Virus record (IMG/VR): IMGVR_UViG_3300017917_000529
Location: 4,790 to 68,789 of that record
DNA length: 64,000 nucleotides
DNA from: a virus
Strand: one strand, 5' to 3'
In this document: positions 1 through 64,000 of the stretch, piece by piece
How the letters are laid out: every line of letters begins with the position of its first letter
How positions within the stretch are numbered: the stretch's first letter is position 1
The notes under the pieces: generated by a model
Seen by the model: only the letters and a program-made list of their open reading frames with translations
What the model was told of the DNA's origin: nothing
The model's database searches: none
Program-made: the position numbers and the translations under genes

Positions 1-84
1 TGATAGTTTCTACTATTTTCTGTATAGTTAAAAACATTATCATACACATCATCTTCTGTTCTTATTGTTTTTGGATCAAACTGA

Positions 85-369
85 TCATTCATTTTCTGAA
101 TCTCCTTTGTTATATATTTTTGAAACTTTCAATAATACCAAATATCCAATTAAATCATCTAAATCATTATCTCCATAATATTCGGATCCTCTTGATATTC
201 TAGACAATTTATCATCAATTCTAATTTTAATTTGTTCATCTGGATCTGCTTTAGAAAATATTCTTATTGGATCAATTGCAGAATCTCCATATGATTTATT
301 TTTTTCAATAAGCATGTTTTTTATGTTGTCGCAAATATTAGCAATTATGTATTGGGTTGTGTTACTCAT
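85..369 (-). CDS. DUF1599-like (nucleotide-modification-associated domain) protein
   Basis: KNKSYGDS...IRIDDKLSRI...DDLIGYLVL matches the KNxDYG / RxxDKxxR / DLxGY pattern of this helical phage family. Confidence 0.65.
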   Translation of the reverse strand: MSNTTQYIIANICDNIKNMLIEKNKSYGDSAIDPIRIFSKADPDEQIKIRIDDKLSRISRGSEYYGDNDLDDLIGYLVLLKVSKIYNKGDSENE

Positions 370-524
370 CTTTTTGATTTCCTTAATTCAAATTTAGCCA
401 GGTATACATATATTGTTTCAACACTACATCCACACTCTTTGGCTATTTCTTCTGGTGACTTTCTATCCATAAGATATCTCTTACGCATAAAAACTTCACT
501 AGTATACATTTTACCAGATGACAT
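366..524 (-). CDS. small helix-turn-helix protein (52 aa, not in ORF track)
   Basis: Hand translation MSSGKMYTSEVFMRKRYLMDRKSPEEIAKECGCSVETIYVYLAKFELRKSKR; SPEEIAKECGCSVETIY is HTH-like; start and stop overlap both neighbours. Confidence 0.7.
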   Translation of the reverse strand: MSSGKMYTSEVFMRKRYLMDRKSPEEIAKECGCSVETIYVYLAKFELRKSKR

Positions 525-1117
525 CAAACATTAACTCCAGTTATCTTATTCCAATTGTTTACAGCCCAATGTCCTATAGCACAGGCATCTGCAACATCGT
601 TGTCAGATATATTTTTATCATACATGGTATTAATAAACCTTATAGTTCTTTCTTTTCTTAAATTTCTTTCATATGTTTTATACCAAGACTCACTTTTTCC
701 AGGATTAGAATTAACTATTGATAATCTTTCTTCTTTACTTATCTTCTTGTTTCCTATATAATTTTGCCATGTTATAGGTGATACAGATCCAACTGTAGGT
801 ACCCCGCAAGAATATAGTGCTCCTATAATTGCTCCCTGAACCAAAGCCAAATCAGCAGCAGTTTTGGGACTATTCATAAACACAGTATGTTCTATAACCA
901 TAGCATCTATTTCATATAATTCAAATAGTGCCATGGTTTTAACACAGGCATCTCCAACCTTTTTATAATTTGTATCTCCACTAAAATTTATTTTTCCATA
1001 AAATGATAACTCTTTGTTTGAGAATACTGAAAATGCAAGACTATTTGTACTAGCATCAATACAACATAAGTTTTTTGGTATAGATTCAATACCCCACTTA
1101 TTCTTTGTCATTAGCAA
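524..1117 (-). CDS. RuvC-like Holliday junction resolvase
   Basis: CIDASTNSLAF (first acidic strand), VIEH, LALVQGAI and DNDVADACAIG give the RuvC catalytic layout. Confidence 0.8.
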   Translation of the reverse strand: MLMTKNKWGIESIPKNLCCIDASTNSLAFSVFSNKELSFYGKINFSGDTNYKKVGDACVKTMALFELYEIDAMVIEHTVFMNSPKTAADLALVQGAIIGALYSCGVPTVGSVSPITWQNYIGNKKISKEERLSIVNSNPGKSESWYKTYERNLRKERTIRFINTMYDKNISDNDVADACAIGHWAVNNWNKITGVNV

Positions 1118-1382
1118 TTATCCTAATTTTTTTTAATGCTTTTACTACTTCTACAGGGTTAATCAAACAAAATGTGCAAATTGGTTCATCATTATATATC
1201 GATAAATCATTACCACAATTTTTACATTTTCTATTTTTACCAATTCTTTTTTGTCTTCTTGAAATTAAATATCTTTCAGCAATTTTTTCTTTTGTTGCTG
1301 AATCTCTACATTCCTCAGAACAATATATCTGATATGTTACTTTTGGTTTAAATGTTTGTTCACACCATTTACAGTTCTTCAC
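1098..1382 (-). CDS. Cys-rich zinc-finger protein
   Basis: CKWC, YCSEEC, CKNC and CTFC pairs. Confidence 0.6.
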   Translation of the reverse strand: MKNCKWCEQTFKPKVTYQIYCSEECRDSATKEKIAERYLISRRQKRIGKNRKCKNCGNDLSIYNDEPICTFCLINPVEVVKALKKIRIIANDKE

Positions 1383-2208
1383 CTAATTGCTCCAGAGAAT
1401 CTATTTTGATGGTTCCCGCATCTGCTTCAGAGCATGCCTTTTGAATTGGACATTTAGCACATACCTTAGAATTAGATCTATAATTTTTCTTTGGCAATGT
1501 CTGATCTTTCCATGCTTGACGCACAGTTCTCATCCATTCAAATGCATTGTCTACCCACTTGCGATAACTATCATTCAATGAGATGGGGAGTGTAAGTAAT
1601 TCATGATTGTTTTTATTTTCATAAATAATAACACCCTTATCTTTTTTAAACACTTTCATATAAATAAGAACTTGTTTTAAATGATCTATTTTTGGTTTTC
1701 TGTGTATTTTTCTATATTCAAAACCTTCGCTTGGAACAGTTTTAATTTCACCAACCATATCAGTTCCATTAAAATGTATCATAGCATCTGCATAACCATT
1801 GATTGGTGGATCTTCGGATTTAACTGAAAGTTCTAATGCTGGATGTATCTGTTTGTTGTATTTTCTTGGCTCTGGATCAAATTCTAAATCTTCTGCAAGA
1901 ACTCCAGAATGCATCATAGCATCTTGTATTCTTCCATGACTTAAATTACCACCAGTTCTATTTGCTACGCCATAAGCATCTGCATTGTCTACCCATACCG
2001 TTCCATCAAAAGCCAAATACCAAAATCTTGGACATTCTCCATGATTCCATACTATAGTAGATGGAGAAAAACTATATTTTTTATTAAATTTTGGTTTTAA
2101 ATTTTTTGTATATCCAGTTTCAATTGCCTCTATTAAACCATTTGTATGGTCTGACTCCAAAGTTTTTACATCTTTTTTTATCATAACCTGTTGTAGTAAA
2201 TTTTTCAT
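1369..2208 (-). CDS. Cas4-like PD-(D/E)XK exonuclease (stand-alone)
   Basis: ECPRFWY, GYADA, GEIKT, QVLIYM and C-terminal CAKCPIQKAC (Fe-S Cys cluster). Confidence 0.8.
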   Translation of the reverse strand: MKNLLQQVMIKKDVKTLESDHTNGLIEAIETGYTKNLKPKFNKKYSFSPSTIVWNHGECPRFWYLAFDGTVWVDNADAYGVANRTGGNLSHGRIQDAMMHSGVLAEDLEFDPEPRKYNKQIHPALELSVKSEDPPINGYADAMIHFNGTDMVGEIKTVPSEGFEYRKIHRKPKIDHLKQVLIYMKVFKKDKGVIIYENKNNHELLTLPISLNDSYRKWVDNAFEWMRTVRQAWKDQTLPKKNYRSNSKVCAKCPIQKACSEADAGTIKIDSLEQLGEEL

Positions 2209-2236
2209 TGTTATCCTTTTAGTATAGTATAGCAGA

Positions 2237-2563
2237 CTATCTTGTTATATACTTTAATGCTGAAACTAAATCGTTAATTGATTCTGCTGCAGTATAATAA
2301 ATATTTTTTTTAGATCTATCATTTTTATCAACATTTGCCATCCATGTTGCTTTAAATGCCATTTTAGCAGCAATTGCTTGAAGTCTAACTATTTCTATTG
2401 TTGCAACATTAATAGGAATATCTGGCTTTACTATTACCTTTGCAATAAAAGTTAGGGCAGTTGTGAGTTCTTCATCATTCATATACTCAGCAATTTCTAC
2501 AAGACCATTAACTTGTTCTAATGTAGTTTTATTATTTTCAGTTTGTAACACCAAAGCCTCCAT
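2237..2563 (-). CDS. hypothetical protein
   Basis: 108 aa ORF within the operon; true start may be the GTG at 2551, just after GGAGG. Confidence 0.55.
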   Translation of the reverse strand: MEALVLQTENNKTTLEQVNGLVEIAEYMNDEELTTALTFIAKVIVKPDIPINVATIEIVRLQAIAAKMAFKATWMANVDKNDRSKKNIYYTAAESINDLVSALKYITR

Positions 2564-3314
2564 TATCTTCTGGTTCTATTCCTAAAAGCAAGCCCTCTTC
2601 GTGATATTGTTCCCAACTTTTTTGAAATCTTGGATGTTGATTTAATTCATCAATATATTTTTTTCTTACTTCTGGATGGTGTTCATTGTCTAAAGGATTT
2701 TCATCTCCTGTAAATCTATAATTATCTGGAGGACAATAATCAAAACTAACTATCTCAACATATTCTCCAGGCTTCCAGTGTCTTTTTGGTCTCCAATGTA
2801 CTTGATTAACAGCACTAAACAACATCGCATCACCATTTTTAAGATCATAATGCTCTCCATCAATAACTAGTTGCCAATCATCAACATTCCCACCAATTTG
2901 ATAATTAAATGTAACTAAGTTTTCGTCAGCATCAATATGCGGAGGTAATGATGGTGCATACTTTCCATCTCCGAACTGCATATCGTATTTAATATAATTA
3001 TAGTGGCAAAGTTTGATTTCATCTTTATAGACTGGCTTTGCATGTAAATCCATGACCAACTCTATTTCTTTTGGACATTCAAATTCGATTAACTCCCTAG
3101 ACATAACGGTAATTTTTTTAGGATAGAATCTATTCATTGCTGAAATTATTTCAAAATCTGACTCAATTATGTCATCAACTACAATTTCTCTATTTGCCTC
3201 AATCACATCTCTTAATATTTTTATCTGATTTTCATTAAAAGGTTTTTCGATATAAACTGGAAGTTTAGTATTGTATTTATCAAAACTTGTTAAAAAGTTA
3301 TGTATTTTACTCAT
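2538..3314 (-). CDS. 2OG-Fe(II) oxygenase (HxD...HWR family)
   Basis: LPPHIDAD...FSAVNQVHWRP; start moved to the ATG at 3314 (TAATG coupling with the upstream gene). Confidence 0.75.
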   Translation of the reverse strand: MSKIHNFLTSFDKYNTKLPVYIEKPFNENQIKILRDVIEANREIVVDDIIESDFEIISAMNRFYPKKITVMSRELIEFECPKEIELVMDLHAKPVYKDEIKLCHYNYIKYDMQFGDGKYAPSLPPHIDADENLVTFNYQIGGNVDDWQLVIDGEHYDLKNGDAMLFSAVNQVHWRPKRHWKPGEYVEIVSFDYCPPDNYRFTGDENPLDNEHHPEVRKKYIDELNQHPRFQKSWEQYHEEGLLLGIEPEDNGGFGVTN

Positions 3315-3949
3315 TAGTATGAACCTTCTGTTGGATTTGAACTTATTCCTGGTGTTTGATCCCACACACTGTACTGATAGTCTCTTCTATCTAAAATTTC
3401 CTTATCCTCTTGTTCTGTTCTATAGTTATTAACTTTAGGAACAAAGTGTAGAAACAGTGCTTCTAAAAATTCTCCGTCTTTAAATTCTTTTTTTGGTCTC
3501 CAATGAACTTGGTGAGTTCCAGAAAAAGTTAACGCTTGGTTGTCTTTTAAAATAAAACTTTCTTGAGATTTCCAATTATCCACAATTATTTCCCAACTAA
3601 CATTTGATCTTAATTGTACATCTACTGTAAATCTTTTACCTTCAAAAGCATTATCTATATGTGGAAATAGTAGTGGATTAAACCATAGTTTTCTACAATC
3701 AGATATCGTTTTTTGATATCTAGAAAAATTATATTCTTTAAGAACTAAACCTTCTCCAACAATCTCTTCAGCAACCTTAGTGACACTATCTATGATATCT
3801 GATGGAAGTATGATATGTGAACTCACATAACTTAAATATTGTTGAAAAGATGTACGTGGAGCATTTTGTACTATCTCATATATTCTATTTATTTGTTCTT
3901 CTGTAAAAAAATTTTCTATAATAATGTTTGGAACATTTTTATAACTCAT
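3314..3949 (-). CDS. 2OG-Fe(II) oxygenase (HxD...HWR family)
   Basis: IIENFFTEEQ, LFPHIDN, FSGTHQVHWRP. Confidence 0.78.
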   Translation of the reverse strand: MSYKNVPNIIIENFFTEEQINRIYEIVQNAPRTSFQQYLSYVSSHIILPSDIIDSVTKVAEEIVGEGLVLKEYNFSRYQKTISDCRKLWFNPLLFPHIDNAFEGKRFTVDVQLRSNVSWEIIVDNWKSQESFILKDNQALTFSGTHQVHWRPKKEFKDGEFLEALFLHFVPKVNNYRTEQEDKEILDRRDYQYSVWDQTPGISSNPTEGSY

Positions 3950-4596
3950 TAATTATCTCCTATTTTAATTGGTTGTCTTTCTATTCCGCTTTGCTCTCTT
4001 AATCTGTGTGACCAATATTCTAAAATTAATTTTTGATCTTTGCTCCAAGGTCTATGATCAGCATATCTAAAATGAGCAAACAGCATATCAACTCTATCTT
4101 TATCAGACAACTTTTTATTTTCTCTCCAATGAATCTGTTGAGTTCCAGAGAAAACTAATCCATCATTATTTTCTAAATTAAAGGATTGACCTTCTACTAT
4201 AACTGCCCAAGGAGTAGTTGCGTTTAGTTGTATATCTAGTGTAATTCTTTGACCATCTTTTTCATGAGTATCAAAATGTGGAAAAAGTTTTGGTTCATAC
4301 CCATATTCACGAGAGTATCTTGCAAAAGATAATTCAGTTAAAAACATTTGCTCGTTTAAAACATTACTCATCCAAAGATTTAAATATTTTTCTAAATCTT
4401 GATTGTGAAATGTCCAAGCCCTATGCCCAACAAAATCTTGTGTTAAAAAATTATCTTTTATTTTATCAACTTCGTGATATATAAGTTCATTTTGTTCTTT
4501 TGTTATAATATTTTTATAAATAAAAACTTCAAAATCTCTATTTGGAACAATACCATTTTCTAGTTCTTCGTTATATATTGCTGGATCAAAACCCAT
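3949..4596 (-). CDS. 2OG-Fe(II) oxygenase (HxD...HWR family)
   Basis: LFPHFDT, FSGTQQIHWRE. Confidence 0.78.
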   Translation of the reverse strand: MGFDPAIYNEELENGIVPNRDFEVFIYKNIITKEQNELIYHEVDKIKDNFLTQDFVGHRAWTFHNQDLEKYLNLWMSNVLNEQMFLTELSFARYSREYGYEPKLFPHFDTHEKDGQRITLDIQLNATTPWAVIVEGQSFNLENNDGLVFSGTQQIHWRENKKLSDKDRVDMLFAHFRYADHRPWSKDQKLILEYWSHRLREQSGIERQPIKIGDN

Positions 4597-4597
4597 T

Positions 4598-5311
4598 TTA
4601 TTTATCCTCTCTAAACACTTTATCTACAAGTTCTTCCCAATCTTTTTTTCCGCCCCACTCATCTGACTTGTTTACTGATAGTTTAATTGGATCTAGAGCA
4701 ATTCCAGATTCTTGTTGATACTTTACTTCCCAATAACGCATTGCTTCATCTTGATCTAAACTTAGTGGTTTGTTATTTACATATTTAAAATGTGCAAATA
4801 TGGCAGCACAATAATCATTCTTCTTAAAATTATATTTCTCTCTCCAGTGTACTTGTTGGGTTCCAGAAAAAACTACACCCTCGTTTTTTTTAGTTTTATA
4901 TTTTTTGTTTTCGACAACTAAATTCCAATCTATATTAGAATCTATTTCAACTGACATTGTTACTGTTTGTCCATCTTTAGCATGATTATCAAAATGTGGA
5001 TATAGTTTTGGTTCATATCCAAATTCTGGAGCATAAATACACAACTCTATATCAACTAATCTTACTTTTTCTTTAACTCCTTCACTAACAACTTCCTCAA
5101 GTCTTTTAGTAATTTCTGGATAGTTAACTACCCACTTTCTTTGACCAGCATAGCCAACAGTTATATAATAATCTTGAAATCTTTTATAATGATGTTTTAA
5201 TGTATTTATATGGTCTTCTGATAAAACATCTTTAATATAAAATACTTCAAAGTCTTTATTATCCACATAAATATTTTCTAATCTTTCATTGTATTCTAGT
5301 TTTTTATACAT
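4598..5311 (-). CDS. 2OG-Fe(II) oxygenase (HxD...HWR family)
   Basis: LYPHFDN, FSGTQQVHWRE; close paralogue of 3949..4596 (shared GYEPKL.PHFD.H.KDGQ). Confidence 0.78.
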   Translation of the reverse strand: MYKKLEYNERLENIYVDNKDFEVFYIKDVLSEDHINTLKHHYKRFQDYYITVGYAGQRKWVVNYPEITKRLEEVVSEGVKEKVRLVDIELCIYAPEFGYEPKLYPHFDNHAKDGQTVTMSVEIDSNIDWNLVVENKKYKTKKNEGVVFSGTQQVHWREKYNFKKNDYCAAIFAHFKYVNNKPLSLDQDEAMRYWEVKYQQESGIALDPIKLSVNKSDEWGGKKDWEELVDKVFREDK

Positions 5312-5325
5312 TGTTTTAACTCAGT

Positions 5326-5865
5326 CTACTCTCTATCAATTGGTGCTCTAAAAAAGAAAAATAGCATATCTACAAACTCATCTTCTTCAAATCTTTTTTC
5401 TGGTCTTCCATGAAATTGTTTAAACGGTCTAAGCAAAACTCCTTGATTATTAACTAATTCATAATTAGTTCCATCTATAGTAATTGGCCAAACAGTATTT
5501 GCTTTTAATTGATAATCAATTAAAGTTGTATCAAGTTTTGAATCATAGTGACCATTTAGCCTAGGTGCTCCAACGCTTGGAGAATAATGTGCATAAACAG
5601 TACTGATATACTCACAATCTCCATATTTTTCTTTTACTAATCTCTTTAGTTTTTCAACAATATATTCTGGTGTTGGAAGTATTTCTGCCATCAACCTTCC
5701 ATTATCTATATCTACCATAACAACATCATCTTGATTTATTAGTGATCCATTTTCATCTTGTAGTATTGGAACATGTGGTCTATTATTTATTTCATCATCA
5801 ACCATCTTAAAAAGATCTGCACACTCTTCTTTTGTAAACAAATCATTAAATAGTATATTTTCCAT
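5326..5865 (-). CDS. 2OG-Fe(II) oxygenase (divergent family member)
   Basis: LNGHYDS, IDYQL, WPITID, QFHGRP; start at ATG 5865, 6 nt after TATAAT. Confidence 0.7.
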   Translation of the reverse strand: MENILFNDLFTKEECADLFKMVDDEINNRPHVPILQDENGSLINQDDVVMVDIDNGRLMAEILPTPEYIVEKLKRLVKEKYGDCEYISTVYAHYSPSVGAPRLNGHYDSKLDTTLIDYQLKANTVWPITIDGTNYELVNNQGVLLRPFKQFHGRPEKRFEEDEFVDMLFFFFRAPIDRE

Positions 5866-5872
5866 ATTACTA

Positions 5873-6157
5873 TTATACCTCATCCATTAATTGTTGTAGC
5901 ATATCCATTTCAATAATTGCTAATCTTGTTTTAGTATTACCTTCTCCCAAAATTACCACTATTGCTGGATCAGCATTTTTTTTAATTGCATCAGTTACAG
6001 CCTTTGCCCAAACCTCTTTATTTAAAGTAAAAGACTTTTTTGATTCTTTAAAATCAATAACAAAGTTGTTCCAGGACGCATCTCCCTTAACCGTATTTCT
6101 TCCAGAATTTTTGTGCTGCTTGGCACCGATTCTTTTACTCTCGTTCTTCTCGCTCAT
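5873..6157 (-). CDS. small PD-(D/E)XK nuclease, Hjc-like resolvase
   Basis: NSGR...KGDA...IDFKE motif. Confidence 0.6.
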   Translation of the reverse strand: MSEKNESKRIGAKQHKNSGRNTVKGDASWNNFVIDFKESKKSFTLNKEVWAKAVTDAIKKNADPAIVVILGEGNTKTRLAIIEMDMLQQLMDEV

Positions 6158-6317
6158 AATCTTTCTTTGACTTGTGAACCAATCTTACTTTACTAAGATG
6201 TTTGTTTTTACACATCCAAGTTAAATCTTTAGTCTCAGTGTAAGACCTTAAGGTATTTACTATATCCTTACATGTATGACAAATAAACTTGCCGTTATAT
6301 GTTACATAATTAGGCAC
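6135..6317 (-). CDS. small zinc-ribbon protein
   Basis: CHTC...WMCKNKH; overlaps both neighbours. Confidence 0.55.
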   Translation of the reverse strand: MPNYVTYNGKFICHTCKDIVNTLRSYTETKDLTWMCKNKHLSKVRLVHKSKKDYEREERE

Positions 6318-7317
6318 TTAATTTATTCTTAATCATCTCTTGTAGACCAAGATCCTCTCTTACTGCTTCTATAAACGCTTCCCTACCTTGAATTTTTGTA
6401 CCATCTTCTAATTGATACCAGGCACCAGTTCTATTTACTAAGCCAGATGCTTCTGCTGTATCTACTAAATCTCCTATTTCATCTATGCCAATTTTATCTC
6501 CTCTGAAATAAAAATCATATTCTCCAGATTGAAATGCTGGAGATGTTTTAGAAAATTGTAACTCCCACCTAACTTTTCTACCAACCTTTTCTTCAATAAG
6601 TTTGTCACCAATTTTTATTTTACCCTTTAATGCCTGGTTGTCCGATTCAGAAGAAAACAACTTTATTACACATGAAGAATAAAATTTGGTTGCTTGTCCC
6701 CCAGAGGGTTGTTGACTAGTATACATAGCATTAATATTATTTCTAGATTGAGAAATAAGAACTAGTAATGTTGGTTTAACTTTATTGTTTGCATAGTTTA
6801 ACATCTTCCATGCATTACTAAAATCTCTAGATTCTGCACCAATTTGTTTTGTATTTTCTAAAGCCTTCATCTCATCACTGTCTTTTTCAAAATATATTGC
6901 TGGTAATAATGATGTAATAGAATCAACAACAATCAAATCTACTCCAGCATTCATTAATCCAACTCCAACATCAACCATATCGCTAATTGTTCTTGCTTGA
7001 GAATATATTAATTTTTCTGGATCAACTCCTAAAGACTTAGCCCATTCTTCTGAATATGACATTTCTGCATCAATCCAAGCACACAACTTTCCTTCTTTTT
7101 GTGCCAAGGCAATCATTTGTAAACACATAGATGATTTTGCAGAAGACTTGCTACCCCAAATTAAAACTTGTCTTCCATATGGTAAACCTCCACCAAGTGC
7201 TTTGTTTAAACCAAAACTAGGTGTAGGTTGAAATTCAAAATTAACACCTACTCCAGTTCCCAATCTCTTCCTTAATTTTGGATCAAGTTGAGACAACACT
7301 TCTTCTACGCTAAGCAT
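6310..7317 (-). CDS. recA: RecA/UvsX-like recombinase
   Basis: LGGGLPYGR, P-loop GSKSSAKS, WIDAE, IVVDSI, GGQATKFYSS, GAWY. Confidence 0.92.
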   Translation of the reverse strand: MLSVEEVLSQLDPKLRKRLGTGVGVNFEFQPTPSFGLNKALGGGLPYGRQVLIWGSKSSAKSSMCLQMIALAQKEGKLCAWIDAEMSYSEEWAKSLGVDPEKLIYSQARTISDMVDVGVGLMNAGVDLIVVDSITSLLPAIYFEKDSDEMKALENTKQIGAESRDFSNAWKMLNYANNKVKPTLLVLISQSRNNINAMYTSQQPSGGQATKFYSSCVIKLFSSESDNQALKGKIKIGDKLIEEKVGRKVRWELQFSKTSPAFQSGEYDFYFRGDKIGIDEIGDLVDTAEASGLVNRTGAWYQLEDGTKIQGREAFIEAVREDLGLQEMIKNKLSA

Positions 7318-10300
7318 TTATATCCTCCAATATTGTTGTGCCATCTTTCATTTTACTAAGTTCAAACTTATAAGCATGACCCTCTTCAATTTTCATATAT
7401 GCTTTTGGAAATGCTTTTGGAAAAACGGTAACTGAGTGTAAATTTCTTGATGTATCTGCTAATGTTAATGATGCCATTTTCTTTCCTGCTTTTGTTATTC
7501 TAGGCTTAAATGATACCACAAAGTGTTCTTCGCTTGTGAATGGAAGTTGTTTGTAATTTAAAAATCTAATTATTGCAGAGTTTGAAGTTTTTAAATCTTC
7601 TATTTTTACACTTGAAACTATTCTGTTATCATTAACTAAAACTAAGTATGTGTGACCACTCTCTAACGTTGTTTGTTCTTCATCAAATATTCCTATAGCA
7701 CCAGTTTTGTCTAATAATTCAACTCTAGACCACCCCTTAGATCTTTTTATTCCTTTTACCATACCCATCAAAATATAAGAACCCTTTTCATCATAATCCT
7801 CTACTTCAGTAATAAATGCTAAATAATGTGGTGGAAGAGGAATATTAAACTCTGGCAAATTTAAATATTCATATAAATTATTTTTTATTTCTTGGTCATT
7901 TCTGGGATTATCTGTGAAAGTTGCTGCACCAATTGCTCTTAATGATTGAAGTGCACGACTATTTACACCATTACCTTTAGTAAAGGTAAATTCTTCTAAT
8001 TCTTTATAAGAATTGAATGGTCTTGCATCTATATATCTTTGTGCTATCTTATCAGAAATATATTTAATAGAACTTAATCCAAACCTAATTCCCTTTCCTT
8101 CAATTTTAAAATCTATATCAGAATCATTGACGTGAGGCAACCTCATTGGTATGCCCATTCTTTTTGCTTCAATTAAATATTCTGTTCTAGCATCTTTATC
8201 TTTTTCATTTTTTAATAATGCAAACATAAACTCCAGTGGATAATAATACTTTAGCCACGCTGTCCAATACGAGACAGTAGAGTAGGCAACGGCATGTGAT
8301 TTGTTAAACGAATATCCAGCATGTGCTTCAAAGTCTTTCCAAAGATCCAAAGCATCATTAGGAGCAATGTAAGCAGAAGCATTTTTAATAAATTTTTCTT
8401 GAAACGCATCAAATTCCTTAGCATCTTTCTTTTTACCAATAATCTTACGAACTTTATCTGCTTCAGACATTGTCATGCCGCCAAGTTCAACGCAAGCCTG
8501 CATAACCTGTTCTTGATACAAAATACATCCGTATGTTTCCATTGTAAAGGATTTTAATATTTGGTGTAAATATCCAGTGTTTTGTTTTCCATGCTTTCTT
8601 TCAACATAGTCTTTTCCGATAGTATTCATTGCTCCTGGACGAACTAATGCATTTGATGCTGCTAACTCTGATAAATTACTAACTCCCATCTTTACTAGTA
8701 GATTTGTATAAGGAGTTGCTTCACATTGAAACACCCCTTTTGTGTATCCACTAGAAAGCATATCGTAAATATTTTTATCTTCCATATCTATATTTAATAA
8801 ATTAATATCTACATAATGATTTTCTTTAATAGCCTTTATTGTATCTTGAATAACACTAAGAGTTTTTAATCCTAATGCATCTATCTTGATAAGACCAATT
8901 TTTTCAGCCTCTTCCATGTCCACACCCACAACAGGTATGCGAACATCGGAACCAGGAGAAGAACGTGTCTCCAACGGTGCGTACCTAAAAATAGGATCTT
9001 TACTAGTGACAATACCAGCAGCATGTATGCCAGTACCTCTAATACGACCACGTAATTGCTCTCCATATATCTCCACTTCTGGATATTTTTCTCTGAACCA
9101 TTCAGTTGTTTTTGATCTACAAAATTCGTCCCAAGTATCAACTAATTTCAATACCTTGTTTACATCTGGCAATGGAATATTTAATACTCTTGAAACATCT
9201 CTAACAACACCTTTTTCTTTAAATTGCAAAAATGTAGCAATTGATGCTACATGTCTATATTGTCTAACCAAGTAATCTTTTACTTCATCACGACGTGAAT
9301 CTTGAATGTCTGTATCTATATCTGGAAAATCATTTCTTTCTGGATTTATAAATCTAAAAAATAACAAATTATGTTTAATAGGATCAATATCAGTTATTCC
9401 TAATACATAACACAATAAAGATCCTGCAGAGGATCCACGACCTGGACCAACTAAAATATTTTGTTTTTTAGCCCAAGATATCATGTTTTGTACTACCAAA
9501 AAATATGGACCAAATTTTTTATCTTTGATGACAGATAACTCTTCTTTTAACCTATCAACATATTCCTTATTATTTTCAAAACCTTTTTCCTTTAATCCCT
9601 CAAAAGCAATTAATTCAAGTTCTTTATCTGGATTTCTATATTGTACAGGAAGTAAGTTAAGGTTTTCTTTAATATCATAATCTTGTACTTTGTTTGCTAT
9701 TTCTATTGTATTTAAGTATATATCTTCTCTATCTATACCCTGCATTTGCATTGCAGATTTTATTTCTTCATAACTCAATAAATGTATTTTAAATTTATTA
9801 AATGTTATCTGTCTATCTTTACCGTATAAATAATCAAGTCTATCCATCATGTCTTTATGTTTTTTAGATTTTTCGTACGTATGATCTTTTTCTACCTTAG
9901 CGTGTGTATTCAGTAATAGTTTAAATTCTTGTATTTCTCTTTGTTCTTTATCACTATGATGACAATCTGGTGTCACTATCGCTTTAACATCATACTCATC
10001 AGCCAAAGAAAGCAATTGTTTATTTATTTTTGCTTCATTATGTGGCATCACTTCAATATAATAATCATCTTTGAATACTCTTTTAAACCAGTCAATATAC
10101 TTTTTAGCAACAGCATATTCTTCATTTTCTAATGCTTTGACTAGTACGCTGCTTGGACATGCAGATGTAACAATAATTCCTTCAGAATATTTTTCTAATA
10201 TTTCAAAATCAAATCTTGGTTTTTTAAAATATCCTTCAGTCCAAGCAATCTCATTTATTTTATTTAAATTTTCCAAACCAATTTTGTTTTTAGCCAAGAG

Positions 10301-10582
10301 GACTATATGATTGTAGACTAGATCTAAATCTCCAGAGCGTTCTTTTTTATCTCTGGTATCAAATCTGTCCTGACACATATAGCCCTCTATGCCAAGAATA
10401 GGTTTAACGCCCTTTGCTTTTGCACCTCGATACAGTTCTCTATGCCCAGATAAGGTCCCGTGATCTGTGATTGCCAATGCTGGCATACCCAAATCAACTG
10501 CACGGTCTATATATTCTTCTGGAGTAGCAACACCATCAAATAATGAATAGTGTGTGTGGACGTGTAAACCTACATAACTCAT
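7310..10582 (-). CDS. dnaE: DNA polymerase III alpha subunit (family C) with PHP domain
   Basis: HVHTHYSLFDG, TDHG, GPGRGSSAGSL, PDIDTD, KIDALGL, GVFQCE, YSFNKSHAVAY. Confidence 0.96.
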   Translation of the reverse strand: MSYVGLHVHTHYSLFDGVATPEEYIDRAVDLGMPALAITDHGTLSGHRELYRGAKAKGVKPILGIEGYMCQDRFDTRDKKERSGDLDLVYNHIVLLAKNKIGLENLNKINEIAWTEGYFKKPRFDFEILEKYSEGIIVTSACPSSVLVKALENEEYAVAKKYIDWFKRVFKDDYYIEVMPHNEAKINKQLLSLADEYDVKAIVTPDCHHSDKEQREIQEFKLLLNTHAKVEKDHTYEKSKKHKDMMDRLDYLYGKDRQITFNKFKIHLLSYEEIKSAMQMQGIDREDIYLNTIEIANKVQDYDIKENLNLLPVQYRNPDKELELIAFEGLKEKGFENNKEYVDRLKEELSVIKDKKFGPYFLVVQNMISWAKKQNILVGPGRGSSAGSLLCYVLGITDIDPIKHNLLFFRFINPERNDFPDIDTDIQDSRRDEVKDYLVRQYRHVASIATFLQFKEKGVVRDVSRVLNIPLPDVNKVLKLVDTWDEFCRSKTTEWFREKYPEVEIYGEQLRGRIRGTGIHAAGIVTSKDPIFRYAPLETRSSPGSDVRIPVVGVDMEEAEKIGLIKIDALGLKTLSVIQDTIKAIKENHYVDINLLNIDMEDKNIYDMLSSGYTKGVFQCEATPYTNLLVKMGVSNLSELAASNALVRPGAMNTIGKDYVERKHGKQNTGYLHQILKSFTMETYGCILYQEQVMQACVELGGMTMSEADKVRKIIGKKKDAKEFDAFQEKFIKNASAYIAPNDALDLWKDFEAHAGYSFNKSHAVAYSTVSYWTAWLKYYYPLEFMFALLKNEKDKDARTEYLIEAKRMGIPMRLPHVNDSDIDFKIEGKGIRFGLSSIKYISDKIAQRYIDARPFNSYKELEEFTFTKGNGVNSRALQSLRAIGAATFTDNPRNDQEIKNNLYEYLNLPEFNIPLPPHYLAFITEVEDYDEKGSYILMGMVKGIKRSKGWSRVELLDKTGAIGIFDEEQTTLESGHTYLVLVNDNRIVSSVKIEDLKTSNSAIIRFLNYKQLPFTSEEHFVVSFKPRITKAGKKMASLTLADTSRNLHSVTVFPKAFPKAYMKIEEGHAYKFELSKMKDGTTILEDINA

Positions 10583-10585
10583 CTA

Positions 10586-11242
10586 TTACCAGTCAGTGTT
10601 TGTTGACGAAGTAACAGAAGGAGAATCAAAACCCAGATAGAAAGCCTCTTGTTCTGCGTAAGGAACTTTTTTAAGAGCCTTTTCTAATTGATAAGGTTCA
10701 ATGCCTTCCCAATTAAAAGGTTCTTTATCTGGTGTAGATGGAATTAATGTGTAACTAGTTTCTGTTCCTTGACCGTTACGCTTTAATTTCCATGTAAGAT
10801 TTGATATGCTTCCAGTTTCTAAAGCATATTCACGAATTGTATTAAATGAAGATTGTTTGCTTAATCCCATTGACCAAATTGCAACATATGGTGCTTCAAT
10901 TCCATCATCAACAATAACATTGCAATAGAAACGAAGACGACCTCTCCAGCCAGCCTTTGGATCTTTGCGATGCATTTCTTCAGCCCAATCACGACCTTCT
11001 GATTCCATTGTATCTAAAGCACGACGCTTATAGTCTTTTGGATTAACGTGTTCTTTAACAACTAGTGCTAGTCCACGTTTTTCATTATAGTTGGCAGATT
11101 CTTCATCTAATTCTTCAATGAATCTGATTTTTGCTGATTGACCATCGGCAAGTTTTAACCATCTTACCTTTGGTGCATTGCTATCATTTTTTGGTTTATC
11201 GAGCAGGGCATTGATATTTTTTAATCCCTTTACTACGCTCAT
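10586..11242 (-). CDS. single-stranded DNA-binding protein (gp32-like)
   Basis: KIRFIEEL...WKLKRNGQGTETSYTLIP; lies between polymerase and primase; ends in a DW tail. Confidence 0.7.
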   Translation of the reverse strand: MSVVKGLKNINALLDKPKNDSNAPKVRWLKLADGQSAKIRFIEELDEESANYNEKRGLALVVKEHVNPKDYKRRALDTMESEGRDWAEEMHRKDPKAGWRGRLRFYCNVIVDDGIEAPYVAIWSMGLSKQSSFNTIREYALETGSISNLTWKLKRNGQGTETSYTLIPSTPDKEPFNWEGIEPYQLEKALKKVPYAEQEAFYLGFDSPSVTSSTNTDW

Positions 11243-11265
11243 ATTTCTCCTTTGTTTGTACTTAC

Positions 11266-12210
11266 CTATTTTAGCATAGCATCTATGGAGTTGTCAAATC
11301 TATATTGTAAACCTTTAATAGATTCATCATCCATATCACCTATGTCTTTATATTTGTTATTTAATTTTATTATTGTAGTGCGTGATGAAAGTTTTTCTAA
11401 AATACGATTTTTCATATTATCTCCTGCTTCATCATTGTCTGCAATTACAACAATGTCATTAAAATATTTCTTTAATAACTCTATTTGTGTACTTGATATT
11501 GTTGCACCAAGTGTTGCTACTGCTGAAAATCCAACTTGATCCAACCTTATAGCATCAAAAGAAGATTCTACCACATATACAGTGCTTGATGTTTTTACTC
11601 TATTTAAATTAAATAATGTTTTTGATTTTGATAAACCTGGAGTATTTTTAAACTCTTTTCCAACTATAGATCTACCAACAAAGCCTATCAATATATTTCC
11701 TGGAGAATGAACTGGTATCGTCACCATATCTTGTTTTTCTGAATATCCAAGCATAAATTTTTCTATAGAATTAACAGATATCCTTCTATTAGAAAAATAT
11801 TGTATTGCTCTCTCAGAATTTACTGCCTGTCTGTTTAAATTTTCTACAATATTGATATCAAATTCAATAAAATCTGGTTTAATAAACAACCTCTTATTTA
11901 CCTGCTTTTCAATATCTATATTAACTTCTGCATTTTTAATAAAACGAACAGATTCAAAATATGTTCTATCAGTTGTATGCATAACAAATTCTATTAGGTC
12001 AGCAATTTTATTACAAGAAAAACAAAAGAAAAGTCCAGAAGTCATATTTATTTCCCCTGCTGGAGTTCTATTGTTATTGTGAAATGGGCAAAATACTATA
12101 AACTCTGAACCCATTTCTGAGTATATGTTTAAACCTGATCCCTCAACGACTCTTTTAATTTGTTCTTTGGTGTATATATTGGTACTGTTACGTTGATTCC
12201 CTCTATGCAT
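11266..12210 (-). CDS. DnaG-like primase
   Basis: Zn finger CPFH...CFSC; TOPRIM VVESSFDA...IADNDEAG. Confidence 0.9.
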   Translation of the reverse strand: MHRGNQRNSTNIYTKEQIKRVVEGSGLNIYSEMGSEFIVFCPFHNNNRTPAGEINMTSGLFFCFSCNKIADLIEFVMHTTDRTYFESVRFIKNAEVNIDIEKQVNKRLFIKPDFIEFDINIVENLNRQAVNSERAIQYFSNRRISVNSIEKFMLGYSEKQDMVTIPVHSPGNILIGFVGRSIVGKEFKNTPGLSKSKTLFNLNRVKTSSTVYVVESSFDAIRLDQVGFSAVATLGATISSTQIELLKKYFNDIVVIADNDEAGDNMKNRILEKLSSRTTIIKLNNKYKDIGDMDDESIKGLQYRFDNSIDAMLK

Positions 12211-12455
12211 TCACTCTTTCTCTTTCCTACATATATTCCGTAAATTGTTAGTTTAAAACTAAAATTCTTATTTCTCAGGTTATAGTCTATCGTAAAATCT
12301 GGCTCCATGTCAAGTCTTGGAACATACCCAGATAGCCTCATTTCTGAGATTAGTAGCCTTGCATACTCAGCCCTGAGCCTTTCAAATGAGGAGTCATCGT
12401 GTATTGTTCCCTCAAGAGAAAAATGTTTGATAGGTTTGTGATGAAAGTTTTGCAC
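12129..12455 (-). CDS. hypothetical protein
   Basis: GTG start 5 nt after TATAAT; between helicase and primase. Confidence 0.55.
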   Translation of the reverse strand: MQNFHHKPIKHFSLEGTIHDDSSFERLRAEYARLLISEMRLSGYVPRLDMEPDFTIDYNLRNKNFSFKLTIYGIYVGKRKSECIEGINVTVPIYTPKNKLKESLRDQV

Positions 12456-12461
12456 ATAATA

Positions 12462-13688
12462 TTATAACTGGTTATCTTCATAATCTTTGTATTTATAGTA
12501 TCCTTTATCAAAATCTACTTGAATCAAAAACTCTCCCATAAAACCATTTCTATTTTTTCTAAAAGCACATTCTATAATATCACTATTAGTTGCTCTACCA
12601 AGTGCCATCACCCAGTCTGCATCATATGCAATTTGTCTAGACCATGCTGTTTGACCTAATGTTGGAACACTGCTCAAATCATTTACATCGTCTGGTGTAG
12701 CAGAAGAAATAGCAATAATAGGAACCTCTTCTCCAATAGCCATTAACTTTAATTCTCTAGAAAGATTTTTCATTCTAACCGTTTCGTTATCAGACCTTTG
12801 ATTTGGACTCATTAATTGTAGATAATCTACAATAACAAAGTCTGGCTTATATTGATCTATTTTGCCACGTAATACTGATGGATTGATTTCTCCGCCATTA
12901 TCATTAGAGATGATGTGAAATTCTGGTTTACCTAAAAGTTTGTTTGCATGCCATTTATTAAACATATCAAGTTCTATTTCACCTTTACTCAATTTTCTGT
13001 GTGACCAAAGTCCTTCTCCCATAATTGTGTATACACGATTTCTAACTTCTGCTTCTCCCATTTCTAAAGATATAACTAGTGGAGACTTGCCTTGTTTCCA
13101 GGCCTGTACGGCAAAATACAGGGCTAACCAAGACTTACCTATACCTGGATATGCAAGGAAAACACCAAGTTGTCCTGGCATAATTCCAGAGGGTAAATAG
13201 TTATCAAAACCTGGTAATCCAGTAGTAATACCAACCAAACCAAGTTCTTGTTGTTTTTTAAGATTTTCAAAATATGCAACTGCTGATTGTAAGTCTGTGA
13301 CATCAATATCACGTATTGCAGATGTATTCTTTTTTAACTCAGAGGTTTTTGTTATAAGACTATTTAAAGCCTCAGTGCCTCTATTTTCAGATACATCTGT
13401 TGCAGCAGATCTCAATATATCTTTTAGTGAATCATTTAAATATGTTGTTTGTAATTCTTCAAGATGATGTTTGGTAGATCCTACATTTTCAACAGGTTTA
13501 AAATCTCTAAATTTTTCTACAACCAAAGATACTGGGGGAACTGTTGAATTTTGTTCAAAGTAAATTCTTATAAAATTCCAAATATCGTTATGTGTTTTTA
13601 ATAATGAATCCATATTACTTTGTAATAAAACGTGCAACTGTTTATCGTTAAGAACTGCTGAAATAACTTTAGATTCTACATTATCCAT
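12462..13688 (-). CDS. DnaB-like replicative helicase
   Basis: AYPGIGKS, ISLEMG, IVDYLQLM, IAYDADWV, RKNRNG. Confidence 0.92.
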   Translation of the reverse strand: MDNVESKVISAVLNDKQLHVLLQSNMDSLLKTHNDIWNFIRIYFEQNSTVPPVSLVVEKFRDFKPVENVGSTKHHLEELQTTYLNDSLKDILRSAATDVSENRGTEALNSLITKTSELKKNTSAIRDIDVTDLQSAVAYFENLKKQQELGLVGITTGLPGFDNYLPSGIMPGQLGVFLAYPGIGKSWLALYFAVQAWKQGKSPLVISLEMGEAEVRNRVYTIMGEGLWSHRKLSKGEIELDMFNKWHANKLLGKPEFHIISNDNGGEINPSVLRGKIDQYKPDFVIVDYLQLMSPNQRSDNETVRMKNLSRELKLMAIGEEVPIIAISSATPDDVNDLSSVPTLGQTAWSRQIAYDADWVMALGRATNSDIIECAFRKNRNGFMGEFLIQVDFDKGYYKYKDYEDNQL

Positions 13689-13989
13689 TTAACCAATCCT
13701 TTGCTTTTTTTCTTCTTTCAAGTCTTTCAAAATCATCTTTTTCTTTGTCTATTTTAGCCTGCCAAATTTTATCTGCATTATATGCAAAATTGTTCCAACT
13801 TGGGTTTTGTGAAACTTTAAAATAATATTCAAGCAAATCATAACATGTTCCAAGGCCATATGATTCTATTATGGCATCTGCAGCCCATTGTTCTGCATAC
13901 TTATTTAAAGATGGCTGTTGCTTATATCTTTCTTTATGATATTTAGAGTATACCCCTAGCAAAGCCATACGGTCTTTGCGTTCAGCCAT
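13681..13989 (-). CDS. hypothetical protein (possible helicase loader, by position only)
   Basis: 102 aa ORF overlapping the helicase start. Confidence 0.5.
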   Translation of the reverse strand: MAERKDRMALLGVYSKYHKERYKQQPSLNKYAEQWAADAIIESYGLGTCYDLLEYYFKVSQNPSWNNFAYNADKIWQAKIDKEKDDFERLERRKKAKDWLNG

Positions 13990-14204
13990 TATTCAGTTAT
14001 CTCTGCTTTTGCTTCATTTATTTTTTCAGTTAATTTATTTTCAACAAATCCATACACTCTTTCAAATGCTTCACTTGTGGTTTCCCCTTCTTTTTTAGAA
14101 TCCACAACACCAAGATCTAATCTTAGTGATTGAAAGTTGCCTAGATTTAATGTATATCCAAGTGTTATAGAAACCTTGGTATTATCATTTTCTTGCATAC
14201 CCAC
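13989..14204 (-). CDS. hypothetical protein
   Basis: GYTLNLGNFQSLRLD resembles a small phage family; coupled to the next gene. Confidence 0.55.
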   Translation of the reverse strand: MGMQENDNTKVSITLGYTLNLGNFQSLRLDLGVVDSKKEGETTSEAFERVYGFVENKLTEKINEAKAEITE

Positions 14205-14213
14205 TTCTTTCTA

Positions 14214-14759
14214 CTAGTTAATTGATTCATCCCAAACTGGAATAAATCTACCGTCTTCAGTTTTTGTATACTTAAGTATACCATCACCCATTCTTCTAGT
14301 CAATTCTTGTGGACTAGGTGTTATATCATTTGTAATAAGACTATCTTTTCTTGGTCTTCCAATATGATAAGAAGCAAGTATATCACGTATATCCCTTACT
14401 TGTGATTCTGAGTAGTATGATCTTACTTGCCATCCCCTAGCCCCACCTTTTTGAGATCCAGTAGGAAATGGTATAATTCCTCTTTTCATTAAAGATGGCA
14501 TATATTTTTTATGTCTATTTACTAATTCTGCAGTTTGCCCAACAGTATAAGCACGTTCTCTTTTATTTTTAAAATCATTAATTAAACAACTTTCTATTCG
14601 ATCTTTATTAATATTATAAACAGACATTATTCCATTTGACTTATTGTAGTGATGTATTCTTACTAAATCTCCATTTAAAAACCATACTTTCTTGTTTCCA
14701 GGAATTACAGGGGCGATATTGTATGCTTCGCTCTCAATATTTCCTTTTCTAAAAGCCAT
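14214..14759 (-). CDS. MerR-like HTH DNA-binding protein
   Basis: YTVGQTAELVNRH...KRGIIP...RSYYSESQV winged-HTH pattern. Confidence 0.6.
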   Translation of the reverse strand: MAFRKGNIESEAYNIAPVIPGNKKVWFLNGDLVRIHHYNKSNGIMSVYNINKDRIESCLINDFKNKRERAYTVGQTAELVNRHKKYMPSLMKRGIIPFPTGSQKGGARGWQVRSYYSESQVRDIRDILASYHIGRPRKDSLITNDITPSPQELTRRMGDGILKYTKTEDGRFIPVWDESIN

Positions 14760-14896
14760 CTACCCTCCAAGGTCTCTTGTGGGGGATTTAAGAATTTTCT
14801 ATATCCACACCACATACAATATAATTCCAGATATTGTCTAGAGTTATAAATTCTATCTATAAAAAGTCTATTGTTGCATTTTAAACATTTTAACAT
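14705..14896 (-). CDS. small zinc-ribbon protein
   Basis: CLKC...YCMWCG. Confidence 0.55.
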   Translation of the reverse strand: MLKCLKCNNRLFIDRIYNSRQYLELYCMWCGYRKFLNPPQETLEGRWLLEKEILRAKHTISPL

Positions 14897-15336
14897 TAGT
14901 TAGGAATTCCAAGTGCAATTATATTTATGCCTATTGACACATTGCCACTTGTTTTAAATTTTACAACTCCATCAACTTTTGAAACTGTTATATTTTTTAA
15001 AACTATTGATATGTCTGATCCAGCAGAGGTCCCATCAATGTTTAAAGGAGTAGCAGTAACGATTGGTGCATATTTAAATCCAGAATAACTTAAAGAAAAT
15101 GGTAATTCATTTCCAGCATTAACTGTACTATTGTTTGCTACCTCTACATAGCCTCCAACCATTCTCATTTCAGATGATTTTACGTCTTGTTTTCCAGAAG
15201 AAATCGTATCTATGGTCATATATTTATTTAGTGAGGGAGAAACTTGAGTAGACAGTGTATTTAAAGTATCTGCTATTTGATATATATATGAAACATCAAG
15301 TGGCTGACCACGATTTGGTAAAGGTATTCTTGCCAT
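14896..15336 (-). CDS. putative minor tail protein
   Basis: Beta-rich C-terminus (F..APIVTAT...INIIALG) like phage tail domains; last gene of the tail block. Confidence 0.5.
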   Translation of the reverse strand: MARIPLPNRGQPLDVSYIYQIADTLNTLSTQVSPSLNKYMTIDTISSGKQDVKSSEMRMVGGYVEVANNSTVNAGNELPFSLSYSGFKYAPIVTATPLNIDGTSAGSDISIVLKNITVSKVDGVVKFKTSGNVSIGINIIALGIPN

Positions 15337-15354
15337 AGTTATTCTATTATACCA

Positions 15355-15855
15355 TTAAAGAGATTCATTTAATAAAGAATATACTTTTAAAAAAGTAGAA
15401 GATCTTGATATTGGAGTTCCTTTTAAAAATATCTCTATACTAACTTTATTTGGTGCAGAAGCCTGAGTTACTCCATTTATTTTATAGGTTGTTGGATGTA
15501 ATAACGAGAATGAGGTTGCTTCTATTCTTTGTTGATAAACCCAATCTCCAGAATCTCCTCTATCAAATCTTACCCATATATCAAATTCTTTTGATGATCT
15601 AACTACATTATCTCCTTTTTTAATAATAACTGGATCCCAGATAAAACCAGATACTCCCTGTAACTTGGAATGAACAATTACTCCTGAAACAAAGGTATAT
15701 TCTGGTTTTATAAGTTTAATTGGAGACCAGTGGGATATTCTATTCTTATCTTCTGATACAACTCTATACTTAACTAACCAACCCTGTTCTTTTACAAGAA
15801 GATCTGGTAAATCAGCATTCTTTATTATTATTTTTTTTATATTTTTGTCTGACAT
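15355..15855 (-). CDS. putative tail tip protein
   Basis: Position in tail block; YRVVSEDKNRISHWSP. Confidence 0.45.
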   Translation of the reverse strand: MSDKNIKKIIIKNADLPDLLVKEQGWLVKYRVVSEDKNRISHWSPIKLIKPEYTFVSGVIVHSKLQGVSGFIWDPVIIKKGDNVVRSSKEFDIWVRFDRGDSGDWVYQQRIEATSFSLLHPTTYKINGVTQASAPNKVSIEIFLKGTPISRSSTFLKVYSLLNESL

Positions 15856-17018
15856 TATTGTACATCCAACTCAAACCTAAATTCTATATAATTACTTGTA
15901 TTTGGATTTTTTATAATAGGCAAAGAATCTATATTTCTTATAACTGTATATCCAGTTAGTCCATATGCTGGATTTAAATTATTTTTGCTTTCGACTCTTA
16001 AGGCATCTAATGCAATATAATGAGATCCACTCAATGTATCTGCATTTGTTATACCAGTCAAAACTTGAGAATATATCTTTATTGTATCTACTGATTTCCA
16101 TGGAAAACCATTCGTAGTATTTAATTCGTTTATTTTTTTAGAAACAACAAAATATCTATTTGTATCAAAATCATATTGAGAATCATTGTTTATATGATCT
16201 ACTCTTGCTTCCATTCTTGCATATGCACCAGGTACGCTAGAAGCAGAAAATTCTATCATTATGTTAGCAGCAATTTTTGATGTATTAATATCTGGATCAT
16301 TTCCATCTTTATTTATTACACTAAATGCTAATCTTAATTCATCAGATGTAGAATATTTAGAAAGATCTGCAGATGTTCCAGATATTTGTATAAAATTGCC
16401 TCCGCCAACTAAAGATCCTGTTGATCCAGTAAAAGTAGAAGAATTTCCTTTTATTAAAATCATATTGTTTAAAAATCTAGGTCTTTCATTTTTTTCATAT
16501 CTAGACGTATTCAAAAATATTGTATTATCAGCATTTGTTTGTAAAATATCTAATGCTGTTGATTGATTATTAATTACAAAGTAATCTTTAATTATATTTG
16601 GAATTAGTGGATCGTCCAATGGTTCTGCTACAACATTTAATGTGTTAGATCCATTTATGCTCCAATTTTCAGATTGTGTAAAAGATAGTAATGTTTTGCT
16701 ATCACTAGAAACAAGCAAAGGATTGAATCCAGCAGAATATAGTCCAACCTCGGTTATCTCGTATCTTTCCTCTGTTGGCAATTCTGCTGTAAGTACAATT
16801 TTTGATATACCATCTTCATTAATAATGCCTCTAGATGAAACTGGAACTCTAAACATTTCAAAATCTAGTTCTGTTTTTTCTGAATAGTCTGGTTTTGTCC
16901 CACTAACATATGGCTCTAATGGTTTTGCACCACAACCAACTGCTATATAAGATGCATAGGAAGGAACTTGACCAAGCAAATACTTTAAAATTATATTTTT
17001 ACCAGTATTAGTAATCAC
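15855..17018 (-). CDS. putative baseplate/tail tip protein
   Basis: MITNTGK...YIAVGCG...ITEVGLY resembles tail-collar/baseplate N-termini. Confidence 0.55.
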   Translation of the reverse strand: MITNTGKNIILKYLLGQVPSYASYIAVGCGAKPLEPYVSGTKPDYSEKTELDFEMFRVPVSSRGIINEDGISKIVLTAELPTEERYEITEVGLYSAGFNPLLVSSDSKTLLSFTQSENWSINGSNTLNVVAEPLDDPLIPNIIKDYFVINNQSTALDILQTNADNTIFLNTSRYEKNERPRFLNNMILIKGNSSTFTGSTGSLVGGGNFIQISGTSADLSKYSTSDELRLAFSVINKDGNDPDINTSKIAANIMIEFSASSVPGAYARMEARVDHINNDSQYDFDTNRYFVVSKKINELNTTNGFPWKSVDTIKIYSQVLTGITNADTLSGSHYIALDALRVESKNNLNPAYGLTGYTVIRNIDSLPIIKNPNTSNYIEFRFELDVQ

Positions 17019-17032
17019 AAAAATCTCCTATG

Positions 17033-17515
17033 TTATATTGTATCATAATAAGCAGTTCCAGTTGTTAATATATTTACCTCTATCTGTTCGTCATTTTCAA
17101 GATTTATCAATTCAATAACCAGATCTCCAGTTAAAGAATCTATATATGCATTTGTTCCATCAGGACCATTTCCATAATCTGGATTTTTTTTATCAAGATC
17201 TATTGTAAAATTTTTAAAATATTCGTAAGATGTTTTAAATACTGGAGCAAGCGTATAGGAATTATATGCTTGCAATATTTTATTAGAATTGTATAAATTA
17301 TCATAAACTAGGTTAGATCCAAATACCGTGTCATTTCTATCTATATTAATAATTTCCTGACCACCAATGTCCTCAAATATTAAATTATACATTGTTTCAA
17401 TAGGAAGTTGATCTTCTCCAACTAAAATATATTGTGGGTCTGCAACCTTAACTAGATATTGATCAGAAGAATTAGAGTATATTATTTGCGGTGTATCTGG
17501 AACTGAACTACTCAT
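17033..17515 (-). CDS. putative tail protein
   Basis: Position downstream of the large tail protein; start set at MSSSVP. Confidence 0.45.
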   Translation of the reverse strand: MSSSVPDTPQIIYSNSSDQYLVKVADPQYILVGEDQLPIETMYNLIFEDIGGQEIINIDRNDTVFGSNLVYDNLYNSNKILQAYNSYTLAPVFKTSYEYFKNFTIDLDKKNPDYGNGPDGTNAYIDSLTGDLVIELINLENDEQIEVNILTTGTAYYDTI

Positions 17516-20500
17516 CTGACACCTCATAACAATATATTTTCATAGTTGCCCCTTGAAAAGATCTTGAATAAACTATATTATAAACAACAAATCTTTTTTC
17601 TTCTGATGCTATTATATCTTTATTATCTAAAGTTTTATAATGTATGCTAATCAAATCTCCTAATTGAATTATTGGCATAGCAAATATGTCTATACCTATA
17701 GCATTTTTAGGTTCGATAGTTTTATCAATAACCCATCCCATAAGTTCTTCTGCATCGTCCCTTGTTTGTATATAAGGCACATCCATAGTAAATTCTTTTG
17801 TTCCATATTTGGATTTGCTTATTTTTAACTTGTTGTACTTGTTTTTAGAATCAATATTAGATTTTATGGTTTGATCATCTAAATACTGCATGCTAATATT
17901 ATTAGAATTTTCTTTATAATAATCATCTACCTTTAAAACATTGTTGGTAGATTGTGTAAATGCAACTCCCTGTATTCTTAAATAATTTCCAGAAGTTTCA
18001 TCTAATGTTAATACGGTATCTGTTGCATTGAATATTAAAAATTCTGCACCATAAGCATCTGGCAAATAACCAGAAATGGTGTATCCTTTTATTTTATTAA
18101 AAGTTGGAGATATTTTAGAATATAATGCTGGATATGCTTTATCAAATTTAATATTAAAATATGCACACTCTCTCATTATGGTGCCAAACTCATCAAAATA
18201 AAAATTGTATGATGGTGGTTCTGATGGGCTAATTCCAGATAAATAAGTTGACTGAACAATAGAACTTAATGCATATTTTCTAAAAGCATCGTTTGATGTA
18301 AGTTCTTGATTATCAAATATTTTGTTAAATGGAAGATCTATGTTTTCTGAAACATTTTTAGAGTAGTTACTTCCAAGAGCAAAGATATTTTCAAACATAA
18401 TCTTAGATGTTCCTCTAGTAAACAAACACATATTGTTATAAATAGGTAATGGATTTGTATCATCTACTATTGCTACTATATTGTTATTTACATATAAATA
18501 AAATTTTCTAACTTGACCAATATCTATATACTCTATTGCTAAATCATATACTGTAGGATTTGATTCTCCTATCATTCTATATTGTCCAGTAAAATTTCCA
18601 TCATCTACTAAAATATTACTTATACCAGACCAAAGTTTAATTGGTACTGCCATGTCAGTAGCACTGTCTTTTCCTATTTTATAAAATAACAAATTTGAAA
18701 TTGTTGAATCGTTTGAATATTTATCAATATTGGTTTCTGTTAATGCTACAATTTCAAAGTAATATCCTAGGTTATTTGTAGGATTTACCATTATTCCAAT
18801 TCCACCAGATCCCCCACCAATACTTATATTATGAGATGGATTTGTTCCAGGTGTTACATAATATGTCATACTTCCTATTGGTGTTTGACCTCTAACTTCA
18901 TTGTTTTCTATTTTTCCAATAATTCTTAATCTGGTTCCAAAATGTTTAAATTTATTATTTAAAGGTTTATAAACATAATTAATATAATTTATTGGTTTTT
19001 GTTCAAAAGTAAAAGATGGCCCAGTCATTACTAATGCTGAAGATTGTATGTTTCCAGACTTACTGTTAATAGAATTTTTACTATCATATTCTGAGGTATA
19101 AGAACTTGATAAAAAATTTTTAATAAGTCCAGTTCTAGTAGTTTGTTTTGCTATTGAGTCGTTGACTCCAGCGGGACCAACAACAACTGTTTTATCTATT
19201 TCTTTATCTGAAAACAAATATTCTGAATACATGTTACAACTCTTCACATTATCATTATTTGTCCAATATGGATTTAAACCAGCATAATGATTTGTTATTT
19301 TTGTATCAAACTGCTTTCTGCCATTTTTTATTACATCTCCATTTTTTAATACTTGAACTCCGTTATCAATTACATAATCTAACTCTGTATAAATTCTAAC
19401 CAAACCAGTTGGATACATTTTTCCATTAAATGGCAACTTAGAAAAATAGTTTTCATATTCTTGAGTATTTGTAATCCAAACATTTCCTACTCCAGATACA
19501 TTATATTCCACTGCATCATATCTAATTATTTCTCCATTGGAATAAAAATATCCATTATAATTACTAATCCAATAAACATTTTCTCCTAAATCAATTACAT
19601 TATTAAACAAAGTATTATATGAAACATATGGAACTTGATCAGATAAAGATGACGCTAAGGGAATTGCAGACAAAACGTATGAAGACATTGATGATTCTGA
19701 CTCATTAATTGTTTTTGTTTTATTTTTTCCAGAAACTTCCCATAATAAGGTTGGTTTATATACCCAAGTTTTTTCTTTATCAACAAGTGTTGCTTGTTTA
19801 ATTGATCCAAGAGTTTTTTGAATATATCTTGTTGTATAATTTATTTGTCCAGAATTTATTATTTTTGTATCAACTATAGAAGCATTTATAATATTTTCTT
19901 TATTATTATTTTGAATATTTTCAGAACCATAAAGAGTAATATCTGATACTCTATCTATTTTTTTAGGAACTGTATAATTTTTACTCATTATAACTAAATC
20001 GTTTTCTTCATTAAAGAACATGGAAGATTGAGATGATATTGCTAAATCATTTAAAACTTGAGCAATACTTTTTTGTTCATTGCAGAAGAAAAATGGAATA
20101 ATTAACTCTTGTTCATTTTCAATTTTTTTAAATATATAATTAGAAAAACCAGCATAATCCAATAATGTAGATACTGCAAAACTTAAAGAAACATTAGTTA
20201 AAAATAAACTTGGTGCATTTATTTGTTCTAAATAAAAATATAGGTCTCTTAATTCTATAGAAGTTTTTCCATCTTTTAAATTAGTTTGTGGAATATTTTC
20301 AGAATATAGTTTTTTTAATGGCACGTAGTTATGTATGTTTTTTTGCGTTTCTATGTTTTCATAAAAACTAAATTTAACATGATTATTCAAATATTTAGAA
20401 ATAATACTGTCTTTATTTTCTTTATTAAAAGATCTGTCTGAATCTATCAATTCAATATTTCCATTAGATGCTAACAATTGTCCAACTGGTAAACCATTTA

Positions 20501-21767
20501 ATCCTAAGTCTGATATAGATTTATTAACACTATAACTTGTAACGCTATCTGTTATATTTACTAAAAGTCTTGGAGATAACTCTATTAATTCAAAAACACT
20601 ATCAAATTTATTCATTGTAGTTACTACAACTCTTATTCCTTTTATATATTCAAATTCTTTGTATTCGATAGAATTTGTAGAGGTGTTATTGTATGATATA
20701 ACATTTACCAATTCTGTAACACAAGAAGAAGTATCAACTTCTTTTTCTAATAAACTCCATCCGTATTGTGGAATAAAAGAATCGTAATTAAAACCATTAT
20801 AAATATATAAAGTGCCCAATTCTTCTGAATACTTATTAGATACTATATATGCGTCTCCATAAAATGTTTGATCTGGTAAAAGTGATTCAGATAAAATATT
20901 TCCAGCAAAAAAGAATTGATTTTTATATTTTTCTGGAACAACTAACCCATATTTTAATTCAACATGTCCATCTGAACCAATAATATTACTTTCGTCAGAT
21001 CTGGTAGAACTTTCATTAAAATTAATTATATCTATCCATGTGTTATTTTTTAATACTTGTACTTTCCAATTACTTGGAGTTGTTTGATTATGATATCCAT
21101 AAAATGGATCGTTTATATTTTCAGAAACTGTAGAGAATGGACCAAGATCAACTTCTCCAGTATTTGTTTGCATTTTAATTACAATTCTATTTACTGGAAT
21201 ACTATCTTTATATACTACAAATGGAGCAACATCATCTATATAATTTTTTTCATTTAATATATTTTTTGCTATACCTCTTTCAATATTGCTTTCAGTTCTA
21301 TAGGAATTCCAATATTTAAAATAATCTCTTTTGTCGGCAATATAATATCTTGGTCTATTTGCTAAGTATGAGTTTGAATTATGTAGATATTTATTATTAA
21401 AATATTGTATCTTATTTATCCCAGATCTTGGTCTAAATTTACCAAAACAGTCTTCCAAGGAATATAATTGTTTTTCTTTTTCTTTTGGGGAAGTAAACAA
21501 CTGTGGTTGATCTAAATCGTCAAAACCTCCGTCTATAACAATGTCAGCATTAGTTGCGTTTGTATAAAAATTTCCAGAATCTTGTGGGTCATAAAAACCA
21601 ATAATATTTTTATATTTTGATAAACTTTCTAAAGGTCTATATCTATAATTTCCAATTTTTAATAAATTTTCTGAATCGTTAAAGTTCCATTCTGCTAAAA
21701 CTAAACCATTTAGATTTACAGTATTTGATTCTTCAAAAATACTTTTAACATCTTCGTTTTCAAACAT
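17508..21767 (-). CDS. large minor tail / hub protein
   Basis: About 1419 aa, second gene after the tape measure; C-terminal SKYGTKEF..PYIQT..IQLGDLI is hub-like; start moved to 21767 (TAATG). Confidence 0.7.
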   Translation of the reverse strand: MFENEDVKSIFEESNTVNLNGLVLAEWNFNDSENLLKIGNYRYRPLESLSKYKNIIGFYDPQDSGNFYTNATNADIVIDGGFDDLDQPQLFTSPKEKEKQLYSLEDCFGKFRPRSGINKIQYFNNKYLHNSNSYLANRPRYYIADKRDYFKYWNSYRTESNIERGIAKNILNEKNYIDDVAPFVVYKDSIPVNRIVIKMQTNTGEVDLGPFSTVSENINDPFYGYHNQTTPSNWKVQVLKNNTWIDIINFNESSTRSDESNIIGSDGHVELKYGLVVPEKYKNQFFFAGNILSESLLPDQTFYGDAYIVSNKYSEELGTLYIYNGFNYDSFIPQYGWSLLEKEVDTSSCVTELVNVISYNNTSTNSIEYKEFEYIKGIRVVVTTMNKFDSVFELIELSPRLLVNITDSVTSYSVNKSISDLGLNGLPVGQLLASNGNIELIDSDRSFNKENKDSIISKYLNNHVKFSFYENIETQKNIHNYVPLKKLYSENIPQTNLKDGKTSIELRDLYFYLEQINAPSLFLTNVSLSFAVSTLLDYAGFSNYIFKKIENEQELIIPFFFCNEQKSIAQVLNDLAISSQSSMFFNEENDLVIMSKNYTVPKKIDRVSDITLYGSENIQNNNKENIINASIVDTKIINSGQINYTTRYIQKTLGSIKQATLVDKEKTWVYKPTLLWEVSGKNKTKTINESESSMSSYVLSAIPLASSLSDQVPYVSYNTLFNNVIDLGENVYWISNYNGYFYSNGEIIRYDAVEYNVSGVGNVWITNTQEYENYFSKLPFNGKMYPTGLVRIYTELDYVIDNGVQVLKNGDVIKNGRKQFDTKITNHYAGLNPYWTNNDNVKSCNMYSEYLFSDKEIDKTVVVGPAGVNDSIAKQTTRTGLIKNFLSSSYTSEYDSKNSINSKSGNIQSSALVMTGPSFTFEQKPINYINYVYKPLNNKFKHFGTRLRIIGKIENNEVRGQTPIGSMTYYVTPGTNPSHNISIGGGSGGIGIMVNPTNNLGYYFEIVALTETNIDKYSNDSTISNLLFYKIGKDSATDMAVPIKLWSGISNILVDDGNFTGQYRMIGESNPTVYDLAIEYIDIGQVRKFYLYVNNNIVAIVDDTNPLPIYNNMCLFTRGTSKIMFENIFALGSNYSKNVSENIDLPFNKIFDNQELTSNDAFRKYALSSIVQSTYLSGISPSEPPSYNFYFDEFGTIMRECAYFNIKFDKAYPALYSKISPTFNKIKGYTISGYLPDAYGAEFLIFNATDTVLTLDETSGNYLRIQGVAFTQSTNNVLKVDDYYKENSNNISMQYLDDQTIKSNIDSKNKYNKLKISKSKYGTKEFTMDVPYIQTRDDAEELMGWVIDKTIEPKNAIGIDIFAMPIIQLGDLISIHYKTLDNKDIIASEEKRFVVYNIVYSRSFQGATMKIYCYEVSDE

Positions 21768-22414
21768 TATACTTCTTCCAAGGATATGTTTACATCCCAT
21801 AAATCATGTGTAGTAGATCCTCTGCGATTTACGGTGTATGAAAAATCAGATATAAAAACCTCTTTTACTTGTTGGTATTCTCCAAGTCTTCCTACTGTAT
21901 TGTCTTGTTGTTTAAAATTTATATATTTGTCATATGCAATAAACAAATAAAATGATTTTGGATGATTTAAATACCAATCTAATAATTCGTTTCCACCTGC
22001 ACCGCCATCAACTGTATATCTTATCAATCCACTTTCTTCTTGTCCAGTATCTTCGTCAAAATTTGCAATTCCAGAAAACGATCTAGATGGTAAATTTTTC
22101 CAACTTATAGAAAAACTTTCTTTGTCTGCTATATAAAAAGATCTCATTTTTCCATTTATGGTTCTTTCTCTTTGTTCTAATCTATTGTTTTTAATATCAA
22201 TTGGTCCACGATTATGATCAGACAAAATAATAAAAGTAGATATTGTAGAAGGATCTCCTTCAAATTCAGACAGACTTGCCCCTATTTCATATCCATCTGG
22301 AACATGTGCTAAGCCATTTTCTGTTTCTATTAAACTACCAGGTAAATCTGCAAACAATAGGGCTTGAGGTCTACCATATTTTTTTCTACCAGAAAGATAA
22401 TTTAAACTGGCCAT
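21767..22414 (-). CDS. distal tail (Dit-like) protein
   Basis: Directly after the tape measure; RTINGKMR...WDVNISLEEV. Confidence 0.6.
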   Translation of the reverse strand: MASLNYLSGRKKYGRPQALLFADLPGSLIETENGLAHVPDGYEIGASLSEFEGDPSTISTFIILSDHNRGPIDIKNNRLEQRERTINGKMRSFYIADKESFSISWKNLPSRSFSGIANFDEDTGQEESGLIRYTVDGGAGGNELLDWYLNHPKSFYLFIAYDKYINFKQQDNTVGRLGEYQQVKEVFISDFSYTVNRRGSTTHDLWDVNISLEEV

Positions 22415-25400
22415 TATATTCTACTCCCCCTAATTCTTTGAGAATCTATTTGCTTAATCTTCATCATAACTGTATTAGCAATTTCATTAGGATTTGCATC
22501 AGATTTAACATTAATACTTAGACTATAATTATACACGGAAGAAGACATTGGATTTTCACCTTTGTTTATTGCTCTTAAATTATCTACCCCAAATTTATCA
22601 ACTGCAAATTTACTTACAATAAACTCTCCAGGAGTTAACATTGCTGGCACGGTATCTGTACCAAATGCAAAACCACCAGAAGCAAATTTTTGAATCATTC
22701 CACCATTTGCCCTATAAACACCATATTTGCTAGTTATACCTGGAAGAACATTTATCTTACTTGCGGCAGCAAACGAAGCAGCAGATTTTACTGGTGCTAA
22801 AGTTGGACCTTTAGAACCCATTACACCCATGCTCATGTTTACACCTTTTAAGTTAGGTGCTGGTGTTGGAAAATATTTTGTTTTTGGTGGTGGAGTAGGA
22901 TTTTTTGATTTAGGTTTTTTAGTATCATCTTTTCCAGGATCTGTGTCATCTTTTCCAGGATCTGTGTCATCACTTGAAGAACTGCTAGTTGTTAAATTTT
23001 GATTACTATTATACTCATTCATTTTTTTGAGTATTTCATCCCAAGTACTACTTAATTGTTCTGCTGCTGTTTTTGATCTTGCTATCATGTCATTATACTT
23101 ACCAGTAGCAAACTCTGCTGCCTCTATTTTTGTTCTTTGAGTTTCCCACTCATCCTTTGTTAAGCCAGCAATTCTCAACCCTTCTAATTGTTGTTGAACA
23201 TCTTCTTCTATAATATCTAATCTTACTTGTGCCAATCTTGCTTGTTCTTGTAAAGGTGCAATAGTATCTTGCTCAATTCTATAATTTTGTTCTTTTAATG
23301 TTTTAATCTTTTGTTCTAATTGATCCCTAGTTAAACCTCCAGAAGTTAGTTTGTTTATTTGTGCATCTCTTGATGCTTCCATCCCTTGTCTTTGTTGATC
23401 TAATGCAGTTTGTGCTTCTGCTGCTCTGGCTTCTTGCACTGCTCTTGCTGCTGCATAAATATCTCCTTCTGCAAGTGCTTGAGATACTGACAATCTATCT
23501 CTTTCTTGTCTAGCAATAATATCATTTACTTTTTGTATTTTATCTAATGCTTCAAACTGTTTATTATATTTATCTCTAATCTCTTCTGCTTTGTCGTCTA
23601 TAGTTTTAAGTCCATCTTCATATCTATCAATTTGATAATTGTTGGCTGCCTGAACTCTTTGTGCTATTTTTATTTGTTTTTCAGCATTATTAACTATTAA
23701 TTTTTGTTTATCTATTTCTCCCTTTTTTCCAAGTCTAATTATTTTTTCTTGAATTTCAAAATACTTCATTGCAGCATTATATCCTGGATCAAAAGCATCT
23801 GTATAGTTTCCTATTGCCATTGCATTTTTAAATTGTGCTGCTATTGCTTTTGCTCTAGAAGAAACAATGCTGGTTAAACTTTTATTAGTTTTTTCTGATG
23901 CAACTGCTGCAGCCAAAGCATCATCTTTAATTGCTTCATAAGCATCAGCAACTGGCATTCCAGCAGCAACTAATTTTTTAAATGCTTTTGTTTGATTTTC
24001 TGATTGAGCAACAACCTTTTCTTGATCATTATAATAATCACCTAATGCTATATTATTTAATGCTGTTTGTAAAGTTTTAAAGTCTTTAAACATTCCTTTA
24101 TACTTTTTATAATCTTCTGGTGATAGTCCAGTAATAAAATCAATTGTATTTTGATTAGCACCCTGTTTTCTAAGTTTTTGTGCCAAACCACCAAATGCTA
24201 ATGTCTCTTTAGAAAGTTTCTTTAAAGCCTTTCCAGAGGCATCCCAGCCTACTGTAAGTTCTTGTGTAGCCTTTCTTACATCTCTTAATTTCTTTACTAT
24301 ATCATCTAGTGGTGATGCTGTAGGTCCCCCGCCACCTGCACCAGTATCATCTTCTCCCTCTGTAGGAGAAATTGTTGCATCCATAGCAGATGTTTTCTTT
24401 TTGGCAAGTGCGTCTGCATATGCTTGTTTTTGTACTGGAAAAGAAGCATTACGAAACTTTTCTCCACCTCCAAGACTAGCGGGTTCACTTAACCATTTTT
24501 TAACATCTGGATCTTGATTAAACGATGTCGAATCTTGTATAGACATAACAGTTGCAATTTCATTAGCATATACCTGTCTTTGATTTTGTGTTAACTTATC
24601 AAAATATTCTTTATCTATTGCACCAATATACTCTGGAGGCATGAAGGTTGTAAGAACATCGTACTCTAACTTTCCCTTATTTTCTTTTATTCCATCATAA
24701 ACTTTCATTAAATCTTTTTTGGCTTCTGGATTATTTTCGTAGTAATTAACTAAATATGCAATATCTAGTTCTCCTCCAGACATAGTAAGTTGTTCATTAA
24801 AATCTAAAATTTTCTGTGCTTCTTCGGCTGTACTTGCTGCCTCAACATTCATTAAAAATTTCTTTCTTGCTTCTTCGTCTACTTCACCTTTATCATTTAA
24901 AAATAGTGATGATATCTGATCTATTCTTGCTGCTGATGCTCCTCCAAATTTTGTAACAATATTCATTACTGCATTCATTTGTTCTTTATTTTTACCAAAG
25001 GTATCTAACAAAGAAATCATTGTTCCTGGATCAATATTCTTATTTGCCATTTCCATGGTTAGTCTTATTTTTGCAAATTTATCTCCAGATGACGCAGCAA
25101 TAGCATCTTGTGCTAATGGTACAACATCAGCAAACATTGTATCTTCATATGCTTTAGTTGCCATCTTATCAGCAGATGATTGCATAGCACCTTGTAATGC
25201 TGGATTATTTTTAAAATTTTCTTCAATTAATTTAGATGTTTCTTGTTGTTTATCTAATAAACTTTGTCTACTTGCTATATATTCATTTTGTAATCTTTCT
25301 GATTTTGCAGTATCTCCTGCTGCTTTTGCAATTTCAATTCTTTTTTCATATTCCACCTGTAGCCCATCAAGCATTTGTTGATTTTGTTGTAAAGATATTG

Positions 25401-28400
25401 CGGCTAAGGCTGTTGTTCCACCTGCTGCTGCAGATACTCTTGCTTTTCTTTCTGTTAGACCCCTTACTCCACCTGCAATTGCCCCTATCGTACCTCCTAC
25501 ACCTGCACCAATAGCGGTTCCAATACCTGGAATTATAGAACCAGCGGTTGCTCCAATTGCTGTACCTGCTCCTGCACCTGCTGCAACATTTCCAAGTAAA
25601 CTTTTTGTATCTTTACCAGTAAACCTTGTTGCGGCTCCTGCTGCTCTAAAAGATTGTGCCAAACCTTTATTTGATTGTTCAACTAGTTGTACTCTAACCT
25701 TTAATGGATCTTTTACTAAGTTTTCTCCATTTGGACCTAATAATCTTTCTAATTGACCACTTACTTTAATTCCAAATTGTTGATTACCTAATTGATCTCC
25801 AATATTTAATGCAATAGATCTTGCTTCCTGTGCTGTTAATGCTCCAGATGTTACTGCTGTTGCTAATTGATTAGTTAATCCCGCTCCAGCACCTGCTGCT
25901 CCAGATACAGCAATATTTTTTCCAACTGCCTTTGTTAAAGCCTGTCCTTTTTCTCCAGCAACAAAAGATTCTCCAAATGTGGTTTTTCCTGTAGCGTTCT
26001 GATACTGTTTTATACCCTCTGATCTTCTTCTACTCATTAATTCTGATGCTGAAACTCTACCAGCAAATTCTGATAAACCTTGTATACTCTTAGAAGATGC
26101 TTGAGTTTGAAGTGCTAAATCAATTGCAGCATCCCTTGCTTTATCCATTGCCATTCTTTGTTGTACATATAATCCAACAATTGCTCCAACTCCAACGGCA
26201 AGTGCACCAAATTTGCTATTAAGCATAGGTAAAATAAATGACATAGCCATTAATGGCATCATTAATTTTTGAGATATATCACCAATTTTCCCTGGTGCCA
26301 TAGCACCCATTGAAGCAGCCATAGATGCAACCATTGATGCAGAACCTAAGCCACCAGAAATTCTCTGTCCCATATTTCCTTTTGGATTTGAAGGTGTTGG
26401 CGGAACTGCTACTCCCCTTTGTTGTTTTGCAATTTTTTCATTTTGCCTTCTAATTGATTTATCTATTGCCGTTATACCAGTTGATTTTCCATATAAAGAA
26501 GTTGCAGATTGAGATGCATACACTCCTTGAGTTACAGAGTTTCCTAGTTTCTGTCCTGCTAACTTAGCATCATCTACTTGATCCTCAAATCCAAGTACTG
26601 CTCCTCTTGCAAAATCTTTTCCAATTTGTTTCATTTTGGTTGATGGAGATTTTATTCCAAGTTCATCTTTTATTGTACTTTCAAGTATTCCAAATATTTT
26701 TCTTATTCTTTCACGAACCGAATTAATTACAAACTTATCAGCATCAGAACTAAGTTCTTTTCTTATTTGTTTTCTTTGTTCAGGACTTGCATAAGATTTA
26801 TTAGATAGGACAGCATTAGTACCTGGAATTCTCATACCTACAAGATCTTTGGATACTTGACCCCTATCCCCTCCTCTTTGTTTATTGCCTTTATCTTTTT
26901 TAGTTATATCTGCTTGTATTGTTGAAAAGGTGTTAGCAGACTTTTCTAAAAGTTTTCCAGCAGCACGAGTAGAATCTGAAGCACTACTTGATAGTGCCTG
27001 AGTCATTTCTAGTTTTATTATTTCATAAAATTTACTATCATCTACAACTGTTTTTCCTAATTTTCTTAATGAACTCTCTATGTTTTTTTGAATTTGCATC
27101 AAACCTTGCTCTTCTTTTGATCCAGGCCTTACATTATGCTCTTGAATTAAATATCTCATAAAACCTTTTTGGCCTACTGGAGAATTCATAAAATCTGCAC
27201 TCTGTTCACCAGTCATCAAACCTTTATTAAATGCTGCTGGCATACCAAAAACTAAATTAGATTTAACAGACATTGGTTTATTTCCTCTGAATGCTTCTAA
27301 AATTGCTGGATTAACATCTTTTCTTTTTTCAAGTTCTTTTAACATTTCCGTTCTTTGAGCCTGTGATATTTGGATACCTTTATCTCCATGTGATGCAATG
27401 AGACCAAAATTAGCAGGTCCTTTTTGAACTAATCCAGTAGCCATTAACTGTTTGTACCCACCCTCAGTAACATCGTCTATTTTCTTTTGTGCTTTTATCA
27501 TCATGCTTTTAGTTACTTTGTACACACCATTTTCTAAATTAACGCCAACTTCCTCTAAAGCCCTTATTAATAAATCATCTATGTTTGCTATTTCACTTTG
27601 TAAATCTAAAGTTTTTTGTATAAGTTTTATTACATTATCATCAGTACTGGAAAATGTCATTCCCCTTACATTTAAAGGTCTTCCTTTAATGTATCCAGGA
27701 ATATTGTTTGCAATCATTCCATTAATTAACGGTGCATATTTTTTAGCCATTGCTGATGGTATAACTGCTTCTCCTGGAGAAAGCATTGCTGGAACTTTGT
27801 CTCCAGTACCGCTTCCAGGAACACTTACAATTCCTTCTGCAAGTTTCATTGGTGGTTTTGGATTTTTTCTTGGACCTGCTAAACTAAAAGCGTTTTGTGC
27901 TGCAATTGCTTGTCTATATGAAGCGACTAAACTGTCAAGTGCTTGTTTTTCTGAAGTAAAACTTTGAGTAAGTTTCATATGTGTTTGATCTAATGAAGCG
28001 GCTACTGCTGCTGCTTGCATTTGTGACTGTGTTAAATAGTTTGTCTGTTCTCCAAGTTGAGTGCTTGATTGTCCTGCTCTATTAAATACACCCTTAATTG
28101 CTGTAAAACCTTTAATTATATTAGCAACTCCGTTTGCCAACAAACCAAAAGACATAATTGCTATAGGTCCTAATCCAGCAAGCAATGCTGTCATATATGT
28201 TATAAACTGTTTAGCACCATCACTTAAGTTGTTAAATTTGTCAAATACCTTTCCAAAAAATTCTATTACTGGAGTCAATGCTTTTAAGAATTCTGCTCCT
28301 ACTGGTGCTATGGCTGTTTTTAAATCTTGAACTTGTTTTTTAAATTTAAACATTGGAGATTCTTCAATTTTCTTTAATTCTCGTTCAGATAAAACTGCAA

Positions 28401-29832
28401 GTTCTTCAGTAGTTGCTTTTGTTAATTCAGCAACAGTTTGAGCCTGAGTTCCTTCTTTAATAACGTTTTGAAATAATGTTGATATACGAGCAAATTGAAA
28501 CTTACCAAACAACTGTTCAATTGCTTGTGCACGTTTCAATGGTTCTAACTCATCTAGGGCTGTTGCTAGTTCTAAAACAAGTTGTTTAACATCTCCTTTA
28601 TTTGCATCCACTATTGCTTTAATATTAATTCCCATACCAGACAAAAATTCAGATGCTCTTTTAGTTGGATTAATGATAGATGCCAAACCAGACTTTAATG
28701 CGTTTGCACCTTCTCCTGCTTGAATACCACCTTCACGCATAGCAGTCATAAAGAACGCTAAGTCTTGAACATCTCCACCAAGTTGTTTAATTACTGGTGC
28801 TGCTTTTGGAATTGCCGTTGTTAGGTCATCAATATTTAATATTGTTTGGTTTTCAACTGCGTTCAAAAAGTCAATATTTTGTGCTAAATCTTCAGATGCA
28901 ATTCCAAATGTAGAGGTTAAAGAAATAAGTGTATCTAAAGATTTTTGTTGATCAATACCACCAAGTACTGCTAACTTGCTAGCCTGAGCAACTTGTGCCA
29001 TCAAATCTGCACCCATCTTACCAGTTGCTGCAACATCAGCAGCCATTTTCATTGTATCTGCAACTGCTACACCATATTTTGTAAATTCGTTTGCAAGCAT
29101 TTGAACATCTTTTAATGCTTTTGTAGTATCTGCTGTAGTTGTAAACATATCTCCATATACACGTTTAAATCTAATTGCTTGTTCTTCTAATTCCATAAAA
29201 GTTTTTGATGCAACAGAGCCAAAATACATTAAAGGAATAGTAAAACCAACCATAAGTTGACGTCCAGCCCACTGTGTATTTTTACCAAAATTTAATAAAC
29301 TAGTAGAACCTTGTTTTAGTAATTGATTTAGTAATGCTTGACGTTGTGCAGCCATTGCTGTTTTTGTTGCGTAATCATTCATGTCAAGTGCAAGAGGTCT
29401 TAAAGATATTGCTTTTAATGCACCTGATGCATCTCTACCCATTTTAATATACTGAGTTTGTAAAGTTTTTACATTTTCTCTTGCAACTTTATTAATAGTA
29501 TCAAATTCTGATTTAAATAATTTACCAAAAGTTTTTGTAGAAGCACCAGCATATCTGAAGTACTCCTTCATAGTAAATTTATTTTTTTCTAAAGCATCAT
29601 TAAAGGCATCAGTGGTTGTTCTAATTTTTTTCATTTCGGCAAGGAATTTGCCGCCAGCATTAACTTGATTAATTAAATTTTGTGCCATATTCTGGGATAC
29701 TGCTGCACCAGCAGCACCAGTTTTGGCCATTGAGGTATGAAAGGCTGATATTTGACGTTGTAACGCCTTTAAATGTGATATTGCTTCGCCAGTATTAACA
29801 TTAATATTAATATTGGATTCGATATCAGCCAT
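22414..29832 (-). CDS. tail tape measure protein
   Basis: 2472 aa, helical and Ala/Gly-rich with hydrophobic stretches; follows tail tube and chaperones; GTDTVPAMLTPGEFIV motif. Confidence 0.93.
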   Translation of the reverse strand: MADIESNININVNTGEAISHLKALQRQISAFHTSMAKTGAAGAAVSQNMAQNLINQVNAGGKFLAEMKKIRTTTDAFNDALEKNKFTMKEYFRYAGASTKTFGKLFKSEFDTINKVARENVKTLQTQYIKMGRDASGALKAISLRPLALDMNDYATKTAMAAQRQALLNQLLKQGSTSLLNFGKNTQWAGRQLMVGFTIPLMYFGSVASKTFMELEEQAIRFKRVYGDMFTTTADTTKALKDVQMLANEFTKYGVAVADTMKMAADVAATGKMGADLMAQVAQASKLAVLGGIDQQKSLDTLISLTSTFGIASEDLAQNIDFLNAVENQTILNIDDLTTAIPKAAPVIKQLGGDVQDLAFFMTAMREGGIQAGEGANALKSGLASIINPTKRASEFLSGMGINIKAIVDANKGDVKQLVLELATALDELEPLKRAQAIEQLFGKFQFARISTLFQNVIKEGTQAQTVAELTKATTEELAVLSERELKKIEESPMFKFKKQVQDLKTAIAPVGAEFLKALTPVIEFFGKVFDKFNNLSDGAKQFITYMTALLAGLGPIAIMSFGLLANGVANIIKGFTAIKGVFNRAGQSSTQLGEQTNYLTQSQMQAAAVAASLDQTHMKLTQSFTSEKQALDSLVASYRQAIAAQNAFSLAGPRKNPKPPMKLAEGIVSVPGSGTGDKVPAMLSPGEAVIPSAMAKKYAPLINGMIANNIPGYIKGRPLNVRGMTFSSTDDNVIKLIQKTLDLQSEIANIDDLLIRALEEVGVNLENGVYKVTKSMMIKAQKKIDDVTEGGYKQLMATGLVQKGPANFGLIASHGDKGIQISQAQRTEMLKELEKRKDVNPAILEAFRGNKPMSVKSNLVFGMPAAFNKGLMTGEQSADFMNSPVGQKGFMRYLIQEHNVRPGSKEEQGLMQIQKNIESSLRKLGKTVVDDSKFYEIIKLEMTQALSSSASDSTRAAGKLLEKSANTFSTIQADITKKDKGNKQRGGDRGQVSKDLVGMRIPGTNAVLSNKSYASPEQRKQIRKELSSDADKFVINSVRERIRKIFGILESTIKDELGIKSPSTKMKQIGKDFARGAVLGFEDQVDDAKLAGQKLGNSVTQGVYASQSATSLYGKSTGITAIDKSIRRQNEKIAKQQRGVAVPPTPSNPKGNMGQRISGGLGSASMVASMAASMGAMAPGKIGDISQKLMMPLMAMSFILPMLNSKFGALAVGVGAIVGLYVQQRMAMDKARDAAIDLALQTQASSKSIQGLSEFAGRVSASELMSRRRSEGIKQYQNATGKTTFGESFVAGEKGQALTKAVGKNIAVSGAAGAGAGLTNQLATAVTSGALTAQEARSIALNIGDQLGNQQFGIKVSGQLERLLGPNGENLVKDPLKVRVQLVEQSNKGLAQSFRAAGAATRFTGKDTKSLLGNVAAGAGAGTAIGATAGSIIPGIGTAIGAGVGGTIGAIAGGVRGLTERKARVSAAAGGTTALAAISLQQNQQMLDGLQVEYEKRIEIAKAAGDTAKSERLQNEYIASRQSLLDKQQETSKLIEENFKNNPALQGAMQSSADKMATKAYEDTMFADVVPLAQDAIAASSGDKFAKIRLTMEMANKNIDPGTMISLLDTFGKNKEQMNAVMNIVTKFGGASAARIDQISSLFLNDKGEVDEEARKKFLMNVEAASTAEEAQKILDFNEQLTMSGGELDIAYLVNYYENNPEAKKDLMKVYDGIKENKGKLEYDVLTTFMPPEYIGAIDKEYFDKLTQNQRQVYANEIATVMSIQDSTSFNQDPDVKKWLSEPASLGGGEKFRNASFPVQKQAYADALAKKKTSAMDATISPTEGEDDTGAGGGGPTASPLDDIVKKLRDVRKATQELTVGWDASGKALKKLSKETLAFGGLAQKLRKQGANQNTIDFITGLSPEDYKKYKGMFKDFKTLQTALNNIALGDYYNDQEKVVAQSENQTKAFKKLVAAGMPVADAYEAIKDDALAAAVASEKTNKSLTSIVSSRAKAIAAQFKNAMAIGNYTDAFDPGYNAAMKYFEIQEKIIRLGKKGEIDKQKLIVNNAEKQIKIAQRVQAANNYQIDRYEDGLKTIDDKAEEIRDKYNKQFEALDKIQKVNDIIARQERDRLSVSQALAEGDIYAAARAVQEARAAEAQTALDQQRQGMEASRDAQINKLTSGGLTRDQLEQKIKTLKEQNYRIEQDTIAPLQEQARLAQVRLDIIEEDVQQQLEGLRIAGLTKDEWETQRTKIEAAEFATGKYNDMIARSKTAAEQLSSTWDEILKKMNEYNSNQNLTTSSSSSDDTDPGKDDTDPGKDDTKKPKSKNPTPPPKTKYFPTPAPNLKGVNMSMGVMGSKGPTLAPVKSAASFAAASKINVLPGITSKYGVYRANGGMIQKFASGGFAFGTDTVPAMLTPGEFIVSKFAVDKFGVDNLRAINKGENPMSSSVYNYSLSINVKSDANPNEIANTVMMKIKQIDSQRIRGSRI
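22925..22971. repeat. 21-bp tandem repeat (about 2.2 copies) encoding DDTDPGK
   Basis: tcatcttttccaggatctgtg occurs twice exactly, then tcatc. Confidence 0.9.
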
Positions 29833-29857
29833 TCATTCTTACCTCTTATTTAGTTAT

Positions 29858-30178
29858 TTATGGTAAATTATTTAAAAGTGCTGCATCTGCTAATTTAACT
29901 CCAGATGCTTCTTCAATAATTTGATATACCGTTGGAAGATCCATATTTTCTTCTAACGCTGCCAAATCTTCTGCAAGTTCTGGCTTATATTGTTTCATTG
30001 CAATTTGAATACATTCCATCAATATATTCATTGATTTTTCATTATCTTCTGCCACTGCTGCTACGCCTTCAAATTTTTTCATGAAAGGACGTAGTAGAGA
30101 AATCTTTAGTGGTCTTACTTTGATTTTTGTACCGTCAATAAGCGTAACTGTTTTTTCTTCGTTAACAGTAGTTGCCAT
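29858..30178 (-). CDS. tail assembly chaperone (short form)
   Basis: Just upstream of the tape measure; paralogue of the N-terminal half of 30230..30913. Confidence 0.7.
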   Translation of the reverse strand: MATTVNEEKTVTLIDGTKIKVRPLKISLLRPFMKKFEGVAAVAEDNEKSMNILMECIQIAMKQYKPELAEDLAALEENMDLPTVYQIIEEASGVKLADAALLNNLP

Positions 30179-30229
30179 TATTCCTCCTTATAAGGTTAAA
30201 TCTAATTATATCACAAAACGACTCTTATT

Positions 30230-30913
30230 TTATATAGTAATTTCTTCATAATCTAAGCCATGTCCTATACCAAACCCTGCTTTCTTGGCTCTAGCACCTC
30301 TTAGATTTGTTATATCGTTTGCGTCTTTTCCTTTATACAATACTCTTTTTTTCATTTCTTCCCAAGCATCACCTTTGTTATTTTCTTCTAAATCTACTCC
30401 TTGAATTGCTGCAAAAAACTTTTTATCACCATAATCTTGTTCTCTCTTATTTTCTATTATTGAAATTAGTTCTGGCATACACAAAGATATTTCTAATTCT
30501 TCATAATTTTTCCATGCACCTATGAGGAATGCTTCTGCCTCTAATTTTAATAAATCTAGTTCTTGCCAACTTGAACCACTACTTTCAGACTTTGCTTGAT
30601 CCTCTACACTTTCTTCTTTATCAGTATTTATCTTGATGCCAGCAGAATATTCTAGTATTTTGTATACCGTTTTAATATCCAAATTATCCTCTATATCGTC
30701 TGTTGAACTAGAGATAGATGGATAGAATTGTTCCATAGCAATTCTGACGCATTCTACCATTATAGATATAGCCTCGTCTTCTGTTGTTTCTTTATTTATT
30801 TTTCCAAAATTATCTAATATTTTTCTTAAATATTTTATTTTTGATGGAGATATTAATATTTTTGTACCATCAATTAATTGAATTATATTTTCTTCATAAG
30901 CCTTAGTTGCCAT
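30230..30913 (-). CDS. tail assembly chaperone (long form)
   Basis: Between tail tube and tape measure; LIDGTKI N-terminal domain plus about 120 aa extension. Confidence 0.65.
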   Translation of the reverse strand: MATKAYEENIIQLIDGTKILISPSKIKYLRKILDNFGKINKETTEDEAISIMVECVRIAMEQFYPSISSSTDDIEDNLDIKTVYKILEYSAGIKINTDKEESVEDQAKSESSGSSWQELDLLKLEAEAFLIGAWKNYEELEISLCMPELISIIENKREQDYGDKKFFAAIQGVDLEENNKGDAWEEMKKRVLYKGKDANDITNLRGARAKKAGFGIGHGLDYEEITI

Positions 30914-30930
30914 TAATCAATTATAGCAAA

Positions 30931-30958
30931 AAGAAAAGCCCATCTTGTGAGATGGGCT
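30931..30958 (-). terminator. intrinsic terminator after the major tail gene
   Basis: Stem AGCCCATCT/AGATGGGCT with a 4-nt loop, followed by a T-run on the minus strand. Confidence 0.8.
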
Positions 30959-30974
30959 AATCTAAAGTTGCTAA

Positions 30975-31613
30975 TTAAGCAATTGTACGGTCAACGATTT
31001 TTCCATACATACCATTGTCTAATGGTAGCATACGGAATGTTACGTCGAACATAGATGCTGCATCACGTTTTGCGGATGCTACAACGTTTTCGATTGAAAG
31101 AGCACGATATCCAATATAGATACGTTCTTTATCGATTGAAGGATCGCCAGTTCCTGGACCAACGGCTACTAAACCACGTTCTAGAGGAACGTCGCCCAAT
31201 TCACCTGAGTTGATATCAAAAACAGCACTGTTGTTTCCAATTCCTGTTCCAGTTAGTTCAGATAGATCATCTGTTTGTGCAGCAACTGCAACCAAAAGGT
31301 TTTCTAATGTTGCTTCTGCAAATGATGTTGCTAAAGAAACTTGCATGCCATCTTTGAAAAGACGAGCAACGTCAAGAACTTGATCAACTTGAACTTCACC
31401 GAAAGAAGGTTGGAATGTAAGTTCAATACCATTGCTGGTATAGCCTACGTTTGTAAAATCAGCATCATCAGCCAAAGTTTCTTTGTATGATGTTGTTGCT
31501 TCAAACGCTGGTAATCCGTTTCCAATTTCACCTGATAGTGCACCATCATTATATGTAAATAATGCTGCAGCACCAACTATGATGTTATTGGATGTTCCAC
31601 GAGAATATGCCAT
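30975..31613 (-). CDS. major tail (tube) protein
   Basis: NIIVGAA...VGYTSNGIEL...VDQ...AEATLENL siphovirus tube pattern; strong RBS (GGAGAGGTG). Confidence 0.8.
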   Translation of the reverse strand: MAYSRGTSNNIIVGAAALFTYNDGALSGEIGNGLPAFEATTSYKETLADDADFTNVGYTSNGIELTFQPSFGEVQVDQVLDVARLFKDGMQVSLATSFAEATLENLLVAVAAQTDDLSELTGTGIGNNSAVFDINSGELGDVPLERGLVAVGPGTGDPSIDKERIYIGYRALSIENVVASAKRDAASMFDVTFRMLPLDNGMYGKIVDRTIA

Positions 31614-31690
31614 TTATTTCACCTCTCCTTGTAGGGGTCTATTAAATTGTAAAGCGTTGTTTCCTCAAGTTCAAGTATAGCACCATTTTA

Positions 31691-32200
31691 TTATCTGGCT
31701 GGGTTATGCCAATCATACTCTATTATTAACTTGTTACCAGCATATGTTCTGGCTGTTCCAAAGTCTATAATGTCTCTAGTTTCTTGTAGTTGATATACCT
31801 TAAAACTATGAAAATACAAAGGTAATGAACTATCTGACCATAATGCAGTATTGGCCCTGGCCCACTTATTAACATCTTCTCCAGACTCATCTAACTGATT
31901 AAGTTTATCATGTACCTTTTGTGAAAGTTCTATAACGGCTGTTCCACTATTGTTAAAATCATAAAAATAATATAGTAATTGTTCACAATATATATGAGGA
32001 AATGATTTTTTATTCATCCTAAACATTCTGTCATATACAGCAAACTTTCCATCTGCTTGTGGAAATGTTTCTGTAAGTGCATCAATACTAGTCGTATTAG
32101 TTGTTGGAAAAAAAGGTATGCTAAGATCAAAATCAGCATTTATTACATTTGACATGTATGCATTTATTATTGCTGGTGGAAAGTGTATCGTAGCAGGCAT
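31691..32200 (-). CDS. putative tail terminator
   Basis: Position immediately before the tail tube gene. Confidence 0.5.
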   Translation of the reverse strand: MPATIHFPPAIINAYMSNVINADFDLSIPFFPTTNTTSIDALTETFPQADGKFAVYDRMFRMNKKSFPHIYCEQLLYYFYDFNNSGTAVIELSQKVHDKLNQLDESGEDVNKWARANTALWSDSSLPLYFHSFKVYQLQETRDIIDFGTARTYAGNKLIIEYDWHNPAR

Positions 32201-32868
32201 TATGCAATCACCGCATTAGCAATCCATTTAAATCCAGTAGATTTTCCTACTGGTCTTCCACCACGTTTTCCAGATTTCATATTAGTTTTAAATACTTTTG
32301 GATATTTAATATAGTCATATAATCCAGATGTTTTTATAAAAGATTGTTTAAAATATTGTGTCATAAAAATATCAAACACTTCTTCAAATGCACCTTGCAC
32401 TTCGTCTCCTCCTGGATTATAAACTTTAACAGGGTTTCTTGTAAAAACAGTTTCTCCTCCATCTTCAAAAACCAAGACAGGAGATTTTTTAGGTCTTATT
32501 GTTAAAGGTTTTCCTTTTTCCATTATAGTTGCTTTGTTATAAAATGGAGTATTTGATCCTTCTTTTATTGATTGTGATTGTGTAAAACTTGTGTAAAATG
32601 TTAAACCAACGCCACTAACTGTAAAATCTATATCGAATAATCTAGCATTTGAAGATCCTACTTGATACCATTCATAAATATGATGCAACATTTGAGGATC
32701 TGTTCTTGCATATGAATCAATAAATTCTTTTAATCTTTCTACAACTGCTTTACCCATATTATTTAAAAATATTTTTTTGCCACTTTCCACTCCTTCTAAA
32801 AAACCAAAAGAGTATTCCATAATATTTTTCATATCTTTTTTAAATTGTCTACTATCTAAAGTTATCAT
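32200..32868 (-). CDS. putative neck/tail completion protein
   Basis: Position in the head-tail joining block. Confidence 0.5.
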   Translation of the reverse strand: MITLDSRQFKKDMKNIMEYSFGFLEGVESGKKIFLNNMGKAVVERLKEFIDSYARTDPQMLHHIYEWYQVGSSNARLFDIDFTVSGVGLTFYTSFTQSQSIKEGSNTPFYNKATIMEKGKPLTIRPKKSPVLVFEDGGETVFTRNPVKVYNPGGDEVQGAFEEVFDIFMTQYFKQSFIKTSGLYDYIKYPKVFKTNMKSGKRGGRPVGKSTGFKWIANAVIA

Positions 32869-33314
32869 ATATCAGTTCCTTGGTTATCTGATCTTTTTAA
32901 TATAACTCTATAATATTCTGTTTTTCCAAATAAACCAGAAAATGGACTCAATGTTACTATTTCAAACAATGTAGATTTTCCTGCACGTACTCCACCTGTT
33001 TCTACATAAATGGGATTTCCTTCTCCATCTAATATATTTGTTATAAGTAAATTAGTTAATGCAATGCCGCTATTCATATCATCAAATCTTATATCTGTTG
33101 GAACCCTACCTGATAAAATTTTGTCAACTATAACTGCCACACTTCCAGTTTGTTGTTCTTCTTTGTTTTTAATTCCTCCTGCTGCAAAATAGCATGGAGT
33201 ATTTTTATATAAAGACCATTGTTTTTTTATTGCTCCGTATTGACCTTGTTCTACACTAGAATAAAAAACATCTGCTGTCATTGGAAAGGCAAAGTCTGTA
33301 GATTCGCATATCAT
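32865..33314 (-). CDS. putative head closure protein
   Basis: Position; QGQYGAIKKQW motif; ATGA coupling. Confidence 0.5.
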   Translation of the reverse strand: MICESTDFAFPMTADVFYSSVEQGQYGAIKKQWSLYKNTPCYFAAGGIKNKEEQQTGSVAVIVDKILSGRVPTDIRFDDMNSGIALTNLLITNILDGEGNPIYVETGGVRAGKSTLFEIVTLSPFSGLFGKTEYYRVILKRSDNQGTDI

Positions 33315-34225
33315 AATATCCCCAGGCGAGTTATGTTTTTAACATATTTAGATAGAATCTGATCTACGATTATATTACCTGTTCCTTCAAACAACTTCTT
33401 AGCATTAAATTTTACTTGATATTGATCAGTTCTATATTCCTCAACATATCTTTTATATTGGTCTAATTTTCCACATTTAATATCGTGCATCAACATTTCT
33501 GTTGCTTTTTGAATATCAGCAGGTACTGTTTTATAACCTGCATCTAAAACCAATGTATAGTCATATCCTCTTGGAAATGAAACACTATCCCATCCATAAA
33601 AACCTAAATCTCCATATGATTTTGGAAGACTTGGAATACCCTGTTCTATTCTATTCCAAGCATCTGTTGAATTTGGTATAAACTCTTGTACAGCAGAGTT
33701 ATCTAAAGTTAATTTAAAATATCTATCGTTTTCTTCTTCTTCAACATCAAAAACCAAAACATCATTTTCGTAAACTCTTAAAATTCTATAGGCATTGTGC
33801 CATATTGGTATGTAATCTAAACCATCTCCAACTGTTTGATAAATAACTTTTTGGTTATAAAAACCATCTGTAATAAAAGAATCAATTATAGATCTTGCAA
33901 TTAATTCGTTATTTGTTGCTTCTTGAATTTCTGATGCTGTTGTTCCAAGTTTATTTGGGTCTGTATATGGTCTTACAATATCAAGGTTATCTTCAACATT
34001 GACATGGCCATCTGAATCTAAAATTCTTAAATCGTAATGTCTATCATATTCTAACTTATCCAATGGTAATACATAGGTTAGTTGTGAATTTTCATCAGAA
34101 GTAATGTCTAACTCATCAACAAAGTGTTCCACCAAGTCCTCTAATCTAAGAGTATAAATATCTCCGCTTGTAGGGACATCAAACTTTAGTGTTATTGGGT
34201 ATGGTGGAACTCTTAATGCTTCCAT
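33311..34225 (-). CDS. head-tail adaptor
   Basis: ARSIIDSF...GYKTVPADIQKAT...VDQILSKY resembles gp6/gp15-type adaptors. Confidence 0.65.
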   Translation of the reverse strand: MEALRVPPYPITLKFDVPTSGDIYTLRLEDLVEHFVDELDITSDENSQLTYVLPLDKLEYDRHYDLRILDSDGHVNVEDNLDIVRPYTDPNKLGTTASEIQEATNNELIARSIIDSFITDGFYNQKVIYQTVGDGLDYIPIWHNAYRILRVYENDVLVFDVEEEENDRYFKLTLDNSAVQEFIPNSTDAWNRIEQGIPSLPKSYGDLGFYGWDSVSFPRGYDYTLVLDAGYKTVPADIQKATEMLMHDIKCGKLDQYKRYVEEYRTDQYQVKFNAKKLFEGTGNIIVDQILSKYVKNITRLGIL

Positions 34226-34228
34226 TTT

Positions 34229-34663
34229 TTATAAGCCGTATTCCTTTGCTACATCTTCAGGTTCTAACAATGTAATATGATCACGAGTTTTCCATTGTTC
34301 TGCTTGTTCAGGTGTAACATAATTTATACCAATTTTTACTTGACCTACACCAGCCCAAGAAACATTTTTAGTAGATTTTACTGCCACCTTAACTGAATCT
34401 TTTTTAGGTGTTTCAACTTTTTTAGGTTTCTTAGGTTTTGGTACTGATACTGCACCAATAGCACCATTTGACAAAGGAGCAAGTGCTTGAACAATTTCCT
34501 CTGCTTTTTCTTCTGGAATTACTGGTTCATCGTTAGCAATTAATGCTGGCTCTAAAACTTCTTCTTTAGGTACTTCAACTTCTTCAACAACTGCTTCTTG
34601 AATTTTATTTTCTTCAACTGTTTCAGAAACTTGAGGTTCTAAATTATTTTCTAATTCTGACAT
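34229..34663 (-). CDS. hypothetical Glu/Pro/Lys-rich protein
   Basis: Has its own promoter and RBS (AAGGAGGA); low-complexity N-terminus. Confidence 0.6.
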   Translation of the reverse strand: MSELENNLEPQVSETVEENKIQEAVVEEVEVPKEEVLEPALIANDEPVIPEEKAEEIVQALAPLSNGAIGAVSVPKPKKPKKVETPKKDSVKVAVKSTKNVSWAGVGQVKIGINYVTPEQAEQWKTRDHITLLEPEDVAKEYGL

Positions 34664-34700
34664 ATGTCCTCCTTGTAGTATTATATCATTTTATTAAATA

Positions 34701-34736
34701 TTAAAGGGAGTAAGAAATTAATCCTACTCCCCTTAA
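34701..34736 (-). terminator. hairpin terminator after the major capsid gene
   Basis: Inverted repeat TTAAGGGGAGTA...TACTCCCCTTAA. Confidence 0.75.
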
Positions 34737-34751
34737 ATTATGGTTTACAGA

Positions 34752-35897
34752 TTAGGAATCTGATGCTGCGTCTGCGTATGCGACTGCGTCTAATTCTTCC
34801 CATTGAATACCAAAACGAACGAATACTGTATATTCTACAGTGTCTTTCTTTGGTTTGTATTCACGGTTAACTGTAATATCTCTTTGGAAGCCCCATACAC
34901 GGTTTTGAGGGAATGTCAAATCGACATAACCTGCTGGGTAGTAAGGAACTTCTTGTACGTCAACACCAAGAACACGAGTTGTACGTGCTCCACCGAATGT
35001 TTGACCATTTCCATCAAGGTATGCTTGACGGTTTGCTGATGTACCACCTGCACGGTATGCAAATGCTTCTGCTACTGCGTCTGCAAGTGTACCATTGTGC
35101 TTAACAATTCCTTGGAATACGTCTGTACCTGCGTAGAACTTAAGATTGTTCTTAAGTGCACGGTATTTACGTGGCATTGCCAAGATAATGTTTTGTAATA
35201 CTTCAGGTGTCCAACGGTTATCAGATACTGTAACAACTGATTCGTGTGCTCCAGAACCTGATGCTTTTGCACGGTTGATAAAACCGTTCATGATGGACAA
35301 GAATGAACCTGTTGATCCATCACCGTTAATTGCTAGGTCTTCGATATCATTACCGAAAGCATTAGTCATCAATCTTACGATGTGATCTTCCAATGCTGCA
35401 CCTTCAATATTGTCTTCAAGTGCTTCAGATGAAACTTCCCAATCTAAGCGAATTTTCTTTGTAGTTAATTCAACTTTTGAGAATGTTGCACCAGCGTTTG
35501 TGTAATCGCCAATACCTTGTGCGGCTGCACGAATTACACGTTCACCTACGTTAACTTTTTCAAGTTCCATGGTGTTTGCTCTCATGGTAACTCTACGACC
35601 ATCTTGAGCCAATACAGTTGCATCCCACACGTAGTCAATAAAACGACGTGCTTGTTCAGGACGTAGAATACCGCTTCCTGCATCACCTGAAGGGTTAACT
35701 GCGTTTGGACCAGTAGTTACTCCTGCTAATGCATCAGGGATGTTGTTTAGAACACCACCAGTTGCATAGTTACCAGGAACGTTTGCTGCTGTGTCTGAAC
35801 CAGATGCAAATGCACCTTGTGCTTGATACAAACCTGGTGCGTCTCCACCAATGTTATCTCCGTCACCTGGTTGATTTTTTATAATTTCTTCCGACAT
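34752..35897 (-). CDS. major capsid protein (HK97 fold)
   Basis: GILRPEQARRFIDY, ELTTKKIRLDWEVSSEALEDNIEG, DIEDLAINGD; GGAGGTG RBS before ATG 35897. Confidence 0.9.
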   Translation of the reverse strand: MSEEIIKNQPGDGDNIGGDAPGLYQAQGAFASGSDTAANVPGNYATGGVLNNIPDALAGVTTGPNAVNPSGDAGSGILRPEQARRFIDYVWDATVLAQDGRRVTMRANTMELEKVNVGERVIRAAAQGIGDYTNAGATFSKVELTTKKIRLDWEVSSEALEDNIEGAALEDHIVRLMTNAFGNDIEDLAINGDGSTGSFLSIMNGFINRAKASGSGAHESVVTVSDNRWTPEVLQNIILAMPRKYRALKNNLKFYAGTDVFQGIVKHNGTLADAVAEAFAYRAGGTSANRQAYLDGNGQTFGGARTTRVLGVDVQEVPYYPAGYVDLTFPQNRVWGFQRDITVNREYKPKKDTVEYTVFVRFGIQWEELDAVAYADAASDS

Positions 35898-35916
35898 ATA
35901 TTTCACCTCCGAGTGA

Positions 35917-37236
35917 TTATCTGAATAGATCGGCTGTTTTGAGGAAACGTCCGCCCCATAGGGATTTTTCAACCATTGCTGGTTGTAACTGTACGACCTC
36001 ACCGAGATCGCCAGACTTACGAAAAGCGGTATCAGATTCTACTGATTCCATACGCTTTCCAAATTCATTAACTGCACCATTTGTTTCCACTAGTGCATTT
36101 TGTGTTTGGGTAACTTGATTATTTAAACTTCCAAGTTCCTTTTTTAAATCTGCAACTTCTGTTTGTAAAGATTTTACAGTTGCAATTAGATCGCTAAAGG
36201 CTGATGTAAGAGTATTCTTAACTTCGGTTACTGCCTCAACAATAACTTCGTCTGACTTAGATACTTCTGCGACAACTTCTTCAGTAACTTCTGTTACTGA
36301 TTCAACTGCATCTGCTTTTTCAGCAACCACTGTTTCTTCAGCAACTTCTGCTGTTTCAACAACGTCTGCTTTTTCAGCAGGAGCATCAACTGTGGCATCT
36401 GCCTCTGGAGCAACCTCAACATTTTCAACTGCAATGTCAGTTTTTTCAATTTCTTCTGACACTACTTGTGTTGTTTCTGTCATAGGACTTACCTCCTTGG
36501 TAATCTTAGAAGTATTAATGCCTTTAGCACTATCAACTAAGAACTTTATCATGTTTGTTTTTTCATCATCCGTTTTTTCAACGAATCCTATATTTTTCAT
36601 TTCAGTTCCAGTTACAGGACTGATTTCTTTTTCATTTTCTGAAACCATAACAATTCCTGTTTCTGAATCCCAAAAAACATTTTCTAAAACTGTATTATCT
36701 CCTTTAATAACTGCAACACCATCAACCTTTTCGACTGATACAATATTTGCAAATTGATTTGCAGGAGAATCTACTAAACTTAATTCTACCAGATCGTAAT
36801 CTTTGATTACTCTTATTTGAGAATTTAACTTTTCATCAAATGCGTCATCCCACTTATTCATTTTTCCACCAATAGAAAAACCAGTAAGTGTTCCGTCCAA
36901 AACCTTTTCCCATGTGCTTTGAGCACCTTTAGATACATATGCTGAAACAAAAATTCCATTATAAAACTTTTTACTTGATGGATCAAAATACTTATCTTGT
37001 TTGAATGAAACCATTTTGCCTACTGCAACTGGTTGATGCATTTCTCTTATGTTTCCTCTGAAACCTTCAAATGCTTTTAAACTTGCCTCTGTAGTAACTA
37101 TGTCCATCTGTCGATCTATATTATCAAGAGATGCAAAACCAGAGACTATACGTCTCTCTTTATCAACTTTGCTAAATGGCATAGAAAGGCGAACACTGTC
37201 GCCCTCTGTATTCCAATGGGCTTTTAATATAGTCAT
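35917..37236 (-). CDS. prohead protease fused to an acidic/coiled-coil scaffold
   Basis: IREMH, TGFSIGG, ELSLVDSPAN (HK97-type protease); Glu/Ala/Val-rich C-terminal half. Confidence 0.88.
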   Translation of the reverse strand: MTILKAHWNTEGDSVRLSMPFSKVDKERRIVSGFASLDNIDRQMDIVTTEASLKAFEGFRGNIREMHQPVAVGKMVSFKQDKYFDPSSKKFYNGIFVSAYVSKGAQSTWEKVLDGTLTGFSIGGKMNKWDDAFDEKLNSQIRVIKDYDLVELSLVDSPANQFANIVSVEKVDGVAVIKGDNTVLENVFWDSETGIVMVSENEKEISPVTGTEMKNIGFVEKTDDEKTNMIKFLVDSAKGINTSKITKEVSPMTETTQVVSEEIEKTDIAVENVEVAPEADATVDAPAEKADVVETAEVAEETVVAEKADAVESVTEVTEEVVAEVSKSDEVIVEAVTEVKNTLTSAFSDLIATVKSLQTEVADLKKELGSLNNQVTQTQNALVETNGAVNEFGKRMESVESDTAFRKSGDLGEVVQLQPAMVEKSLWGGRFLKTADLFR

Positions 37237-37260
37237 CGTACTATATATTATAGAGCCTTT

Positions 37261-37291
37261 TTATACACATGTTATCAACAAGTTATAAACA
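37261..37291 (+). promoter_or_regulatory. three DnaA-box-like 9-mers at 11-bp spacing
   Basis: TTATACACA (37261), TTATCAACA (37272), TTATAAACA (37283). Confidence 0.55.
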
Positions 37292-37293
37292 AG

Positions 37294-38889
37294 TTATTGT
37301 GTAGATCTGCCTTCACCTTTTGGATTTCTACCGCTTATAGTTGCTGAACCGTCTGATTGATTATTTAATCTTTCACCGTCTCTAGCACGGTCTGCTGGAT
37401 TGTTCATCTGCTCAGGCTTGGCAGTAAATGGCTCATCTCCCCCATCTCTTTGTGGTAGTCCAAGAACAACTCTTGCTTCGTTAGGAACCATGATTTGTGT
37501 CTTTACGTATCTTTCTAAAATTTGAGATTGGGCTATTTCGTCAGTTAGTGTAAGTTCATTAAACTTAAATTCTAATATATCTTGTTTTTCACGTATAATC
37601 TTATTAATTTGTTTCTCTAATTGTGCTTGTGCTGGTCTTGCTACCTGCTCTTTAAAGGTGCGATCTTGAGCAATTGCTGCTGCGATAGCGGCAGAATCAG
37701 AACCACCAAGTTTTGATAATGGAACTTGATGGGCAACCAAGATATCATCTCTATTTTGTTTTCTATATTCTTTAAATGATCCTTCTTGTACACCAGACTC
37801 AATTGGTTCCATCTTAAACTCTACTTTATTGTTTTCAGAATCCCCTGGAAGCGGTATATATAGAGTTCTGTGATTTTGTCCTTTTAGTCCAGTTTGTAAA
37901 AATCTAAATAACTTGTCTTCAGCATCTGCTGATAATTTAGCACCCTTCATGGTAACAACATATCTAGGAACAGCCTTATTTCCAAAATAATCAATATTGT
38001 ATTGAGATGCTAATTGATCACCATGTAAAGAAGAAATAGCAGAAATAATATCTGGAACCCCATAAAATGTATTTAGTGGTGAGTATTGCTTAAAATGAAT
38101 AATTTCATTTGGTCTTGGATCTGCTGTTACTGGATTTGGATTTTTAGCACCAAAGTTTCTAAAGTATACAACTTTTTGTCCAATTACTTGAACGTATCCA
38201 TCTCTTAATCTTCTAACTCTCATTGTTGTGGCTGGAATATGTCCAACATATCCAATCTCTCCACGAGTAGTTCTTCCAATTTCTAAAAATCCATTACCAA
38301 TTGCCTGTACATCTGTATAAACCTTTTCCATTGTAGTTGTAAAAGAATCATCTTGGTTTAAACTTTCTAACCAATCACGTAATTCAATCTTTGCTCTTTC
38401 AATTCTATTTCTTGCACGACTAAGGGCTGTGTCATCAGAGACACCTTCAAGTTTAAGCATTGTTCTTTTTGATATTTCAAAATCATATCCCAAACCAACA
38501 ATATTTTCTACCTTTGCATCAATTGCAGCGTGATTTGCAAATGAGGTATCATAATAATTTGCTAACTCATATACATTCCAAGGTGGAGTAATTACATCAA
38601 ATAGACCATATCCATTTCTAAACACATTACCTGGATTTATTTGTGTTGAGGATACTCCATCTCTTCCTTGTGGTACCTGAAGTGATCTATCCACATATGA
38701 TTGTTGGGTTGTGTCTACTAATGCCTTTGACATCCTAGAAGCACGTCTTTTAAAATTGTTATCTAAACCACTATAATTTTTTAATTCATCCCAATTTTTA
38801 TTAAATGGATCTGAATTGGCAAACATGTTATTTTCAGAATTTGAATCATCAATTCTTGCACCAATAATATAACTAAGTTCGTCACTCAT
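37294..38889 (-). CDS. portal protein
   Basis: GNGFLEIGR, EIIHFK...YGVPD, RDDILVAHQVP, PNEARVVLGLP. Confidence 0.92.
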   Translation of the reverse strand: MSDELSYIIGARIDDSNSENNMFANSDPFNKNWDELKNYSGLDNNFKRRASRMSKALVDTTQQSYVDRSLQVPQGRDGVSSTQINPGNVFRNGYGLFDVITPPWNVYELANYYDTSFANHAAIDAKVENIVGLGYDFEISKRTMLKLEGVSDDTALSRARNRIERAKIELRDWLESLNQDDSFTTTMEKVYTDVQAIGNGFLEIGRTTRGEIGYVGHIPATTMRVRRLRDGYVQVIGQKVVYFRNFGAKNPNPVTADPRPNEIIHFKQYSPLNTFYGVPDIISAISSLHGDQLASQYNIDYFGNKAVPRYVVTMKGAKLSADAEDKLFRFLQTGLKGQNHRTLYIPLPGDSENNKVEFKMEPIESGVQEGSFKEYRKQNRDDILVAHQVPLSKLGGSDSAAIAAAIAQDRTFKEQVARPAQAQLEKQINKIIREKQDILEFKFNELTLTDEIAQSQILERYVKTQIMVPNEARVVLGLPQRDGGDEPFTAKPEQMNNPADRARDGERLNNQSDGSATISGRNPKGEGRSTQ

Positions 38890-39287
38890 TATTCTTCATC
38901 ACCATACTTAGCAATTGTTGCTTTTGCGGCAGCAACTGCACCAAGATCATTGAGATTTGGAATTAATCCAGATTTCATTCTATCTAATTGCTCGCTATAT
39001 TCTTCATCTGTAACTCTTCCTATGCCTGGAAAAAACACTGGCTCTCCATCTGGTTCACCGTAGTATGCTGCTGCTCTTTTGATTTCTGCTAATGCTGCAA
39101 TATCTCCACGCATTGCTGGTATATTTAAAATATTATTATTTCCATCTGTAAACCATTTACCATTTGCCTTTTTCCATACATAAAGACCCCAATCATATTG
39201 TTTTTCTATAAAAGTTACTTTAGACTCTCCAATTTGACCTTTCATTTTTGGTAAATTACCTTTTTTATTGGGTTTTTGAATATTCAT
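38889..39287 (-). CDS. hypothetical protein
   Basis: Coupled to portal by TAATG; start 7 nt after TGGTATACT. Confidence 0.6.
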   Translation of the reverse strand: MNIQKPNKKGNLPKMKGQIGESKVTFIEKQYDWGLYVWKKANGKWFTDGNNNILNIPAMRGDIAALAEIKRAAAYYGEPDGEPVFFPGIGRVTDEEYSEQLDRMKSGLIPNLNDLGAVAAAKATIAKYGDEE

Positions 39288-39305
39288 AACCATTAGTATA
39301 CCATA

Positions 39306-42300
39306 TTATGTTGGAGTTGATATGTATTGTTTCCATGAAGAACCAACATATATTGGATTATCATTACTTTTAACCAATAATTGTCTTTCTCCATCATTTC
39401 CAACAACAATTTTATTGGTTCCCATATAAGTTTTATAAATATTTGCAGAAATATCTCCAAATTCTGAAGAAGATGTTTTAATTAATACCCCAAACCACAA
39501 GTATCCCTGATTCCAAAAATCCCAATCAAACTCAAATGGATCTTCTGATCCTAAAACGTATTGCTCTTTAACTTCATCCCAAATTCTAGTAATAGAAGAT
39601 TGTCTTTGTTGTAACCCAGTTAACTTATAATATGATATATTGTTATAAATTAAAGGACCATTTAGATTTATAGATCCAGTAAATGAATTAAATTGTAATG
39701 GGTTGGAAAAAGATATGTTTAAAAAATACCAATTTTTATTATCTATTACTGGATTAGCAACAAGGTTTCCATTTAAATAATATGAAATACCATTTTGCAA
39801 TTGACCAGTTTGTGAATCTATCGCATATATCTTTGCTCTTTGACCAAAATTTCCATTTGAAACTATGTAAAAATTTATACTTGAGTTTATTGAATTAATT
39901 TGAAAAATTTGAGTTGGTGTATACGTAAAATTAAAAGTATCATTTTTTATTGCAACTTGAATATTTGATATAGAAAAAACAGAATCCTTGTTTTCATTTA
40001 TTGGCATACTTATACCTCTGTTTTGATATACATTAAAATCACCTTTTAGTTTGATGCCAGAATATCTAGTTAAGTGTAGATATGGGTTAGATTTTTTATA
40101 AATACTTACAGGATTTTTTCCTTTATAGTCATTATAGATTCCATTTTTAATATATGGATATAATTTGGTTCCAGATTTAGTATTAATTGGGGTTGGACTG
40201 TCTTCATTTAATGATCTAGAAGATAGTTCTAAACTTTTGATTTTTATTTTTCTATTAATAGTAGACTTTGTTTTAAATTCTAAATAAATAGAAATAGCAA
40301 GATCTTCAAAGTTTACTGATGATGGTGGGTAAATAATTGTATCATTTTGAACTAAAAATATTGTATTTTGCCAGTCTGGATAATTTTCAAGATTTAGAAT
40401 ACCACTTTTTAACGCTGGAGCAATTGTTGTAAAAGATTCAAACTTCTTATTAATTCCAGTTTCAACAAACTGAAAATTTATATAAGATTTAACTAAAGAA
40501 TTTTCCGAATCATATTCATATGTTAAATCAGATCTATTGTATTGTAAATCATCATAATTATTATATCCAGTGAAAAGAGAATTGTCAAGATATTCGTATG
40601 TTTTCTGTATCGGAGTTGAAAATTTTTCATCTAACTGTCCATAAGTCCATCCACTAGAATCTTCTACAACTTTAAAAATAGATGGGGAAGGAAAATTAAT
40701 GTTATATTGAAGATAGTCTATTGAATACTTTTTCTTTCCAGATTGATCTGTTACATATTTTGCAAAATATTTTAATGGTACATAGTCTTCCCAATACCCA
40801 GAAGACCCTATATCTAAATAGTATTTGTTATATCTTATTGTTGGCTTTAGAGTATAACTTCCCAAATGACTTGATATGTGAGTGTGCATTGTGCTATTAT
40901 CTTTTAATATACCATTGCTATCAAAATGATTGTCAAATAGTTTATGATTATTTTTTGTTGAAAGACAAAAATCGTATAATTTTCCGTAAAAACATGAATT
41001 ATTTGTATCATTATTTAATAGTATAATCTTTAAAGAATTTTTACCACCAAAAAATGTTGCAACATCTTTTCCAAAATTGAGTACAAGTTTTTCAATATCT
41101 ATTCCAATCTCTAAATACTCATTTATAGAATATTCTGATTCATGCAAAATAGTTTCATTATTAGAAACTTTAATTTTATAAATTATGTGTCCTTCATCTG
41201 TAAGGTATATAGAAAAGTAATCTGAATTATTTTTATTTTTAATCATAATTAAAGTAGAGTTCACCAATTCACTTGTTTTAGCAATAATGTGAAATGATTT
41301 TATATCATCATTTAAAATATTAAAACTCTCAAATGAAAAAGATGAATTTTGATCTATAAAAGTTACAAATTTATTTTCTTCATTTTGCAAACTCTTTAAT
41401 TCTTCATACCAAGAATCTATATCATCAATATCTATATTTGGTAAAGAGTATTCTATATTTGAAATATAACTTTGATTTATATCCAAATTATCATATTTTC
41501 CTTGTTTCCATTTTCCAATATTTGGATATTCATAATTTGTTCCATAATTAGAAAAAGAGTAGTCTATAAATGCTGACTTTCCACTATATGATGAATCGAC
41601 TGATTCAAAAGATTTAACTGCTTGTCCATATACCCATCTTTTTTTTGCAGTTATTTCTGGAACAATGTATGGGTATATAGCAAAACAATCTATTTCAAAT
41701 GGATAAATATTTTCATAACAATAAAAACCTAACCAATCTTGATCTTTTTCTAAAACATCTAATTTAGATGGTAAAGAAATGCTACTATTATCTATACTTA
41801 TATCAATAACTTTTTCTCCATTTAAAAATAAAAACATTTTATTATTAGAATACGATATTTGTATCAGCATTGGTCGTGACCACTCTTCAACATATACTGA
41901 TTTAAAATTATTATCAACAACTAAAGTTAAAAAACAATCATCTGCGTATAAACCATCATTTGAAGATATTGGACCAAATATTTTTTTACTATCCAATGTA
42001 TCAACATTAAATCTCAACCACATTTCTACAGTATAAGTATTATATCTTCCAGACTCATTCAAAAATCCAAATCCTGGAAAAATAATTGATGGTTTAGAAG
42101 TTTCGTCTTCATTTATATTAGGAAATAATTTTGTTACATTTGATGCACCATAAACTAAAGGCACTCCAAAATTTTGTGCATAAATTTTATTATTTTTTAC
42201 TAAATAATATCCATAATTAGTGTCTGATCCATAAGATTTTGCTAAAATACCTTGTGAGTTTTCTATAGATATGTTTGATGGAATATCTACAATTTCTGAG

Positions 42301-42905
42301 CCCATTGAGTAATTATTAAATTCTTCTGACCACTGACCAAATGACAAACCGTTAAGAAAAAATTCATATGCTTCGCTTCCATTTTCACTTGCAGAATATC
42401 CTATTTTAATAACTATTTGTAATGGTGTATTTTGATTAATATTTTGAAATGTTTCTGATAGTAAAAACCATTTTCCACTTACATTTATTGGAACACTTTT
42501 TAAAATTTCTACTGGTTGACCACTTAGTACATCTGTATATTTAAAACCTATTGCAACTGAATTTAAATGTACACTTTCTGAATAAAAATAACACGAAAGA
42601 GCAAAAGTATCTAATTCTTGATTAATATCAGATAGATTTATTATGTTGTCACTTGTTAATATTGCTACCTTGTTTTCTGTAGTAGATGGTATTCCAACTA
42701 CTTTATAAAGAGATTCTGAAATAAAGGGTTGGCTAGATAAACTTATTTCTTCTGATACTATCGCATCTGATATAGTCCATAAACTAATATCTTTATCTGT
42801 TTCATCTAACAAACCAACATAATCAGATTTATCATCTAGTGCCCAAAGGGATATTGGATGCTCTGAAAAAATTTTTTCTGCATAAAGATTTGATGGGTTA
42901 GACAT
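39306..42905 (-). CDS. large virion protein with LamG/concanavalin-like region
   Basis: YAEKIFSEHPISLWALDD N-terminus; YTVEMWLR...LFLNGEKV...IDCFAIYPY lectin-like strands. Confidence 0.55.
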   Translation of the reverse strand: MSNPSNLYAEKIFSEHPISLWALDDKSDYVGLLDETDKDISLWTISDAIVSEEISLSSQPFISESLYKVVGIPSTTENKVAILTSDNIINLSDINQELDTFALSCYFYSESVHLNSVAIGFKYTDVLSGQPVEILKSVPINVSGKWFLLSETFQNINQNTPLQIVIKIGYSASENGSEAYEFFLNGLSFGQWSEEFNNYSMGSEIVDIPSNISIENSQGILAKSYGSDTNYGYYLVKNNKIYAQNFGVPLVYGASNVTKLFPNINEDETSKPSIIFPGFGFLNESGRYNTYTVEMWLRFNVDTLDSKKIFGPISSNDGLYADDCFLTLVVDNNFKSVYVEEWSRPMLIQISYSNNKMFLFLNGEKVIDISIDNSSISLPSKLDVLEKDQDWLGFYCYENIYPFEIDCFAIYPYIVPEITAKKRWVYGQAVKSFESVDSSYSGKSAFIDYSFSNYGTNYEYPNIGKWKQGKYDNLDINQSYISNIEYSLPNIDIDDIDSWYEELKSLQNEENKFVTFIDQNSSFSFESFNILNDDIKSFHIIAKTSELVNSTLIMIKNKNNSDYFSIYLTDEGHIIYKIKVSNNETILHESEYSINEYLEIGIDIEKLVLNFGKDVATFFGGKNSLKIILLNNDTNNSCFYGKLYDFCLSTKNNHKLFDNHFDSNGILKDNSTMHTHISSHLGSYTLKPTIRYNKYYLDIGSSGYWEDYVPLKYFAKYVTDQSGKKKYSIDYLQYNINFPSPSIFKVVEDSSGWTYGQLDEKFSTPIQKTYEYLDNSLFTGYNNYDDLQYNRSDLTYEYDSENSLVKSYINFQFVETGINKKFESFTTIAPALKSGILNLENYPDWQNTIFLVQNDTIIYPPSSVNFEDLAISIYLEFKTKSTINRKIKIKSLELSSRSLNEDSPTPINTKSGTKLYPYIKNGIYNDYKGKNPVSIYKKSNPYLHLTRYSGIKLKGDFNVYQNRGISMPINENKDSVFSISNIQVAIKNDTFNFTYTPTQIFQINSINSSINFYIVSNGNFGQRAKIYAIDSQTGQLQNGISYYLNGNLVANPVIDNKNWYFLNISFSNPLQFNSFTGSINLNGPLIYNNISYYKLTGLQQRQSSITRIWDEVKEQYVLGSEDPFEFDWDFWNQGYLWFGVLIKTSSSEFGDISANIYKTYMGTNKIVVGNDGERQLLVKSNDNPIYVGSSWKQYISTPT

Positions 42906-42926
42906 AGGATCTCCTAGTCCATTTTA

Positions 42927-43457
42927 TCATATTTTCCTTGTAAACCAGCGTGGTAATGTAAATCTTGTTCCATCAATAATTGGCTTTACACCATGTATGA
43001 AATTTGGATTATCTGGAAAGCATAATAGATCTCCAGGTTTTGGCTTATATGAAATTTTGTATTTTGGAAAATATATGTCTCCGCCCTCATACTCATCATT
43101 TAAATAAACAAGTGTTGCTATGTCTAATGGTCTAGAAGCATCGTAGTGTTCATGCATTCCCCTGCCTTTTTCAAATTTGGCAATGTGTGTTTTTTCTTCT
43201 ATAAAGTTTTCAAAGTTTACAGAGTATTCAGAAATAACAAATTTATAGACTCTTTTTGCTACATCTTGAATTATTTTAAGTATCTCTTTATCATTTTCAA
43301 GTATTTCATTGTACGTATGTACCTTAAATTCTTGCTCAGTATTTCCAAAATCAGTAAAAGAATCTAAATGATTTTTAGCATAATTAGACACAGAAATAGC
43401 ATCATTATAATTCATAAAACCACCAATGTACTTTATCTGGTTTATATATTCTTCCAT
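42927..43457 (-). CDS. prolyl-4-hydroxylase-like 2OG-Fe(II) oxygenase
   Basis: HEHYD, LVYLNDEYEGGDIYFP, HGVKPIIDGTRFT. Confidence 0.88.
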   Translation of the reverse strand: MEEYINQIKYIGGFMNYNDAISVSNYAKNHLDSFTDFGNTEQEFKVHTYNEILENDKEILKIIQDVAKRVYKFVISEYSVNFENFIEEKTHIAKFEKGRGMHEHYDASRPLDIATLVYLNDEYEGGDIYFPKYKISYKPKPGDLLCFPDNPNFIHGVKPIIDGTRFTLPRWFTRKI

Positions 43458-43463
43458 AAGACC

Positions 43464-45491
43464 CTATCTTTTTATTTCACAAGAATCAGTTGTACAGTAC
43501 ATTTCTCCCTGTGCTTCTAGGTTTTTTATTCCATCGTATATTGCATCCCAATTTATTTTGGATATCTTACCTATATAACTATTATACTCTTCCTCTGTAA
43601 TTTCTGTATATGGTTGTTGAGGATATACGGTGTTGCCCATTGGTAAAAATGATACTGCTTTTAATTGTCCTTCATACATATGTAGTGCTGGAGCAACATG
43701 CTTGGATTCTTTTTCTTTGTCAAATGACAATGTTACAGATACTCCATTATCAGACCAATATTTTTGAGCAGTTGCTGCAAGAGCAATTTTTTCAAAAAGA
43801 GTTACATCTTTTTCGGCTCTAGAGTGTTCTGAGGCAATTGGAAAATACACAACTTTAGTATTTGCTGAAACAACATCATCTTCAATTTTATAACCAGCAG
43901 CCTTAAATAAATGTATCATTGGATCTGATTCTCCAAATCTAATTGCTCTCATAAAGAATTTACCACCTGGACCCCAATGAACTCCTGGAGTTGCACCAGA
44001 AAGAATGCTTACGCTACCTGATGGTTTTACTGTTGTAACTCTAATTGATTCACGGACACATAGCCACTCTGAGTATTGATGATCATATTTTTTAATATTT
44101 GAATATCCTTCATCCATCCATTCACGAACTGTTGGCAAACCATGTTTATCTGAGAATGATGCAATGCCAGTTAGAGAAGTTCCAATTCTTCTATTTCGTT
44201 GCATAATTCCATTTGTTTGTTGCCAATGTGTTGGAACAAGTGTTACCGTTTTACCATAAAGGTATGCAAATTTTAGTGTTCTTAAAAAATCTTCTTTATC
44301 TTCATGTCTATTTAGATGAACCTCAACCAAAGTACACAATTCGTATGACTCTAGCGGTTGTTCAGCACATGGATTAAAACCCATAACTCTATAGTCTTTT
44401 CCATCTGCAGGATCTTTTAATCTTCCATAATTTCTAGCAACATCTAACCATATAAAACCTGGTTCTCCATTGTTTACAATCAAATCAACATAATCTTCAT
44501 ATTTTGTTCCAACTGTTGCTGAAATAGAATTATTTGACATCCATGCCCAACCTGGATTTTCTGAATCAAAAGAGTTTCTTTCAGGAAAAACATCTGGATT
44601 TTTTAAATTAATAAAATCTTTATCTCCAGAAGAACCTAATGCTAATGTTGCTGATCTACGAACATTTCCTGCAACAACACATGTTCCAATTAAATTAACA
44701 ATATCTACTATTGCCCTAGAATCAAACTTTTCTTCAGTTCTACTACCAATAACTTTATTGATTTGTTCATGTAGTTTAATTAATGGTGCTGGACCCGATG
44801 CAACTCCACCAAAGCCTTTAATAGGTGCACCAAATGGTCTAATTAAATCATAATTAAATTTTTGTTTATGTTGTCCTGATCTAAGATATGAGTTTAATAA
44901 TAATCTAACAGATTCTACCCAACCCTCTCTTGTATCTGGAATTTCATAAATATTTTCTTCGTCTAATGGTTTATAAATAGAAAATTCTTTTTCTTGTCCA
45001 ACGGTATCAAAACCTACACCTATACCAAGCATCAAAGCATCCATTACCCATGCAAATAATGCTCCTGGATCATTTCTATCTAAGTCTTTTGTAGATACCA
45101 TTGCACAATTTTGAAGTGCTGCTGAGTTTCTTTTTTCCATAGTCATAGGAGTTCCAAAAGCCCACATTCCACGACCTGGAGGGGTCCACTTAAGGTTAAA
45201 CATACGATCATATGCTTCTTGGGCTGATTTTTGTGCTTTATAGTCATTCCAAGGCAATCTGTTTTCTTTTGCATGATTCTTTTGTACTGAATACATGCCT
45301 TCGATTACACGTTTACAAACCTCATACCATCTTTCTTTAGTTCCATTATCTTTTACTCTAGAATAAGTTCTAATAAAAGTTATTTCTCCTAATGAATTAT
45401 TACCAGCGTCAACAAAACCAAATGGTGATGGTTTGATACTATACTTTTGTATGAAGTCTTCTGGAAGTTTGAAACTAAAAAATTCTGACAT
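43464..45491 (-). CDS. nrdJ: class II (adenosylcobalamin-dependent) ribonucleotide reductase
   Basis: PPGRG, LQNC, GNVRRSA, FNPCAEQPL, TTVKPSGSVS, C-terminal CTTDSC; no beta-subunit gene nearby. Confidence 0.9.
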   Translation of the reverse strand: MSEFFSFKLPEDFIQKYSIKPSPFGFVDAGNNSLGEITFIRTYSRVKDNGTKERWYEVCKRVIEGMYSVQKNHAKENRLPWNDYKAQKSAQEAYDRMFNLKWTPPGRGMWAFGTPMTMEKRNSAALQNCAMVSTKDLDRNDPGALFAWVMDALMLGIGVGFDTVGQEKEFSIYKPLDEENIYEIPDTREGWVESVRLLLNSYLRSGQHKQKFNYDLIRPFGAPIKGFGGVASGPAPLIKLHEQINKVIGSRTEEKFDSRAIVDIVNLIGTCVVAGNVRRSATLALGSSGDKDFINLKNPDVFPERNSFDSENPGWAWMSNNSISATVGTKYEDYVDLIVNNGEPGFIWLDVARNYGRLKDPADGKDYRVMGFNPCAEQPLESYELCTLVEVHLNRHEDKEDFLRTLKFAYLYGKTVTLVPTHWQQTNGIMQRNRRIGTSLTGIASFSDKHGLPTVREWMDEGYSNIKKYDHQYSEWLCVRESIRVTTVKPSGSVSILSGATPGVHWGPGGKFFMRAIRFGESDPMIHLFKAAGYKIEDDVVSANTKVVYFPIASEHSRAEKDVTLFEKIALAATAQKYWSDNGVSVTLSFDKEKESKHVAPALHMYEGQLKAVSFLPMGNTVYPQQPYTEITEEEYNSYIGKISKINWDAIYDGIKNLEAQGEMYCTTDSCEIKR

Positions 45492-45575
45492 GTTTTATCT
45501 CCTATTGAATTGTAATTAGATAATTATAGCAGAGTTTTTGAAAAAGTAAAACACTGCTTGTTTTTTTATTGTGCG

Positions 45576-45704
45576 TTAGTGAAAAGACATTGCTGTATGT
45601 TTTTTTGGACTACAACGTTCACATAACACATATGTGTTTTTTGTATATGGACAAGTTGTACTTTTTATTTTATGTCCAAAAATTAAACAAAAAAGTTTTT
45701 TCAA
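45576..45704 (-). CDS. small Cys/His protein, DUF1660-like (42 aa, not in ORF track)
   Basis: TTG start; MKKLFCLIFGHKIKSTTCPYTKNTYVLCERCSPKKHTAMSFH; overlaps the upstream stop. Confidence 0.55.
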   Translation of the reverse strand: MKKLFCLIFGHKIKSTTCPYTKNTYVLCERCSPKKHTAMSFH

Positions 45705-46330
45705 GGTAGTGGAACCCAGTGTTGTAATTTATCTCCACTCATATGTGTAAGTGGGGAAATATCATAAGCAATAGTTATTCTTGGTTTATTAAATAACCAA
45801 GGCCCTATACCATGTGGATGACCAGTTTCAGATAAAATAGCCCTATTATTTTTATTAATATTTTCTACTGGCTTTGCATCGTGTCCACCAATTTTATAAT
45901 AAGTAATAGATGGTTCAGCATCTACGCAATAATAGCCATGAAAATTAGGAGCACCTGTTCCACCTAAATGATCATGATAGTGTGTTGATTCATTTATTGC
46001 TGGATCTTCCATACCATCTGTATTAAACCAACCTTGAACCATATACGATTGTTTTGTATAATCAATTCCATAATATTCACATGCCTCTTTTGTCATATCT
46101 CTAAGTGCAGAAAAAAGTTTATGAATTTGTGGATTATAGCATTGAAAAATATTAAACTTTGTTCCTAGATTATGAACACCTTGCACAGTACTAGCAAACT
46201 CTTTAGATATTTTTGGATATACTCCAGCAAATAAATCTTTTTCTAGTTTTAATAAATATGCTGATAACTGTGTTAAATCATTATCAAGATATTTTTCAAA
46301 AAACCTATGAGGAAGTTTTGAATTTATCAT
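45701..46330 (-). CDS. 2OG-Fe(II) oxygenase-like protein (second family)
   Basis: QGWFN, YHDH, FHGYYCV, HPHGI, RITIAYD; start at 46330 (ATGA overlap). Confidence 0.7.
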   Translation of the reverse strand: MINSKLPHRFFEKYLDNDLTQLSAYLLKLEKDLFAGVYPKISKEFASTVQGVHNLGTKFNIFQCYNPQIHKLFSALRDMTKEACEYYGIDYTKQSYMVQGWFNTDGMEDPAINESTHYHDHLGGTGAPNFHGYYCVDAEPSITYYKIGGHDAKPVENINKNNRAILSETGHPHGIGPWLFNKPRITIAYDISPLTHMSGDKLQHWVPLP

Positions 46331-46992
46331 ATTAATGGAATCCAGTGTTGTTCGTGTTGTCTTCCAACATATTTTAATTCTTCTAGTGTCATAACATCGT
46401 ATGCCACTGTAATTCTTGGACCATCCCAAGTCCAATCTCCTTGAGCATGTGGATGACCCATTTCAGAATATATAGCACGATTATCTATATTTTTATTTTC
46501 TACATCTTTACCAAAAACTCTATAATATGTTGTTGAAGGTTCTGCTTTTACACAGTAATATCCATGAAAATTATCTGGAGCACCAGTATGACCATGATCA
46601 TGCCAATCTAACTTTCCTTTTTTAGCATAATTTATATTAAACCATCCCTGTAACATATATTTCTTTTTTTCAAAATCAATTTCATAATACTCACATGCTT
46701 CTTTAGCCATATCTTTAATATTTTTATATAACTCATATATACCTTCTATATGAAATTGAAAAACATTGTATTCTCTCCATTTAACAGTAGAAATACTACC
46801 AGACTCTACCCAAAAATCCTTATTGTTAACTGGAGTGATTCCGTCTAGTTCTACTTTTTCAATACTTTGATATCTATCGATTAGTTCATTTGCTAATAAA
46901 TCTAAATCATTATTTAAATATCTTTCAAAAAATTTATGTGGCTTGGTTGATTCTTGAATACCACGTAATTCTGGTGGTGGACCTTGTCTCAT
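46327..46992 (-). CDS. 2OG-Fe(II) oxygenase-like protein (paralogue of neighbour)
   Basis: QGWFN, WHDH, FHGYYCV, HPHAQ, RITVAYD. Confidence 0.7.
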   Translation of the reverse strand: MRQGPPPELRGIQESTKPHKFFERYLNNDLDLLANELIDRYQSIEKVELDGITPVNNKDFWVESGSISTVKWREYNVFQFHIEGIYELYKNIKDMAKEACEYYEIDFEKKKYMLQGWFNINYAKKGKLDWHDHGHTGAPDNFHGYYCVKAEPSTTYYRVFGKDVENKNIDNRAIYSEMGHPHAQGDWTWDGPRITVAYDVMTLEELKYVGRQHEQHWIPLI

Positions 46993-47041
46993 TAGTTTTC
47001 CTATCTACTTACAACTATTGTAGCATATAGGATTTTTATTA

Positions 47042-48295
47042 TTAATCTGGTATTTCTGAAGGAGAGTAGTCGTTATAATGAACTAGCCCACCTGCTATAA
47101 CCAAACCAATTGGATATCTTCCAAAACTATAAACAGTTCTAGTTTCATTAATAACTTCAACATTATCTATTACAACTAATGAATCTCTTGTTATTATTTT
47201 ATCTCCAGGCTTAATATCTCTTGATGAAATAAATTGATATAAACCATTTTTAACAACAAACATGTCTTCTAACAAAGAAAATCTCATATCTGGGTTATTA
47301 TTAAATTGTACAGTTTCGTGAACAACTGTTGGTGTAATTTTTGTTACTTCTGCTTCTAACTCTCTATAGTTAGTTAAATTACCACTTTTTTTCCATAGAA
47401 CAATTTTAAATAAATCTCCGACAGGCATTTCTTCAAATGCTTTTACTATCAACTTATCTCCAAGTTGAATATCTTTTGCTTTTTTATTTCCAGTTGTTGT
47501 AAGAACTGGGGCATCTTCGTCTACACAATATGTAGTTGGTGAAAAACCAAATACTCTGAATGGAGAGAATCCAAATACTCTAAAAGGTGAAAAACCAAAA
47601 ACGTTGAATGGTGAGAAACCAAATACGTTAAATGGTGAGAAACCAAATACTGTAAAAGGTGAGAAACCAAACACACCAAACGGAACGAAAGAAAATGTTG
47701 TAGTAACTGATGCTGAGTAATCTGAAAATTCTGAATCACCATTAGCATTGGTTGCTTCAACTCTATATTGTTGTGATGTTCCTGCTTCTTGTGATACTGT
47801 TACGCTTGTTGAAGTTCCTGTGTTTCCTGATTTACCGTCGTTTGATTCCCAGTAATAGTTGGTAATTGCTTTTCCACCATTTGCTGGTGCACTCCACGAA
47901 ACTTGATCTTGATCAGCGTTTGGAGATGATGCACTTGGTGCTGATGGTTTTGCTGGAACTGTTGTTGCTGTAATAGAATTAGAAACTTCAGATGATCCAG
48001 ATGTTCCATATTGATTGGTTGCGGTAACTGTAAAAGTATAAGATGTATCAGATTGTAAACCTGTTACTGTGATTGGAGATGAAGATCCAGTTGCTGTATA
48101 ATTTCCTGGATTTGATGTAACTGTAAAAGAATCTGCAGCGTACGTAGGGTCTGCTGTAAATGTTACTGTTGCTGCACCATTATTAAATGGTCTGGCTGTT
48201 CCAACATCAGTTGCTGTGCCAATTGTTGGTGCTTTTGGCATAAGAAAGTCATTTGCACCTTGTGATTTCTTACCACTCTTTTTACCTACTGCCAT
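47042..48295 (-). CDS. two FN3 domains + (FGFSPFxV) repeats + C-terminal Hint domain
   Basis: FN3 motifs (TGLQSDTSYTFTVTATN; VSWSAPANGG..ITNY); 7 octapeptide units; Hint from C-VDEDAPVLT to VYSF...VHYN. Confidence 0.8.
   Translation of the reverse strand: MAVGKKSGKKSQGANDFLMPKAPTIGTATDVGTARPFNNGAATVTFTADPTYAADSFTVTSNPGNYTATGSSSPITVTGLQSDTSYTFTVTATNQYGTSGSSEVSNSITATTVPAKPSAPSASSPNADQDQVSWSAPANGGKAITNYYWESNDGKSGNTGTSTSVTVSQEAGTSQQYRVEATNANGDSEFSDYSASVTTTFSFVPFGVFGFSPFTVFGFSPFNVFGFSPFNVFGFSPFRVFGFSPFRVFGFSPTTYCVDEDAPVLTTTGNKKAKDIQLGDKLIVKAFEEMPVGDLFKIVLWKKSGNLTNYRELEAEVTKITPTVVHETVQFNNNPDMRFSLLEDMFVVKNGLYQFISSRDIKPGDKIITRDSLVVIDNVEVINETRTVYSFGRYPIGLVIAGGLVHYNDYSPSEIPD
47528..47695 (-). repeat. 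24-bp-period coding repeat (FGFSPFxV)
   Basis: FSFVPFGV FGFSPFTV FGFSPFNV FGFSPFNV FGFSPFRV FGFSPFRV FGFSPTTY; synonymous codons differ between units. Confidence 0.95.
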
Positions 48296-48329
48296 CTTAT
48301 CTCCTTGTTTCTTTTATTATACCAAGTCT

Positions 48330-50081
48330 TTATGCAGACAAATCTCCGTATACTACCCAGGTATTTTCTGCTCTCTTAAATAATGTTGCTGAAGACCATT
48401 GTGCTCTTAATTTTAATCCAGGTGTAGCATTTACTGTTACTCCTGATGCTCCTGCAATTGTTACTTGACCTGCACCTGTTTGTAGAATATCTAAAGATGT
48501 TCCTATTGGAAACGCTACTGCACTATTAAGTGGAATTGTTACTGTTGTTGCACTGGCATTAGACATTTCAATCAAAGAATCTCTTTCGGTTAATGCTGAC
48601 AGAGTGTAACTTGCTGTTTTTTGTATAATTGGAGTTCTTGAAGGAACACCCTCTTTTGTTTGAGATCCATCTGTAAATGTTACACCAGAAGCAGAAACTA
48701 CTGTATTTCCAGTTACTGTTATATCTGCTACGAACAAATCGTTTAATTCTAAGTCATCTAATAAGGCTTGTCCAAAGTCAACTGTTGTTGTTGGTTCTGT
48801 ACCATATCCTTCAAAAAATTTCCATCTATCTGCTGATACGTCTCTTACGATACCAGCGTGTAAGTTTGATCCATTATTATAAGCAACTACCAAACCTAAG
48901 TCAACTGTATTTGCTGGATTTTCATGAGCAAGTTGAACCATATTATCTTCAATTGTTATAGATGTTGCACTAGCAGCAAAAGAATTACCATTTACTGTTA
49001 TGTCGTTATCTACAACTAAATTTCCGTTAATTGTTAGGCTACCAGTTAATGTTTGAGTATTTGCATCAGTTAATACAATCTTTGTTGTATCTGCAATACC
49101 GTGAACATTTGAAGTATCAAGATTGTGATCTTCTATTTGTGAAGCAGCATTTGACACAGCGTTTGAAAAAACATTTGCTGATTTTTCGTCTACGTATGTT
49201 GTTGTTGATAATGCTAAAGTGTTTGATATACCATGAACATTTGCTGTATCATCTAAATGTGTTTGAATTTCTCCATCAACATATGTGATTGTTGCTAATG
49301 CTAAGGTATTTGCTATACCGTGAACACTATCTGTTTCAAGATTATGATTTGAAACAGCATCGTCTGCATATGCTTCTAAATCTGTTATTGCATTTGCTAT
49401 AGATTGTGAAAGAGAATCTTCTACTCCATCAGTATATGATTGTGCATTTCCTAAAGTAAAGGCAGCAACGTTATCTGTATATGCTTCTGATGTTGTTATA
49501 GCATTTGCTATTTCACCTTGTAGGCTAGATACAGCATTTGCAAGATTATTAGCAGTTAATTCTTCTGCTAGGTCTAATTGATCTGAAATATTATTTGAAA
49601 GTATATTTATGTTATTATCTGTATAATCATTGGCAGCATCTAAACTAGTATTAATAGAATTTGATATTGTTAAGAAAAATTCTCCATCGTTATTTAATGC
49701 GTTTGCTAATTCAGCAAGGGTATCTAGTATAAGTGGTGCATTATTTGTTATATCTGCTATAGCATTTGAAACTAAATTTGTTACATCTGAACTTCTAGCA
49801 ATATTATTTGAAATCTGTGCATCTGGAATTAAATTACTTCCGTCTAATGTGGCAACACCATTAGCAGAACCTTTTTCGGTTAATAAAATATAATCGTCTA
49901 AACTTCCGCCTAGATCTTCTAAATTCTTAAAGTATGATAGGTCGTCCCAGTTACTGGTACCGTCTCCAATTTTAAATTGTCCTGTGTCGGTTTCAAAACC
50001 AATTTCACCTGCACCTAATACTGGATTTGCGTTGGCCCATTGAGCCTCTGTTCCTCTGCGTTGGAGCATTCTTGTTGCCAT
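48330..50081 (-). CDS. tail fibre protein
   Basis: Mtd-N-like start (QRRGT..W..NPVL..GEIGFETDT..FKIGDG); LDTLAELA; VHGIANT repeats; C-terminal AFPIGT...WVVYGDL domain. Confidence 0.8.
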   Translation of the reverse strand: MATRMLQRRGTEAQWANANPVLGAGEIGFETDTGQFKIGDGTSNWDDLSYFKNLEDLGGSLDDYILLTEKGSANGVATLDGSNLIPDAQISNNIARSSDVTNLVSNAIADITNNAPLILDTLAELANALNNDGEFFLTISNSINTSLDAANDYTDNNINILSNNISDQLDLAEELTANNLANAVSSLQGEIANAITTSEAYTDNVAAFTLGNAQSYTDGVEDSLSQSIANAITDLEAYADDAVSNHNLETDSVHGIANTLALATITYVDGEIQTHLDDTANVHGISNTLALSTTTYVDEKSANVFSNAVSNAASQIEDHNLDTSNVHGIADTTKIVLTDANTQTLTGSLTINGNLVVDNDITVNGNSFAASATSITIEDNMVQLAHENPANTVDLGLVVAYNNGSNLHAGIVRDVSADRWKFFEGYGTEPTTTVDFGQALLDDLELNDLFVADITVTGNTVVSASGVTFTDGSQTKEGVPSRTPIIQKTASYTLSALTERDSLIEMSNASATTVTIPLNSAVAFPIGTSLDILQTGAGQVTIAGASGVTVNATPGLKLRAQWSSATLFKRAENTWVVYGDLSA

Positions 50082-50137
50082 TTTTTATTTTCTCCTATAG
50101 GAAATTACCTATTTCTTTTTATATTATAACTTATTTT

Positions 50138-50593
50138 TTAATTATATTCATCACTTGGTGTTCCACCATCAAACACTGTAGCCCATGTATTAGAAAATGG
50201 TGTTCCGCCACTTAGTGTTGATATTTGTGGATCATTATATTGTGCTGAATCCCAAAAAATAGTTGTAATTCTTCCGTCTCCATCAATTGCTTCATCATGA
50301 ATGTGATCTGGAATATTTTGAACATCATTGCTTGTTGCAATTGTATACCAATCACCTTCATAATAAATTTTTAATCTTTCAACGAAAGTGTCAAACCACA
50401 TATCACCATTGTCTGGTGAAGAAGGGGCAGTATTGCCAACAGGAGTTGATCCTGCAACAGCATCGACATAGTCTTTAGTAGCAGCGTGGTCACCTAATGT
50501 TGGTGTTGCAACTGTTACAGTGCCACCAAACGAACCTCCGTTTGTTACGTATAACCCATTTTTGACTTTGAAGTCTTTATTAAATGTAGTCAT
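50138..50593 (-). CDS. fibre-associated protein
   Basis: DFKVKNGL N-terminus shared with 50621..52210; HAATKDYVD; GDMWFD. Confidence 0.6.
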   Translation of the reverse strand: MTTFNKDFKVKNGLYVTNGGSFGGTVTVATPTLGDHAATKDYVDAVAGSTPVGNTAPSSPDNGDMWFDTFVERLKIYYEGDWYTIATSNDVQNIPDHIHDEAIDGDGRITTIFWDSAQYNDPQISTLSGGTPFSNTWATVFDGGTPSDEYN

Positions 50594-50620
50594 TTACTGC
50601 CCCCTATTTTTTTTATTAAG

Positions 50621-52210
50621 TTATGCTAACAAAGTTCCAACAACTGTAACTGTGCTGTTATTATTTGCTGTTGTTGCTAATAAGCGAACATTTCCAGAGT
50701 TAATATCTGCACTAATTGATGCTGCTGAACCATTTGTTCCAACAATTGCATATTCTGTGATTGCAATGTTGTCTGATGTATCAAGAGTTAATAAAACTTT
50801 TGAAACTTCAGTGTGTGTTGAGTAAGCAACCTTAACCAAAAATTCTGCTGATCTGTAATCTGCTTTTGGCCAAGAGAATGCTGTTTGAACTCCTGCTGTA
50901 GGTGCACTCAATGTTGCTGCAACTACTTTTGCAAGACTATCAATCTCTACTTCTGTAAAATTAGGAACAACTGCTTCTAAAGCATCTACTGCACGTTGGT
51001 CAGTAAAGTATAGATTGGTTGTACCTTCTGCTAAATCATCAGTATCTGAGTCAGCAACACCGTTTTCTGCGGTAATTACCAATCCTGCAGAGTTACCTGT
51101 GATTGTAATATTTGTTAATGTTGCATTTGTCAACAAATCTGCTGCAGAAGACTTAGCACGAGCATCTGTGAAGTATTCGTTGCTTGTTCCTTCTTCAATA
51201 TCATCTGTTGTTAATGCTCCAATTTCTGTATCTGTGTAAGATACTGCGTTAGAGTATGCATTTGCTGCTGCTCCTGCTGCGTCATAGTTTGTTGCCAAAC
51301 CATCTGCATAAGATTGTGCGTTTGATAAAGCATTTGCTGCTGCTGAATCTGCATAATCTTCAGCGTCTGCTAAGGCATTTGCTGCAGATCCTAGTGGATC
51401 ATAACTTCCAGTAAAGGAAATTGTATTTCCTGTAATGCTAATATCTGTTCCTGCTGTTAATGCATTTTGTTTTTCTGCAATTAAATTAGTTACAGTTCCA
51501 ACAAAGTTTGCATCATCACCAATTGCTGCTGCAATTTCATTAAGTGTATCTAATAATGCTGGTGCACTATCTACTAACGCTGCAATTGCATTATCTGTAT
51601 AATCTTCTGAATAAGATATTGCATTTGAGTAAGCATTTGCTGCTAAACCTGCTGCATCGTAATTAATTGCTAATCCATCTGCGTAATTTTCTGCTGCTGA
51701 TTGAGCATTTGCTGCTGCACTATCTGCATAAGATTGTGCGTTTGATAAAGCATTTGCTGCTGCACTATCTGCATAAGATTGTGCGTTTGATAAAGCGTTT
51801 GCTGTTGCACTATCTGCATAATCTTCTGCATCTGCTAAAGCGTTTGCAGCAGAACCTGCTGGATCGTACATACCAGAAAGTGCATCTTGTGCTCTTTGAT
51901 TTGTAAAATATTTATTTGTTGTACCTTCATCTAAATCATCTGTATCGAAGTTTGAGATGTCTGATACTTGACCAGTTACATCACCAACAAGATCTGCTGT
52001 GATTACGTTTGCAGAAAAGTTTGCACTTCCGTCACGTAATACAACAGTGTTTGCTGTTGCGTTTGCGGTTGCTGATCCACCAATAAGACCAATAATATAA
52101 TTTTGGTCATCTTGCTTCTTTGTAAGAACGTCGTAGCCACCAATGGTACCTGTGGAACCTTCAACGACCAGACCATTCTTAATCTTGAAGTTCTTTGCTA
52201 TTGTTGCCAT
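50621..52210 (-). CDS. long coiled-coil fibre protein with internal repeats
   Basis: Three TDDLxEGTxNxYFT motifs; multiple SAAANALSNAQSYAD repeats; APALLDTLNEIAAAIGDD. Confidence 0.75.
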   Translation of the reverse strand: MATIAKNFKIKNGLVVEGSTGTIGGYDVLTKKQDDQNYIIGLIGGSATANATANTVVLRDGSANFSANVITADLVGDVTGQVSDISNFDTDDLDEGTTNKYFTNQRAQDALSGMYDPAGSAANALADAEDYADSATANALSNAQSYADSAAANALSNAQSYADSAAANAQSAAENYADGLAINYDAAGLAANAYSNAISYSEDYTDNAIAALVDSAPALLDTLNEIAAAIGDDANFVGTVTNLIAEKQNALTAGTDISITGNTISFTGSYDPLGSAANALADAEDYADSAAANALSNAQSYADGLATNYDAAGAAANAYSNAVSYTDTEIGALTTDDIEEGTSNEYFTDARAKSSAADLLTNATLTNITITGNSAGLVITAENGVADSDTDDLAEGTTNLYFTDQRAVDALEAVVPNFTEVEIDSLAKVVAATLSAPTAGVQTAFSWPKADYRSAEFLVKVAYSTHTEVSKVLLTLDTSDNIAITEYAIVGTNGSAASISADINSGNVRLLATTANNNSTVTVVGTLLA

Positions 52211-52223
52211 CTATATCTTCTCC

Positions 52224-52670
52224 TTATGCCTTAAGTCCTATACGTGCGTAACGTACAGTGACTGGCTTTATAATTGCGTCTGGTGTTACAGTTAAAGCAA
52301 CTGTATCTCCAGCCCTTGAGACGCTTATGGTGCCAATATTCCCATCATTGTCTATCGTTCCGTATTCGCTAACGTTTATATTTGTTCCGTCAACTAATAT
52401 GGTTAACTCTGTTGCGTAAAAGTAATTATCTCCTTGCGTGGTTTTTGCAATAGAAATTATGTACTTTACCATTCTCCACTCTGCTGCACTAAAACTATCA
52501 ATTACTGTAACATTTTCAATTCCTGTAATAGTGTTGTCATTATTTCCAAATGTTCCCAGTCTAGTAGCCTGAGCAGCCGTGGTATCAATTAAATCTTCGT
52601 AATCCTGTTGAGATGGCCTATCGCCTGTCTCGTATCTGGATTTTACTGTTGAAATGGATACTTGTGCCAT
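52224..52670 (-). CDS. virion protein sharing the C-terminal domain of the adjacent fibre
   Basis: ETGDRPSQQDYEDLIDT; C-terminal VSEYGTI vs ITEYAIV in 50621..52210; leaderless start at 52670. Confidence 0.6.
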   Translation of the reverse strand: MAQVSISTVKSRYETGDRPSQQDYEDLIDTTAAQATRLGTFGNNDNTITGIENVTVIDSFSAAEWRMVKYIISIAKTTQGDNYFYATELTILVDGTNINVSEYGTIDNDGNIGTISVSRAGDTVALTVTPDAIIKPVTVRYARIGLKA

Positions 52671-52707
52671 GTTTAGATTATAACACATTTTTAACTAAAA
52701 AATGTTA

Positions 52708-53433
52708 TTATCTAAATATATAACTTCCTATATGAACTACTTTAACATAAGGTGCAACGTATACTGTTCCACCAAGTTCTCTCCAAAGTGTACAAAAAAA
52801 ATAATCTTCAGATAAAAGTCTTTCTTCTTTAGGATCTACCTGTGTTTTCCAAAAATCATGTATATACTCACCTTTTTTAATTCCACCTAAATCTAATTGA
52901 TCGCTTTTATATTTTCCAACATGTTCTTTCATCTTTTCAAAAACATTACGTTTAATCAACATCATTCCAGTTCCAACATTTTTTACTTTTAAAAGTTGTT
53001 TTGGGTTTTCTGCAACCTGTTTTAAGTCTTCTGAATTTATTAAATTTATATTTACGTAAGCACCATATCTACTTAGATCTTCTTTTTTTGATTCTGCTGC
53101 TTTTTGAATATTTTTCCAATTAATTGCTTTCATTGGAACGGCAGCACCAACTAAATCAACATCCTCTTTTATCATTTCTATAACATGATCAGAGTTAAAC
53201 CCTTCATCCCCATCTACAAACAATAAATAATCACAATCAGATCTTAAGAATATTTCAGTCAATGTATTTCTTGCCCTATTTATAAGTGATTCATTATACA
53301 AATCATTAAAACTAACCCTATATCCCTGGGTAGTTAATTTTAAAACCAAACTTAATATACTTTTTGTAAACATACCACTACATTGACCACCATACATAGG
53401 GGTTGCTATAAATATTTTTGGTTTTTTATCCAT
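52708..53433 (-). CDS. GT-A fold glycosyltransferase-like protein
   Basis: IATPMYGG, ESLINRARN, LLFVDGD (DxD), GTGMMLIKR, LSEDYFFC, HIG. Confidence 0.75.
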   Translation of the reverse strand: MDKKPKIFIATPMYGGQCSGMFTKSILSLVLKLTTQGYRVSFNDLYNESLINRARNTLTEIFLRSDCDYLLFVDGDEGFNSDHVIEMIKEDVDLVGAAVPMKAINWKNIQKAAESKKEDLSRYGAYVNINLINSEDLKQVAENPKQLLKVKNVGTGMMLIKRNVFEKMKEHVGKYKSDQLDLGGIKKGEYIHDFWKTQVDPKEERLLSEDYFFCTLWRELGGTVYVAPYVKVVHIGSYIFR

Positions 53434-53442
53434 AGGTATATT

Positions 53443-53667
53443 CTACATTATGTAGTTGCTATATCCAATAACTTGTAGTGGGATTGGGGGGACATTATTT
53501 GGACCATACCCAGGAACTTTTATATTAGTAAATCTAATTCTAAATGGAAGCCTGTATTCTATTTCTACCGTTATTGGTTTGTATATAACTTTAGCAGTTT
53601 TTACTTTATCAGTATCAATTGTTTTTACTTTATGCTTTATATCGTCAAAAATTATTGCTGTTGCCAT
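53443..53667 (-). CDS. hypothetical protein
   Basis: Coupled by TAATG; C-terminal PPIPLQVIGYSNYI. Confidence 0.55.
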   Translation of the reverse strand: MATAIIFDDIKHKVKTIDTDKVKTAKVIYKPITVEIEYRLPFRIRFTNIKVPGYGPNNVPPIPLQVIGYSNYIM

Positions 53668-54074
53668 TAGTCAGTTACATCTTCAAGAATTATCATACTA
53701 CCCTGAGCAACTGTCCATACAATTTCTGATGTTGATAATTCTATATCAAATATATCTCCAGTTTCTAATTGAACTGATTCCTCTGCTGTAAGTCCTACTG
53801 TAAATTCTCCTGCTAAATCATCTGCATCTGCCGCAGGTGTTAAAGTTAAGATAACTGTAGCATCATCAGTAATTTTACCTAGGTTTTCAGTACTATTTGG
53901 TCTTTTAATTTTCATAGCAATATCCCAGTCTGGAATATTTAATGGTTGTTCTTCATCATCAGTTACATAAACCTTAAATCCAGAAGTATCTCCACGAACT
54001 ACAGTCCATTCAACTGTTGGTGGTTTTAAACCTACTTCATAAAAAGATTTTGCAGAATTTCTTAAAATTGCCAT
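53667..54074 (-). CDS. BppU-N-like small virion protein
   Basis: WTVVRGDT...FDIEL...WTVAQG...EDVT; paralogue of 58062 and 59292 ORFs. Confidence 0.55.
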   Translation of the reverse strand: MAILRNSAKSFYEVGLKPPTVEWTVVRGDTSGFKVYVTDDEEQPLNIPDWDIAMKIKRPNSTENLGKITDDATVILTLTPAADADDLAGEFTVGLTAEESVQLETGDIFDIELSTSEIVWTVAQGSMIILEDVTD

Positions 54075-54106
54075 ATGGTAATTATATCATCTTATTGATT
54101 TTAAGA

Positions 54107-54634
54107 TTATGATAAACCGTTTTTTAATGCTCCCCAGGTACCATTACCTTTAGCAGTAACTACAAGAACTCCATTAGATGCATCTGCATAAGCACAAACT
54201 GCTACTGCACCAGCACCACTGGCTGGTCTAACATTTGTTAATCCTCCACCAGTTTTTACATATAAAATATCACCAGCAACAAATTCAGATGTGTTGACGT
54301 CTGGCAATACTCCAGATACAACACAAATTCCTTGTGAATTATTTGATGTTGTTGATTTTAACAATCCTAATATTGGTGCTGTTGTTGATGGAATTGCTTT
54401 ATCAACGGTAGTTAAATCTTGTTCAGTATTGTGACCATTAATAAATACAGGAGATCCTGCTGCTATTGATCCACCAGATGTATTTATTACATCTAACTTC
54501 ATGTAAGATAATCCAAGTCCAGCAAGAGTGCTATCTAATGAATTTGCTAAAGATGCAATATCTCCGTGAACATTTACACTATCATCAACTTGTGGATAGG
54601 GTAAATTATATATGCTAGATTGTCCTGTTGCCAT
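54107..54634 (-). CDS. putative virion decoration/fibre protein
   Basis: LPYPQ..D..NVHGDI..LA N-terminus; G.PVFI...GD.LYV capsid-fibre-like strands. Confidence 0.5.
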   Translation of the reverse strand: MATGQSSIYNLPYPQVDDSVNVHGDIASLANSLDSTLAGLGLSYMKLDVINTSGGSIAAGSPVFINGHNTEQDLTTVDKAIPSTTAPILGLLKSTTSNNSQGICVVSGVLPDVNTSEFVAGDILYVKTGGGLTNVRPASGAGAVAVCAYADASNGVLVVTAKGNGTWGALKNGLS

Positions 54635-54696
54635 AGAAATATTATATCATTTTAAATAATTTTTTGTATTATCTTACTAAAATATAATACATATAT

Positions 54697-54725
54697 TTGA
54701 CATAAGGGTAAATTAATGTTATACT
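54697..54725 (+). promoter_or_regulatory. consensus sigma70/SigA promoter
   Basis: TTGACA-17 bp-TATACT with extended TG, upstream of the lysozyme-like gene. Confidence 0.85.
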
Positions 54726-54774
54726 TGATATATGACACCAACCAAGGTGTCATGTTTTTCTTAGGAGGAAAACT

Positions 54775-55347
54775 ATGAAAAAAGATAAAACATTTTTAAT
54801 AGGAATACTCGCAAGTGTGGTCGCATTATCAGTTAGTTTTAACATAGCAAATGCTAAGGCTATTGAAAGTACGCCCAAAAAAGAAGATTTTGCAAGATAT
54901 ACCGCTCAAGCGGTTTTTTTGCTTTCTGTAGAGAATAATGATCACTACACAGAAGAAGATATTAAAGTGCTATCTAAGTATGAAGATCATGTTCAATTTA
55001 ATGATTTAGAACTTAAAGAGTTTTTAGGTGCTTGTGGATTTAAGGGTCGTAGACTTATGGAAGCATGGGCTATAGTTAAAAAAGAGTCTATGGGAAACGC
55101 CTTAAGTTTTAATGGTAATTCTAAAACTGGAGATAAATCATATGGATTGTTTCAAATTAATATGATTGGAGACCTTAATGCTGACAGAAAAGAAAAATAT
55201 GATTTAGATTATGCCAGTCAGTTATTAAATCCAGTTATAAATTGTCAAGTTGCATATTTAATGAGTAAAAATGGAGAAAACTGGGGACCTTGGAAGGGTT
55301 TAACTTCTAGAACTAGAGAATTTATGTATAAATTTCCAAAAGATTAA
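54775..55347 (+). CDS. secreted lysozyme-like / lytic transglycosylase protein
   Basis: Signal peptide (..NIANA); KKES catalytic Glu; GDKSYGLFQINM; WGPW; AGGAGG RBS. Confidence 0.8.
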   Translation: MKKDKTFLIGILASVVALSVSFNIANAKAIESTPKKEDFARYTAQAVFLLSVENNDHYTEEDIKVLSKYEDHVQFNDLELKEFLGACGFKGRRLMEAWAIVKKESMGNALSFNGNSKTGDKSYGLFQINMIGDLNADRKEKYDLDYASQLLNPVINCQVAYLMSKNGENWGPWKGLTSRTREFMYKFPKD

Positions 55348-56261
55348 TCTATTGGATAAGCATTATATACAAATAAAGAATCTGCCACTATAAGACCAAA
55401 TGGTTCTCTTATAAAATCATAAACTTTTCTTTTTTCTTGTATAATTTCTATTTTTTCAACATAGTATAATTCACTATCATTTATCTGTTCTTTATTTCTA
55501 ACTATTTGATCATTTTTCTTTAATTCAGATGAAACAATAAAAATTAATTTATTATCTCTTAAAACTAAAATATCTTCTTGAGTAGAAAATCTTTTAAATT
55601 TATCTCCATTAACAATAACTGTTTCAAATACTTCTGTTTCTTTAATATTTTTTATTTCAGCAACAAGATCTTCATATTCAATATTAGTTTCAGAATTCCA
55701 TTCTCTAATACCTTCGTGATTTGTAAGTGGAATATTTTTAAAATATTTAACTATTAACTTATCATCCATTGTTATATCTTTTGCTAAAATATAACCTTTT
55801 TCTGTTAAAACAGGGGTGTCTTGGTCTATACAATATGGAGTAAAACTATATGTTACTGGTGAGAACCCAAATACTCTAAAAGGTGAAAATCCAAAAACGT
55901 TAAATGGAGAAAAACCAAAAACATTAAAAGGAGAAAACCCAAAAACATTAAAAGGAGAAAATCCGAATACTGTAAATGGTGAAAATCCAAATACTCCAAA
56001 TGGCACAAAACTAAATTGTCTAACTGTTAAATCAACTGGGGTTTCATAATCTGCTGGTGTGGTAACTGCTGGAACTTGTTCAACAATTTTTCCATCATTT
56101 TCTAATTCTGTTGGTTCACCAGAAACAGATGTAACAACATTTCCTAGAGTAAAACCTTCTGAAACAACGTCTGATTGAGCCTGTGCACTTGTTCTTCCAA
56201 TAAAGTTAGGAACTAGTTTCATTCCTTTGGCTATAACATATTTGACTAATTTTCCAAACAT
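55344..56261 (-). CDS. PASTA-like domain + (FGFSPFxV) repeats + C-terminal Hint domain
   Basis: VPNFIGRTSAQAQ...GFTLG...GKIVEQVP...VDLTV (PASTA); 7 octapeptide units; Hint from C-IDQDTPVLT to VYDF...FVYN. Confidence 0.8.
   Translation of the reverse strand: MFGKLVKYVIAKGMKLVPNFIGRTSAQAQSDVVSEGFTLGNVVTSVSGEPTELENDGKIVEQVPAVTTPADYETPVDLTVRQFSFVPFGVFGFSPFTVFGFSPFNVFGFSPFNVFGFSPFNVFGFSPFRVFGFSPVTYSFTPYCIDQDTPVLTEKGYILAKDITMDDKLIVKYFKNIPLTNHEGIREWNSETNIEYEDLVAEIKNIKETEVFETVIVNGDKFKRFSTQEDILVLRDNKLIFIVSSELKKNDQIVRNKEQINDSELYYVEKIEIIQEKRKVYDFIREPFGLIVADSLFVYNAYPID
55848..56015 (-). repeat. 24-bp-period coding repeat (FGFSPFxV)
   Basis: FSFVPFGV FGFSPFTV FGFSPFNV FGFSPFNV FGFSPFNV FGFSPFRV FGFSPVTY. 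Confidence 0.95.
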
Positions 56262-56270
56262 TATATTATC

Positions 56271-56921
56271 CTATGCTATCAAATCGCCAACTAGAAGCCA
56301 GGTATTTGTGTCAAACTTAAACAAAGATACACCAGAATATCTTGCTGCAATAGACTTATTTCCATTTTTACTATTCAAAGTAACTCCAGTATCTGGAACA
56401 AATGTAACGGAGCCAGTGTTCATTCTAAAAAAATCTATTTCTGATCCAATTGGAAAAGCAACACTTGAGTTAGGTGGAATAGTTACTGTCCATGTTGTTG
56501 TAGAATCAAATGTTAATGTTTGACCAATATTATCTAAACTTAAATTCCAATTTTGTGTTGGAGCAGTTGTTTGTTTATTAAATGTTACCAATCCGCCATA
56601 AGATATCCATTGACTTCCATTATAAAATTGTAAATCGTTTACTGCTGATCCACCAGAATCTTGTCTAATAAAACATATAGTTCCTCTAACTGGAGAAGAT
56701 AATGCTGAATCTCTTGCTGCAGGATTTAAATAATTGTTTATTCCAGCCTTTGCTGTAATTACTGCATTGATATCTGAAAATGTAACATTGTTTTGAAATT
56801 CATGTGTTCCTGACCAAATATAATTTGATGTAGTGTTTGTATTTCCACCAATTGCATAAAAAGTATCTGTATCTTGATCGTAAACATATGCTACTTTTCC
56901 ATCAGTATTGAATGTTGTCAT
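56271..56921 (-). CDS. short fibre protein with AFPIG...GDL C-terminal domain
   Basis: TVTIPPNSSVAFPIGS...TWLLVGDLIA, paralogous to the C-terminus of 48330..50081. Confidence 0.7.
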   Translation of the reverse strand: MTTFNTDGKVAYVYDQDTDTFYAIGGNTNTTSNYIWSGTHEFQNNVTFSDINAVITAKAGINNYLNPAARDSALSSPVRGTICFIRQDSGGSAVNDLQFYNGSQWISYGGLVTFNKQTTAPTQNWNLSLDNIGQTLTFDSTTTWTVTIPPNSSVAFPIGSEIDFFRMNTGSVTFVPDTGVTLNSKNGNKSIAARYSGVSLFKFDTNTWLLVGDLIA

Positions 56922-57019
56922 GATGCACTAATCCCTATAGCCTTTAATTCTTCTTCTGTTAAACCTAATGCAACTAATTTAGCAATTGCAATTTCTTTTA
57001 AAATAGTATTATCACTCAT
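56918..57019 (-). CDS. 33-aa helical protein (not in ORF track)
   Basis: MSDNTILKEIAIAKLVALGLTEEELKAIGISAS; TAATG and ATGA coupling on both sides. Confidence 0.65.
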   Translation of the reverse strand: MSDNTILKEIAIAKLVALGLTEEELKAIGISAS

Positions 57020-57459
57020 TATGCACCTATCGTATCCCATTCTTCTGTTGCACTATTATATATTTTCATTTCAAGTGGACTTGATCCTTTTACTACCCAC
57101 AATGTTCCATCAGTAGGGTTTGATGGTTCAATTGCTGTATAAATTGCAGTTGGATTACTTGGTGTATTTCCTGGTTCTGAATCAACATCTAACCACAACA
57201 AACCTTCTTGAAGTGTTGTTGGCTGTGTATTTGAAACTATAGATCCAGTTCCCAACGCTTCTAATGCATCTATAGAATCTTGAATATTTTTTAAATGATA
57301 TGCTATGGATGGATTTACTAATGCAGCAGTATTGCTATTTGTTTCATCGTAAGAACTAGATCCGTAATGATATGTTCTAAGGGCAGATTGAATATCTGCG
57401 GCATCCTCATATCCTGGAACCTTAGTAGAATATATATTTCCTATGCTAACATCAGCCAT
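57019..57459 (-). CDS. fibre-associated virion protein
   Basis: AADIQSALRTYHYG; repeated P....G.LW motifs. Confidence 0.55.
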   Translation of the reverse strand: MADVSIGNIYSTKVPGYEDAADIQSALRTYHYGSSSYDETNSNTAALVNPSIAYHLKNIQDSIDALEALGTGSIVSNTQPTTLQEGLLWLDVDSEPGNTPSNPTAIYTAIEPSNPTDGTLWVVKGSSPLEMKIYNSATEEWDTIGA

Positions 57460-57477
57460 TTATCATCACCAACCTCA

Positions 57478-58062
57478 TTATACCACGATAGATATTGCAA
57501 AATGAACTGTTTTCACACCACTTAAATTTTGCCAAGCGGAACCAGTATACTCAATAGCATTAACAGTTACTGGAATTACTTGTAAACCACTTATTGGATC
57601 ATTAATAAATGAACCAATTTCTATAGATGATGAAATTGGATTTTCATTTGGAATATTATAGGTTATATTAAAATTAGCACTTGTTAGAGTTTGAGAAGTT
57701 TCTTCATCAACTATATAACTTACAGGAATATTAAAAACTTTAGATCCATCTACAAAAGTTCCAGTTAATATTTTATTATATTGTATTGGATTTAATTTTA
57801 TTATTGGATACCATTGAAAACCTTCTGCACCATCAGAGTTATATTGGTATATATAAGAATATTCATTATCTGTTTTTAAAACATTTACACAAAGATCTTT
57901 TGCTTTTGGTGTTTGACCTACTAAATTGGTATTTGGATTTCCTACTGAAACGTAAAATAAACTTCCACGTTCTCCCTCTGGTCCAAAATCGACTTCAACA
58001 TTTACAGAACTTGGTCCACTTAAAACTAATAATTCGTCTGTTGTTAAAACTACTTCAGCCAT
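57478..58062 (-). CDS. putative virion protein
   Basis: DFGPEGERGS; position in the fibre block. Confidence 0.5.
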   Translation of the reverse strand: MAEVVLTTDELLVLSGPSSVNVEVDFGPEGERGSLFYVSVGNPNTNLVGQTPKAKDLCVNVLKTDNEYSYIYQYNSDGAEGFQWYPIIKLNPIQYNKILTGTFVDGSKVFNIPVSYIVDEETSQTLTSANFNITYNIPNENPISSSIEIGSFINDPISGLQVIPVTVNAIEYTGSAWQNLSGVKTVHFAISIVV

Positions 58063-58409
58063 TATGCACCTGTTACATCTGCTGTTACTGTTATCGTTCC
58101 TTTAAGAAGAGTGTAAACAAGTTCAGATCCATTTGAAATTTGAACATCATAATAGTATGTTGTACCAGCAACTAATTGTCTTCCTATTGCTGGAAGTATT
58201 TTACATGTAATTTTAGTTTTTGCAGAATCTATAGATGCTGATCCACCTACAGAAAAACTTGGACTTGGGCCAACTGAAGATGCTATAGTAAATGTTGATG
58301 TGTATCCTGTTAAATCAAAGGTATTTCCTGAAGCATCTTTTGGGTAAATAATAAAATCATAGGTATCACCTTCGTAGTAATTAATGTTATATGTGCCTGG
58401 AAATGCCAT
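58062..58409 (-). CDS. BppU-N-like small virion protein
   Basis: YEGDT...FDLTGY...YYYDVQI...LLKGTITVTADVT. Confidence 0.6.
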   Translation of the reverse strand: MAFPGTYNINYYEGDTYDFIIYPKDASGNTFDLTGYTSTFTIASSVGPSPSFSVGGSASIDSAKTKITCKILPAIGRQLVAGTTYYYDVQISNGSELVYTLLKGTITVTADVTGA

Positions 58410-58435
58410 AGATCCTCCTGTTTTATTATATCATG

Positions 58436-59179
58436 TTATGACACTGAGATATACATGCTTTTTAATAAATAAGAGGCATCATAATCTGATTTAATATAAG
58501 CATTACAGTAGTTAAACCACATATCTTTATTTTCAACATAAATGGTTTGATCAAAACTTATATCATATATTCCTTGATATTTAAAATATCCTAATTGACC
58601 AAGGTTTGACTTATCTAATTCTTGATAAACTGTTGCAATCCATACCTCTGTATGATTTACTAATATTTCTAGTTGTATGTTATAGGTAACTTTTACTACA
58701 GAACCAATTTCTAAGCCTCTAAATGTAAAAGATCTTGTTTCTTCGTTATATAAGGCATTACATCCTTTTGGTAAAAAATTATGATTTTTTTTAATACTGT
58801 GTTTGTCAATTAATAATTGATGCCATCCATTTTCTCCTCTATTGGGATTTATTGTATGTATCCTACTAGATGTATTATGATAACTAGCCCATCCAAGTTG
58901 TTGGTTATAGGTAGAACCTAGTCCCTCTTTTCCATCTTTACCATCTTTTCCATCTTTTCCATCAATACCATTTTTTCCATCTTTTCCTTTTGGTCCTGGA
59001 TCACCTTTTGGTCCTTGTGGACCTTCTGGTCCCCTATCACCTTTTGGTCCTACTAAACCTTGTTCTCCTTGAGGTCCTGGTACTGGCAAGAATTGTAGTT
59101 GTGGTTGATTTTCATCTGAATAAATTTTTGGTTTTTCTTTTTCTTGAATAGGAAAACCCATACTTCGTGTTATTGGCAC
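58436..59179 (-). CDS. collagen-like (Gly-X-Y) protein
   Basis: Continuous triplets from GPQGEQGLVGPKGDRGPEGPQGPKGDPGPK to GKDGKE; GGAGG RBS with GTG start. Confidence 0.85.
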   Translation of the reverse strand: MPITRSMGFPIQEKEKPKIYSDENQPQLQFLPVPGPQGEQGLVGPKGDRGPEGPQGPKGDPGPKGKDGKNGIDGKDGKDGKDGKEGLGSTYNQQLGWASYHNTSSRIHTINPNRGENGWHQLLIDKHSIKKNHNFLPKGCNALYNEETRSFTFRGLEIGSVVKVTYNIQLEILVNHTEVWIATVYQELDKSNLGQLGYFKYQGIYDISFDQTIYVENKDMWFNYCNAYIKSDYDASYLLKSMYISVS

Positions 59180-59190
59180 GGAATAACCTC

Positions 59191-59292
59191 CTATTTATTT
59201 ATTTTTATAATTTTAGATTCGCCTTTTGAATCTGTAATTTTTATAACAGAAGGCAAATCGTTTTTTACATTAGAGATTTTTATTACTGGCAT
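59191..59292 (-). CDS. 33-aa basic protein (not in ORF track)
   Basis: MPVIKISNVKNDLPSVIKITDSKGESKIIKINK; TAATG coupling; fills the gap before the next RBS. Confidence 0.55.
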   Translation of the reverse strand: MPVIKISNVKNDLPSVIKITDSKGESKIIKINK

Positions 59293-59666
59293 TATAAACT
59301 TCCACTGACATCACCAAGTACGGTAATAGTACCTACTACTGGTGTCCATACTGTGTCATCAATTGTTACTTGTAAATCAAACATTAATTCTGCAACGGTA
59401 GATCTGTAAGTTGTGCCCCAATAAGCACTCAAATCAGGATCAATTTTAATCTGTACATATCCAGAGCCTGCTACTACCGTCAAAGGGTCTAATATATCGG
59501 TTTTTGGGTCATATGCAGATGCTTCAAATTGCCACCCAGTAGTATCATAATTACTTGTTTCATCATTATTTAAAAAATCAATTCTTATCATAGATGAGTC
59601 GCCACGAACTACATTCCATTTTAAAGAAGCAGGGTCAGATCCGAATTTTTCTACTACGGTGCACAT
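59292..59666 (-). CDS. BppU-N-like small virion protein
   Basis: WNVVRGDS...FDLQV...WTPVVGTITVLGDV; ATG at 59666 is 6 nt after TGATATAAT. Confidence 0.55.
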   Translation of the reverse strand: MCTVVEKFGSDPASLKWNVVRGDSSMIRIDFLNNDETSNYDTTGWQFEASAYDPKTDILDPLTVVAGSGYVQIKIDPDLSAYWGTTYRSTVAELMFDLQVTIDDTVWTPVVGTITVLGDVSGSL

Positions 59667-59689
59667 AGTCACATTATATCATTTTATAT

Positions 59690-59955
59690 AATTTAAAATC
59701 TAACACCCAGATACTGTGGGTATAAGAAGTAACCCAGGTGCTAGACAGTAAAAGTATATCATACCAGGAAAATATTAATTGTGGATAAGTTGTTAATAAA
59801 AAATTAATCAAATTGTTATAAAGGTTTATGAATAAAATGTTATACAACCAGAGAATTGATGTGTATAATTGATATATATATTATATATAATAAATATCTT
59901 AATACCTTAATATACCTTATATCTTAAATATATTATATATATTATATATTAGAGG
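59690..59955. other. candidate replication origin
   Basis: Non-coding; DnaA boxes TGTGGATAA (59780) and TGTGTATAA (59860) followed by about 80 bp of nearly pure A/T. Confidence 0.55.
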
Positions 59956-59960
59956 AAAAA

Positions 59961-60182
59961 TTATTTTTTACGCCTAGAAGGTTTTTCAGAATTCGACATT
60001 AAGAAGTCGTACATAATTTCTACCTTTTGCTCCAGGCGATTTACTTGGTCTTTGAGTGAGGATCCTGAGTTTGGACGTAGTTCGCTTAAATAATGTTTAA
60101 CCATCCATCTTATTCCTAAAGCGATAGATCCTATTATGGATAATACACTCACGATAACTTCGGCAGCCATTTTTATTTCCAT
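59961..60182 (-). CDS. small membrane protein (holin-like)
   Basis: One hydrophobic helix then ELRPNSGSSLKDQVNRLE; start placed downstream of TGTTATAAT (60192-60200). Confidence 0.55.
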   Translation of the reverse strand: MEIKMAAEVIVSVLSIIGSIALGIRWMVKHYLSELRPNSGSSLKDQVNRLEQKVEIMYDFLMSNSEKPSRRKK

Positions 60183-60364
60183 GGTAAGTAAATTATAACA
60201 GCGTTTTGCATTTTTTGAAACGGTATTTACGTCGACGACAAATAGAAATAACAAACCTCAATATAGACAAACTATGCATGAAACATGCTACAATGTCTAA
60301 GGGTATAGGTTATATTCTACATATACGCTATAATATAAATAACAACCTAGAAGGGGTATAAACA

Positions 60365-60550
60365 ATGTACAGAGAAGAAATCGTACAACTCATGTGTGAC
60401 ACTGTTAATAACTATAACAGAAGTCTTGTTGATGCTGGTGCAATTACTAGCCAAGAAATGGAAGCATTCATTGAACAAGGTGCAGAACAACTAAAGTATA
60501 TGAATGGCTTGTTACATGATGTGTTAAAAGACAATGGTGTTATTCAGTAA
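60365..60550 (+). CDS. hypothetical protein
   Basis: TATAAT and GAAGGGG upstream; first gene of a plus-strand operon. Confidence 0.6.
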   Translation: MYREEIVQLMCDTVNNYNRSLVDAGAITSQEMEAFIEQGAEQLKYMNGLLHDVLKDNGVIQ

Positions 60551-61168
60551 ATGGAATGGCCAAAGAAAGATAAACCTTATTTTGATTTAGAGCCACAAAT
60601 AATCCCCGATTTTTTTACGAAATCTGAATATGATGGTTTGTATGAATTAATCAAAAAATCAGATATTGGTAAAGATCAAAAAAATGAACCAATGGGATAT
60701 TTTGCAAGAAACATTGATATGAGTGATCAAATTTATCCTTCTATCATGTTAGACAAAATTAATAAAGTTTATCATTTGGATAGCGATCCAAGTAAACATA
60801 TGTATATTTATAATAGATATACTTGGCAAACTGGAAATCCACCAACACTAAAACCACACTTTGATACCATGATTGAGTATGGGTCAATTACTTTAACAAT
60901 TATTTTGAACACAACACTTGATTGGAATATTGTTGCTGAAGATAAAGAATTTGAAATTAAATCAAATCAAGCATTTTTATTTTCTGGAACACATCATTTA
61001 CATTGGAGACCAAAGATAGAATTTGGTCCATTTGATCATTATGATTTTTTGCTTTGTCAATTTATAGATAAGAATCCAGTAACACTAGATACTGTTTATT
61101 GGGAGCAAATGGTTAAAAATAGAGCAGAAAAAAGTACTCATTGGTGGAGAGAGTATGAGGCTAAGTAA
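60551..61168 (+). CDS. 2OG-Fe(II) oxygenase (HxD...HWR family)
   Basis: IIPDFFT, LKPHFDT, FSGTHHLHWRP. Confidence 0.78.
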   Translation: MEWPKKDKPYFDLEPQIIPDFFTKSEYDGLYELIKKSDIGKDQKNEPMGYFARNIDMSDQIYPSIMLDKINKVYHLDSDPSKHMYIYNRYTWQTGNPPTLKPHFDTMIEYGSITLTIILNTTLDWNIVAEDKEFEIKSNQAFLFSGTHHLHWRPKIEFGPFDHYDFLLCQFIDKNPVTLDTVYWEQMVKNRAEKSTHWWREYEAK

Positions 61169-61793
61169 ATATACAAACCTTCATGCCAAACTACTAAAAA
61201 ATATTTTTTTAGAAGATGAATATGAAAGTTTATATCAGCAAGTAGAAAAATATGGTCGTATAGAAGAATACGTAAGAGTTATTCCAGAATTAGGATATAC
61301 ATCTACTGGGGTTTTTCTTAATTCAAAAGTTAGAAGTGCTTTAGTTAGAAAAATAGAAAAAGAATTAAATATTAAAGTTAAAGAAGTATCAACACACTAT
61401 GCTAGATATTCTTTACAATCAGGTCACAAACCTTTACTTATGCCACATTATGATAGGGCTTTAACTAAGGCTATGTATTCACTTGCTATAGTGTTAGATA
61501 CTAGTTTTAATTGGGAAATATATGTTGAGGGTGATAAATTTGTACCCCGAAAAAATGATGGAGTGTTATTTTCAGGATCTCATCAGGTTCATTGGAGACC
61601 AGATATTGAGTTTAAGGAAAATGACTATTATGATATATTGGTTTGCCAATTTGAAGAAGATACAGAAGAAGACTTGACTTTAAGTGAAGAACATCTTGAA
61701 ATGATGAATGAAAGAAATGGCAGATGGTGTCTTGAATGGGAAAGACTTTACGATGTTGAAACATATAATAAAAAGATGGGCTATAATGATTAA
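61155..61793 (+). CDS. 2OG-Fe(II) oxygenase (HxD...HWR family)
   Basis: LMPHYDR, FSGSHQVHWRP. Confidence 0.78.
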   Translation: MRLSKYTNLHAKLLKNIFLEDEYESLYQQVEKYGRIEEYVRVIPELGYTSTGVFLNSKVRSALVRKIEKELNIKVKEVSTHYARYSLQSGHKPLLMPHYDRALTKAMYSLAIVLDTSFNWEIYVEGDKFVPRKNDGVLFSGSHQVHWRPDIEFKENDYYDILVCQFEEDTEEDLTLSEEHLEMMNERNGRWCLEWERLYDVETYNKKMGYND

Positions 61794-61808
61794 GAGGATA
61801 GGATAAAT

Positions 61809-62531
61809 ATGGAAACAACATTACCAGCATTAGACCCAAAATGGAAAGCACATCACGTAGAGCCTGCTAAACCAAATCATTTTTTAGAACCAAATTTTTT
61901 TACTGCTGAAGAATACGGTCAAATTTATGATGTTGTTGTAAAAACCATGCAAAGAGGAATTGATGAAGCAGGAGATCAATGGGCTTTCTTTTTACAAATT
62001 TCAAATAACGGATTTTATATTTTAAATGAAACAGAAGATGGAAAAGTAAAGTACCCAGAATCAATTAAAGATAAGATTAAAGAAAAAATGGAATCATTGG
62101 TTGGTGAGCCAGTTCGTGATCCAGGAGTTTTCTTTGCTAGATATACCAAAGATGCTGGATGGCCTAGCCTAATGCCACATTGTGATAAACACCATGACAG
62201 AATGCATGTTACTAATACAATTCAACTTAACAAAACAGTTGATTGGGATTTTTACGTAGAAGATACTTTATATCAAACCAATAGCAATGATGCAGTATGG
62301 TTCTCTGGATCTCACCATGTACATTTTAGACCAGATTCTAATTTTGAAGAAGGAGACTATTATGATATCTTTTTAGTTTCCTCACAAAGAATTGCTGATG
62401 AAAAAAATCCATTAGATAAAAACTGGTTCGATACTCAAGAAAAATTATGTGGACATTTTTCTAATGTAAGATATAAACATTTATTTGAAAAAACTTTAAA
62501 GAAACAATACGAAGTAGACGGCTGTCAATAA
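61809..62531 (+). CDS. 2OG-Fe(II) oxygenase (HxD...HWR family)
   Basis: LMPHCDK, FSGSHHVHFRP. Confidence 0.78.
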   Translation: METTLPALDPKWKAHHVEPAKPNHFLEPNFFTAEEYGQIYDVVVKTMQRGIDEAGDQWAFFLQISNNGFYILNETEDGKVKYPESIKDKIKEKMESLVGEPVRDPGVFFARYTKDAGWPSLMPHCDKHHDRMHVTNTIQLNKTVDWDFYVEDTLYQTNSNDAVWFSGSHHVHFRPDSNFEEGDYYDIFLVSSQRIADEKNPLDKNWFDTQEKLCGHFSNVRYKHLFEKTLKKQYEVDGCQ

Positions 62532-62996
62532 AATCTGAAAAATTTTTTAATTTGGGTTTTCTTCTTTGTCTTCCCATAATTTAAGTTGACCTATACAATC
62601 AGTATCATATACACAACAATCACAACTTATAACTTCAAAATTTTCATTATATACGATATTAGTCATTTTTACCAAACAATATAAATAAAACTGTAACAAA
62701 ACCAACTGAGTAAACTATACCAAACCATACAAGATCTTTATTGGTTCTCATGCCTATAGTATATCTTATAATTTAAATATCCCCAACGTGCCAAGGCAGA
62801 GGATGGGGACTTAACAAGCAGATCTCAAGAATCATGTTCTTTGATAGACCCACAGGCTGATCAGATTTCTATTATATATCATATTTAACAAAAATCTGAA
62901 TATTTTGTTCAGATGTATGATGCACATTTTAAAAAAATAAAAACAAAAAAAATAGTGAGCACTTTTTTAGCACTCACTACACACCCCTATTGATTT

Positions 62997-63275
62997 TTAA
63001 ATATAACCCTCATTTTTTAAACAAGGGAACACAACACTAATTTCGCCATTTGCGTCGTATTCTTCCCAGCCACCATTGTTATAGATTGCAGTAATCGCTC
63101 TGTCTGTAATCTCGCCTTCACCATATAAAAATGTGTCTGCAAGTATTTTTGCTGTATATTTATCTGTGCAGTTGTGGTCTGTAAAATACTTTTGCACAAT
63201 TAGCACAGCACAGATTGTAAAAACTATTGTCCATGCAACTAGTCTTAAGTTTTTTCCTCGTTGCGTTAATTTCAT
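62997..63275 (-). CDS. small membrane-anchored hypothetical protein
   Basis: MKLTQRG followed by a hydrophobic helix; GAGGT RBS. Confidence 0.6.
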   Translation of the reverse strand: MKLTQRGKNLRLVAWTIVFTICAVLIVQKYFTDHNCTDKYTAKILADTFLYGEGEITDRAITAIYNNGGWEEYDANGEISVVFPCLKNEGYI

Positions 63276-63415
63276 TTAACCTCTACCTCTCTTAGGTCTG
63301 CACCTTGATTTAATGCTTCTTGAATTAACTCTATGGCTTGTTCCCATGAGTTGATGTGATAGATAAAGGGGACATCTAGTCCGTCACTTAGTCTGGTTGT
63401 TAGTGAGATATTCAT
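63272..63415 (-). CDS. hypothetical protein (47 aa, not in ORF track)
   Basis: MNISLTTRLSDGLDVPFIYHINSWEQAIELIQEALNQGADLREVEVK; fills the gap exactly, with ATGA overlap. Confidence 0.6.
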   Translation of the reverse strand: MNISLTTRLSDGLDVPFIYHINSWEQAIELIQEALNQGADLREVEVK

Positions 63416-63673
63416 TTATTTACCTGCCTCTATTTCGTATGCTAACTCTCTTGTAATTATAGCCTCTTGCTCTGACACCCATTTGTCATGTTCGTATTGC
63501 CAAACCTTAGCATTTGATTTGTCTAGCATTTGTTTTAATTGCTCGTCGCTAATATGTGCATAAACAAAACCTAGTAAGTCGTATAGCCATAGTTTGCTAT
63601 TGCTCTCTATGTCGTGATTGTTTAGAGTCATAAAATTCGTCTCTAATTCTTGTATCATGTTTAATTTATTCAT
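63416..63673 (-). CDS. hypothetical early protein
   Basis: AGAAAGGTAAATTAAATG start context. Confidence 0.6.
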   Translation of the reverse strand: MNKLNMIQELETNFMTLNNHDIESNSKLWLYDLLGFVYAHISDEQLKQMLDKSNAKVWQYEHDKWVSEQEAIITRELAYEIEAGK

Positions 63674-63678
63674 TTAAT

Positions 63679-63876
63679 TTACCTTTCTACTTTTGTAGTT
63701 AATGTTAAATATCCTACACTATTGTCATCAAATGTCAATTCGTAGGCATAGGCATTTAGCCCTTTCATTTTGGTAATAATACCCTCGTGGTTAGGGGTAG
63801 ATAGGTAGCCCATGCTACCATAATGAGAATATAATTTGACATATTCGCCAATTTTAACTTTATCTTTTAATTTCAT
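63679..63876 (-). CDS. hypothetical early protein
   Basis: Identical AGAAAGGTAAATTAAATG start context. Confidence 0.6.
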   Translation of the reverse strand: MKLKDKVKIGEYVKLYSHYGSMGYLSTPNHEGIITKMKGLNAYAYELTFDDNSVGYLTLTTKVER

Positions 63877-63910
63877 TTAATTTACCTTTCTAAGTAATTC
63901 GTTGAGGGTC

Positions 63911-63952
63911 TTATTTGCTAGGCTCACCCTTTCGGTTTATTTGCTAGGCTCA
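63911..63952. repeat. 16-bp direct repeat inside an inverted repeat
   Basis: ttatttgctaggctca at 63911 and 63937, flanked by gagggt...accctc. Confidence 0.9.
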
Positions 63953-64000
63953 TACCCTCTATTTAGTTATATTCTTAACCTATCAGATACCTCTGACAAA

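What the first reader, a model, noticed from the sequence alone, without database searches (positions are those of the whole stretch)
47042..56261. Two proteins with different N-termini share a (FGFSPFxV)x7-Hint cassette: candidate auto-processing peptide/adhesin system
Seen: 47042..48295 (two FN3 domains) and 55344..56261 (PASTA-like) have unrelated N-termini. Both continue into a nearly identical tract, FSFVPFGV-FGFSPFTV-(FGFSPF[N/R]V)4-FGFSP, with one difference in 53 aa, and then Y-C and a Hint domain that ends the protein. The codons differ freely between units and between genes, and the two Hint domains are only loosely similar, so the peptide sequence itself is under selection. Known: Hint domains (inteins, Hedgehog, bacterial intein-like) form a thioester at Cys1, which leads to cleavage or ligation. 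Inference: processing would leave the Phe-rich tract as an activated C-terminus. It could be ligated to a partner or small molecule, act as a hydrophobic surface-binding tip, or serve as a RiPP-like multicore precursor of octapeptides. I know no described phage system with this architecture.
Basis: partly seen in the sequence, partly recalled or inferred. Interest (0 to 1): 0.92.

Follow-up and report, generated by a model that had tools for sequence, protein, structure and literature searches.

The report
Phage fibre proteins capped by Hint domains
Two tail-fibre partner proteins of an uncultured phage each end in a strictly conserved phenylalanine/proline repeat capped by a real intein-like (Hint) domain that probably cuts itself off; the layout is widespread and I found no description of it, and its chemistry is untested.

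Summary
Genes 47042-48295 (2xFN3) and 55344-56261 (PASTA) share a 53-residue FSFVPFGV-(FGFSPFxV)n tract with 1 amino-acid difference and 31 synonymous codon differences. Each then has Y-C and a C-terminal domain.

That domain is a genuine Hint fold: all listed Foldseek PDB matches are inteins, Hedgehog or BIL domains, and the best fit is C. thermocellum BIL 2lwy (TMt 0.81). It resembles a type-A bacterial intein-like domain. Cys1 is kept in 142 of 143 relatives and there is no +1 nucleophile. Block B reads SxxE instead of TxxH, and Tyr-Asn replaces His-Asn.

Each gene lies 10-35 nt downstream of a fibre gene that ends in the same beta-sandwich domain. This held in 80 of 80 assessable relatives, though they belong to one syntenic lineage. 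Two database proteins fuse fibre, tract and Hint.

Some relatives end right after the tract, or carry a small Cys-rich tail instead. This suggests the mature product is binding domain plus tract, and that the Hint is a removable cap.

The RiPP reading is unlikely. In distant relatives the pre-Hint segment becomes other Pro-rich repeats and also links domains.

No chemistry has been shown. This scan has already found the same family on other DNA several times.

The parts
48330..50081 (-). Long fibre gene (583 aa). It has an Mtd_N-type N-terminus, and its last ~110 aa (about 48333-48662) form the shared C-terminal 'domain X'.
   Evidence: Mtd_N at E 3.9e-15, and tail-fibre PHROGs; 49% identity over 72 aa, E 4e-17, to the C-terminus of the 216-aa fibre.
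47696..48295 (-). N-terminal 200 aa of the FN3-type protein: a conserved basic leader followed by two FN3 domains.
   Evidence: fn3 at E 1e-9 with 2 stretches; alignment.
47537..47695 (-). Phe/Pro octapeptide tract, FSFVPFGV-(FGFSPFxV)5-FGFSP, aa 201-253.
47072..47527 (-). Hint (BIL-like) domain from Cys257 to Asn408. A 9-aa tail (47045-47071) and the stop codon follow.
   Evidence: alignment to the PASTA-type Hint; weak Pfam Hint match, E 0.13; conserved positions.
56271..56921 (-). Short fibre gene (216 aa). Domain X is aa 123-216 (about 56274-56555).
   Evidence: pLDDT 74-93 for blocks 121-216. Z 13.2 to the C-terminal domain of the Pa223 capsid spike, and Z 8.8 to CBA120 TSP4 residues 79-180.
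56016..56261 (-). N-terminal 82 aa of the PASTA-type protein: a leader helix followed by a PASTA domain.
   Evidence: PASTA at E 1.8e-5; pLDDT about 78-93.
55857..56015 (-). Phe/Pro octapeptide tract, aa 83-135. The linker VTYSFTPY follows (55833-55856).
   Evidence: pLDDT 36-40 when modelled as a monomer.
55362..55832 (-). Hint (BIL-like) domain from Cys144 to Asn300. A 5-aa tail AYPID (55347-55361) and the stop codon follow.
   Evidence: RadA intein at E 0.002 and BIL 2lwy at E 0.008; pLDDT 83-97; 54 PDB matches at E<=1e-3.

Best explanation
These are two paralogous fibre-partner proteins of an uncultured long-tailed phage. Each is encoded just after a fibre gene that ends in the same small beta-sandwich domain, and each most likely extends or decorates that fibre.

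Each protein has four parts:
- a conserved N-terminal leader;
- a surface-binding type module (PASTA, or two FN3 domains);
- a rigidly conserved aromatic/proline repeat, (FGFSPFxV)n;
- a divergent intein-like Hint domain of the bacterial-intein-like (BIL) kind.

Proposed mechanism, inferred and not shown:
1. Cys1 of the Hint attacks the preceding Tyr-Cys peptide bond (N-to-S acyl shift).
2. The resulting thioester is resolved by water or a thiol.
3. The Hint leaves as a self-removing cap, and the mature virion protein ends in the Phe/Pro tract.

The tract itself is a structural or adhesive stalk or tip. The Hint would keep this greasy segment soluble or in register until assembly.
For: Hint fold:
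- AF2 pLDDT is 83-97 over residues 144-300.
- Foldseek against the PDB gives 54 matches at E<=1e-3. All listed are inteins, Hedgehog or BIL domains. 2lwy has TMt 0.81 and rmsd 2.9.
- A profile search of the PDB gives RadA intein at E 0.002 and BIL 2lwy at E 0.008.

Catalytic conservation:
- Position 1 is Cys in 142 and Ser in 1 of 143 non-redundant relatives.
- Among 88 assessable 50%-identity cluster representatives it is Cys 71, Ser 16, Ala 1.
- It is the only Cys in the window's PASTA-type Hint.
- The near-terminal Asn is less conserved, at 114 of 143. N-terminal chemistry is therefore the part under selection.

The Hint is dispensable and the tract is the end product:
- Of 86 tract genes in 72 viral loci, 77 carry a Hint and 7 carry a ~45-aa Cys-rich tail.
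- The other 2, both paralogues of L071, are complete ORFs in a 56-kb contig and stop 8 residues after the tract.
- 10 further representatives end 0-16 residues after the tract.

The tract is selected: pN 0.033 against pS 0.81 between the paralogues, and dN 0-0.2 in orthologue pairs. The x residues are position-specific, with N in the middle units and R in the last ones.

Fibre link:
- 80 of 86 tract genes have an upstream gene, 8-36 nt away, that ends in domain X. The other 6 lie at contig edges.
- Proteins P0190 and P0150 fuse domain X, tract and Hint in one chain.
- The neighbours are tail-fibre genes.

BIL precedent: in type-A BILs cleavage products dominate (PMC4031507, passages read).
Against: No cleavage has been observed.

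The window's copies have Glu where inteins have the block-B His, described as the most conserved intein residue (PMC4031507). In relatives that position is E 124, Q 13, H 6 of 143. The penultimate His is Tyr.

No Pfam Hint model reaches its cut-off in any of the 46 members scanned.

The 5-residue tail is conserved in length in 100 of 143 relatives. A mere leaving group does not explain that.

The Hint evolves fastest (pN 0.41) and is swapped between the two loci in relatives. This would also fit a receptor-binding tip.

The 80 of 80 adjacency comes from one syntenic phage lineage, so it is not 80 independent observations.

The fused proteins and the short representatives are database predictions and could include gene-calling or contig-end artefacts.
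Confidence: 0.5

Rival explanations
1. Transfer rather than hydrolysis. The Hint thioester is resolved by a specific nucleophile. The tract's C-terminus would then be ligated to one of three things: the 5-9-residue tail (type-A BIL splicing by aminolysis), the fibre, or a host or lipid molecule (Hedgehog-like or sortase-like).
For: - Type-A BILs can ligate their flanks without a +1 nucleophile (PMC4031507, passages read).
- The best structural match is such a BIL, 2lwy.
- The tail is 5 residues long in 100 of 143 relatives, and Asn precedes it in 114 of 143.
- Hedgehog Hint domains are among the fold matches: 1at0, E 2.2e-6.
- PASTA is a cell-wall-ligand-binding type of domain (family knowledge, recalled).
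Against: - Hint-less natural forms end in the bare tract.
- 29 of 143 relatives lack the terminal Asn, so tail ligation cannot be general.
- There is no sterol-recognition-like region after the Hint.
- In the fused forms the fibre link is at the other end of the protein.
- No acceptor has been identified.
Confidence: 0.2
2. The Hint is not cleaved. It persists as a terminal knob, possibly the fast-evolving receptor-binding tip. The conserved Cys would serve another role.
For: - The block-B His and the penultimate His are replaced in the window's copies.
- The Hint is the fastest-evolving part.
- It is exchanged as a cassette: P0073 and P0098 have identical Hints, and P0067 and P0104 are 77% identical over the shared tract and Hint.
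- An alternative, presumably uncleaved, Cys-rich tail occupies the same position in 7 of 86 genes.
Against: - A nucleophile (Cys or Ser) at exactly Hint position 1 is kept in 143 of 143 relatives and in 87 of 88 representatives. The rest of the domain diverges to about 40% non-synonymous difference.
- Distant members keep canonical TxxH and His-Asn.
- Hint-less forms show that the tip is not essential.
Confidence: 0.15
3. The tract is mainly a substrate for the neighbouring 2OG-Fe(II) oxygenase and glycosyltransferase genes. It would be a hydroxylated or glycosylated Ser-Pro stalk, extensin-like. This is compatible with any fate of the Hint.
For: - Every unit has an invariant S/T-P.
- A 2OG-FeII_Oxy_3 gene lies at 42927-43457.
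- Two paralogues at 45701-46992 resemble 2OG-FeII_Oxy_5 clusters by language-model features, score 0.96, a lead only.
- A glycosyltransferase-like gene lies at 52708-53433.
- Earlier notes of this scan report oxygenase types co-varying with repeat type. I did not test that.
Against: - The whole region is syntenic across the lineage, so adjacency carries little information.
- A collagen-like gene at 58436-59179 is an equally good oxygenase substrate.
- No modification has been shown.
Confidence: 0.1
4. RiPP-like multicore precursor: the octapeptides are released as small products.
For: The identical short units and the nearby tailoring-type enzymes look superficially like a multicore precursor.
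Against: - The tract links folded domains inside longer relatives: P0135, P0136, P0150, P0179.
- The unit can shrink to FGFSP or change to YSFTP or FFxPP.
- No protease, cyclase or exporter family was found next to either gene.
- The genes sit in a fibre module, paired with fibres.
- There are no cleavage-site-like residues between units.
Confidence: 0.02

Closest known systems
Type-A bacterial intein-like (BIL) domains, e.g. Clostridium thermocellum BIL (PDB 2lwy)
   Same: - Small Hint fold: TMt 0.81, rmsd 2.9; profile E 0.008.
- Cys1 is present.
- There is no +1 nucleophile on the C-flank.
- The C-terminal block is like intein block G and ends in Asn.
- For type-A BILs cleavage is reported to dominate over splicing (PMC4031507).
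   Different: - The domain is encoded by phages at the extreme C-terminus of fibre-partner proteins, with only 5-9 residues following.
- Block B reads SxxE, not TxxH, and Tyr-Asn replaces His-Asn in this clade.
- It is always preceded by a Pro-periodic, mostly aromatic repeat.
- No Pfam Hint model reaches its threshold.
Hedgehog/Hog C-terminal autoprocessing domain
   Same: - Hint fold: 1at0, E 2.2e-6, TMt 0.67.
- It sits at the C-terminus of a secreted or surface-type protein.
- Its only necessary chemistry is N-terminal thioester formation, which releases the N-terminal product.
   Different: - No sterol-recognition region follows the Hint.
- The block-B His is absent here.
- No acceptor molecule is known.
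C-terminal intramolecular chaperone domains of phage tailspikes and fibres (Peptidase_S74 type; recalled, not searched as a structure)
   Same: The concept is the same: a C-terminal domain of a fibre protein that removes itself after assembly.
   Different: The fold and chemistry are unrelated (a Ser-Lys protease against a Hint thioester). No S74 match appeared in the Pfam scans. This is an analogy only.
Phage NCTB 'putative phage tail protein, contains intein domain' (LT598654.1, BN7874_136)
   Same: It is a collagen-like tail protein that ends in GGGG-C, a Hint domain and ...IHN followed by 7 residues. tblastn from P0122 gives 30% identity, E 2e-8. C-terminal Hint caps on phage tail proteins are therefore already annotated in at least one record.
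   Different: It has no aromatic/Pro tract and different N-terminal modules. I found only an annotation line, not a study.
CBA120 TSP4 XD1 / T4 gp9-type beta-sandwich (for domain X of the upstream fibres)
   Same: The fold is similar: Z 8.8, rmsd 3.1, 92 residues aligned to TSP4 residues 79-180. The best match is the C-terminal domain of the Pa223 capsid spike, Z 13.2. The XD1 relatives CpaA and StcE also appear, as in Table 2 of PMC8825819.
   Different: XD1 is described there as a probable spacer, not as a docking site. The fold match therefore does not show that domain X binds the tract protein.

Membership tests
Hint (Hedgehog/intein) superfamily | Hint beta-fold | tested here: met
   there are 54 PDB matches at E<=1e-3. 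All listed are inteins, Hedgehog or BIL domains, each with probability 1.00.
Hint (Hedgehog/intein) superfamily | Nucleophile (Cys/Ser/Thr) at position 1 | tested here: met
   Cys144 and Cys257 in the window. Among relatives: 142 Cys and 1 Ser of 143.
Hint (Hedgehog/intein) superfamily | Block B Thr-x-x-His | tested here: not met
   The HMM alignment to the RadA intein puts S226 on the Thr and E229 on the His. In relatives the His position is E 124, Q 13, H 6 of 143.
Canonical class-1 intein | C-extein +1 Cys/Ser/Thr, and a functional C-extein to be spliced | tested here: not met
   The +1 residue is Ala in the PASTA protein and Asp in the FN3 protein, and only 5 and 9 residues follow. In relatives +1 is A 58, S 23, L 22, D 9, M 6, E 6 and other residues 19, of 143.
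Canonical class-1 intein | Penultimate His and terminal Asn (block G) | tested here: inconclusive
   The window has Tyr-Asn. In relatives the penultimate residue is Y 96, H 28, N 18, and the terminal residue is N 114, H 20, other 9, of 143.
Type-A BIL domain | Cys1, an intein-like C-terminal block, and no +1 nucleophile | tested here: met
   The definition is taken from PMC4031507. Caveat: His-Asn is Tyr-Asn in the window.
Type-A BIL domain | Demonstrated autocleavage or splicing | not testable with these tools
   Needs protein expression and mass spectrometry.
Hedgehog-type autoprocessing domain | Sterol/adduct recognition region C-terminal to the Hint | tested here: not met
   Only 5-9 residues follow the Hint. 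In relatives the tail is 1-18 residues.
Pfam Hint families (PF01079, PF14890, PF07591, PF13403) | Score at or above the gathering threshold | tested here: not met
   PF01079 scores 12.2 bits against a cut-off of 29.7. Among 46 members, Intein_splicing matches 8, PT-HINT 3 and Hint_2 1 at E<=0.1. Where bit scores were printed they lie below the cut-offs.
T4 gp5-type triple beta-helix octapeptide repeat | Sequence or structure match of the tract | tested here: inconclusive
   There is no Gp5_C hit at E<=1. The Atlas model of the tract resembles the Gp5_C, bactofilin and DUF2807 beta-helix clusters only weakly, with TM 0.49-0.57 on about 50 residues. As a monomer the tract has pLDDT 36-40.
RiPP precursor | Leader and core peptides with dedicated maturation and export genes | tested here: not met
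   The N-termini are folded domains. The tract links domains in relatives. No such enzyme families lie next to either gene.

The most novel reading that the evidence does not exclude
The Hint at the far end of the fibre partner is not just a disposable cap. It would hold a latent thioester that is discharged onto a specific nucleophile. The tract's C-terminus would then become covalently attached. One possible acceptor is a free amine of the host cell wall brought close by the PASTA or FN3 module, in a sortase-like reaction without a sortase. Another is a virion or lipid acceptor. This would be the first Hedgehog-style protein-transfer reaction used by a phage adsorption apparatus.
Probability: 0.12. 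Interest if true: 0.9.

Novelty: new variant of a known kind. Interest (0 to 1): 0.62.

Why it matters
Hint domains are known as inteins, Hedgehog processing domains, BILs and pretoxin modules. A large family of phage fibre proteins capped by them does not appear in the papers I could search. The family has 832 clusters at 50% identity with E<=1e-3.

If the cap is self-removing, this is a second, chemically unrelated route to the maturation of phage fibres by a removable C-terminal domain.

The family also offers three things for experiment:
- a natural series with Hint, with a Cys-rich tail, or with no cap, to dissect why the cap exists;
- Hint domains that work, if they work, without the block-B His;
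- a very strongly conserved aromatic/proline repeat whose structure and binding properties are unknown.

If the thioester is transferred rather than hydrolysed, it would be a new mode of virion assembly or host attachment.

Tried and rejected
- Complex prediction. I submitted three copies of fibre residues 95-216 (alignment A2) plus one full-length PASTA-type protein (alignment A1). The score was 0.00 and the tool gave no verdict. It is neither evidence for nor against binding.
I therefore could not see neighbourhoods of the divergent homologues P0116 and P0118 by that route.
- megablast and tblastn of the region and of the FN3-type protein against 50,697 phage records found no match at E<=1e-5. 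Only the divergent member P0122 hit one record, Phage NCTB.
- PHROGs gave no informative family for either protein: two weak tail hits at E about 1e-3 for the FN3 protein and none for the PASTA protein. NCBIfam gave no intein model.
- The PDB profile search listed 173 sequences at E<=10. After the top few intein, BIL and TFIIB-intein rows, most of the 60 rows shown were coronavirus spike fragments at E 0.16-3, aligned to the repeat region. I treat these as compositional noise.
- Language-model feature search with the tract alone gave no usable hit.
- Papers. 'FGFSPF' matched 0 papers. 'Hint domain' + phage + 'tail fiber' matched 4 papers. In two of them the passages I read concern terminase inteins or say there is no Hint; the other two I saw only in the listing. 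'bacterial intein-like' + phage matched 12 papers, none on phage fibres by title or abstract. Two wider searches turned up nothing relevant in the listings. My terms were not found in PMC3482391. Supplementary files were not consulted.
- I considered that the near-identity of the two tracts reflects recent gene conversion. For this window I reject it, because synonymous sites are saturated. In other lineages cassette exchange is real.
- I considered domain X to be an XD2/XD3-type docking domain. The match is to XD1, which the paper calls a probable spacer, so I dropped that argument.
- oxyA (46327-46992) has no PDB sequence match at E<=1 and no Pfam hit.


Full report
**Observation**

On the minus strand, ORF 47042..48295 encodes 417 aa and ORF 55344..56261 encodes 305 aa. 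Pfam finds two FN3 stretches in the first (E 1e-9) and a PASTA domain in the second (E 1.8e-5). The N-termini are unrelated, but BLASTP aligns the last 234 residues at 52% identity, E 3e-73.

The shared tract lies at 47537-47695 and 55857-56015. Over 53 residues there is one difference (Arg/Asn). Of the 53 codons, 21 are identical, 31 differ synonymously and 1 differs non-synonymously, and nucleotide identity is 125 of 159. Codons also differ between units within each gene.

Nei-Gojobori counts give pS 0.81 (saturated) and pN 0.033 for the tract. For the following 159 codons they give pS 0.48 and pN 0.41.

TRF reports period-24 arrays in both genes. A degenerate pattern for FGFSPF matches 10 times, five per gene and nowhere else, against 0.01 expected.

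The near-identity of the tracts is old purifying selection on the peptide, not recent gene conversion.

**The C-terminal domain is a Hint domain of the BIL kind**

I aligned 46 homologues (A1) and used the alignment three ways.
- A profile search of the PDB ranks Pyrococcus RadA intein (E 0.002) and the C. thermocellum bacterial intein-like domain 2lwy (E 0.008) first. Most of the lower rows shown are spike-protein fragments aligned to the repeat at E>0.1, which I take as noise.
- AlphaFold2 with A1 models residues 144-300 at pLDDT 83-97 and the PASTA domain at about 78-93. The tract (89-141) reaches only 36-40.
- Foldseek against the PDB gives 54 matches at E<=1e-3. All listed are inteins, Hedgehog autoprocessing domains or BIL domains. 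The best fit to a target is 2lwy (TMt 0.81, rmsd 2.9), and Hedgehog 1at0 scores E 2.2e-6.

No Pfam Hint model reaches its threshold, and NCBIfam intein models do not hit. The domain is therefore divergent in sequence.

**Catalytic positions**

I examined 143 non-redundant Hint domains of the family.

| Position | Residues found (of 143) |
|---|---|
| Position 1 | Cys 142, Ser 1 |
| Block-B Thr position | Ser 137, Thr 5, Val 1 |
| Block-B His position | Glu 124, Gln 13, His 6 |
| Penultimate residue | Tyr 96, His 28, Asn 18, Phe 1 |
| Terminal residue | Asn 114, His 20, others 9 |
| Residue after it (+1) | Ala 58, Ser 23, Leu 22, Asp 9, Met 6, Glu 6, other residues 19 |
| Tail length | 5 residues in 100 |

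The HMM alignment to the RadA intein places S226 on the Thr and E229 on the His.

By the definitions in PMC4031507 (passages read), BILs lack the +1 nucleophile. Type A BILs keep an intein-like C-terminus and mostly give cleavage products. The same review calls the block-B His the most conserved intein residue.

The window's domains therefore work like a type-A BIL but lack two of the usual assisting residues. Distant members of the same family keep TxxH and His-Asn, for example the proteins of L054 and L057. The only universally kept catalytic feature is the position-1 nucleophile. That points to N-terminal thioester or ester chemistry as the selected activity.

**Family and context**

The word-indexed search finds 417 proteins at E<=1e-3 in the 167-534 aa range. 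All 120 listed carry the tract, with 4-11 units. The exhaustive profile search finds 832 clusters at 50% identity with E<=1e-3, 242 with E<=1e-10 and 65 with E<=1e-30.

UniProt members carry only automatic names such as 'PASTA_pknB domain containing protein [uncultured Caudovirales phage]'.

In IMG/VR, 213 stretches encode relatives. I examined the 72 loci that were kept. They hold 86 tract genes, and 15 loci hold both a PASTA-type and an FN3-type gene.

The window encodes a portal, capsid protease, major capsid protein, tail-related proteins, DNA polymerase and DnaB-type helicase. The portal's nearest cultured relatives are ~130-kb Streptomyces siphophages at 47-48% identity. The genes around the two tract genes are tail-fibre genes.

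**Pairing with fibres**

A note of this scan pointed out that each tract gene follows a fibre gene with the same C-terminal domain. I tested this.
- The C-termini of the 583-aa and 216-aa fibres align at 49% over 72 aa, E 4e-17.
- In the related loci, 80 of 86 tract genes have an upstream gene, 8-36 nt away, that ends in this 'domain X'. The other six lie at contig edges.
- The whole module is syntenic in this phage lineage, so these are not independent cases.

Three things add weight:
- the pair occurs twice per genome;
- two database proteins fuse fibre N-terminus, domain X, tract(s) and Hint in one chain: P0190 has domain X at 123-226 (E 1e-18) and P0150 at 125-231 (E 7e-5);
- the pairing holds for the Hint-less forms too.

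In the fusions the tract follows domain X directly and the Hint is at the far end. If fibres run from proximal N-terminus to distal C-terminus, the Hint sits at the distal tip. This is an inference.

Domain X is modelled at pLDDT 74-93. It resembles the C-terminal domain of the Pa223 capsid spike (Z 13.2), a KP1 baseplate protein (Z 10.1) and CBA120 TSP4 residues 79-180 (Z 8.8). That TSP4 segment is XD1, which PMC8825819 calls a probable spacer. The fold therefore does not by itself indicate docking.

**What follows the tract varies**

Of the 86 genes, 77 carry a Hint and 7 carry a ~45-residue Cys-rich tail. The remaining 2, both paralogues of L071, are complete ORFs inside a 56-kb contig and stop 8 residues after the tract. 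Ten further cluster representatives end 0-16 residues after the tract, though some of these may be truncated predictions.

This is the strongest argument that the functional product is 'binding domain plus tract' and that the Hint is an auxiliary, removable cap.

The Hint is also the fastest-evolving part of the protein. Orthologue dN is 0.035-0.65 for the Hint and 0-0.2 for the tract. The Hint moves between the two loci as a cassette with the tract: P0073 and P0098 have identical Hints, and P0067 and P0104 are 77% identical over the shared tract and Hint.

**What the tract is**

Within this clade the tract is position-specific: first unit FSF[VT]PFGV, Asn in the middle units, Arg in the last one or two.

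Across the wider family the core is a pentad, aromatic-small-aromatic-S/T-Pro. It can occur with or without the F-x-V spacer, or change to YSFTP, FFxPP or PT/AP-rich repeats. It also links small Cys-rich or FN3 domains inside longer proteins.

Of 147 representatives, 122 have a Hint and 88 could be assessed. In those 88 the 40 residues before the Hint are aromatic/Pro-rich in 60, Pro-rich in 15 and other in 13. Position 1 is Cys 71, Ser 16, Ala 1.

The Atlas model of the tract weakly resembles beta-helical clusters (Gp5_C, bactofilin, DUF2807), with TM 0.49-0.57 over about 50 residues. This is a lead only. An eight-residue period is also that of the T4 gp5 needle repeat (recalled, not tested).

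**Mechanism**

Shown:
- the Hint fold;
- the conserved position-1 nucleophile;
- the absence of a splicing nucleophile;
- strong selection on the tract;
- the fibre pairing;
- natural forms without the cap.

Inferred: an N-to-S acyl shift at Tyr|Cys, resolution of the thioester by water or thiol, loss of the Hint, and a mature fibre partner ending in the greasy tract. In this reading the Hint acts as a solubilising or registering cap. It would be analogous in role, not in fold, to the self-cleaving C-terminal chaperone domains of tailspikes (recalled).

I give this 0.5. The rivals are:
- transfer of the thioester to a specific acceptor, including BIL-type ligation of the conserved 5-residue tail (0.2);
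- an uncleaved Hint acting as knob or receptor tip (0.15);
- the tract mainly as a substrate of the neighbouring oxygenases and glycosyltransferase, which is compatible with the others (0.1);
- a RiPP-like precursor (0.02).

**Novelty**

C-terminal Hint domains on phage tail proteins are at least annotated. One example is Phage NCTB BN7874_136, a collagen-like tail protein ending in GGGG-C plus a Hint. I found no paper on them or on the tract.

This scan has reported the same family several times on other genomes, with similar conclusions. I reached the fold, the residue statistics, the pairing and the Hint-less forms from my own calls.

It is a new variant of a known kind. The finding is interesting but chemically untested.

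Noticed in passing
45701-46992 (minus strand): Two paralogous genes lie just downstream of the FN3-type gene. They have no Pfam, NCBIfam or PDB sequence match. By language-model features the first resembles viral 2OG-FeII_Oxy_5 clusters (score 0.96, a lead only). Both are conserved in this position in related loci, including the Hint-less L071.
   Followed up: partly
42927-43457 and 58436-59179: A 2OG-FeII_Oxy_3 (prolyl-hydroxylase-type) gene (E 7e-11) and a collagen-repeat gene (E 1.4e-9) both sit in the structural region. They are a plausible enzyme and substrate pair, independent of the tract.
   Followed up: no
54775-55347 (plus strand): This is the only opposite-strand gene in the fibre module. 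It encodes an SLT_3 lysozyme-like protein (E 6.8e-12) with a hydrophobic N-terminus. Its end overlaps the end of the PASTA-type gene by 4 nt. It is conserved in this place in most related loci that I mapped, but absent from L071.
   Followed up: partly
52708-53433 and 54107-54634: A glycosyltransferase-like gene (phrog_1574, E 1.7e-40; weak Anp1 match) and a Phage_cement_2 gene (E 3.2e-5) lie between the two fibre/tract pairs.
   Followed up: no
37294-38889: The portal protein is 47-48% identical to portals of ~130-kb Streptomyces siphophages such as Coruscant and BoomerJR. Together with the PASTA module this hints at an actinobacterial host, although the window has only about 25-39% G+C.
   Followed up: partly
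L073 (LT598654.1, Phage NCTB) 3960-10456: Three genes among five consecutive genes in the tail-fibre region are annotated with intein domains: a tail protein ending in a Hint, a 153-aa stand-alone 'intein domain protein' ending ...VHNKVD, and a 'large intein domain protein'.
   Followed up: partly
P0073/P0098 and P0067/P0104 (database proteins): In other lineages the PASTA-type and FN3-type proteins carry identical Hints, or are 77% identical over the shared tract and Hint. In this window the Hints differ at about 41% of non-synonymous sites. The tract plus Hint is exchanged between the two loci as a cassette.
   Followed up: partly
51704-51847: A 45-bp tandem repeat (3.2 copies, 91% matches) lies inside the 529-aa fibre gene. 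It encodes a repeated 15-residue Ala/Asn/Ser-rich unit.
   Followed up: no
L043-L049; P0125, P0172, P0179, P0263: A ~45-residue Cys-rich tail with 6-9 Cys replaces the Hint after the tract in some relatives. Similar Cys-rich modules alternate with tract segments in longer proteins.
   Followed up: partly
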